From Laetmonice hystrix (taxonomy: Eukaryota), in the NCBI GenBank assembly GCA_965235115.1, contig OZ249436.1, positions 27,034,001-27,098,000 on the forward strand: 64,000 bases of DNA. Reading direction: 5' to 3'. Position 1 is the stretch's first letter, and each line of letters opens with the position of its first letter. The notes beneath the pieces are model-generated. The model searched no databases, was not told the DNA's origin, and saw nothing but the letters and a program-made list of their open reading frames with translations. Below are positions 1 through 64,000 of the stretch, piece by piece. Made by a program: the position numbers and the translations under genes.

Positions 1-629
1 ATGATATGGCTGACTGGCCCTTAGACATTACCCGGACCACTCAGCCAACACCCTCCCTCTTGCCAATCCCCATGATATGGCTGACTGGCCCTTAGACATT
101 ATCCCAAAGCACCCAGCCAACACCCTCCCCCTTCCCAATCCCCATGATATGGCTGACTGGTCCTTAGACATTACCCCGAACCACAGAGCCAACACCCTCC
201 CTCGACCCAATCCCCATGATATGGCTGACTGGCCCTCAGACATTACCCCGAACCACTCACAGCCAACACCCTCCCTCTTCCCAATCCCCATGACATGGCT
301 GACTGGCCCTCAGACAATACCCCGAACCACTCAGCCAACACCCTCCCTCTTCCCAATCCCCATGATATGGCTGACTGGCCCTTAGACATTACCCCGAACC
401 ACTCAGCCAACACCCTCCCACTTCCCAATCCCCATGATATGGCTGACTGGCCCTCAGACATTACCCCGAACCACTCACAGCCAACACCCTCCCTCTTCCC
501 AATCCCCATGATATGGCTGACTGGCCCTTAGACATTACCCCGAACCACTCAGCCAACACCTTCCCCTCTTCCTAATCCCCATGATACGGCTGTCTGGCCC
601 TAAGACATTCCCTCAAACCACTCAACCAA

Positions 630-1250
630 ATTCATCATTGTTGATTTTTACTATAGTCATTCAGTTACAACAAGACAAGAATTATATGTGTGCAGGGGTG
701 GCGTCGTGACACAGTGCAGATATTTCATCTGAAGGGTCAACTCCCACAAACTTTTTTTCATTGTTTTCTTTTGTGATTTTTTGGGTATTTTTCCCCTTTT
801 CTTCTATACTACCACCTCCAACCACCCAGAGTGACGCTCCAGTACAGCGAAATCAAATTAACCTTGATATAAACACCCAGCAGACATATCTCAGTACTGC
901 GACATCCATTACCCACAAACTTTTGTTTCATTTTTTTCTCTTTTGATTTTTTGGGGCTATTTTTCGTTTTTCTTCTATACTACCACCTCCAACCAATCCT
1001 ATATCCCCCTTCCCAATCCCTGACATGACTGATTGGTCTTCAGACATTCCCTCCAAACACTTAGCCGACATCTCATCCCCTTCCCAATCCACATGCTGTG
1101 GCTGTCTGGCCCTCAGACATTACCTCTAACCACACAACCAACACCTTCCCCACACTCACTACCACAGGGTGATGAAACGAATGGGGCCTATTGTGACCCG
1201 GGCCCCAAGGGGAATGACAATGATCATAAATGATGATCAGATGACTCGAT
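630..1250. repeat. Island A copy 1: AT-rich insert A1 (~630-996), two diverged monomers, and ~100-bp insert A2 (~1151-1250)
   Basis: Non-satellite sequence starting ATTCATCATTGTTGATTTTTAC and ending GATGACTCGAT; recurs near-identically 8 times. Confidence 0.92.
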
Positions 1251-4200
1251 TTCCCAACCCCTATAATATGGCTAACTGGCCGTGTGACGTTAACCCTAAC
1301 CACTCAGCCAACACTCCCCCCTCTTTCCAATCCCAATGATATGGTTGACTGGCCCTCAGATGTTACCCCTAACCACTCAGCCAACACCCTTCATGTTCCC
1401 AATCCCCATGATATGGCTGACTGGCCCTCACTCATTACCCCGAACCACTCAGCCAACACCCTCCCTCTACCCAATCCCCATGATATGGCTGACTGGCCCT
1501 TAGACATTACCCCGAACCACTCAACCAACACCCTCCCTCTTCCCAATCCCCATGATATGGCTGACTGGCCCTCAGACATTACCCCGAACCACTCAGCCAA
1601 CAGCCTCCCCCTTCCCAATCCCCATGATATGGCTGACTGGCCCTTAAGACATTACCCCGAACCACCCAGCCAACACCCTCCCTCTTCCCAATCCCCATGA
1701 TATGGCTGACTGGCCCTCAGACATTACCCCGAACCACTCAGCCAACACGCTCCTTCTTCCCAATCCCCATGATATGGCTGAATGTCCCTCACACATTACC
1801 CCGAACCACTCAGCCAACCCCCTCCCTCTTCCCAATCCCCACGATATGGCTGACTGGCCCTTAGACATTACCCGGACCACTCAGCCAACACCCTCCCTCT
1901 TGCCAATCCCCATGATATGGCTGACTGGCCCTTAACATTACCCCGAACCACTCAGCCAACACCTTCCCCCCTTTTTCCAATCCCAATGATATGGTTGACA
2001 GGCCCTGAGATGTTACCCCTAACCACTCAGCCAACATCCTCCCTCTTCCCAATCCCCATGATATGGCTGACTGGCCCTCAGACATTACCCCGAACCACTC
2101 AGCCAACACCCTCCCCTTCCCAATCCCATGATATGGCTGACTGGCCCTTAGACATTATCCCAAACCACCCAGCCAACACCCTCCCTCTTCCCAATCCCCA
2201 TGATATGGCTGACTGGCCCTCACTCATTACCCCGAACCACTCAGCCAACACTCTCCCCCTTCCCAATCCCATGATATGGCTGACTGGCCCTCAGACATTA
2301 CCCCGAACGACTGAGCCAACACGCTCCCTCTTCCCAATCCCCATGATATGGCTGAATGTCCCTCACACATTACCCCGAACCACTCAGCCAACCCCCTCCC
2401 TCTTCCCAATCCCCACGATATGGCTGACTGGCCCTTAGACATTACCCGGACCACTCAGCCAACACCCTCCCTCTTGCCAATCCCCATGATATGGTTGACT
2501 GGCCCTCAGATGTTACCCCTAACCACTCAGCCAACACCCTTCATGTTCCCAATCCCCATGATATGGCTGACTGACCCTCACTCATTACCCCGAACCACTC
2601 AGCCAACCCCCTCCCTCTTCCCAATCCCCACGATATGGCTGACTGGCCCTTAGGCATTACCCGGACCACTCAGCCAACACCCTCCCTCTTGCCAATCCCC
2701 ATGATATGGCTGACTGGCCCTCAGACATTACCCCGAACGAATGAGCCAACACGCTCCCTCTTCCCAATCCCCATGATATGGCTGAATGTCCCTCACACAT
2801 TACCCCGAACCACTCAGCCAACCCCCTCCCTCTTCCCAATCCCCACGATATGGCTGACTGGCCCTTAGGCATTACCCCGAACCACTCAGCCAACACCCTC
2901 CCTCTTCCCAATCCCCATGATATGGCTGACTGGCCCTTAGACATTACCCCGAACCACTCAGCCAACACCTTCCCCCCTCTTTCCAATCCCAATGATATGG
3001 TTGACTGGCCCTCAGATGTTACCCCTAACCACTCAGCCAACACCCTTCATGTTCCCAATCCCCATGATATGGCTGACTGGCCCTCACTCATTACCCCGAA
3101 CCACTCAGCCAACACCCTCCCTCTACCCAATCCCCATGATATGGCTGACTGGCCCTTAGCCATTACCCCGAACCACTCAGCCAACACCCCCCCTCTTCCC
3201 AATCCCCATGATATGGCTGACTGGCCCTCAGACATTACCCCGAACCACTCAGCCAACACCCTCCCTCTTCCCAATCCCCATGATATGGCTGACTGGCCCT
3301 CAGACATTACCCCGAACCACCCAGCCAACACCCTCCCTCTTTCCAATCCCCATGATATGGCTGACTGACCCTCAGACATTACCCCGAACCACTCAGCCAA
3401 CACCCTCCCCTTCCCAATCCCATGATATGGCTGACTGGCCCTTAGACATTATCCCAAACCACCCAGCCAACACCCTCCCTCTTCCCAATCCCCATGATAT
3501 GGCTGACTGTCCCTCAGACATTACCCCGAACCACTCAGCCAACACCCTCCCACTTCCCAATCCCCATGATATGGCTGACTGACCCTCAGACATTACCCCG
3601 AACCACTCAGCCAACACCCTCCCCTTCCCAATCCCATGATATGGCTGACTGGCCCTTAGACATTATCCCAAACCACCCAGCCAACACCCTCCCTCTTCCC
3701 AATCCCCATGATATGGCTGACTGTCCCTCAGACATTACCCCGAACCACTCAGCCAACACCCTTCCACTTCCCAATCCCCATGATATGGCTGACTGGCCCT
3801 TAGACATTACCCGGACCACTCAGCCAACACCCTCCATCTTGCCAATCCCCATGATATGGCTGACTGGCCCTTAGACATTATCCCAAAGCACCCAGCCAAC
3901 ACCCTCCCCCCTTCCCAATCCCCATGATATGGCTGACTGGTCCTCAGACATTACCCCGAACCACAGAGCCAACACCCTCCCTCGACCCAATCCCCATGAT
4001 ATGGCTGACTGGCCCTCAGACATTACCCCGAACCACTCACAGCCAACACCCTCCCTCTTCCCAATCCCCATGACATGGCTGACTGGCCCTCAGACATTAC
4101 CCCGAACCACTCAGCCAACACCCTCCCTCTTCCCAATCCCCATGATATGGCTGACTGGCCCTTAGACATTACCCCGAACCACTCAGCCAACACCTTCCCC

Positions 4201-7200
4201 CCTCTTTCCAATCCCAATGATATGGTTGACTGGCCCTCAGATGTTACCCCTAACCACTCAGCCAACACCCTTCATGTTCCCAATCCCCATGATATGGCTG
4301 ACTGGCCCTCACTCATTACCCCGAACCACTCAGCCAACACCCTCCCTCTACCCAATCCCCATGATATGGCTGACTGGCCCTTAGCCATTACCCCGAACCA
4401 CTCAGCCAACACCCCCCCTCTTCCCAATCCCCATGATATGGCTGACTGGCCCTCAGACATTACCCCGAACCACTCAGCCAACACCCTCCCTCTTCCCAAT
4501 CCCCATGATATGGCTGACTGGCCCTCAGACATTACCCCGAACCACCCAGCCAACACCCTCCCTCTTTCCAATCCCCATGATATGGCTGACTGACCCTCAG
4601 ACATTACCCCGAACCACTCAGCCAACACCCTCCCCTTCCCAATCCCATGATATGGCTGACTGGCCCTTAGACATTATCCCAAACCACCCAGCCAACACCC
4701 CCCCTCTTCCCAATCCCCATGATATGGCTGACTGGCCCTCAGACATTACCCCGAACCACTCAGCCAACACCCTCCCTCTTCCCAATCCCCATGATATGGC
4801 TGACTGTCCCTCAGACATTACCCCGAACCACTCAGCCAACACCCTCCCACTTCCCAATCCCCATGATATGGCTGACTGACCCTCAGACATTACCCCGAAC
4901 CACTCAGCCAACACCCTCCCCTTCCCAATCCCATGATATGGCTGACTGGCCCTTAGACATTATCCCAAACCACCCAGCCAACACCCTCCCTCTTCCCAAT
5001 CCCCATGATATGGCTGACTGTCCCTCAGACATTACCCCGAACCACTCAGCCAACACCCTTCCACTTCCCAATCCCCATGATATGGCTGACTGGCCCTTAG
5101 ACATTACCCGGACCACTCAGCCAACACCCTCCATCTTGCCAATCCCCATGATATGGCTGACTGGCCCTTAGACATTATCCCAAAGCACCCAGCCAACACC
5201 CTCCCCCCTTCCCAATCCCCATGATATGGCTGACTGGTCCTCAGACATTACCCCGAACCACAGAGCCAACACCCTCCCTCGACCCAATCCCCATGATATG
5301 GCTGACTGGCCCTCAGACATTACCCCGAACCACTCACAGCCAACACCCTCCCTCTTCCCAATCCCCATGACATGGCTGACTGGCCCTCAGACATTACCCC
5401 GAACCACTCAGCCAACACCCTCCCTCTTCCCAATCCCCATGATATGGCTGACTGGCCCTTAGACATTACCCCGAACCACTCAGCCAACACCCTCCCACTT
5501 TCCAATCCCCATGATATGGCTGACTGGCCCTTAGACATTACCCCGAAACACTCAGCCAACACCTTCATCCCTTCACAGTCTCCATGATATGGCCGACTGG
5601 CCCTTAGACATTACCCCGAACCACTCAGCCAACACCCTCCCTCTTGCCAATCCCCACGATATGGCTGACTGGCCCTTAGACATTACCCCGAACCACTCAG
5701 CCAACACCCTCCCACTTCCCAATCCCCATGATATGGCTGACTGGCCCTTAGACATTACCCCGAAACACTCAGCCAACACCTTCATCCCTTCACAGTCTCC
5801 ATGATATGGCCGACTGGCCCTTAGACATTACCCCGAACCACTTAGCCAACACCCTCCCTCTTGCCAATCCCCATGATATGGCTGACTGGCCCTTAGACAT
5901 TACCCCGAACCACTCAGCCAACACCTTCATCCCTTCACAATCTCCATGATATGGCCGACTGGCCCTTAGACATTACCCCGAACCACTCAGCCAACACCCT
6001 CCCTCTTCCCAATCCCCATGATATGGCTGACTGGCCCTCAGACATTACCCCGAACGACTGAGCCAACACGCTCCCTCTTCCCAATCCCCATGATATGGCT
6101 GAATGTCCCTCACACATTACCCGGACCACTCAGCCAACACCCTCCCTCTTGCCAATCCCCATGATATGGCTGACTGGCCCTCAGACATTACCCCGAACGA
6201 CTGAGCCAACACGCTCCCTCTTCCCAATCCCCATGATATGGCTGAATGTCCCTCACACATTACCCCGAACCACTCAGCCAACCCCCTCCCTCTTCCCAAT
6301 CCCCACGATATGGCTGACTGGCCCTTAGGCATTACCCGGACCACTCAGCCAACACGCTCCCTCTTCCCAATCCCCATGATATGGCTGAATGTCCCTCACA
6401 CATTACCCCGAACCACTCAGCCAACCCCCTCCCTCTTCCCAATCCCCACGATATGGCTGACTGGCCCTTAGGCATTACCCGGACCACTCAGCCAACACCC
6501 TCCCTCTTGCCAATCCCCATGATATGGCTGACTGGCCCTTAGACATTACCCCGAACCACTCAGCCAACACCTTCCCCCCTCTTTCCAATCCCAATGATAT
6601 GGTTGACTGGCCCGCAGATGTTACCCCTAACCACTCAGCCAACACCCTTCATGTTCCCAATCCCCATGATATGGCTGACTGGCCCTCACTCACTACCCCG
6701 AACCACTCAGCCAACACCCTCCCTCTACCCAATCCCCATGATATGGCTGACTGGCCCTTAGACATTACCCCGAACCACTCAGCCAACACCCTCCCTCTTC
6801 CCAATCCCCATGATATGGCTGACTGGCCCTTAGACATTACCCCGAACCACTCAGCCAACACCCTCCCTCTTCCCAATCCCCAAGATATGGCTGACTGGCC
6901 CTCAGACATTACTCCGAACCACCCACCCAACACCCTCCCTCTTTCCAATCCCCATGATATGGCTGACTGACCCCCAGACATTACCCCGAACCACTCAGCC
7001 AACACCCTCCCCCTTCCCAATCCCCATGATATGGCTGACTGGCCCTTAGACATTATCCCAAACCACCCAGCCAACACCCTCCCTCTTCCCAATCCCCATG
7101 ATATGGCTGACTGTCCCTCAGACATTACCCCGAACCACTCAGCCAACACCCTCCCTCTTCCCAATCCCCATGATATGGCTGACTGGACCACAGACATTAC

Positions 7201-7206
7201 CCCGAA

Positions 7207-7668
7207 TAGCCGGGTCCCCAGCTCTATATTAACTTCGTATATAGAGCCTGGCGTAGGCCAATCGAAGCGAGCATTGTGATTGGCCCATCGAAAACATGGA
7301 CGCAAACGAGGTATAGTTCCGTACCCTCCGTATTTCTCCAACAAGACACAAATATTTTCATCAATCCCTTTAAAATACAAGTGTTAAATGTCCTCGCTTT
7401 TCTGGATGTAAACATAGCGTCAGCAGTCCCACCACCTGCTACGGTCTGCATACGCAGGGGCATGTTGCTATTGTTGGCCACTCCCGGCCACGCTCCAAGC
7501 AGAAGTCAATCACTCTGTTAACGCTGACCAACGGACCGGAGGCGGAAGTGATTAGCTCCGAGGCGGAAGTGCTTGGAGATCACCACTTCCGTTTTACAGC
7601 TTTCTGTTAGCCATCACCGGGCCTAACATCAAGCGGATGCGTATGGTAAGGCGGCGGGGACCAGGCTA
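7207..7668. mobile_element. Island B copy 1: 462-bp non-autonomous TIR DNA transposon (MITE-like; possibly AcademH- or Mutator-type)
   Basis: Left end TAGCCGGGTCCCC; right end GGGGACCAGGCTA (reverse complement TAGCCTGGTCCCC, 12/13 match). Flanked by the direct repeat TACCCCGAA at 7198-7206 and 7669-7677. No transposase ORF. Confidence 0.9.
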
Positions 7669-7834
7669 TACCCCGAACAACTCAACCAACACCCTCCCTC
7701 TTCCCAATCCCCATGATATGGCTGACTGGCCCTTAGACATTACCCCGAACCACTCAGCCAACACCTTCCCCTCTTCCTAATCCCCATGATACGGCTGTCT
7801 GGCCCTAAGACATTCCCTCAAACCACTCAACCAA

Positions 7835-8455
7835 ATTCATCATTGTTGATTTTTACTATAGTCATTCAGTTACAACAAGACAAGAATTATATGTGTGCAG
7901 GGGTGGCGTCGTGACACAGTGCAGATATTTCATCTGAAGGGTCAACTCCCACAAACTTTTTTTCACTGTTTTCTTTTGTGATTTTTTGGGTATTTTTCCC
8001 CTTTTCTTCTATACTACCACCTCCAACCACCCAGAGTGACGCTCCAGTACAGCGAAATCAAATTAACCTTGATATAAACACCCAGCAGACATATCTCAGT
8101 ACTGCGACATCCATTACCCACAAACTTTTGTTTCATTTTTTTCTCTTTTGATTTTTTGGGGCTATTTTTCGTTTTTCTTCTATACTACCACCTCCAACCA
8201 ATCCTATATCCCCCTTCCCAATCCCTGACATGACTGATTGGTCTTCAGACATTCCCTCCAAACACTTAGCCGACATCTCATCCCCTTCCCAATCCACATG
8301 CTGTGGCTGTCTGGCCCTCAGACATTACCTCTAACCACACAACCAACACCTTCCCCACACTCACTCCCACAGGGTGATGAAACGAATGGGGCCTATTGTG
8401 ACCCGGGCCCCAAGGGGAATGACAATGATCATAAATGATGATAAGATGACTCGAT
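7835..8455. repeat. Island A copy 2 (follows island B copy 1)
   Basis: Near-identical to 630-1250, offset 7205. Confidence 0.92.
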
Positions 8456-11040
8456 TTCCCAACCCCTATAATATGGCTAACTGGCCGTGTGACGTTAACC
8501 CTAACCACTCAGCCAACACCTTCCCCCCTCTTTCCAATCCCAATGATATGGTTGACTGGCCCTCAGATGTTACCCCTAACCACTCAGCCAACACCCTTCA
8601 TGTTCCCAATCCCCATGATATGGCTGACTGGCCCTCACTCATTACCCCGAACCACTCAGCCAACACCCTCCCTCTACCCAATCCCCATGATATGGCTGAC
8701 TGGCCCTTAGACATTACCCCGAACCACTCAACCAACACCCTCCCTCTTCCCAATCCCCATGATATGGCTGACTGGCCCTCAGACATTACCCCGAACCACT
8801 CAGCCAACACCCTCCCTCTTCCCAATCCCCATGATATGGCTGACTGGCCCTCAGACATTACCCCGCACCACCCAGCCAACACCCTCCCTCTTTCCAATCC
8901 CCAGGATATGGCTGACTGACCCTCAGACATTACCCCGAACCACTCAGCCAACACCCTCCCCCTTCCCAATCCCCATGATATGGCTGACTGGCCCTTAGAC
9001 ATTATCCCAAAGCACCCAGCCAACACCATCCCCCTTCCCAATCCCCATGATATGGCTGACTGGTCCTCAGACATTACCCCGAACCACAGAGCCAACACCC
9101 TCCCTCGACCTAATCCCCATGATATGGCTGACTGGCCCTTAGACATTACCCCGAACCACTCAGCCAACACCCTCCCTCTTGCCAATCCCCATGATATGGC
9201 TGACTGGCCCTTAGACATTACCCCGAACCACTCAGCCAACACCTTCCCTCTTCCCAATCCCCATGATATGGCTGACTGGCCCTCAGACATTACCCCGAAC
9301 CACTCAGCCAACAGCCTCCCCCTTCCCAATCCCCATGATATGGCTGACTGGCCCTTAGACATTACCCCGAACCACCCAGCCAACACCCTCCCTCTTCCCA
9401 ATCCCCATGATATGGCTGACTGGCCCTCAGACATTACCCCGAACCACTCAGCCAACACGCTCCTTCTTCCCAATCCCCATGATATGGCTGAATGTCCCTC
9501 ACACATTACCCCGAACCACTCAGCCAACCCCCTCCCTCTTCCCAATCCCCACGATATGGCTGACTGGCCCTTAGACATTACCCGGACCACTCAGCCAACA
9601 CCCTCCCTTTTGCCAATCCCCATGATATGGCTGACTGGCCCTTAGACATTACCCCGAACCACTCAGCCAACACCTTCCCCCCTTTTTCCAATCCCAATGA
9701 TATGGTTGACAGGCCCTGAGATGTTACCCCTAACCACTCAGCCAACATCCTCCCTCTTCCCAATCCCCATGATATGGCTGACTGGCCCTCAGACATTACC
9801 CCGAACCACTCAGCCAACACCCTCCCCTTCCCAATTCCATGATATGGCTGACTGGCCCTTAGACATTATCCCAAACCACCCAGCCAACACCCTCCCTCTT
9901 CCCAATCCCCATGATATGGCTGACTGGCCCTCACTCATTACCCCGAACCACTCAGCCAACACTCTCCCCCTTCCCAATCCCATGATATGGCTGACTGGCC
10001 CTCAGACATTACCCCGAACGACTGAGCCAACACGCTCCCTCTTCCCAATCCCCATGATATGGCTGAATGTCCCTCACACATTACCCCGAACCACTCAGCC
10101 AACCCCCTCCCTCTTCCAAATCCCCACGATATGGCTGACTGGCCCTTAGACATTACCCGGACCACTCAGCCAACACCCTCCCTCTTGCCAATCCCCATGA
10201 TATGGTTGACTGGCCCTCAGATGTTACCCCTAACCACTCAGCCAACACCCTTCATGTTCCCAATCCCCATGATATGGCTGACTGACCCTCACTCATTACC
10301 CCGAACCACTCAGCCAACCCCCTCCCTCTTCCCAATCCCCACGATATGGCTGAGTGGCCCTTAGGCATTACCCGGACCACTCAGCCAACACCCTCCCTCT
10401 TGCCAATCCCCATGATATGGCTGACTGGCCCTCAGACATTACCCCGAACGACTGAGCCAACACGCTCCCTCTTCCCAATCCCCATGATACGGCTGAATGT
10501 CCCTCACACATTACCCCGAACCACTCAGCCAACCCCCTCCCTCTTCCCAATCCCCACGATATGGCTGACTGGCCCTTAGGCATTACCCCGAACCACTCAG
10601 CCAACACCCTCCCTCTTCCCAATCCCCATGATATGGCTGACTGGCCCTTGGACATTACCCCGAACCACTCAGCCAACACCTTCCCCCCTCTTTCCAATCC
10701 CAATGATATGGTTGACTGGCCCTCAGATGTTACCCCTAACCACTCAGCCAACACCCTTCATGTTCCCAATCCCCATGATATGGCTGACTGGCCCTCACTC
10801 ATTACCCCGAACCACTCAGCCAACACCCTCCCTCTACCCAATCCCCATGATATGGCTGACTGGCCCTTAGCCATTACCCCGAACCACTCAGCCAACACCC
10901 TCCCTCTTCCCTATCCCCATGATATGGCTGACTGACCCTCAGACATTACCCCGAACCACTCAGCCAACACCTTCCCCTCTTCCTAATCCCCATGATACGG
11001 CTGTCTGGCCCTAAGACATTCCCTCAAACCACTCAACCAA

Positions 11041-11661
11041 ATTCATCATTGTTGATTTTTACTATAGTCATTCAGTTACAACAAGACAAGAATTATATGT
11101 GTGCAGGGGTGGCGTCGTGACACAGTGCAGATATTTCATCTGAAGGGTCAACTCCCACAAACTTTTTTTCATTTTTTTCTTTTGTGATTTTTTGGGTATT
11201 TTTCCCCTTTTCTTCTATACTACCACCTCCAACCACCCAGAGTGACGCTCCAGTACAGCGAAATCAAATTAACCTTGATATAAACACCCAGCAGACATAT
11301 CTCAGTACTGCGACATCCATTACGCACAAACTTTTGTTTCATTTTTTTTTCTTTTGATTTTTTGGGGCTATTTTTCGTTTTTCTTCTATACTACCACCTC
11401 CAACCAATCCTATATCCCCCTTCCAAATCCCTGACATGACTGATTGGTCTTCAGACATTCCCTCCAAACACTTAGCCGACATCTCATCCCCTTCCCAATC
11501 CACATGCTGTGGCTGTCTGGCCCTCAGACATTACCTCTAACCACACAACCAACACCTTCCCCACACTCACTACCACAGGGTGATGAAACGAATGGGGCCT
11601 ATTGTGACCCGGGCCCCAAGGGGAATGACAATGATCATAAATGATGATCAGATGACTCGAT
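11041..11661. repeat. Island A copy 3
   Basis: Near-identical to 630-1250, offset 10411. Confidence 0.92.
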
Positions 11662-13367
11662 TTCCCAACCCCTATAATATGGCTAACTGGCCGTGTGACG
11701 TTAACCCTAACCACTCAGCCAACACCTTCCCCCCTCTTTCCAATCCCAATGATATGGTTGACTGGCCCTCAGATGTTACCCCTAACCACTCAGCCAACAC
11801 CCTTCATGTTCCCAATCCCCATGATATGGCTGACTGGCCCTCACTCATTACCCCGAACCACTCAGCCAACACCCTCCCTCTACCCAATCCCCATGATATG
11901 GCTGACTGGCCCTTAGACATTACCCCGAACCACTCAACCAACACCCTCCCTCTTCCCAATCCCCATGATATGGCTGACTGGCCCTCAGACATTACCCCGA
12001 ACCACTCAGCCAACAGCCTCCCCCTTCCCAATCCCCATGATATGGCTGACTGGCCCTTAAGACATTACCCCGAACCACCCAGCCAACACCCTCCCTCTTC
12101 CCAATCCCCATGATATGGCTGACTGGCCCTCAGACATTACCCCGAACCACTCAGCCAACACGCTCCTTCTTCCCAATCCCCATGATATGGCTGAATGTCC
12201 CTCACACATTACCCCGAACCACTCAGCCAACCCCCTCCCTCTTCCCAATCCCCACGATATGGCTGACTGGCCCTTAGACATTACCCGGACCACTCAGCCA
12301 ACACCCTCCCTCTTGCCAATCCCCATGATATGGCTGACTGGCCCTTAACATTACCCCGAACCACTCAGCCAACACCTTCCCCCCTTTTTCCAATCCCAAT
12401 GATATGGTTGACAGGCCCTGAGATGTTACCCCTAACCACTCAGCCAACATCCTCCCTCTTCCCAATCCCCATGATATGGCTGACTGGCCCTCAGACATTA
12501 CCCCGAACCACTCAGCCAACACCCTCCCCTTCCCAATCCCATGATATGGCTGACTGGCCCTTAGACATTATCCCAAACCACCCAGCCAACACCCTCCCTC
12601 TTCCCAATCCCCATGATATGGCTGACTGGCCCTCACTCATTACCCCGAACCACTCAGCCAACACTCTCCCCCTTCCCAATCCCATGATATGGCTGACTGG
12701 CCCTCAGACATTACCCCGAACGACTGAGCCAACACGCTCCCTCTTCCCAATCCCCATGATATGGCTGAATGTCCCTCACACATTACCCCGAACCACTCAG
12801 CCAACCCCCTCCCTCTTCCCAATCCCCACGATATGGCTGACTGGCCCTTAGACATTACCCGGACCACTCAGCCAACACCCTCCCTCTTGCCAATCCCCAT
12901 GATATGGCTGACTGGCCCTTAGACATTACCCCGAACCACTCAGCCAACACCCTCCCTCTTCCCAATCCCCATGATATGGCTGACTGGCCCTTAGACATTA
13001 CCCCGAACCACTCAGCCAACACCCTCCCTCTTCCCAATCCCCAAGATATGGCTGACTGGCCCTCAGACATTACTCCGAACCACCCACCCAACACCCTCCC
13101 TCTTTCCAATCCCCATGATATGGCTGACTGACCCCCAGACATTACCCCGAACCACTCAGCCAACACCCTCCCCCTTCCCAATCCCCATGATATGGCTGAC
13201 TGGCCCTTAGACATTATCCCAAACCACCCAGCCAACACCCTCCCTCTTCCCAATCCCCATGATATGGCTGACTGTCCCTCAGACATTACCCCGAACCACT
13301 CAGCCAACACCCTCCCTCTTCCCAATCCCCATGATATGGCTGACTGGACCACAGACATTACCCCGAA

Positions 13368-13829
13368 TAGCCGGGTCCCCAGCTCTATATTAACTTCGTA
13401 TATAGAGCCTGGCGTAGGCCAATCGAAGCGAGCATTGTGATTGGCCCATCGAAAACATGGACGCAAACGAGGTATAGTTCCGTACCCTCCGTATTTCTCC
13501 AACAAGACACAAATATTTTCATCAATCCCTTTAAAATACAAGTGTTAAATGTCCTCGCTTTTCTGGATGTAAACATAGCGTCAGCAGTCCCACCACCTGC
13601 TACGGTCTGCATACGCAGGGGCATGTTGCTATTGTTGGCCACTCCCGGCCACGCTCCAAGCAGAAGTCAATCACTCTGTTAACGCTGACCAACGGACCGG
13701 AGGCGGAAGTGATTAGCTCCGAGGCGGAAGTGCTTGGAGATCACCACTTCCGTTTTACAGCTTTCTGTTAGCCATCACCGGGCCTAACATCAAGCGGATG
13801 CGTATGGTAAGGCGGCGGGGACCAGGCTA
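13368..13829. mobile_element. Island B copy 2
   Basis: Same 462-bp sequence, TIRs and TACCCCGAA TSD as copy 1. Confidence 0.9.
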
Positions 13830-15939
13830 TACCCCGAACAACTCAACCAACACCCTCCCTCTTCCCAATCCCCATGATATGGCTGACTGGCCCTTAGACA
13901 TTACCCCGAACCACTCAGCCAACACCCTCCCCCTTCCCAATCCCCATGATATGGCTGACTGGCCCTTAGACATTATCCCAAAGCACCCAGCCAACACCAT
14001 CCCCCTTCCCAATCCCCATGATATGGCTGACTGGTCCTCAGACATTACCCCGAACCACAGAGCCAACACCCTCCCTCGACCTAATCCCCATGATATGGCT
14101 GACTGGCCCTTAGACATTACCCCGAACCACTCAGCCAACACCTTCCCTCTTCCCAATCCCCATGATATGGCTGACTGGCCCTCAGACATTACCCCGAACC
14201 ACTCAGCCAACAGCCTCCCCCTTCCCAATCCCCATGATATGGCTGACTGGCCCTTAGACATTACCCCGAACCACCCAGCCAACACCCTCCCTCTTCCCAA
14301 TCCCCATGATATGGCTGACTGGCCCTCAGACATTACCCCGAACCACTCAGCCAACACGCTCCTTCTTCCCAATCCCCATGATATGGCTGAATGTCCCTCA
14401 CACATTACCCCGAACCACTCAGCCAACCCCCTCCCTCTTCCCAATCCCCACGATATGGCTGACTGGCCCTTAGACATTACCCGGACCACTCAGCCAACAC
14501 CCTCCCTCTTGCCAATCCCCATGATATGGCTGACTGGCCCTTAGACATTACCCCGAACCACTCAGCCAACACCTTCCCCCCTTTTTCCAATCCCAATGAT
14601 ATGGTTGACAGGCCCTGAGATGTTACCCCTAACCACTCAGCCAACATCCTCCCTCTTCCCAATCCCCATGATATGGCTGACTGGCCCTCAGACATTACCC
14701 CGAACCACTCAGCCAACACCCTCCCCTTCCCAATTCCATGATATGGCTGACTGGCCCTTAGACATTATCCCAAACCACCCAGCCAACACCCTCCCTCTTC
14801 CCAATCCCCATGATATGGCTGACTGGCCCTCACTCATTACCCCGAACCACTCAGCCAACACTCTCCCCCTTCCCAATCCCATGATATGGCTGACTGGCCC
14901 TCAGACATTACCCCGAACGACTGAGCCAACACGCTCCCTCTTCCCAATCCCCATGATATGGCTGAATGTCCCTCACACATTACCCCGAACCACTCAGCCA
15001 ACCCCCTCCCTCTTCCAAATCCCCACGATATGGCTGACTGGCCCTTAGACATTACCCGGACCACTCAGCCAACACCCTCCCTCTTGCCAATCCCCATGAT
15101 ATGGTTGACTGGCCCTCAGATGTTACCCCTAACCACTCAGCCAACACCCTTCATGTTCCCAATCCCCATGATATGGCTGACTGACCCTCACTCATTACCC
15201 CGAACCACTCAGCCAACCCCCTCCCTCTTCCCAATCCCCACGATATGGCTGAGTGGCCCTTAGGCATTACCCGGACCACTCAGCCAACACCCTCCCTCTT
15301 GCCAATCCCCATGATATGGCTGACTGGCCCTCAGACATTACCCCGAACGACTGAGCCAACACGCTCCCTCTTCCCAATCCCCATGATACGGCTGAATGTC
15401 CCTCACACATTACCCCGAACCACTCAGCCAACCCCCTCCCTCTTCCCAATCCCCACGATATGGCTGACTGGCCCTTAGGCATTACCCCGAACCACTCAGC
15501 CAACACCCTCCCTCTTCCCAATCCCCATGATATGGCTGACTGGCCCTTGGACATTACCCCGAACCACTCAGCCAACACCTTCCCCCCTCTTTCCAATCCC
15601 AATGATATGGTTGACTGGCCCTCAGATGTTACCCCTAACCACTCAGCCAACACCCTTCATGTTCCCAATCCCCATGATATGGCTGACTGGCCCTCACTCA
15701 TTACCCCGAACCACTCAGCCAACACCCTCCCTCTACCCAATCCCCATGATATGGCTGACTGGCCCTTAGCCATTACCCCGAACCACTCAGCCAACACCCT
15801 CCCTCTTCCCTATCCCCATGATATGGCTGACTGACCCTCAGACATTACCCCGAACCACTCAGCCAACACCTTCCCCTCTTCCTAATCCCCATGATACGGC
15901 TGTCTGGCCCTAAGACATTCCCTCAAACCACTCAACCAA

Positions 15940-16560
15940 ATTCATCATTGTTGATTTTTACTATAGTCATTCAGTTACAACAAGACAAGAATTATATGTG
16001 TGCAGGGGTGGCGTCGTGACACAGTGCAGATATTTCATCTGAAGGGTCAACTCCCACAAACTTTTTTTCATTGTTTTCTTTTGTGATTTTTTGGGTATTT
16101 TTCCCCTTTTCTTCTATACTACCACCTCCAACCACCCAGAGTGACGCTCCAGTACAGCGAAATCAAATTAACCTTGATATAAACACCCAGCAGACATATC
16201 TCAGTACTGCGACATCCATTACGCACAAACTTTTGTTTCATTTTTTTCTCTTTTGATTTTTTGGGGCTATTTTTCGTTTTTCTTCTATACTACCACCTCC
16301 AACCAATCCTATATCCCCCTTCCAAATCCCTGACATGACTGATTGGTCTTCAGACATTCCCTCCAAACACTTAGCCGACATCTCATCCCCTTCCCAATCC
16401 ACATGCTGTGGCTGTCTGGCCCTCAGACATTACCTCTAACCACACAACCAACACCTTCCCCACACTCACTACCACAGGGTGATGAAACGAATGGGGCCTA
16501 TTGTGACCCGGGCCCCAAGGGGAATGACAATGATCATAAATGATGATCAGATGACTCGAT
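15940..16560. repeat. Island A copy 4
   Basis: Near-identical to 630-1250, offset 15310. Confidence 0.92.
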
Positions 16561-18337
16561 TTCCCAACCCCTATAATATGGCTAACTGGCCGTGTGACGT
16601 TAACCCTAACCACTCAGCCAACACCTTCCCCCCTCTTTCCAATCCCAATGATATGGTTGACTGGCCCTCAGATGTTACCCCTAACCACTCAGCCAACACC
16701 CTTCATGTTCCCAATCCCCATGATATGGCTGACTGGCCCTCACTCATTACCCCGAACCACTCAGCCAACACCCTCCCTCTACCCAATCCCCATGATATGG
16801 CTGACTGGCCCTTAGACATTACCCCGAACCACTCAACCAACACCCTCCCTCTTCCCAATCCCCATGATATGGCTGACTGGCCCTCAGACATTACCCCGAA
16901 CCACTCAGCCAACAGCCTCCCCCTTCCCAATCCCCATGATATGGCTGACTGGCCCTTAAGACATTACCCCGAACCACCCAGCCAACACCCTCCCTCTTCC
17001 CAATCCCCATGATATGGCTGACTGGCCCTCAGACATTACCCCGAACCACTCAGCCAACACGCTCCTTCTTCCCAATCCCCATGATATGGCTGAATGTCCC
17101 TCACACATTACCCCGAACCACTCAGCCAACCCCCTCCCTCTTCCCAATCCCCACGATATGGCTGACTGGCCCTTAGACATTACCCGGACCACTCAGCCAA
17201 CACCCTCCCTCTTGCCAATCCCCATGATATGGCTGACTGGCCCTTAACATTACCCCGAACCACTCAGCCAACACCTTCCCCCCTTTTTCCAATCCCAATG
17301 ATATGGTTGACAGGCCCTGAGATGTTACCCCTAACCACTCAGCCAACATCCTCCCTCTTCCCAATCCCCATGATATGGCTGACTGGCCCTCAGACATTAC
17401 CCCGAACCACTCAGCCAACACCCTCCCCTTCCCAATCCCATGATATGGCTGACTGGCCCTTAGACATTATCCCAAACCACCCAGCCAACACCCTCCCTCT
17501 TCCCAATCCCCATGATATGGCTGACTGGCCCTCACTCATTACCCCGAACCACTCAGCCAACACTCTCCCCCTTCCCAATCCCATGATATGGCTGACTGGC
17601 CCTCAGACATTACCCCGAACGACTGAGCCAACACGCTCCCTCTTCCCAATCCCATGATATGGCTGACTGGCCCTCAGACATTACCCCGAACGACTGAGCC
17701 AACACGCTCCCTCTTCCCAATCCCCATGATATGGCTGAATGTCCCTCACACATTACCCCGAACCACTCAGCCAACCCCCTCCCTCTTCCCAATCCCCACG
17801 ATATGGCTGACTGGCCCTTAGACATTACCCGGACCACTCAGCCAACACCCTCCCTCTTGCCAATCCCCATGATATGGCTGACTGGCCCTTAGACATTACC
17901 CCGAACCACTCAGCCAACACCCTCCCTCTTCCCAATCCCCATGATATGGCTGACTGGCCCTTAGACATTACCCCGAACCACTCAGCCAACACCCTCCCTC
18001 TTCCCAATCCCCAAGATATGGCTGACTGGCCCTCAGACATTACTCCGAACCACCCACCCAACACCCTCCCTCTTTCCAATCCCCATGATATGGCTGACTG
18101 ACCCCCAGACATTACCCCGAACCACTCAGCCAACACCCTCCCCCTTCCCAATCCCCATGATATGGCTGACTGGCCCTTAGACATTATCCCAAACCACCCA
18201 GCCAACACCCTCCCTCTTCCCAATCCCCATGATATGGCTGACTGTCCCTCAGACATTACCCCGAACCACTCAGCCAACACCCTCCCTCTTCCCAATCCCC
18301 ATGATATGGCTGACTGGACCACAGACATTACCCCGAA

Positions 18338-18799
18338 TAGCCGGGTCCCCAGCTCTATATTAACTTCGTATATAGAGCCTGGCGTAGGCCAATCGAAGCG
18401 AGCATTGTGATTGGCCCATCGAAAACATGGACGCAAACGAGGTATAGTTCCGTACCCTCCGTATTTCTCCAACAAGACACAAATATTTTCATCAATCCCT
18501 TTAAAATACAAGTGTTAAATGTCCTCGCTTTTCTGGATGTAAACATAGCGTCAGCAGTCCCACCACCTGCTACGGTCTGCATACGCAGGGGCATGTTGCT
18601 ATTGTTGGCCACTCCCGGCCACGCTCCAAGCAGAAGTCAATCACTCTGTTAACGCTGACCAACGGACCGGAGGCGGAAGTGATTAGCTCCGAGGCGGAAG
18701 TGCTTGGAGATCACCACTTCCGTTTTACAGCTTTCTGTTAGCCATCACCGGGCCTAACATCAAGCGGATGCGTATGGTAAGGCGGCGGGGACCAGGCTA
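18338..18799. mobile_element. Island B copy 3
   Basis: Same 462-bp sequence, TIRs and TSD as copy 1. Confidence 0.9.
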
Positions 18800-18965
18800 T
18801 ACCCCGAACAACTCAACCAACACCCTCCCTCTTCCCAATCCCCATGATATGGCTGACTGGCCCTTAGACATTACCCCGAACCACTCAGCCAACACCTTCC
18901 CCTCTTCCTAATCCCCATGATACGGCTGTCTGGCCCTAAGACATTCCCTCAAACCACTCAACCAA

Positions 18966-19586
18966 ATTCATCATTGTTGATTTTTACTATAGTCATTCAG
19001 TTACAACAAGACAAGAATTATATGTGTGCAGGGGTGGCGTCGTGACACAGTGCAGATATTTCATCTGAAGGGTCAACTCCCACAAACTTTTTTTCACTGT
19101 TTTCTTTTGTGATTTTTTGGGTATTTTTCCCCTTTTCTTCTATACTACCACCTCCAACCACCCAGAGTGACGCTCCAGTACAGCGAAATCAAATTAACCT
19201 TGATATAAACACCCAGCAGACATATCTCAGTACTGCGACATCCATTACCCACAAACTTTTGTTTCATTTTTTTCTCTTTTGATTTTTTGGGGCTATTTTT
19301 CGTTTTTCTTCTATACTACCACCTCCAACCAATCCTATATCCCCCTTCCCAATCCCTGACATGACTGATTGGTCTTCAGACATTCCCTCCAAACACTTAG
19401 CCGACATCTCATCCCCTTCCCAATCCACATGCTGTGGCTGTCTGGCCCTCAGACATTACCTCTAACCACACAACCAACACCTTCCCCACACTCACTCCCA
19501 CAGGGTGATGAAACGAATGGGGCCTATTGTGACCCGGGCCCCAAGGGGAATGACAATGATCATAAATGATGATAAGATGACTCGAT
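18966..19586. repeat. Island A copy 5 (follows island B copy 3)
   Basis: Near-identical to 630-1250, offset 18336. Confidence 0.92.
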
Positions 19587-22500
19587 TTCCCAACCCCTAT
19601 AATATGGCTAACTGGCCGTGTGACGTTAACCCTAACCACTCAGCCAACACCTTCCCCCCTCTTTCCAATCCCAATGATATGGTTGACTGGCCCTCAGATG
19701 TTACCCCTAACCACTCAGCCAACACCCTTCATGTTCCCAATCCCCATGATATGGCTGACTGGCCCTCACTCATTACCCCGAACCACTCAGCCAACACCCT
19801 CCCTCTACCCAATCCCCATGATATGGCTGACTGGCCCTTAGACATTACCCCGAACCACTCAACCAACACCCTCCCTCTTCCCAATCCCCATGATATGGCT
19901 GACTGGCCCTCAGACATTACCCCGAACCACTCAGCCAACACCCTCCCTCTTCCCAATCCCCATGATATGGCTGACTGGCCCTCAGACATTACCCCGCACC
20001 ACCCAGCCAACACCCTCCCTCTTTCCAATCCCCAGGATATGGCTGACTGACCCTCAGACATTACCCCGAACCACTCAGCCAACACCCTCCCCCTTCCCAA
20101 TCCCCATGATATGGCTGACTGGCCCTTAGACATTATCCCAAAGCACCCAGCCAACACCATCCCCCTTCCCAATCCCCATGATATGGCTGACTGGTCCTCA
20201 GACATTACCCCGAACCACAGAGCCAACACCCTCCCTCGACCTAATCCCCATGATATGGCTGACTGGCCCTCAGACATTACCCCGAACCACTCACAGCCAA
20301 CACCCTCCCTCTTCCCAATCCCCATGACATGGCTGACTGGCCCTCAGACATTACCCCGAACCACTCACCCAACACCCTCCCTCTTCCCAATCCCCATGAT
20401 ATGGCTGACTCGCCCTTAGACATTACCCCGAACCACTCAGCCAACACCTTCATCCCTTCACAGTCTCCATGATATGGCCGACTGGCCCTTAGACATTACC
20501 CCGAACCACTCAGCCAACACCCTCCCTCTTGCCAATCCCCATGATATGGCTGACTGGCCCTTAGACATTACCCCGAACCACTCAGCCAACACCCTCCCAC
20601 TTCCCAATCCCCATGATATGGCTGACTGGCCCTTAGACATTACCCCGAAACACTCAGCCAACACCTTCATCTCTTCACAATCTCCATGATATGGCCGACT
20701 GGCCCTTAGACATTACCCCGAACCACTCAGCCAACACCCTCCCTCTTGCCAATCCCCATGATATGGCTGACCGGCCCTTAGACATTACCCCGAACCACTC
20801 AGCCAACACCCTCCCTCTTGCCAATCCCCATGATATGGCTGACTGGCCCTTAGACATTACCCCGAACCACTCAGCCAACACCTTCCCTCTTCCCAATCCC
20901 CATGATATGGCTGACTGGCCCTCAGACATTACCCCGAACCACTCAGCCAACAGCCTCCCCCTTCCCAATCCCCATGATATGGCTGACTGGCCCTTAGACA
21001 TTACCCCGAACCACCCAGCCAACACTCCCCCCTCTTTCCAATCCCAATGATATGGTTGACTGGCCCTCAGATGTTACCCCTAACCACTCAGCCAACACCC
21101 TTCATGTTCCCAATCCCCATGATATGGCTGACTGGCCTTCACTCATTACCCCGAACCACTCAGCCAACACCCTCCCTCTACCCAATCCCCATGATATGGC
21201 TGACTGGCCCTTAGACATTACCCCGAACCACTCAACCAACACCCTCCCTCTTCCCAATCCCCATGATATGGCTGACTGGCCCTCAGACATTACCCCGAAC
21301 CACTCAGCCAACAGCCTCCCCCTTCCCAATCCCCATGATATGGCTGACTGGCCCTTAAGACATTACCCCGAACCACCCAGCCAACACCCTCCCTCTTCCC
21401 AATCCCCATGATATGGCTGACTGGCCCTCAGACATTACCCCGAACCACTCAGCCAACACGCTCCTTCTTCCCAATCCCCATGATATGGCTGAATGTCCCT
21501 CACACATTACCCCGAACCACTCAGCCAACCCCCTCCCTCTTCCCAATCCCCACGATATGGCTGACTGGCCCTTAGACATTACCCGGACCACTCAGCCAAC
21601 ACCCTCCCTCTTGCCAATCCCCATGATATGGCTGACTGGCCCTTAACATTACCCCGAACCACTCAGCCAACACCTTCCCCCCTTTTTCCAATCCCAATGA
21701 TATGGTTGACAGGCCCTGAGATGTTACCCCTAACCACTCAGCCAACATCCTCCCTCTTCCCAATCCCCATGATATGGCTGACTGGCCCTCAGACATTACC
21801 CCGAACCACTCAGCCAACACCCTCCCCTTCCCAATCCCATGATATGGCTGACTGGCCCTTAGACATTATCCCAAACCACCCAGCCAACACCCTCCCTCTT
21901 CCCAATCCCCATGATATGGCTGACTGGCCCTCACTCATTACCCCGAACCACTCAGCCAACACTCTCCCCCTTCCCAATCCCATGATATGGCTGACTGGCC
22001 CTCAGACATTACCCCGAACGACTGAGCCAACACGCTCCCTCTTCCCAATCCCCATGATATGGCTGAATGTCCCTCACACATTACCCCGAACCACTCAGCC
22101 AACCCCCTCCCTCTTCCCAATCCCCACGATATGGCTGACTGGCCCTTAGACATTACCCGGACCACTCAGCCAACACCCTCCCTCTTGCCAATCCCCATGA
22201 TATGGTTGACTGGCCCTCAGATGTTACCCCTAACCACTCAGCCAACACCCTTCATGTTCCCAATCCCCATGATATGGCTGACTGACCCTCACTCATTACC
22301 CCGAACCACTCAGCCAACCCCCTCCCTCTTCCCAATCCCCACGATATGGCTGACTGGCCCTTAGGCATTACCCGGACCACTCAGCCAACACCCTCCCTCT
22401 TGCCAATCCCCATGATATGGCTGACTGGCCCTCAGACATTACCCCGAACGAATGAGCCAACACGCTCCCTCTTCCCAATCCCCATGATATGGCTGAATGT

Positions 22501-25500
22501 CCCTCACACATTACCCCGAACCACTCAGCCAACCCCCTCCCTCTTCCCAATCCCCACGATATGGCTGACTGGCCCTTAGGCATTACCCCAAACCACTCAA
22601 CCAACACCCTCCCTCTTCCCAATCCCCATGATATGGCTGACTGGCCCTTAGACATTACCCCGAACCACTCAGCCAACACCTTCCCCCCTCTTTCCAATCC
22701 CAATGATATGGTTGACTGGCCCTCAGATGTTACCCCTAACCACTCAGCCAACACCCTTCATGTTCCCAATCCCCATGATATGGCTGACTGGCCCTCACTC
22801 ATTACCCCGAACCACTCAGCCAACACCCTCCCTCTACCCAATCCCCATGATATGGCTGACTGGCCCTTAGCCATTACCCCGAACCACTCAGCCAACACCC
22901 CCCCTCTTCCCAATCCCCATGATATGGCTGACTGGCCCTCAGACATTACCCCGAACCACTCAGCCAACACCCTCCCTCTTCACAATCCCCATGATATGGC
23001 TGACTGGCCCTCAGACATTACCCCGAACCACCCAGCCAACACCCTCCCTCTTTCCAATCCCCATGATATGGCTGACTGACCCTCAGACATTACCCCGAAC
23101 CACTCAGCCAACACCCTCCCCTTCCCAATCCCATGATATGGCTGACTGGCCCTTAGACATTATCCCAAACCACCCAGCCAACACCCTCCCTCTTCCCAAT
23201 CCCCATGATATGGCTGACTGTCCCTCAGACATTACCCCGAACCACTCAGCCAACACCCTCCCACTTCCCAATCCCCATGATATGGCTGACTGACCCTCAG
23301 ACATTACCCCGAACCACTCAGCCAACACCCTCCCCTTCCCAATCCCATGATATGGCTGACTGGCCCTTAGACATTATCCCAAACCACCCAGCCAACACCC
23401 TCCCTCTTCCCAATCCCCATGATATGGCTGACTGTCCCTCAGACATTACCCCGAACCACTCAGCCAACACCCTTCCACTTCCCAATCCCCATGATATGGC
23501 TGACTGGCCCTTAGACATTACCCGGACCACTCAGCCAACACCCTCCATCTTGCCAATCCCCATGATATGGCTGACTGGCCCTTAGACATTATCCCAAAGC
23601 ACCCAGCCAACACCCTCCCCCCTTCCCAATCCCCATGATATGGCTGACTGGTCCTCAGACATTACCCCGAACCACAGAGCCAACACCCTCCCTCGACCCA
23701 ATCCCCATGATATGGCTGACTGGCCCTCAGACATTACCCCGAACCACTCACAGCCAACACCCTCCCTCTTCCCAATCCCCATGACATGGCTGACTGGCCC
23801 TCAGACATTACCCCGAACCACTCAGCCAACACCCTCCCTCTTCCCAATCCCCATGATATGGCTGACTGGCCCTTAGACATTACCCCGAACCACTCAGCCA
23901 ACACCTTCCCCCCTCTTTCCAATCCCAATGATATGGTTGACTGGCCCTCAGATGTTACCCCTAACCACTCAGCCAACACCCTTCATGTTCCCAATCCCCA
24001 TGATATGGCTGACTGGCCCTCACTCATTACCCCGAACCACTCAGCCAACACCCTCCCTCTACCCAATCCCCATGATATGGCTGACTGGCCCTTAGCCATT
24101 ACCCCGAACCACTCAGCCAACACCCCCCCTCTTCCCAATCCCCATGATATGGCTGACTGGCCCTCAGACATTACCCCGAACCACTCAGCCAACACCCTCC
24201 CTCTTCCCAATCCCCATGATATGGCTGACTGGCCCTCAGACATTACCCCGAACCACCCAGCCAACACCCTCCCTCTTTCCAATCCCCATGATATGGCTGA
24301 CTGACCCTCAGACATTACCCCGAACCACTCAGCCAACACCCTCCCCTTCCCAATCCCATGATATGGCTGACTGGCCCTTAGACATTATCCCAAACCACCC
24401 AGCCAACACCCTCCCTCTTCCCAATCCCCATGATATGGCTGACTGTCCCTCAGACATTACCCCGAACCACTCAGCCAACACCCTCCCACTTCCCAATCCC
24501 CATGATATGGCTGACTGACCCTCAGACATTACCCCGAACCACTCAGCCAACACCCTCCCCTTCCCAATCCCATGATATGGCTGACTGGCCCTTAGACATT
24601 ATCCCAAACCACCCAGCCAACACCCTCCCTCTTCCCAATCCCCATGATATGGCTGACTGTCCCTCAGACATTACCCCGAACCACTCAGCCAACACCCTTC
24701 CACTTCCCAATCCCCATGATATGGCTGACTGGCCCTTAGACATTACCCGGACCACTCAGCCAACACCCTCCATCTTGCCAATCCCCATGATATGGCTGAC
24801 TGGCCCTTAGACATTATCCCAAAGCACCCAGCCAACACCCTCCCCCCTTCCCAATCCCCATGATATGGCTGACTGGTCCTCAGACATTACCCCGAACCAC
24901 AGAGCCAACACCCTCCCTCGACCCAATCCCCATGATATGGCTGACTGGCCCTCAGACATTACCCCGAACCACTCACAGCCAACACCCTCCCTCTTCCCAA
25001 TCCCCATGACATGGCTGACTGGCCCTCAGACATTACCCCGAACCACTCAGCCAACACCCTCCCTCTTCCCAATCCCCATGATATGGCTGACTGGCCCTTA
25101 GACATTACCCCGAACCACTCAGCCAACACCCTCCCACTTTCCAATCCCCATGATATGGCTGACTGGCCCTTAGACATTACCCCGAAACACTCAGCCAACA
25201 CCTTCATCCCTTCACAGTCTCCATGATATGGCCGACTGGCCCTTAGACATTACCCCGAACCACTCAGCCAACACCCTCCCTCTTGCCAATCCCCACGATA
25301 TGGCTGACTGGCCCTTAGACATTACCCCGAACCACTCAGCCAACACCATCCCACTTCCCAATCCCCATGATATGGCTGACTGGCCCTTAGACATTACCCC
25401 GAAACACTCAGCCAACACCTTCATCCCTTCACAGTCTCCATGATATGGCCGACTGGCCCTTAGACATTACCCCGAACCACTTAGCCAACACCCTCCCTCT

Positions 25501-26845
25501 TGCCAATCCCCATGATATGGCTGACTGGCCCTTAGACATTACCCCGAACCACTCAGCCAACACCTTCATCCCTTCACAATCTCCATGATATGGCCGACTG
25601 GCCCTTAGACATTACCCCGAACCACTCAGCCAACACCCTCCCTCTTCCCAATCCCCATGATATGGCTGACTGGCCCTCAGACATTACCCCGAACGACTGA
25701 GCCAACACGCTCCCTCTTCCCAATCCCCATGATATGGCTGAATGTCCCTCACACATTACCCGGACCACTCAGCCAACACCCTCCCTCTTGCCAATCCCCA
25801 TGATATGGCTGACTGGCCCTCAGACATTACCCCGAACGACTGAGCCAACACGCTCCCTCTTCCCAATCCCCATGATATGGCTGAATGTCCCTCACACATT
25901 ACCCCGAACCACTCAGCCAACCCCCTCCCTCTTCCCAATCCCCACGATATGGCTGACTGGCCCTTAGGCATTACCCGGACCACTCAGCCAACACGCTCCC
26001 TCTTCCCAATCCCCATGATATGGCTGAATGTCCCTCACACATTACCCCGAACCACTCAGCCAACCCCCTCCCTCGTCCCAATCCCCACGATATGGCTGAC
26101 TGGCCCTTAGGCATTACCCGGACCACTCAGCCAACACCCTCCCTCTTGCCAATCCCCATGATATGGCTGACTGGCCCTTAGACATTACCCCGAACCACTC
26201 AGCCAACACCTTCCCCCCTCTTTCCAATCCCAATGATATGGTTGACTGGCCCGCAGATGTTACCCCTAACCACTCAGCCAACACCCTTCATGTTCCCAAT
26301 CCCCATGATATGGCTGACTGGCCCTCACTCACTACCCCGAACCACTCAGCCAACACCCGCCCTCTACCCAATCCCCATGATATGGCTGACTGGCCCTTAG
26401 ACATTACCCCGAACCACTCAGCCAACACCCTCCCTCTTCCCAATCCCCATGATATGGCTGACTGGCCCTTAGACATTACCCCGAACCACTCAGCCAACAC
26501 CCTCCCTCTTCCCAATCCCCAAGATATGGCTGACTGGCCCTCAGACATTACTCCGAACCACCCACCCAACACCCTCCCTCTTTCCAATCCCCATGATATG
26601 GCTGACTGACCCCCAGACATTACCCCGAACCACTCAGCCAACACCCTCCCCCTTCCCAACCCCCATGATATGGCTGACTGGCCCTTAGACATTATCCCAA
26701 ACCACCCAGCCAACACCCTCCCTCTTCCCAATCCCCATGATATGGCTGACTGTCCCTCAGACATTACCCCGAACCACTCAGCCAACACCCTCCCTCTTCC
26801 CAATCCCCATGATATGGCTGACTGGACCACAGACATTACCCCGAA

Positions 26846-27307
26846 TAGCCGGGTCCCCAGCTCTATATTAACTTCGTATATAGAGCCTGGCGTAGGCCAA
26901 TCGAAGCGAGCATTGTGATTGGCCCATCGAAAACATGGACGCAAACGAGGTATAGTTCCGTACCCTCCGTATTTCTCCAACAAGACACAAATATTTTCAT
27001 CAATCCCTTTAAAATACAAGTGTTAAATGTCCTCGCTTTTCTGGATGTAAACATAGCGTCAGCAGTCCCACCACCTGCTACGGTCTGCATACGCAGGGGC
27101 ATGTTGCTATTGTTGGCCACTCCCGGCCACGCTCCAAGCAGAAGTCAATCACTCTGTTAACGCTGACCAACGGACCGGAGGCGGAAGTGATTAGCTCTGA
27201 GGCGGAAGTGCTTGGAGATCACCACTTCCGTTTTACAGCTTTCTGTTAGCCATCACCGGGCCTAACATCAAGCGGATGCGTATGGTAAGGCGGCGGGGAC
27301 CAGGCTA
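26846..27307. mobile_element. Island B copy 4
   Basis: Same element, with one visible CpG>TpG change at 27198 (AGCTCTGAGG vs AGCTCCGAGG). Confidence 0.9.
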
Positions 27308-27473
27308 TACCCCGAACAACTCAACCAACACCCTCCCTCTTCCCAATCCCCATGATATGGCTGACTGGCCCTTAGACATTACCCCGAACCACTCAGCCAA
27401 CACCTTCCCCTCTTCCTAATCCCCATGATACGGCTGTCTGGCCCTAAGACATTCCCTCAAACCACTCAACCAA

Positions 27474-28094
27474 ATTCATCATTGTTGATTTTTACTATAG
27501 TCATTCAGTTACAACAAGACAAGAATTATATGTGTGCAGGGGTGGCGTCGTGACACAGTGCAGATATTTCATCTGAAGGGTCAACTCCCACAAACTTTTT
27601 TTCACTGTTTTCTTTTGTGATTTTTTGGGTATTTTTCCCCTTTTCTTCTATACTACCACCTCCAACCACCCAGAGTGACGCTCCAGTACAGCGAAATCAA
27701 ATTAACCTTGATATAAACACCCAGCAGACATATCTCAGTACTGCGACATCCATTACCCACAAACTTTTGTTTCATTTTTTTCTCTTTTGATTTTTTGGGG
27801 CTATTTTTCGTTTTTCTTCTATACTACCACCTCCAACCAATCCTATATCCCCCTTCCCAATCCCTGACATGACTGATTGGTCTTCAGACATTCCCTCCAA
27901 ACACTTAGCCGACATCTCATCCCCTTCCCAATCCACATGCTGTGGCTGTCTGGCCCTCAGACATTACCTCTAACCACACAACCAACACCTTCCCCACACT
28001 CACTCCCACAGGGTGATGAAACGAATGGGGCCTATTGTGACCCGGGCCCCAAGGGGAATGACAATGATCATAAATGATGATAAGATGACTCGAT
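27474..28094. repeat. Island A copy 6 (follows island B copy 4)
   Basis: Near-identical to 630-1250, offset 26844. Confidence 0.92.
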
Positions 28095-31000
28095 TTCCCA
28101 ACCCCTATAATATGGCTAACTGGCCGTGTGACGTTAACCCTAACCACTCAGCCAACACCTTCCCCCCTCTTTCCAATCCCAATGATATGGTTGACTGGCC
28201 CTCAGATGTTACCCCTAACCACTCAGCCAACACCCTTCATGTTCCCAATCCCCATGATATGGCTGACTGGCCCTCACTCATTACCCCGAACCACTCAGCC
28301 AACACCCTCCCTCTACCCAATCCCCATGATATGGCTGACTGGCCCTTAGACATTACCCCGAACCACTCAACCAACACCCTCCCTCTTCCCAATCCCCATG
28401 ATATGGCTGACTGGCCCTCAGACATTACCCCGAACCACTCAGCCAACACCCTCCCTCTTCCCAATCCCCATGATATGGCTGACTGGCCCTCAGACATTAC
28501 CCCGCACCACCCAGCCAACACCCTCCCTCTTTCCAATCCCCAGGATATGGCTGACTGACCCTCAGACATTACCCCGAACCACTCAGCCAACACCCTCCCC
28601 CTTCCCAATCCCCATGATATGGCTGACTGGCCCTTAGACATTATCCCAAAGCACCCAGCCAACACCATCCCCCTTCCCAATCCCCATGATATGGCTGACT
28701 GGTCCTCAGACATTACCCCGAACCACAGAGCCAACACCCTCCCTCGACCTAATCCCCATGATATGGCTGACTGGCCCTCAGACATTACCCCGAACCACTC
28801 ACAGCCAACACCCTCCCTCTTCCCAATCCCCATGACATGGCTGACTGGCCCTCAGACATTACCCCGAACCACTCACCCAACACCCTCCCTCTTCCCAATC
28901 CCCATGATATGGCTGACTCGCCCTTAGACATTACCCCGAACCACTCAGCCAACACCTTCATCCCTTCACAGTCTCCATGATATGGCCGACTGGCCCTTAG
29001 ACATTACCCCGAACCACTCAGCCAACACCCTCCCTCTTGCCAATCCCCATGATATGGCTGACTGGCCCTTAGACATTACCCCGAACCACTCAGCCAACAC
29101 CCTCCCACTTCCCAATCCCCATGATATGGCTGACTGGCCCTTAGACATTACCCCGAAACACTCAGCCAACACCTTCATCCCTTCACAATCTCCATGATAT
29201 GGCCGACTGGCCCTTAGACATTACCCCGAACCACTCAGCCAACACCCTCCCTCTTGCCAATCCCCATGATATGGCTGACCGGCCCTTAGACATTACCCCG
29301 AACCACTCAGCCAACACCCTCCCTCTTGCCAATCCCCATGATATGGCTGACTGGCCCTTAGACATTACCCCGAACCACTCAGCCAACACCTTCCCTCTTC
29401 CCAATCCCCATGATATGGCTGACTGGCCCTCAGACATTACCCCGAACCACTCAGCCAACAGCCTCCCCCTTCCCAATCCCCATGATATGGCTGACTGGCC
29501 CTTAGACATTACCCCGAACCACCCAGCCAACACCCTCCCTCTTCCCAATCCCCATGATATGGCTGACTGGCCCTCAGACATTACCCCGAACCACTCAGCC
29601 AACACGCTCCTTCTTCCCAATCCCCATGATATGGCTGAATGTCCCTCACACATTACCCCGAACCACTCAGCCAACCCCCTCCCTCTTCCCAATCCCCACG
29701 ATATGGCTGACTGGCCCTTAGACATTACCCGGACCACTCAGCCAACACCCTCCCTCTTGCCAATCCCCATGATATGGCTGACTGGCCCTTAGACATTACC
29801 CCGAACCACTCAGCCAACACCTTCCCCCCTTTTTCCAATCCCAATGATATGGTTGACAGGCCCTGAGATGTTACCCCTAACCACTCAGCCAACATCCTCC
29901 CTCTTCCCAATCCCCATGATATGGCTGACTGGCCCTCAGACATTACCCCGAACCACTCAGCCAACACCCTCCCCTTCCCAATTCCATGATATGGCTGACT
30001 GGCCCTTAGACATTATCCCAAACCACCCAGCCAACACCCTCCCTCTTCCCAATCCCCATGATATGGCTGACTGGCCCTCACTCATTACCCCGAACCACTC
30101 AGCCAACACTCTCCCCCTTCCCAATCCCATGATATGGCTGACTGGCCCTCAGACATTACCCCGAACGACTGAGCCAACACGCTCCCTCTTCCCAATCCCC
30201 ATGATATGGCTGAATGTCCCTCACACATTACCCCGAACCACTCAGCCAACCCCCTCCCTCTTCCAAATCCCCACGATATGGCTGACTGGCCCTTACACAT
30301 TACCCGGACCACTCAGCCAACACCCTCCCTCTTGCCAATCCCCATGATATGGTTGACTGGCCCTCAGATGTTACCCCTAACCACTCAGCCAACACCCTTC
30401 ATGTTCCCAATCCCCATGATATGGCTGACTGACCCTCACTCATTACCCCGAACCACTCAGCCAACCCCCTCCCTCTTCCCAATCCCCACGATATGGCTGA
30501 GTGGCCCTTAGGCATTACCCGGACCACTCAGCCAACACCCTCCCTCTTGCCAATCCCCATGATATGGCTGACTGGCCCTCAGACATTACCCCGAACGACT
30601 GAGCCAACACGCTCCCTCTTCCCAATCCCCATGATACGGCTGAATGTCCCTCACACATTACCCCGAACCACTCAGCCAACCCCCTCCCTCTTCCCAATCC
30701 CCACGATATGGCTGACTGGCCCTTAGGCATTACCCCGAACCACTCAGCCAACACCCTCCCTCTTCCCAATCCCCATGATATGGCTGACTGGCCCTTGGAC
30801 ATTACCCCGAACCACTCAGCCAACACCTTCCCCCCTCTTTCCAATCCCAATGATATGGTTGACTGGCCCTCAGATGTTACCCCTAACCACTCAGCCAACA
30901 CCCTTCATGTTCCCAATCCCCATGATATGGCTGACTGGCCCTCACTCATTACCCCGAACCACTCAGCCAACACCCTCCCTCTACCCAATCCCCATGATAT

Positions 31001-33039
31001 GGCTGACTGGCCCTTAGCCATTACCCCGAACCACTCAGCCAACACCCTCCCTCTTCCCTATCCCCATGATATGGCTGACTGACCCTCAGACATTACCCCG
31101 AACCACTCAGCCAACACCCTCCCCTTCCCAATCCCATGATATGGCTGACTGGCCCTTAGACATTATCCCAAACCACCCAGCCAACACCCTCCCTCTTCCC
31201 AATCCCCATGATATGGCTGACTGTCCCTCAGACATTACCCCGAACCACTCAGCCAACACCCTCCCACTTCCCAATCCCCATGATATGGCTGACTGGCCCT
31301 TAGACATTACCCGGACCACTCACCCAACACCCTCCCTCTTGCCAATCCCCATGATATGGCTGACTGGCCCTTAGACATTATCCCAAAGCACCCAGCCAAC
31401 ACCCTCCCCCTTCCCAATCCCCATGATATGGCTGACTGGTCCTTAGACATTACCCCGAACCACAGAGCCAACACCCTCCCTCGACCCAATCCCCATGATA
31501 TGGCTGACTGGCCCTCAGACATTACCCCGAACCACTCACAGCCAACACCCTCCCTCTTCCCAATCCCCATGACATGGCTGACTGGCCCTCAGACATTACC
31601 CCGAACCACTCAGCCAACACCCTCCCTCTTCCCAATCCCCATGATATGGCTGACTGGCCCTTAGACATTACCCCGAACCACTCAGCCAACACCCTCCCAC
31701 TTCCCAATCCCCATGATATGGCTGACTGGCCCTCAGACATTACCCCGAACCACTCACAGCCAACACCCTCCCTCTTCCCAATCCCCATGACATGGCTGAC
31801 TGGCCCTCAGACATTACCCCGAACCACTCAGCCAACACCCTCCCTCTTCCCAATCCCCATGATATGGCTGACTCGCCCTTAGACATTACCCCGAACCACT
31901 CAGCCAACACCTTCATCCCTTCACAGTCTCCATGATATGGCCGACTGGCCCTTAGACATTACCCCGAACCACTCAGCCAACACCCTCCCTCTTGCCAATC
32001 CCCATGATATGGCTGACTGGCCCTTAGACATTACCCCGAACCACTCAGCCAACACCCTCCCACTTCCCAATCCCCATGATATGGCTGACTGGCCCTTAGA
32101 CATTACCCCGAAACACTCAGCCAACACCTTCATCCCTTCACAATCTCCATGATATGGCCGACTGGCCCTTAGACATTACCCCGAACCACTCAGCCAACAC
32201 CCTCCCTCTTGCCAATCCCCATGATATGGCTGACTGGCCCTCAGACATTACCCCGAACCACTCAGCCAACACCCTCCCTCTTGCCAATCCCCATGATATG
32301 GCTGACTGGCCCTTAGACATTACCCCGAACCACTCAGCCAACACCTTCCCTCTTCCCAATCCCCATGATATGGCTGACTGGCCCTCAGACATTACCCCGA
32401 ACCACTCAGCCAACAGCCTCCCCCTTCCCAATCCCCATGATATGGCTGACTGGCCCTTAGACATTACCCCGAACCACCCAGCCAACACCCTCCCTCTTCC
32501 CAATCCCCATGATATGGCTGACTGGTCCTCAGACATTACCCCGAACCACTCAGCCAACACCCTCCCTCTACCCAATCCCCATGATATGGCTGACTGGCCC
32601 TTAGACATTACCCCGAACCACTCAGCCAACACCCTCCCTCTTCCCAATCCCCATGATATGGCTGACTGGCCCTCAGACATTACCCCGAACCACTCAGCCA
32701 ACACCCTCCCTCTTCCCAATCCCCATGATATGGCTGACTGGCCCTCAGACATTACCCCGAACCACCCACCCAACACCCTCCCTCTTTCCATTCCCCATGA
32801 TATGGCTGACTGACCCCCAGACATTACCCCGAACCACTCAGCCAACACCCTCCCCCTTCCCAATCCCATGATATGGCTGACTGGCCCTTAGACATTATCC
32901 CAAACCACCCAGCCAACACCCTCCCTCTTCCCAATCCCCATGATATGGCTGACTGTCCCTCAGACATTACCCCGAACCACTCAGCCAACACCCTCCCTCT
33001 TCCCAATCCCCATGATATGGCTGACTGGCCCTCAGACAT

Positions 33040-33048
33040 TACCCCGAA
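33040..33048. other. Empty (pre-insertion) target site of island B
   Basis: A single TACCCCGAA followed by the diagnostic variant CAACTCAACCAA, which otherwise occurs only right of B. Upstream monomer variants are in the same order and island A follows. Confidence 0.85.
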
Positions 33049-33205
33049 CAACTCAACCAACACCCTCCCTCTTCCCAATCCCCATGATATGGCTGACTGG
33101 CCCTTAGACATTACCCCGAACCACTCAGCCAACACCTTCCCCTCTTCCTAATCCCCATGATACGGCTGTCTGGCCCTAAGACATTCCCTCAAACCACTCA
33201 ACCAA

Positions 33206-33826
33206 ATTCATCATTGTTGATTTTTACTATAGTCATTCAGTTACAACAAGACAAGAATTATATGTGTGCAGGGGTGGCGTCGTGACACAGTGCAGATATT
33301 TCATCTGAAGGGTCAACTCCCACAAACTTTTTTTCATTGTTTTCTTTTGTGATTTTTTGGGTATTTTTCCCCTTTTCTTCTATACTACCACCTCCAACCA
33401 CCCAGAGTGACGCTCCAGTACAGCGAAATCAAATTAACCTTGATATAAACACCCAGCAGACATATCTCAGTACTGCGACATCCATTACCCACAAACTTTT
33501 GTTTCATTTTTTTCTCTTTTGATTTTTTGGGGCTATTTTTCGTTTTTCTTCTATACTACCACCTCCAACCAATCCTATATCCCCCTTCCCAATCCCTGAC
33601 ATGACTGATTGGTCTTCAGACATTCCCTCCAAACACTTAGCCGACATCTCATCCCCTTCCCAATCCACATGCTGTGGCTGTCTGGCCCTCAGACATTACC
33701 TCTAACCACACAACCAACACCTTCCCCACACTCACTACCACAGGGTGATGAAACGAATGGGGCCTATTGTGACCCGGGCCCCAAGGGGAATGACAATGAT
33801 CATAAATGATGATAAGATGACTAGAT
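33206..33826. repeat. Island A copy 7 (follows empty B site)
   Basis: Near-identical to 630-1250, offset 32576. Confidence 0.92.
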
Positions 33827-36800
33827 TTCCCAACCCCTATAATATGGCTAACTGGCCGTGTGACGTTAACCCTAACCACTCAGCCAACACCTTCCCCCCT
33901 CTTTCCAATCCCAATGATATGGTTGACTGGCCCTAAGATGTTACCCCTAACCACTCAGCCAACACCCTTCATGTTCCCAATCCCCATGATATGGCTGACT
34001 GGCCCTCACTCATTACCCCGAACCACTCAGCCAACACCCTCCCTCTACCCAATCCCCATGATATGGCTGACTGGCCCTTAGACATTACCCCGAACCACTC
34101 AACCAACACCCTCCCTCTTCCCAATCCCCATGATATGGCTGACTGGCCCTCAGACATTACCCCGAACCACTCAGCCAACACCCTCCCTCTTCCCAATCCC
34201 CATGATATGGCTGACTGGCCCTCAGACATTACCCCGCACCACCCAGCCAACACCCTCCCTCTTTCCAATCCCCAGGATATGGCTGACTGACCCTCAGACA
34301 TTACCCCGAACCACTCAGCCAACACCCTCCCCCTTCCCAATCCCCATGATATGGCTGACTGGCCCTTAGACATTATCCCAAAGCACCCAGCCAACACCCT
34401 CCCCCTTCCCAATCCCCATGATATGGCTGACTGGTCCTCAGACATTACCCCGAACCACAGAGCCAACACCCTCCCTCGACCCAATCCCCATGATATGGCT
34501 GACTGGCCCTCAGACATTACCCCGAACCACTCACAGCCAACACCCTCCCTCTTCCCAATCCCCATGACATGGCTGACTGGCCCTCAGACATTACCCCGAA
34601 CCACTCAGCCAACACCCTCCCTCTTCCCAATCCCCATGATATGGCTGACTGGCCCTCAGACATTACCCCGCACCACCCAGCCAACACCCTCCCTCTTTCC
34701 AATCCCCAGGATATGGCTGACTGACCCTCAGACATTACCCCGAACCACTCAGCCAACACCCTCCCCCTTCCCAATCCCCATGATATGGCTGACTGGCCCT
34801 TAGACATTATCCCAAAGCACCCAGCCAACACCCTCCCCCTTCCCAATCCCCATGATATGGCTGACTGGTCCTCAGACATTACCCCGAACCACAGAGCCAA
34901 CACCCTCCCTCGACCCAATCCCCATGATATGGCTGACTGGCCCTCAGACATTACCCCGAACCACTCACAGCCAACACCCTCCCTCTTCCCAATCCCCATG
35001 ACATGGCTGACTGGCCCTCAGACATTACCCCGAACCACTCAGCCAACACCCTCCCTCTTCCCAATCCCCATGATATGGCTGACTCGCCCTTAGACATTAC
35101 CCCGAACCACTCAGCCAACACCTTCATCCCTTCACAGTCTCCATGATATGGCCGACTGGCCCTTAGACATTACCCCGAACCACTCAGCCAACACCCTCCC
35201 TCTTGCCAATCCCCATGATATGGCTGACTGGCCCTTAGACATTACCCCGAACCACTCAGCCAACACCCTCCCACTTCCCAATCCCCATGATATGGCTGAC
35301 TGGCCCTTAGACATTACCCCGAAACACTCAGCCAACACCTTCATCCCTTCACAATCTCCATGATATGGCCGACTGGCCCTTAGACATTACCCCGAACCAC
35401 TCAGCCAACACCCTCCCTCTTGCCAATCCCCATGATATGGCTGACTGGCCCTTAGACATTACCCCGAACCACTCAGCCAACACCCTCCCTCTTGCCAATC
35501 CCCATGATATGGCTGACTGGCCCTTAGACATTACCCCGAACCACTCAGCCAACACCTTCCCTCTTCCCAATCCCCATGATATGGCTGACTGGCCCTCAGA
35601 CATTACCCCGAACCACTCAGCCAACAGCCTCCCCCTTCCCAATCCCCATGATATGGCTGACTGGCCCTTAGACATTACCCCGAACCACCCAGCCAACACC
35701 CTCCCTCTTCCCAATCCCCATGATATGGCTGACTGGCCCTCAGACATTACCCCGAACCACTCAGCCAACACCCTCCCTCTTCCCAATCCCCATGATATGG
35801 CTGACTCGCCCTTAGACATTACCCCGAACCACTCAGCCAACACCTTCATCCCTTCACAGTCTCCATGATATGGCCGACTGGCCCTTAGACATTACCCCGA
35901 ACCACTCAGCCAACACCCTCCCTCTTGCCAATCCCCATGATATGGCTGACTGGCCCTTAGACATTACCCCGAACCACTCAGCCAACACCCTCCCACTTCC
36001 CAATCCCCATGATATGGCTGACTGGCCCTTAGACATTACCCCGAAACACTCAGCCAACACCTTCATCCCTTCACAATCTCCATGATATGGCCGACTGGCC
36101 CTTAGACATTACCCCGAACCACTCAGCCAACACCCTCCCTCTTGCCAATCCCCATGATATGGCTGACTGGCCCTCAGACATTACCCCGAACCACTCAGCC
36201 AACACCCTCCCTCTTGCCAATCCCCATGATATGGCTGACTGGCCCTTAGACATTACCCCGAACCACTCAGCCAACACCTTCCCTCTTCCCAATCCCCATG
36301 ATATGGCTGACTGGCCCTCAGACATTACCCCGAACCACTCAGCCAACAGCCTCCCCCTTCCCAATCCCCATGATATGGCTGACTGGCCCTTAGACATTAC
36401 CCCGAACCACCCAGCCAACACCCTCCCTCTTCCCAATCCCCATGATATGGCTGACTGGTCCTCAGACATTACCCCGAACCACTCAGCCAACACCCTCCCT
36501 CTACCCAATCCCCATGATATGGCTGACTGGCCCTTAGACATTACCCCGAACCACTCAGCCAACACCCTCCCTCTTCCCAATCCCCATGATATGGCTGACT
36601 GGCCCTCAGACATTACCCCGAACCACTCAGCCAACACCCTCCCTCTTCCCAATCCCCATGATATGGCTGACTGGCCCTCAGACATTACCCCGAACCACCC
36701 ACCCAACACCCTCCCTCTTTCCATTCCCCATGATATGGCTGACTGACCCCCAGACATTACCCCGAACCACTCAGCCAACACCCTCCCCCTTCCTAATCCC

Positions 36801-36972
36801 ATGATATGGCTGACTGGCCCTTAGACATTATCCCAAACCACCCAGCCAACACCCTCCCTCTTCCCAATCCCCATGATATGGCTGACTGTCCCTCAGACAT
36901 TACCCCGAACCACTCAGCCAACACCCTCCCTCTTCCCAATCCCCATGATATGGCTGACTGGCCCTCAGACAT

Positions 36973-36981
36973 TACCCCGAA
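36973..36981. other. Empty target site of island B, second copy
   Basis: Same as 33040-33048, offset 3933. Confidence 0.85.
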
Positions 36982-37138
36982 CAACTCAACCAACACCCTC
37001 CCTCTTCCCAATCCCCATGATATGGCTGACTGGCCCTTAGACATTACCCCGAACCACTCAGCCAACACCTTCCCCTCTTCCTAATCCCCATGATATGGCT
37101 GACTGGCCCTAAGACATTACCTCAAACCACTCAACCAA

Positions 37139-37759
37139 ATTCATCATTGTTGATTTTTACTATAGTCACTCAGTTACAACAAGACAAGAATTATATGTGT
37201 GCAGGGGTGGCGTCGTGACACAGTGCAGATATTTCATCTGAAGGGTCAACTCCCACAAACTTTTTTTCATTGTTTTCTTTTGTGATTTTTTGGGTATTTT
37301 TCCCCTTTTCTTCTATACTACCACCTCCAACCACCCAGAGTGACGCTCCAGTACAGCGAAATCAAATTAACCTTGATATAAACACCCAGCAGACATATCT
37401 GAGTACTGCGACATCCATTACCCACAAACTTTTGTTTCATTTTTTTCTCTTTTGATTTTTTGGGGCTATTTTTCGTTTTTCTTCTATACTACCACCTCCA
37501 ACCAATCCTATATCCCCCTTCCAAATCCCTGACATGACTGATTGGTCTTCAGACATTCCCTCCAAACACTTAGCCGACATCTCATCCCCTTCCCAATCCA
37601 CATGCTGTGGCTGTCTGGCCCTCAGACATTACCTCTAACCACACAACCAACACCTTCCCCACACTCACTACCACAGGGTGATGAAACGAATGGGGCCTAT
37701 TGTGACCCGGGCCCCAAGGGGAATGACAATGATCATAAATGATGATAAGATGACTCGAT
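37139..37759. repeat. Island A copy 8 (follows empty B site)
   Basis: Near-identical to 630-1250, offset 36509. Confidence 0.92.
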
Positions 37760-39562
37760 TTCCCAACCCCTATAATATGGCTAACTGGCCGTGTGACGTT
37801 AACCCTAACCACTCAGCCAACACCTTCCCCCCTCTTTCCAATCCCAATGATATGGTTGACTGGCCCTCAGATGTTACCCCTAACCACTCAGCCAACACCC
37901 TTCATGTTCCCAATCCCCATGATATGGCTGACTGGCCCTCACTCATTACCCCGAACCACTCAGCCAACACCCTCCCTCTACCCAATCCCCATGATATGGC
38001 TGACTGGCCCTTAGACATTACCCCGAACCACTCAACCAACACCCTCCCTCTTCCCAATCCCCATGATATGGCTGACTGGCCCTCAGACATTACCCCGAAC
38101 CACTCAGCCAACACCCTCCCTCTTCCCAATCCCCATGATATGGCTGACTGGCCCTCAGACATTACCCCGCACCACCCAGCCAACACCCTCCCTCTTTCCA
38201 ATCCCCAGGATATGGCTGACTGACCCTCAGACATTACCCCGAACCACTCAGCCAACACCCTCCCCCTTCCCAATCCCCATGATATGGCTGACTGGCCCTT
38301 AGACATTATCCCAAAGCACCCAGCCAACACCCTCCCCCTTCCCAATCCCCATGATATGGCTGACTGGTCCTCAGACATTACCCCGAACCACAGAGCCAAC
38401 ACCCTCCCTCGACCCAATCCCCATGATATGGCTGACTGGCCCTCAGACATTACCCCGAACCACTCACAGCCAACACCCTCCCTCTTCCCAATCCCCATGA
38501 CATGGCTGACTGGCCCTCAGACATTACCCCGAACCACTCAGCCAACACCCTCCCTCTTCCCAATCCCCATGATATGGCTGACTCGCCCTTAGACATTACC
38601 CCGAACCACTCAGCCAACACCTTCATCCCTTCACAGTCTCCATGATATGGCCGACTGGCCCTTAGACATTACCCCGAACCACTCAGCCAACACCCTCCCT
38701 CTTGCCAATCCCCATGATATGGCTGACTGGCCCTTAGACATTACCCCGAACCACTCAGCCAACACCCTCCCACTTCCCAATCCCCATGATATGGCTGACT
38801 GGCCCTTAGACATTACCCCGAAACACTCAGCCAACACCTTCATCCCTTCACAATCCCCATGATATGGCTGACTGGCCCTTAGACATTACCCCGAACCACC
38901 CAGCCAACACCCTCCCTCTTCCCAATCCCCATGATATGGCCGACTGGCCCTCAGACATTACCCCGAACCACTCAGCCAACACGCTCCTTCTTCCCAATCC
39001 CCATGATATGGCTGAATGTCCCTCACACATTACCCCGAACCACTCAGCCAACCCCCTCCCTCTTCCCAATCCCCACGATATGGCTGAATGGCCCTTAGAC
39101 ATTACCCGGACCACTCAGCCAACACCCTCCCTCTTGCCAATCCCCATGATATGGCTGACTGGCCCTTAGACATTACCCCGAACCACTCAGCCAACACCCT
39201 CCCCTTCCCAATCCCATGATATGGCTGACTGGCCCTTAGACATTATCCCAAACCACCCAGCCAACACCCTCCCTCTTCCCAATCCCCATGATATGGCTGA
39301 CTGGCCCTCACTCATTACCCCGAACCACTCAGCCAACACTCTCCCCCTTCCCAATCCCATGATATGGCTGACTGGCCCTCAGACATTACCCCGAACGACT
39401 GAGCCAACACGCTCCCTCTTCCCAATCCCCATGATATGGCTGAATGTCCCTCACACATTACCCCGAACCACTCAGCCAACACCCTCCCCTTCCCAATCCC
39501 ATGATATGGCTGACTGGCCCTTAGACATTATCCCAAACCACCCAGCCAACACCCTCCCTCTT

Positions 39563-42500
39563 CCCAATCCCCATGATATGGCTGACTGTCCCTCAGACAT
39601 TACCCCGAACCACTCAGCCAACACCCTCCCTCTTCCCAATCCCCATGATATGGCTGACTGGCCCTTAGACATTACCCGGACCACTCAGCCAACACCCTCC
39701 CTCTTGCCAATCCCCATGATATGGCTGACTGGCCCTCAGACATTACCCCGAACCACTCAGCCAACACCCTCCCCTTCCCAATCCCATGATATGGCTGACT
39801 GGCCCTTAGACATTATCCCAAACCACCCAGCCAACACCCTCCCTCTTCCCAATCCCCGTGATATGGCTGACTGGCCCTCACTCATTACCCCGAACCACTC
39901 AGCCAACACTCTCCCCCTTCCCAATCCCATGATATGGCTGACTGGCCCTCAGACATTACCCCGAACGACTGAGCCAACACGCTCCCTCTTCCCAATCCCC
40001 ATGATATGGCTGAATGTCCCTCACACATTACCCCGAACCACTCAGCCAACACCCTCCCCTTCCCAATCCCATGATATGGCTGACTGGCCCTTAGACATTA
40101 TCCCAAACCACGCAACCAACACCCTCCCTCTTCCCAATCCCCATGATATGGCTGACTGTCCCTCAGACATTACCCCGAACCACTCAGCCAACACCCTCCC
40201 ACTTCCCAATCCCCATGATATGGCTGACTGGCCCTTAGACATTACCCGGACCACTCACCCAACACCCTCCCTCTTGCCAATCCCCATGATATGGCTGACT
40301 GGCCCTTAGACATTACCCCGAACCACTCAGTCAACACCTTCCCCCCTCTTTCCAATCCCAATGATATGGTTGACTGGCCCTCAGATGTTACCCCTAACCA
40401 CTCAGCCAACACCCTTCATGTTCCCAATCCCCATGATATGGCTGACTGGCCCTCACTCATTACCACTAACCACTCAGCCAACACCCTCCCTCTTCCCAAT
40501 CCCCATGATATGGCTGACTGGCCCTTAGACATTACCCCGAACCACTCAACCAACACCCTCCCTCTTCCCAATCCCCATGATATGGCTGACTGGCCCTCAG
40601 ATTTTACCCCGAACCACTCAGCCAACACCCTCCCTCTTCCCAATCCCCATGATATTGCTGACTGGCCCTCAGACATTACCCCGAACCACCCAGCCAACAC
40701 CCTCCCTCTTTCCAATCCCCATGATATGGCTGACTGACCCTCAGACATTACCCCGAACCACTCAGCCAACACCCTCCCCCTTCCCAATCCCCATGATATG
40801 GCTGACTGGCCCTTAGACATTATCCCAAAGCACCCAGCCAACACCCTCCCCCTTCCCAATCCCCATGATATGGCTGACTGGTCCTCAGACATTACCCCAA
40901 ACCACTGAGCCAACACCCTCCCTCGACCCAATCCCCATGATATGGCTGACTGGCCCTCAGACATTACCCCGAACCACTCACAGCCAACACCCTCCCTCTT
41001 TCAAATCCCCATGATATGGCTGACTGACCCTCAGACATTACCCCGAACCACTCAGCCAACACCCTCCCCCTTCCCAATCCCCATGATATGGCTGACTGGC
41101 CCTTAGACATTACCCCGAAGCACTCAGCCAACACCCTCCCTCTTCCCAATCCCCATGATATGGCTGACTGGCCCTCAGACATTACCCCGAACCACTCAGC
41201 CAACACCCTCCCTCTTCCCAATCCCCATGATATGGCTGACTGGCCCTTAGACATTACCCCGAACCACTCAGCCAACACCCTCCCTCTTCCCAATCCCCAT
41301 GATATGGCTGACTGGCCCTTAGACATTACCCCGAACCACTCAGCCAACACCCTCCCTCTTCCCAATCCCCATGATATGGCTGACTGGCCCTCAGACATTA
41401 CCCCGAACCACTCAGCCAACACCCTCCCTCTTCCCAATCCCCATGATATGGCTGACTGGCCCTCAGACATTACCCCGAACCACTCAGCCAACACCCTCCC
41501 TCTTCCCAATCCCCATGATATGGCTGACTGGCCCTCAGACATTACCCCGCACCACCCAGCCAACACCCTCCCTCTTTCCAATCCCCAGGATATGGCTGAC
41601 TGACCCTCAGACATTACCCCGAACCACTCAGCCAACACCCTCCCCCTTCCCAATCCCCATGATATGGCTGACTGGCCCTTAGACATTATCCCAAAGCACC
41701 CAGCCAACACCCTCCCCCTTCCCAATCCCCATGATATGGCTGACTGGTCCTCAGACATTACCCCGAACCACAGAGCCAACACCCTCCCTCGACCCAATCC
41801 CCATGATATGGCTGACTGGCCCTCAGACATTACCCCGAACCACTCACAGCCAACACCCTCCCTCTTCCCAATCCCCATGACATGGCTGACTGGCCCTCAG
41901 ACATTACCCCGAACCACTCAGCCAACACCCTCCCTCTTCCCAATCCCCATGATATGGCTGACTCGCCCTTAGACATTACCCCGAACCACTCAGCCAACAC
42001 CTTCATCCCTTCACAGTCTCCATGATATGGCCGACTGGCCCTTAGACATTACCCCGAACCACTCAGCCAACACCCTCCCTCTTGCCAATCCCCATGATAT
42101 GGCTGACTGGCCCTTAGACATTACCCCGAACCACTCAGCCAACACCCTCCCACTTCCCAATCCCCATGATATGGCTGACTGGCCCTTAGACATTACCCCG
42201 AAACACTCAGCCAACACCTCCATCCCTTCACAATCTCCATGATATGGCCGACTGGCCCTTAGACATTACCCCGAACCACTCAGCCAACACCCTCCCTCTT
42301 GCCAATCCCCATGATATGGCTGACTGGCCCTTAGACATTACCCCGAACCACTCAGCCAACACCCTCCCTCTTGCCAATCCCCATGATATGGCTGACTGGC
42401 CCTTAGACATTACCCCGAACCACTCAGCCAACACCTTCCCTCTTCCCAATCCCCATGATATGGCTGACTGGCCCTCAGACATTACCCCGAACCACTCAGC

Positions 42501-45500
42501 AAACAGCCTCCCCCTTCCCAATCCCCATGATATGGCTGACTGGCCCTTAGACATTACCCCGAACCACCCAGCCAACACCCTCCCTCTTCCCAATCCCCAT
42601 GATATGGCTGACTGGCCCTCAGACATTACCCCGAACCACTCAGCCAACACGCTCCTTCTTCCCAATCCCCATGATATGGCTGAATGTCCCTCACACATTA
42701 CCCCGAACCACTCAGCCAACCCCCTCCCTCTTCCCAATCCCCACGATATGGCTGAATGGCCCTTAGACATTACCCGGACCACTCAGCCAACACCCTCCCT
42801 CTTGCCAATCCCCATGATATGGCTGACTGGCCCTTAGACATTACCCCGAACCACTCAGCCAACACCCTCCCCTTCCCAATCCCATGATATGGCTGACTGG
42901 CCCTTAGACATTATCCCAAACCACCCAGCCAACACCCTCCCTCTTCCCAATCCCCATGATATGGCTGACTGGCCCTCACTCATTACCCCGAACCACTCAG
43001 CCAACACTCTCCCCCTTCCCAATCCCATGATATGGCTGACTGGCCCTCAGACATTACCCCGAACGACTGAGCCAACACCCTCCCCTTCCCAATCCCATGA
43101 TATGGCTGACTGGCCCTTAGACATTATCCCAAACCGCCCAGCCAACACCCTCCCTCTTCCCAATCCCCATGATATGGCTGACTGTCCCTCAGACATTACC
43201 CCGAACCACTCAGCCAACACCCTCCCTCTTCCCAATCCCCATGATATGGCTGACTGGCCCTTAGACATTACCCGGACCACTCAGCCAACACCCTCCCTCT
43301 TGCCAATCCCCATGATATGGCTGACTGGCCCTCAGACATTACCCCGAACCACTCAGCCAACACCCTCCCCTTCCCAATCCCATGATATGGCTGACTGGCC
43401 CTTAGACATTATCCCAAACCACCCAGCCAACACCCTCCCTCTTCCCAATCCCCATGATATGGCTGACTGGCCCTCACTCATTACCCCGAACCACTCAGCC
43501 AACACTCTCCCCCTTCCCAATCCCATGATATGGCTGACTGGCCCTCAGACATTACCCCGAACGACTGAGCCAACACGCTCCCTCTTCCCAATCCCCATGA
43601 TATGGCTGAATGTCCCTCACACATTACCCCGAACCACTCAGCCAACACCCTCCCCTTCCCAATCCCATGATATGGCTGACTGGCCCTTAGACATTATCCC
43701 AAACCACCCAGCCAACACCCTCCCTCTTCCCAATCCCCATGATATGGCTGACTGTCCCTCAGACATTACCCCGAACCACTCAGCCAACACCCTCCCACTT
43801 CCCAATCCCCATGATATGGCTGACTGGCCCTTAGACATTACCCGGACCACTCAGCCAACACCCTCCCTCTTGCCAATCCCCATGATATGGCTGACTGGCC
43901 CTTAGACATTACCCCGAACCACTCAGCCAACACCTTCCCCCCTCTTTCCAATCCCAATGATATGGTTGACTGGCCCTCAGATGTTACCCCTAACCACTCA
44001 GCCAACACCCTTCATGTTCCCAATCCCCATGATATGGCTGACTGGCCCTCACTCATTACCACTAACCACTCAGCCAACACCCTCCCTCTTCCCAATCCCC
44101 ATGATATGGCTGACTGGCCCTTAGACATTACCCCGAACCACTCAACCAACACCCTCCCTCTTCCCAATCCCCATGATATGGCTGACTGGCCCTCAGACAT
44201 TACCCCGAACCACTCAGCCAACACCCTCCCTCTTCCCAATCCCCATGATATTGCTGACTGGCCCTCAGACATTACCCCGAACCACCCAGCCAACACCCTC
44301 CCTCTTTCCAATCCCCATGATATGGCTGACTGACCCTCAGACATTACCCCGAACCACTCAGCCAACACCCTCCCCCTTCCCAATCCCCATGATATGGCTG
44401 ACTGGCCCTTAGACATTACCCCGAAGCACTCAGCCAACACCCTCCCTCTTCCCAATCCCCATGATATGGCTGACTGGCCCTCAGACATTACCCCGAACCA
44501 CTCAGCCAACACCCTCCCTCTTCCCAATCCCCATGATATGGCTGACTGGCCCTTAGACATTACCCCGAACCACTCAGCCAACACCCTCCCTCTTCCCAAT
44601 CCCCATGATATGGCTGACTGGCCCTTAGACATTACCCCGAACCACTCAGCCAACACCCTCCCTCTTCCCAATCCCCATGATATGGCTGACTGGCCCTCAG
44701 ACATTACCCCGAACCACTCAGCCAACACCCTCCCTCTTCCCAATCCCCATGATATGGCTGACTGGCCCTCAGACATTACCCCGAACCACTCAGCCAACAC
44801 CCTCCCTCTTCCCAATCCCCATGATATGGCTGACTGGCCCTTAGACATTACCCCGAACCACTCAGCCAACACCCTCTCTCTTTTCCAATCCCCATGATAT
44901 GGCTGACTGGCCCTTAGACATTACCCCGAACCACTCAGCCAACACCCTTCCTCTTCCCAATCCCCATGATATGGCTGACTGGCCCTTAGACATTACCCCG
45001 AACCACTCAGCCAACACCCTCCCACTTCCCAATCCCCATGATATGGCTGACTGGCCCTTAGACATTACCCCGAAACACTCAGCCAACACCTTCATCCCTT
45101 CACAATCTCCATGATATGGCCGACTGGCCTTAGACATTACCCCGAACCACTCAGCCAACACCCTCCCTCTTTCCAATCCCCATAATATGGCTGACTGGCC
45201 CTTAGACATTACCCCGAACCACTCAGCCAAAACATTCCCCCCTCTTCCCAATCCCCATGATATGGCTGACTGGCCCTTAGACATTACCCCGAACCACTCA
45301 GCCAACACCCTCCCCCTTCCCAATCCCCATGATATGGCTGACTGGCCCTTAGACATTACCCCGAACCACTCAGCCAACACCCTCCCTCTTCCCAATCCCC
45401 ATGATATGGCTGACTGGCCCTTAGACATTACCCCGAACCACTCAGCCAACACATTCCCCCCTCTTCCCAATCCCCATGATATGGCTGACTGGCCCTTAGA

Positions 45501-48500
45501 CATTACCCCGAACCACTCAGCCAACACCCTCCCTCTTCCCAATCCCCATGATATGGCTGACTGGCCCTTAGACATTACCCCGAACCACTCAGCCAACACC
45601 CTCCCCCTTCCCAATCCCCATGATATGGCTGACTGGCCCTTAGACATTACCCCGAACCACTCAGCCAACACCCTCCCTCTTCCCAATCCCCATGATATGG
45701 CTGACTGGCCCTTAGACATTATCCCAAAGCACCCAGCCAACACCCTCCCCCGTCCCAATCCCCATGATATGGCTGACTGGTCCTCAGACAACACCCTCCC
45801 TCTTCCCAATCCCCATGATATGGCTGACTGGCCCTCAGACATTACCCCGAACCACTCAGCCAACACCCTCCCTCTTCCCAATCCCCATGATATGGCTGAC
45901 TGGCCCTTAGACATTACCCCGAACCACTCAGCCAACACCCTCTCTCTTTCCAATCCCCATGATATGGCTGACTGGCCCTTAGACATTACCCCGAACCACT
46001 CAGCCAACACCCTCTCTCTTCCCAATCCCCATGATATGGCTGACTGTCCCTCAGACATTACCCCGAACCACTCAGCCAACACCCTCCCTCTTCCCAATCC
46101 CCATGATATGGCTGACTGGCCCTTAGACATTACCCGGACCACTCAGCCAACACCCTCCCTCTTGCCAATCCCCATGATATGGCTGACTGGCCCTCAGACA
46201 TTACCCCGAACCACTCAGCCAACACCCTCCCCTTCCCAATCCCATGATATGGCTGACTGGCCCTTAGACATTATCCCAAACCACCCAGCCAACACCCTCC
46301 CTCTTCCCAATCCCCGTGATATGGCTGACTGGCCCTCACTCATTACCCCGAACCACTCAGCCAACACTCTCCCCCTTCCCAATCCCATGATATGGCTGAC
46401 TGGCCCTCAGACATTACCCCGAACGACTGAGCCAACACGCTCCCTCTTCCCAATCCCCATGATATGGCTGAATGTCCCTCACACATTACCCCGAACCACT
46501 CAGCCAACACCCTCCCCTTCCCAATCCCATGATATGGCTGACTGGCCCTTAGACATTATCCCAAACCACCCAACCAACACCCTCCCTCTTCCCAATCCCC
46601 ATGATATGGCTGACTGTCCCTCAGACATTACCCCGAACCACTCAGCCAACACCCTCCCACTTCCCAATCCCCATGATATGGCTGACTGGCCCTTAGACAT
46701 TACCCGGACCACTCACCCAACACCCTCCCTCTTGCCAATCCCCATGATATGGCTGACTGGCCCTTAGACATTACCCCGAACCACTCAGTCAACACCTTCC
46801 CCCCTCTTTCCAATCCCAATGATATGGTTGACTGGCCCTCAGATGTTACCCCTAACCACTCAGCCAACACCCTTCATGTTCCCAATCCCCATGATATGGC
46901 TGACTGGCCCTCACTCATTACCACTAACCACTCAGCCAACACCCTCCCTCTTCCCAATCCCCATGATATGGCTGACTGGCCCTTAGACATTACCCCGAAC
47001 CACTCAACCAACACCCTCCCTCTTCCCAATCCCCATGATATGGCTGACTGGCCCTCAGATTTTACCCCGAACCACTCAGCCAACACCCTCCCTCTTCCCA
47101 ATCCCCATGATATTGCTGACTGGCCCTCAGACATTACCCCGAACCACCCAGCCAACACCCTCCCTCTTTCCAATCCCCATGATATGGCTGACTGACCCTC
47201 AGACATTACCCCGAACCACTCAGCCAACACCCTCCCCCTTCCCAATCCCCATGATATGGCTGACTGGCCCTTAGACATTATCCCAAAGCACCCAGCCAAC
47301 ACCCTCCCCCTTCCCAATCCCCATGATATGGCTGACTGGTCCTCAGACATTACCCCAAACCACTGAGCCAACACCCTCCCTCGACCCAATCCCCATGATA
47401 TGGCTGACTGGCCCTCAGACATTACCCCGAACCACTCACAGCCAACACCCTCCCTCTTTCAAATCCCCATGATATGGCTGACTGACCCTCAGACATTACC
47501 CCGAACCACTCAGCCAACACCCTCCCCCTTCCCAATCCCCATGATATGGCTGACTGGCCCTTAGACATTACCCCGAAGCACTCAGCCAACACCCTCCCTC
47601 TTCCCAATCCCCATGATATGGCTGACTGGCCCTCAGACATTACCCCGAACCACTCAGCCAACACCCTCCCTCTTCCCAATCCCCATGATATGGCTGACTG
47701 GCCCTTAGACATTACCCCGAACCACTCAGCCAACACCCTCCCTCTTCCCAATCCCCATGATATGGCTGACTGGCCCTTAGACATTACCCCGAACCACTCA
47801 GCCAACACCCTCCCTCTTCCCAATCCCCATGATATGGCTGACTGGCCCTCAGACATTACCCCGAACCACTCAGCCAACACCCTCCCTCTTCCCAATCCCC
47901 ATGATATGGCTGACTGGCCCTCAGACATTACCCCGAACCACTCAGCCAACACCCTCCCTCTTCCCAATCCCCATGATATGGCTGACTGGCCCTCAGACAT
48001 TACCCCGCACCACCCAGCCAACACCCTCCCTCTTTCCAATCCCCAGGATATGGCTGACTGACCCTCAGACATTACCCCGAACCACTCAGCCAACACCCTC
48101 CCCCTTCCCAATCCCCATGATATGGCTGACTGGCCCTTAGACATTATCCCAAAGCACCCAGCCAACACCCTCCCCCTTCCCAATCCCCATGATATGGCTG
48201 ACTGGTCCTCAGACATTACCCCGAACCACAGAGCCAACACCCTCCCTCGACCCAATCCCCATGATATGGCTGACTGGCCCTCAGACATTACCCCGAACCA
48301 CTCACAGCCAACACCCTCCCTCTTCCCAATCCCCATGACATGGCTGACTGGCCCTCAGACATTACCCCGAACCACTCAGCCAACACCCTCCCTCTTCCCA
48401 ATCCCCATGATATGGCTGACTCGCCCTTAGACATTACCCCGAACCACTCAGCCAACACCTTCATCCCTTCACAGTCTCCATGATATGGCCGACTGGCCCT

Positions 48501-51500
48501 TAGACATTACCCCGAACCACTCAGCCAACACCCTCCCTCTTGCCAATCCCCATGATATGGCTGACTGGCCCTTAGACATTACCCCGAACCACTCAGCCAA
48601 CACCCTCCCACTTCCCAATCCCCATGATATGGCTGACTGGCCCTTAGACATTACCCCGAAACACTCAGCCAACACCTCCATCCCTTCACAATCTCCATGA
48701 TATGGCCGACTGGCCCTTAGACATTACCCCGAACCACTCAGCCAACACCCTCCCTCTTGCCAATCCCCATGATATGGCTGACTGGCCCTTAGACATTACC
48801 CCGAACCACTCAGCCAACACCCTCCCTCTTGCCAATCCCCATGATATGGCTGACTGGCCCTTAGACATTACCCCGAACCACTCAGCCAACACCTTCCCTC
48901 TTCCCAATCCCCATGATATGGCTGACTGGCCCTCAGACATTACCCCGAACCACTCAGCAAACAGCCTCCCCCTTCCCAATCCCCATGATATGGCTGACTG
49001 GCCCTTAGACATTACCCCGAACCACCCAGCCAACACCCTCCCTCTTCCCAATCCCCATGATATGGCTGACTGGCCCTCAGACATTACCCCGAACCACTCA
49101 GCCAACACGCTCCTTCTTCCCAATCCCCATGATATGGCTGAATGTCCCTCACACATTACCCCGAACCACTCAGCCAACCCCCTCCCTCTTCCCAATCCCC
49201 ACGATATGGCTGAATGGCCCTTAGACATTACCCGGACCACTCAGCCAACACCCTCCCTCTTGCCAATCCCCATGATATGGCTGACTGGCCCTTAGACATT
49301 ACCCCGAACCACTCAGCCAACACCCTCCCCTTCCCAATCCCATGATATGGCTGACTGGCCCTTAGACATTATCCCAAACCACCCAGCCAACACCCTCCCT
49401 CTTCCCAATCCCCATGATATGGCTGACTGGCCCTCACTCATTACCCCGAACCACTCAGCCAACACTCTCCCCCTTCCCAATCCCATGATATGGCTGACTG
49501 GCCCTCAGACATTACCCCGAACGACTGAGCCAACACCCTCCCCTTCCCAATCCCATGATATGGCTGACTGGCCCTTAGACATTATCCCAAACCGCCCAGC
49601 CAACACCCTCCCTCTTCCCAATCCCCATGATATGGCTGACTGTCCCTCAGACATTACCCCGAACCACTCAGCCAACACCCTCCCTCTTCCCAATCCCCAT
49701 GATATGGCTGACTGGCCCTTAGACATTACCCGGACCACTCAGCCAACACCCTCCCTCTTGCCAATCCCCATGATATGGCTGACTGGCCCTCAGACATTAC
49801 CCCGAACCACTCAGCCAACACCCTCCCCTTCCCAATCCCATGATATGGCTGACTGGCCCTTAGACATTATCCCAAACCACCCAGCCAACACCCTCCCTCT
49901 TCCCAATCCCCATGATATGGCTGACTGGCCCTCACTCATTACCCCGAACCACTCAGCCAACACTCTCCCCCTTCCCAATCCCATGATATGGCTGACTGGC
50001 CCTCAGACATTACCCCGAACGACTGAGCCAACACGCTCCCTCTTCCCAATCCCCATGATATGGCTGAATGTCCCTCACACATTACCCCGAACCACTCAGC
50101 CAACACCCTCCCCTTCCCAATCCCATGATATGGCTGACTGGCCCTTAGACATTATCCCAAACCACCCAGCCAACACCCTCCCTCTTCCCAATCCCCATGA
50201 TATGGCTGACTGTCCCTCAGACATTACCCCGAACCACTCAGCCAACACCCTCCCACTTCCCAATCCCCATGATATGGCTGACTGGCCCTTAGACATTACC
50301 CGGACCACTCAGCCAACACCCTCCCTCTTGCCAATCCCCATGATATGGCTGACTGGCCCTTAGACATTACCCCGAACCACTCAGCCAACACCTTCCCCCC
50401 TCTTTCCAATCCCAATGATATGGTTGACTGGCCCTCAGATGTTACCCCTAACCACTCAGCCAACACCCTTCATGTTCCCAATCCCCATGATATGGCTGAC
50501 TGGCCCTCACTCATTACCACTAACCACTCAGCCAACACCCTCCCTCTTCCCAATCCCCATGATATGGCTGACTGGCCGTTAGACATTACCCCGAACCACT
50601 CAACCAACACCCTCCCTCTTCCCAATCCCCATGATATGGCTGACTGGCCCTCAGACATTACCCCGAACCACTCAGCCAACACCCTCCCTCTTCCCAATCC
50701 CCATGATATTGCTGACTGGCCCTCAGACATTACCCCGAACCACCCAGCCAACACCCTCCCTCTTTCCAATCCCCATGATATGGCTGACTGACCCTCAGAC
50801 ATTACCCCGAACCACTCAGCCAACACCCTCCCCCTTCCCAATCCCCATGATATGGCTGACTGGCCCTTAGACATTACCCCGAAGCACTCAGCCAACACCC
50901 TCCCTCTTCCCAATCCCCATGATATGGCTGACTGGCCCTCAGACATTACCCCGAACCACTCAGCCAACACCCTCCCTCTTCCCAATCCCCATGATATGGC
51001 TGACTGGCCCTTAGACATTACCCCGAACCACTCAGCCAACACCCTCCCTCTTCCCAATCCCCATGATATGGCTGACTGGCCCTTAGACATTACCCCGAAC
51101 CACTCAGCCAACACCCTCCCTCTTCCCAATCCCCATGATATGGCTGACTGGCCCTCAGACATTACCCCGAACCACTCAGCCAACACCCTCCCTCTTCCCA
51201 ATCCCCATGATATGGCTGACTGGCCCTCAGACATTACCCCGAACCACTCAGCCAACACCCTCCCTCTTCCCAATCCCCATGATATGGCTGACTGGCCCTT
51301 AGACATTACCCCGAACCACTCAGCCAACACCCTCTCTCTTTTCCAATCCCCATGATATGGCTGACTGGCCCTTAGACATTACCCCGAACCACTCAGCCAA
51401 CACCCTTCCTCTTCCCAATCCCCATGATATGGCTGACTGGCCCTTAGACATTACCCCGAACCACTCAGCCAACACCCTCCCACTTCCCAATCCCCATGAT

Positions 51501-52478
51501 ATGGCTGACTGGCCCTTAGACATTACCCCGAAACACTCAGCCAACACCTTCATCCCTTCACAATCTCCATGATATGGCCGACTGGCCTTAGACATTACCC
51601 CGAACCACTCAGCCAACACCCTCCCTCTTTCCAATCCCCATAATATGGCTGACTGGCCCTTAGACATTACCCCGAACCACTCAGCCAACACATTCCCCCC
51701 TCTTCCCAATCCCCATGATATGGCTGACTGGCCCTTAGACATTACACCGAACCACTCAGCCAACACCCTCCCCCTTCCCAATCCCCATGATATGGCTGAC
51801 TGGCCCTTAGACATTACCCCGAACCACTCAGCCAACACCCTCCCTCTTCCCAATCCCCATGATATGGCTGACTGGCCCTTAGACATTACCCCGAACCACT
51901 CAGCCAACACATTCCCCCCTCTTCCCAATCCCCATGATATGGCTGACTGGCCCTTAGACATTACCCCGAACCACTCAGCCAACACCCTCCCTCTTCCCAA
52001 TCCCCATGATATGGCTGACTGGCCCTTAGACATTACCCCGAACCACTCAGCCAACACCCTCCCCCTTCCCAATCCCCATGATATGGCTGACTGGCCCTTA
52101 GACATTACCCCGAACCACTCAGCCAACACCCTCCCTCTTCCCAATCCCCATGATATGGCTGACTGGCCCTTAGACATTATCCCAAAGCACCCAGCCAACA
52201 CCCTCCCCCGTCCCAATCCCCATGATATGGCTGACTGGTCCTCAGACAACACCCTCCCTCTTCCCAATCCCCATGATATGGCTGACTGGCCCTCAGACAT
52301 TACCCCGAACCACTCAGCCAACACCCTCCCTCTTCCCAATCCCCATGATATGGCTGACTGGCCCTTAGACATTACCCCGAACCACTCAGCCAACACCCTC
52401 TCTCTTTCCAATCCCCATGATATGGCTGACTGGCCCTTAGACATTACCCCGAACCACTCAGCCAACACCCTCTCTCTT
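39563..52478. repeat. Tandem duplication of a 6458-bp block
   Basis: Constant offset of 6458 (40291/46749, 42889/49347, 44862/51320), with only a few visible SNPs. Confidence 0.85.
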
Positions 52479-55400
52479 CCCAATCCCCATGATATGGCTG
52501 ACTGGCCCTTAGACATTACCCCGAACCACTCAGCCAACACCCTCCCACTTCCCAATCCCCATGATATGGCTGACCGGCCCTTAGACATTACCCCGAAACA
52601 CTCAGCCAACACCTTCATCCCTTCACAATCTCCATGATATGGCCGACTGGCCCTTAGACATTACCCCGAACCACTCAGCCAACACCCTCCCTCTTGCCAA
52701 TCCCCATGATATGGCTGACTGGCCCTTAGACATTACCCCGAACCACTCAGCCAACACATTCCCCCCTCTTCCCAATCCCCATGATATGGCTGACTGGCCC
52801 TTAGACATTACCCCGAACCACTCAGCCAACACCCTCCCCCTTCCCAATCCCCATGATATGGCTGACTGGCCCTTAGACATTACCCCGAACCACTCAGCCA
52901 ACACCCTCTCTCTTCCCAATCCCCATGATATGGCTGACTGGCCCTTAGACATTACCCCGAACCACTCAGCCAACACATTCCCCCCTCTTCCCAATCCCCA
53001 TGATATGGCTGACTGGCCCTTAGACATTACCCCGAACCACTCAGCCAACACCCTCCCTCTTCCCAATCCCCATGATATGGCTGACTGGCCCTTAGACATT
53101 ACCCCGAACCACTCAGCCAACACCTTCCCCCCTCTTTCCAATCCCAATGATATGGTTGACTGGCCCTCAGACATTACCCCGAACCACTCAGTCAACACCC
53201 TCCCCCTTCCCAATCCCCATGATATGGCTGACTGGCCCTTAGACATTACCCCGAACCACGCAGCCAACACCCTCCCTCTTCCCAATCCCCATGATATGGC
53301 TGACTGTCCCTCAGACATTACCCCGAAGCACTCAGCCAACACCCTCCCTCTTCCCAATCCCCATGATATGGCTGACTGGCCCTCAGACATTACCCCGAAC
53401 CACTCAGCCAACAGCCTCCCCCTTCCCAATCCCCATGATATGGCTGACTGGCCCTTAGACATTACCCCGAACCACTCAGCCAACCCCCTCCCTCTTCCCA
53501 ATTCCCACGATATGGCTGACTGGCCCTTAGACATTACCCGGACCACTCAGCCAACACCCTCCCTCTTGCCAATCCCCATGATATGGCTGACTGGCCCTTA
53601 GACATTACCCCGAACCACTCAGCCAACACCTTCCCCCCTTTTTCCAATCCCAATGATATGGTTGACAGGCCCTGAGATGTTACCCCTAACCACTCAGCCA
53701 ACATCCTCCCTCTTCCCAATCCCCATGATATGGCTGACTGGCCCTCAGTCATTACCCCGAACCACTCAGCCAACACCCTCCCTCTTCCCAATCCCCATGA
53801 TATGGCTGACTGGCCCTTAGACATTACCCCGAACCACTCAGCCAACACCCTCCCTCTTCCCAATCCCCATGATATGGCTGACTGGCGCTTAGTCATTACC
53901 CCGAACCACTCAGCCAACACCCTCCCACTTTCCAATCCGCATGATATGGCTGACTGGCCCTTAGTCATTACCCCGAACCACTCAGCCAACACCCTCCCTC
54001 TTTCCAATCCCTATGATATGGCTGACTGGCCCTTAGACATTACCCCGAACCACTCAGCCAACACCCTCCCACTTCCCAATCCCCATGATATGGCTGACTG
54101 GCCCTTAGACATTACCTCGAACCACTGAGCCAACACGCTCCCTCTTCCCAATCCCAATCATATGGCTGAATGTCCATCACACATTACCCCAAACCACTCA
54201 GCCAACACCCTCCCACTTCCCAATCCCCATGATATGGCTGACTGGCCCTTAGACATTACCCGGACCACTCAGCCAACACCCTCCCTCTTCCCAATCCCCA
54301 TGATATGGCTGACTGGCCCTTAGACATTACCCCGAACCACTCAGCCAACACCCTCCCTCTTCCCAATCCCCATGATATGGCTGACTTGCCCTCAGACATT
54401 ACCCCGAACCACTCAGCCAACACCCTCCCTCTTTCTAATCCCCATGATATGGCTGACTGGCCTTCAGACATTACCCCGAACCACTCAGCCAACACCCCCC
54501 CCCCTTCCCAATCCCCATGATATGGCTGACTGGCCCTGAGACATTACCCCGAACCACCCAGCCAACCCCCTCCCTCTTCCCAATCCCCATGATATGGCTG
54601 ACTGGCGCTTAGTCATTAACCCGAACCACTCAGCCAACCCCCTCCCTCTTCCCAATCCCCACGATATGGCTGACTGGCCCTTAAAGTAGACATTACCCGG
54701 ACCACTCAGCCAACACCCTCCCTCTTGCCAATCCCCATGATATGGCTGACTGGCCCTTAGACATTACCCCGAACCACTCAGCCAACACCTTCCCCCCTCT
54801 TTCCAATCCCAATGATATGGTTGACTGGCCCTCAGATGTTACCCCTAACCACTCAGGCAACACCCTTCATGTTCCCAATCCCCATGATATGGCTGACTGG
54901 CCCTCACTCATTACCCCGAACCACTCAGCCAACACGCTCCCTCTTCCCAATCCCCATGATATGGCTGAATGTCCCTCACACATTACCCCGAACCACTCAG
55001 CCAACCCCCTCCCTCTTCCCAATCCCCACGATATGGCTGACTGGCCCTTAAAGTAGACATTACCCGGACCACTCAGCCAACACCCTCCCTCTTGCCAATC
55101 CCCATGATATGGCTGACTGGCCCTTAGACATTACCCCGAACCACTCAGCCAACACCTTCCCCCCTCTTTCCAATCCCAATGATATGGTTGACTGGCCCTC
55201 AGATGTTACCCCTAACCACTCAGCCAACACCCTTCATGTTCCCAATCCCCATGATATGGCTGACTGGCCCTCACTCATTACCCCGAACCACTCAGCCAAC
55301 ACCCTCCCTCTACCCAATCCCCATGATATGGCTGACTGGCCCTTAGCCATTACCCCGAACCACTCAGCCAACATCCTCCCTCTTCCCAATCCCCATGATA

Positions 55401-58400
55401 TGGCTGACTGGCCCTCAGACATTACCCCGAACCACTCAGCCAACACCCTCCCTCTTCCCAATCCCCATGATATGGCTGACTGGTCCTCAGACATTACCCC
55501 GAACCACCCAGCCAACACCCTCCCTCTTTCCAATCCCCATGATATGGCTGACTGACCCTCAGACATTACCCCGAACCACTCAGCCAACACCCTCCCCTTC
55601 CCAATCCCATGATATGGCTGACTGGCCCTTAGACATTATCCCAAACCACTCAGCCAACACCCTCCCTCTACCCAATCCCCATGATATGGCTGACTGGCCC
55701 TTAGCCATTACCCCGAACCACTCAGCCAACATCCTCCCTCTTCCCAATCCCCATGATATGGCTGACTGGCCCTCAGACATTACCCCGAACCACTCAGCCA
55801 ACACCCTCCCTCTTCCCAATCCCCATGATATGGCTGACTGGTCCTCAGACATTACCCCGAACCACCCAGCCAACACCCTCCCTCTTTCCAATCCCCATGA
55901 TATGGCTGACTGACCCTCAGACATTACCCCGAACCACTCAGCCAACACCCTCCCCTTCCCAATCCCATGATATGGCTGACTGGCCCTTAGACATTATCCC
56001 AAACCACCCAGCCAACACCCTCCCTCTTCCCAATCCCCATGATATGGCTGAATGTCCCTCACACATTACCCCGAACCACTCAGCCAACCCCCTCCCTCTT
56101 CCCAATCCCCACGATATGGCTGACTGGCCCTTAGACATTACCCGGACCACTCAGCCAACACCCTCCCTCTTGCCAATCCCCATGATATGGCTGACTGGCC
56201 CTTAGACATTACCCCGAACCACTCAGCCAACACCTTCCCCCCTCTTTCCAATCCCAATGATATGGTTGACTGGCCCTCAGATGTTACCCCTAACCACTCA
56301 GCCAACACCCTTCATGTTCCCAATCCCCATGATATGGCTGACTGACCCTCACTCATTACCCCGAACCACTCAGCCAACACCCTCCCTCTACCCAATCCCC
56401 ATGATAACGCTGACTGGCCCTTAGACATTACCCCGAACCACTCAGCCAACACCCTCCCTCTTCCCAATCCCCATGATATGGCTGACTGGCCCTCAGACAT
56501 TACCCCGAACCACTCAGCCAACACCCTCCCTCTTCCCAATCCCCATGATATGGCTGACTGGCCCTCAGACATTACCCCGAACCACCCAGCCAACACCCTC
56601 CCACTTTCCAATCCCCATGATATGGCTGACTGACCCTCAGACATTACCCCGAACCACTCAGCCAACACCCTCCCCTTCCCAATCCCATGATATGGCTGAC
56701 TGTCCCTCAGACATTACCCCGAACCACTCAGCCAACACCCTCCCTCTTCCCAATCCCCATGATATGGCTGACTGGCCCTCAGACATTACCCCGAACCACT
56801 CAACCAACACCCTCCCTCTTCCCAATCCCCATGATATGGCTGACTGGCCCTCAGACAATACCCCGAACCACCCAGCCAACACCCTCCCTCTTTCCAATCC
56901 CCATGATATGGCTGACTGACCCTCAGACATTACCCCGAACGACTGAGCCAACACGCTCCCTCTTCCCAATCCCCATGATATGGCTGAATGTCCCTCACAC
57001 ATTACCCCGAACCACTCAGCCAACCCCCTCCCTCTTCCCAATCCCCACGATATGGCTGACTGGCCCTTAAAGTAGACATTACCCGGACCACTCAGCCAAC
57101 ACCCTCCCTCTTGCCAATCCCCATGATATGGCTGACTGGCCCTTAGACATTACCCCGAACCACTCAGCCAACACCTTCCCCCCTCTTTCCAATCCCAATG
57201 ATATGGTTGACTGGCCCTCAGATGTTACCCCTAACCACTCAGCCAACACCCTTCATGTTCCCAATCCCCATGATATGGCTGACTGGCCCTCACTCATTAC
57301 CCCGAACCACTCAGCCAACACCCTCCCTCTACCCAATCCCCATGATATGGCTGACTGGCCCTTAGCCATTACCCCGAACCACTCAGCCAACATCCTCCCT
57401 CTTCCCAATCCCCATGATATGGCTGACTGGCCCTCAGACATTACCCCGAACCACTCAGCCAACACCCTCCCTCTTCCCAATCCCCATGATATGGCTGACT
57501 GGTCCTCAGACATTACCCCGAACCACCCAGCCAACACCCTCCCTCTTTCCAATCCCCATGATATGGCTGACTGACCCTCAGACATTACCCCGAACCACTC
57601 AGCCAACACCCTCCCCTTCCCAATCCCATGATATGGCTGACTGGCCCTTAGACATTATCCCAAACCACCCAGCCAACACCCTCCCTCTTCCCAATCCCCA
57701 TGATATGGCTGACTGTCCCTCAGACATTACCCCGAACCACTCTGCCAACACCCTCCCACTTCCCAATCCCCATGATATGGCTGACTGACCCTCAGACATT
57801 ACCCCGAACCACTCAGCCAACACTCTCCCCCTTCCCAATCCCATGATATGGCTGACTGGCCCTCAGACATTACCCCGAACGACTGAGCCAACACGCTCCC
57901 TCTTCCCAATCCCCATGATATGGCTGAATGTCCCTCACACATTACCCCGAACCACTCAGCCTACCCCCTCCCTCTTCCCAATCCCCACGATATGGCTGAC
58001 TGGCCCTTAGACATTACCCGGACCACTCAGCCAACACCCTCCCTCTTGCCAATCCCCATGATATGGCTGACTGGCCCTTAGACATTACCCCGAACCACTC
58101 AGCCAACACCTTCCCCCCTCTTTCCAATCCCAATGATATGGTTGACTGGCCCTCAGATGTTACCCCTAACCACTCAGCCAACACCCTTCATGTTCCCAAT
58201 CCCCATGATATGGCTGACTGACCCTCACTCATTACCCCGAACCACTCAGCCAACACCCTCCCTCTACCCAATCCCCATGATAACGCTGACTGGCCCTTAG
58301 ACATTACCCCGAACCACTCAGCCAACACCCTCCCTCTTCCCAATCCCCATGATATGGCTGACTGGCCCTCAGACATTACCCCGAACCACTCAGCCAACAC

Positions 58401-61400
58401 CCTCCCTCTTCCCAATCCCCATGATATGGCTGACTGGCCCTCAGACATTACCCCGAACCACCCAGCCAACACCCTCCCTCTTTCCAATCCCCATGATATG
58501 GCTGACTGACCCTCAGACATTACCCCGAACCACTCAGCCAACACCCTCCCCTTCCCAATCCCATGATATGGCTGACTGTCCCTCAGACATTACCCCGAAC
58601 CACTCAGCCAACACCCTCCCTCTTCCCAATCCCCATGATATGGCTGACTGGCCCTCAGACATTACCCCGAACCACTCAACCAACACCCTCCCTCTTCCCA
58701 ATCCCCATGATATGGCTGACTGGCCCTCAGACAATACCCCGAACCACCCAGCCAACACCCTCCCTCTTTCCAATCCCCATGATATGGCTGACTGACCCTC
58801 AGACATTACCCCGAACCACTCAGCCAACACTCTCCCCCTTCCCAATCCCATGATATGACTGACTGGCCCTCAGACATTACCCCGAACGACTGAGCCAACA
58901 CGCTCCCTCTTCCCAATCCCCATGATATGGCTGACTGGCCCTCACTCATTACCCCGAACCACTCAGCCAACACCCTCCCTCTACCCAATCCCCATGATAT
59001 GGCTGACTGGCCCTTAGACATTACCCCGAACCACTCAACCAACACCCTCCCTCTTCCCAATCCCCATGATATGGCTGACTGGCCCTCAGACATTACCCCG
59101 AACCACTCAGCCAACACCCTCCCTCTTCCCAATCCCCATGATATGGCTGACTGGCCCTCAGACATTACCCCGCACCACCCAGCCAACACCCTCCCTCTTT
59201 CCAATCCCCAGGATATGGCTGACTGACCCTCAGACATTACCCCGAACCACTCAGCCAACACCCTCCCCCTTCCCAATCCCCATGATATGGCTGACTGGCC
59301 CTTAGACATTACCCCGAACCACTCAGCCAACACCCTCCCTCTTCCCAATCCCCATGATATGGCTGACTCGCCCTTAGACATTACCCCGAACCACTCAGCC
59401 AACACCTTCATCCCTTCACAGTCTCCATGATATGGCCGACTGGCCCTTAGACATTACCCCGAACCACTCAGCCAACACCCTCCCTCTTGCCAATCCCCAT
59501 GATATGGCTGACTGGCCCTTAGACATTACCCCGAACCACTCAGCCAACACCCTCCCACTTCCCAATCCCCATGATATGGCTGACTGGCCCTTAGACATTA
59601 ACCCGAAACACTCAGCCAACACCTTCATCCCTTCACAATCTCCATGATATGGCCGACTGGCCCTTAGACATTACCCCGAACCACTCAGCCAACACCCTCC
59701 CTCTTGCCAATCCCCATGATATGGCTGACTGGCCCTTAGACATTACCCCGAACCACTCAGCCAACACCCTCCCTCTTGCCAATCCCCATGATATGGCTGA
59801 CTGGCCCTTAGACATTACCCCGAACCACTCAGCCAACACCTTCCCTCTTCCCAATCCCCATGATATGGCTGACTGGCCCTCAGACATTACCCCGAACCAC
59901 TCAGCCAACAGCCTCCCCCTTCCCAATCCCCATGATATGGCTGACTGGCCCTTAGACATTACCCCGAACCACCCAGCCAACACCCTCCCTCTTCCCAATC
60001 CCCATGATATGGCTGACTGGCCCTCAGACATTACCCCGAACCACTCAGCCAACACGCTCCTTCTTCCCAATCCCCATGATATGGCTGAATGTCCCTCACA
60101 CATTACCCCGAACCACTCAGCCAACCCCCTCCCTCTTCCCAATCCCCACGATATGGCTGAATGGCCCTTAGACATTACCCGGACCACTCAGCCAACACCC
60201 TCCCTCTTGCCAATCCCCATGATATGGCTGACTGGCCCTTAGACATTACCCCGAACCACTCAGCCAACACCCTCCCCTTCCCAATCCCATGATATGGCTG
60301 ACTGGCCCTTAGACATTATCCCAAACCACCCAGCCAACACCCTCCCTCTTCCCAATCCCCATGATATGGCTGACTGGCCCTCACTCATTACCCCGAACCA
60401 CTCAGCCAACACTCTCCCCCTTCCCAATCCCATGATATGGCTGACTGGCCCTCAGACATTACCCCGAACGACTGAGCCAACACGCTCCCTCTTCCCAATC
60501 CCCATGATATGGCTGAATGTCCCTCACACATTACCCCGAACCACTCAGCCAACACCCTCCCCTTCCCAATCCCATGATATGGCTGACTGGCCCTTAGACA
60601 TTATCCCAAACCACCCAGCCAACACCCTCCCTCTTCCCAATCCCCATGATATGGCTGACTGTCCCTCAGACATTACCCCGAACCACTCAGCCAACACCCT
60701 CCCTCTTCCCAATCCCCATGATATGGCTGACTGGCCCTTAGACATTACCCGGACCACTCAGCCAACACCCTCCCTCTTGCCAATCCCCATGATATGGCTG
60801 ACTGGCCCTCAGACATTACCCCGAACCACTCAGCCAACACCCTCCCCTTCCCAATCCCATGATATGGCTGACTGGCCCTTAGACATTATCCCAAACCACC
60901 CAGCCAACACCCTCCCTCTTCCCAATCCCCGTGATATGGCTGACTGGCCCTCACTCATTACCCCGAACCACTCAGCCAACACTCTCCCCCTTCCCAATCC
61001 CATGATATGGCTGACTGGCCCTCAGACATTACCCCGAACGACTGAGCCAACACGCTCCCTCTTCCCAATCCCCATGATATGGCTGAATGTCCCTCACACA
61101 TTACCCCGAACCACTCAGCCAACACCCTCCCCTTCCCAATCCCATGATATGGCTGACTGGCCCTTAGACATTATCCCAAACCACCCAACCAACACCCTCC
61201 CTCTTCCCAATCCCCATGATATGGCTGACTGTCCCTCAGACATTACCCCGAACCACTCAGCCAACACCCTCCCACTTCCCAATCCCCATGATATGGCTGA
61301 CTGGCCCTTAGACATTACCCGGACCACTCACCCAACACCCTCCCTCTTGCCAATCCCCATGATATGGCTGACTGGCCCTTAGACATTACCCCGAACCACT

Positions 61401-64000
61401 CAGTCAACACCTTCCCCCCTCTTTCCAATCCCAATGATATGGTTGACTGGCCCTCAGATGTTACCCCTAACCACTCAGCCAACACCCTTCATGTTCCCAA
61501 TCCCCATGATATGGCTGACTGGCCCTCACTCATTACCACTAACCACTCAGCCAACACCCTCCCTCTTCCCAATCCCCATGATATGGCTGACTGGCCCTTA
61601 GACATTACCCCGAACCACTCAACCAACACCCTCCCTCTTCCCAATCCCCATGATATGGCTGACTGGCCCTCAGATTTTACCCCGAACCACTCAGCCAACA
61701 CCCTCCCTCTTCCCAATCCCCATGATATTGCTGACTGGCCCTCAGACATTACCCCGAACCACCCAGCCAACACCCTCCCTCTTTCCAATCCCCATGATAT
61801 GGCTGACTGACCCTCAGACATTACCCCGAACCACTCAGCCAACACCCTCCCCCTTCCCAATCCCCATGATATGGCTGACTGGCCCTTAGACATTATCCCA
61901 AAGCACCCAGCCAACACCCTCCCCCTTCCCAATCCCCATGATATGGCTGACTGGTCCTCAGACATTACCCCAAACCACTGAGCCAACACCCTCCCTCGAC
62001 CCAATCCCCATGATATGGCTGACTGGCCCTCAGACATTACCCCGAACCACTCACAGCCAACACCCTCCCTCTTTCAAATCCCCATGATATGGCTGACTGA
62101 CCCTCAGACATTACCCCGAACCACTCAGCCAACACCCTCCCCCTTCCCAATCCCCATGATATGGCTGACTGGCCCTTAGACATTACCCCGAAGCACTCAG
62201 CCAACACCCTCCCTCTTCCCAATCCCCATGATATGGCTGACTGGCCCTCAGACATTACCCCGAACCACTCAGCCAACACCCTCCCTCTTCCCAATCCCCA
62301 TGATATGGCTGACTGGCCCTTAGACATTACCCCGAACCACTCAGCCAACACCCTCCCTCTTCCCAATCCCCATGATATGGCTGACTGGCCCTTAGACATT
62401 ACCCCGAACCACTCAACCAACACCCTCCCTCTTCCCAATCCCCATGATATGGCTGACTGGCCCTCAGATTTTACCCCGAACCACTCAGCCAACACCCTCC
62501 CTCTTCCCAATCCCCATGATATTGCTGACTGGCCCTCAGACATTACCCCGAACCACCCAGCCAACACCCTCCCTCTTTCCAATCCCCATGATATGGCTGA
62601 CTGACCCTCAGACATTACCCCGAACCACTCAGCCAACACCCTCCCCCTTCCCAATCCCCATGATATGGCTGACTGGCCCTTAGACATTATCCCAAAGCAC
62701 CCAGCCAACACCCTCCCCCTTCCCAATCCCCATGATATGGCTGACTGGTCCTCAGACATTACCCCAAACCACTGAGCCAACACACTCCCTCGACCCAATC
62801 CCCATGATATGGCTGACTGGCCCTCAGACATTACCCCGAACCACTCACAGCCAACACCCTCCCTCTTTCAAATCCCCATGATATGGCTGACTGACCCTCA
62901 GACATTACCCCGAACCACTCAGCCAACACCCTCCCCCTTCCCAATCCCCATGATATGGCTGACTGGCCCTTAGACATTACCCCGAAGCACTCAGCCAACA
63001 CCCTCCCTCTTCCCAATCCCCATGATATGGCTGACTGGCCCTCAGACATTACCCCGAACCACTCAGCCAACACCCTCCCTCTTCCCAATCCCCATGATAT
63101 GGCTGACTGGCCCTTAGACATTACCCCGAACCACTCAGCCAACACCCTCCCTCTTCCCAATCCCCATGATATGGCTGACTGGCCCTTAGACATTACCCCG
63201 AACCACTCAGCCAACACCCTCCCTCTTCCCAATCCCCATGATATGGCTGACTGGCCCTCAGACATTACCCCGAACCACTCAGCCAACACCCTCCCTCTTC
63301 CCAATCCCCATGATATGGCTGACTGGCCCTCAGACATTACCCCGAACCACTCAGCCAACACCCTCCCTCTTCCCAATCCCCATGATATGGCTGACTGGCC
63401 CTCAGACATTACCCCGAACCACTCAGCCAACACCCTCCCTCTTCCCAATCCCCATGATATGGCTGACTGGCCCTCAGACATTACCCCGCACCACCCAGCC
63501 AACACCCTCCCTCTTTCCAATCCCCAGGATATGGCTGACTGACCCTCAGACATTACCCCGAACCACTCAGCCAACACCCTCCCCCTTCCCAATCCCCATG
63601 ATATGGCTGACTGGCCCTTAGACATTATCCCAAAGCACCCAGCCAACACCCTCCCCCTTCCCAATCCCCATGATATGGCTGACTGGTCCTCAGACATTAC
63701 CCCGAACCACAGAGCCAACACCCTCCCTCGACCCAATCCCCATGATATGGCTGACTGGCCCTCAGACATTACCCCGAACCACTCACAGCCAACACCCTCC
63801 CTCTTCCCAATCCCCATGACATGGCTGACTGGCCCTCAGACATTACCCCGAACCACTCAGCCAACACCCTCCCTCTTCCCAATCCCCATGATATGGCTGA
63901 CTCGCCCTTAGACATTACCCCGAACCACTCAGCCAACACCTTCATCCCTTCACAGTCTCCATGATATGGCCGACTGGCCCTTAGACATTACCCCGAACCA

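Follow-up and report, generated by a model that had tools for sequence, protein, structure and literature searches.

The window analyzed here, a stretch of 64,000 nucleotides, is an array of a 72-bp satellite in which four copies of a 462-bp insert are embedded. The locus raises the question of whether these copies are the products of separate transpositions into one satellite sequence or of a single insertion that the array itself has multiplied, and of which group of transposons the insert represents. We analyzed its ends and coding content, aligned contigs from public sequencing runs, compared the four sites with related satellite blocks of the window, and matched the termini against a curated transposon library. 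The insert is almost certainly a transposon with terminal inverted repeats (TIRs) that was amplified passively.

The element and its host array

The host array extends over the whole window (1..64000, + strand) and consists of the satellite in one orientation, arranged as a mosaic of higher-order duplications. The 72-bp consensus has 836 matches on the + strand and none on the − strand and fills nearly the whole window, and the 556 monomers of exactly this length share a mean identity of 95.7% with it. The unit equals 24 codons, and several frames are open for up to 244 aa. Since monomers of 70, 71, 73 and 74 bp are common and Pfam finds no family in the one satellite frame tested, the satellite is probably non-coding.

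Copy 1 of the element occupies 7207..7668 (+ strand; 462 bp, 51% G+C). It is bounded by 13-bp TIRs at 7207..7219 (+) and 7656..7668 (−), which agree at 12 of 13 bases, a match equalled in none of 200,000 shuffles, and its ends read TAGCC(G/T)G. On either side stands the satellite 9-mer TACCCCGAA, forming a target site duplication with its left copy at 7198..7206 and its right copy at 7669..7677 (both +). The preliminary description had placed a 462-bp element with 13-bp TIRs inside 7198..7677, and both the repeats and the coordinates proved exact (9 + 462 + 9 bp). The window contains 8 matches to the TIR pattern, where chance would give 0.10, and none of 100 shuffles yielded 8 or more. These matches pair into four element copies, starting at 7207, 13368, 18338 and 26846 and all on the + strand; no partial copies were found in the 64,000-nt window.

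The element had also been described as devoid of coding capacity. This holds in that no Pfam family and no homologue was found, but it carries one ATG frame of 79 aa, the longest, on the − strand. Pfam was queried with three frames of the element and one of the satellite. None of the three element frames reached the curated cut-off of any family, and the sole match, to DUF2828 (E 0.085; score 12.1 bits, cut-off 29), was rejected as sub-threshold. A 93-aa frame had no homologue among 153 candidate longer proteins, a comparison of little weight, and Rfam gave no match at E up to 1 in positions 7100–8600. The stretch 7207–7668 is a non-autonomous, MITE-like TIR DNA transposon.

Dispersed relatives and the length of the duplication

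The element was found in five public runs, four of them from one sample and one (X1) a marine metagenome of another study. Contigs of four of the five runs (X1, X2, X3 and X5, X4 being left out) were aligned to the window at 80% likeness; X2, X3 and X5 come from one sample, possibly the one from which the window was derived. Contigs matching the element number 1568 in X2, 1602 in X3, 64 in X5 and 3 in X1, the last covering 9 of 29 bins. Those of X2 fall into identity bands of 99% and above (468 contigs), 95–99% (304), 90–95% (505) and under 90% (291). Their summed depth is 58,000–647,000 over the element bins against 429–441 in the outermost flank bins, with 46–92 for single listed contigs; a summed depth is no copy number, but the family probably comprises hundreds of copies or more.

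Just before 7207, 27 X2 contigs part from the window with flanks that are unlike (agreement 0.36), and three X5 contigs do the same. At the right end, one X1 contig, from the other study, parts behind 7668, and two X5 rows do so at 7669 and 7671 rather than at 7668; no X2 or X3 row parts there among the matches listed (20 rows). No contig spanning the whole element was found among the matches listed, so that flanks are known on one side per contig. The dispersed copies whose search the preliminary description had advised are therefore present in public-run contigs, as relatives with other flanks, and the element belongs to a large, diverse family dispersed in the host genome and bordered by many other flanks. 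At 7360, 7431 and 7432 the letters of the window copy differ from 97–99% of the X2 depth, and thus the window copy is a slightly diverged member of this family.

The window alone permits three symmetric splits between duplication and element, with duplications of 9, 7 or 5 bp. It is the public-run contigs that fix the 9-bp reading, since they break at 7207 and 7668 and continue with other letters. With duplications of 7 or 5 bp, every copy would have an A directly in front of 7207 and a T directly behind 7668, and the contigs contradict this. In addition, among the matches listed, a contig of X3 links 7668 with 7207 over exactly 9 letters that are unlike the 9-mer of the window. By analogy, this head-to-tail joint, which was seen in one of the four runs at a depth of 20.9, near the single-copy level, would have the pattern of a double insertion at one site, with the 9-bp spacer as the target duplication. 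In head-to-tail dimers of P elements, the spacer represents the duplicated target of a double insertion, and TE dimers can seed TE-derived arrays (PMC5932611; this source and those cited below by accession are represented by excerpts). The 9-bp value is drawn from one insertion event and one junction contig, listed without side lengths.

Two other joints, 7230–7626 in X2 and X3 and 7227–7626 in X2 (depth 230), have short sides of 21–22 letters. They provide a lead to derivatives of about 65 bp that would have arisen by deletion and would retain only about 21–24 bases from the left end and 43 from the right.

Filled and empty sites in the array

Copies 2 (13368..13829), 3 (18338..18799) and 4 (26846..27307) lie on the + strand; the first two are identical to copy 1, and copy 4 differs from it by a single C>T, at position 353 of the element. 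All four copies have the 9-mer and the 30-bp flanks in common, in full agreement with the preliminary description, which had reported one duplication, one orientation and one set of flanking variants. Around the element, copies 1 and 4 share a block of 4379 bp with 5 mismatches, copies 3 and 4 a block of 3166 bp with 3 mismatches, copies 1 and 3 a block of 2411 bp without mismatches, and copies 2 and 3 a block of 1255 bp, also without mismatches. The right flank that copy 2 has in common with the others stops 97 bases on, a shortening that is a later rearrangement.

Two sister sites in the same array are empty. The site at 33040..33048 (+) has the same monomer context with one 9-mer and without the element, and the site at 36973..36981 (+) has the same monomer order, again with one 9-mer and without the element. 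The exact 9-bp duplication of satellite sequence claimed earlier is thereby confirmed, TACCCCGAA standing on both sides of the element and singly at the empty sites. When 471 bp (462 + 9) are subtracted from a filled site, 127 of the 129 positions compared agree with an empty site. Upstream, copy 1 and the site at 33040 remain collinear over about 500 bp, a stretch with 6 substitutions and one indel as read from the alignment; downstream, filled and empty sites are collinear over 1.36 kb, with 4 mismatches. The filled sites are much closer to one another than to the empty sites. The right-flank variant of the satellite is found at six places in the window, namely the four element copies, 33040 and 36973, and all four window matches of the left-flank variant adjoin the element copies. 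The empty sites show the consensus letter at both variant flank positions of the filled sites.

On the evidence of the duplicated blocks and of the empty sister sites at 33040 and 36973, a single insertion was multiplied by duplication of the array, as had been proposed before. Four independent insertions into the same satellite 9-mer would have had plentiful targets, the 9-mer being found 594 times in the window. However, such insertions should not share a left-flank variant that occurs nowhere else in the window (4 of 4 matches), and their flanks should not match over kilobases. The four copies are, moreover, near-identical although the family is diverse, and they agree with one another at 7360, 7431 and 7432, the positions at which nearly all of the X2 depth differs. 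Flank variants, empty sites and shared blocks together refute independent insertion, whose probability we regard as practically nil. Simple excision is an unlikely source of the empty sites, as these are without the two flank variants of all filled sites; conversion or crossover is another origin that may be considered for them. The simplest order of events is duplication of a block, insertion into one of the sisters, and further duplications.

The filled sites carry private substitutions at 7187 and 7190, 8 and 11 bases to the left of the duplication, and beyond these the filled and empty sites next differ 176 bases away. The two substitutions possibly reflect error-prone repair at the insertion, and they could also be due to chance.

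In Drosophila, insertions inside tandem arrays gain copies, which is attributed to unequal exchange (McGurk and Barbash 2018, PMC5932611). The family described here resembles these array elements both in its gain of copies within an array and in its head-to-tail joint with a spacer of duplication length. Whereas the Drosophila cases concern R1, P and hobo, here an unrelated satellite of 72 bp hosts a passenger of probable Academ type.

The element is not the only amplified block of the array. An A+T-rich non-satellite block of 374 bp (7835–8208) has further copies starting at 630, 11041, 15940, 18966, 27474, 33206 and 37139. The eight copies show 0–5 differences, have no terminal inverted repeat, and contain an internal direct repeat at a spacing of about 170 bp. 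Since this TIR-less block was amplified like the element, amplification is a property of the array. It always precedes about two diverged monomers and then a unique stretch of 100 bp, and it may represent an old array boundary trapped in later duplications. The 100-bp non-satellite stretch (8356–8455, with seven further copies) has at its start a pyrimidine-rich run ending in CAG that by eye resembles a splice acceptor, and the array possibly grew at the edge of an exon.

The right 26 kb of the window (38000–64000) are without inserts. They contain a near-tandem duplication of 6489 bp with 4 mismatches (39558–46046 and 46016–52504), as well as shared blocks that are 14–21 kb apart. This part of the window reflects very recent expansion of the array.

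Superfamily assignment and proposed history

Duplications of 9 bp are typical of Mutator-like elements (MULEs). The preliminary description had favored a non-autonomous family like AcademH, a lineage of the Academ DNA transposon superfamily that was reportedly set out by Kojima in 2020 (Mob DNA 11:15). The Repbase rule classifies non-autonomous elements by the length of the duplication and by the outermost 11 bases of the termini, of which one may mismatch (excerpt of PMC4455052). Duplications are 9–10 bp in AcademH and 3–4 bp in AcademX, a difference that is tied to helicase versus nuclease (PMC10045372), which bears out the earlier statement that AcademH gives 9-bp duplications. The 9 bp found at the insertion and the 9-letter spacer, two events, lie within the AcademH range and outside that of AcademX. 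The earlier statement that hAT elements make 8-bp duplications is correct in that 8 bp occurs but too narrow, as the hATm group makes 8 or 9 bp (PMC6004678), a range that likewise includes the 9 bp found here.

The termini were compared with the entry starts (first few hundred bases) of a curated bivalve library (additional file 31 of PMC10294476; 762 families by summed counts). Among the first 14 Academ entries listed, 13 start with TAG, which supports the earlier claim that Academ termini are of this type, and the only three entries of the file excerpt that start with TAGCC are all Academ. Academ_A.marissinica_60 resembles the left end of the element and Academ_S.constricta_12 the right end, each at 10 of the first 11 bases by eye, so that with two bivalve Academ entries positions 1–11 stay within the one mismatch allowed. 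Both entries are labelled Academ-1, the excerpt of this file giving neither an Academ-H label nor any duplication length; they differ from the element in that they are autonomous and several kb long, and the match ends at base 10 (by eye). Academ entries were absent from additional file 25 and from the first 12 files of PMC10294476, and the excerpts of PMC5751038, 10.1101/2021.09.26.461848, PMC8721813 and PMC5753468 hold nothing on Academ ends.

Judged by its terminal bases, the element very probably belongs to the Academ superfamily, and the length of its duplication makes the AcademH lineage the probable one. Like AcademH (as described in PMC10045372 and PMC10799480), it combines a 9-bp duplication with short TIRs and TAG ends, the ends having been compared with bivalve Academ entries and not with AcademH ends; unlike AcademH, it has only 462 bp and no transposase or helicase gene. 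The AcademH-like family proposed earlier thus stands as far as ends and duplication are concerned, and the lineage label stays inferred from these two features, since pattern scans of metagenomes, viral contigs and GTDB genomes found no autonomous partner and hence no partner protein. The left-end pattern had no match in JGI metagenomes and the paired-end pattern none in viral contigs. The right subterminal pattern had one match in metagenomes, none in viral contigs and one in GTDB genomes; the two matches, of only 22–26 bases and without a TIR, were rejected as chance.

If duplication length did not track the lineage, the element could be an Academ MITE with an AcademX-type partner, which has a nuclease and no helicase; we take the label Academ-1 to correspond to AcademX. 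The closest ends among the entries listed do carry this label (PMC10294476), but AcademX duplications of 3–4 bp (PMC10045372) contrast with the 462 + 9 bp added here and with the spacer of 9, and we consider such a partner unlikely. A AAGATGGC-type motif, which many bivalve Academ-1 entries carry close to their start (PMC10294476), is also absent from the window, a weak point given 2.0 matches expected by chance. The assignment uses 10–11 terminal bases and a duplication length, with no protein seen, and a TIR element of another or undescribed group could have Academ-like ends by chance; as both diagnostic features indicate one known lineage, this is hardly likely. The hATm group, a rival missing from the preliminary description, shares with the element the TAG start, the duplication length and the formation of MITE derivatives, but its conserved ends are TAGGGTG ... 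CACCCTA (PMC6004678). Among the matches listed for the 115 'TAG' places in the bivalve file, moreover, all six hAT entries starting with TAG continue with a purine (PMC10294476). The element continues with CC(G/T)G, and its origin as a non-autonomous hAT of this group is highly improbable. A MULE derivative, which the 9-bp duplication would suit, is equally hard to credit, as the TIR is merely 13 bp long and the element starts with TAG. Of the 21 MuDR entries listed out of 38, 20 start with G, one with C and none with TAG; the three Merlin entries all start with GG (PMC10294476). We therefore retain Academ, and AcademH within it, as the preferred assignment. 

DDD/E transposons can be mobilized by a transposase acting in trans, which binds the TIRs, cuts the element out and integrates it at a staggered cut whose gaps the cell then fills. 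In the present case, an autonomous element elsewhere would have supplied the transposase, which would have bound both TIRs and excised a donor copy. This copy would then have been joined to a satellite site cut with a 9-base stagger, and gap repair would have given rise to the 9-bp duplication. The partner may also encode a helicase, as suggested by the description of AcademH (PMC10045372). As read from the window, the single insertion occurred in one of several sister blocks, those at 33040 and 36973 staying empty. The element was then carried passively to its four positions by further duplications, whose offsets are about 5, 8.5, 11 and 19.6 kb. Unequal exchange is the presumed cause of these block duplications.

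The element is probably a further member of an already known transposon group, and what is new here are the empty sister sites at 33040 and 36973. The finding mainly has annotation value and reveals no new kind of system, and no role of the element in the satellite is shown. Filled and empty sister sites in one array allow the duplication and the order of events to be read directly, and the insertion can be used as a marker of satellite turnover. The locus also suggests that a probable Academ-type family is abundant in the host animal. Little work has been devoted to Academ; listings of the open-access literature showed no experiments on the transposition of AcademH, and a live partner, should one be found, would merit testing.

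It can be speculated, although we consider it rather unlikely, that the family is a high-copy, recently active AcademH-type system in which the derivatives of about 65 bp are still mobile and double insertions occur at the same site. If so, these short copies would define the minimal DNA for a helicase-assisted transposase, of which a hairpin at the left end may be part, and the role of the helicase in cutting a 9-bp target would be directly testable in an animal. This hairpin-forming palindrome is subterminal (7218..7251, +) and folds with a z of −3.64 against shuffles, in a window picked after the palindrome was seen; the first 60 bases of the element give a z of −2.01, with 7 of 200 shuffles equally good. 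No hairpin was seen at the right end, whose fold is not more stable than those of shuffles (z −0.47 and 0.07), and hairpins at both ends were accordingly rejected. The fold of the whole element (z −3.59) includes the pairing of the TIRs and is thus no separate evidence.

Within the element (7256–7285 and 7539–7591), an inverted pair of CCAAT-type boxes forms a hairpin, and three CGGAAGT-type motifs occur, two direct and one inverted. We take both kinds to resemble promoter motifs, and they are perhaps left over from the ends of the parent element.
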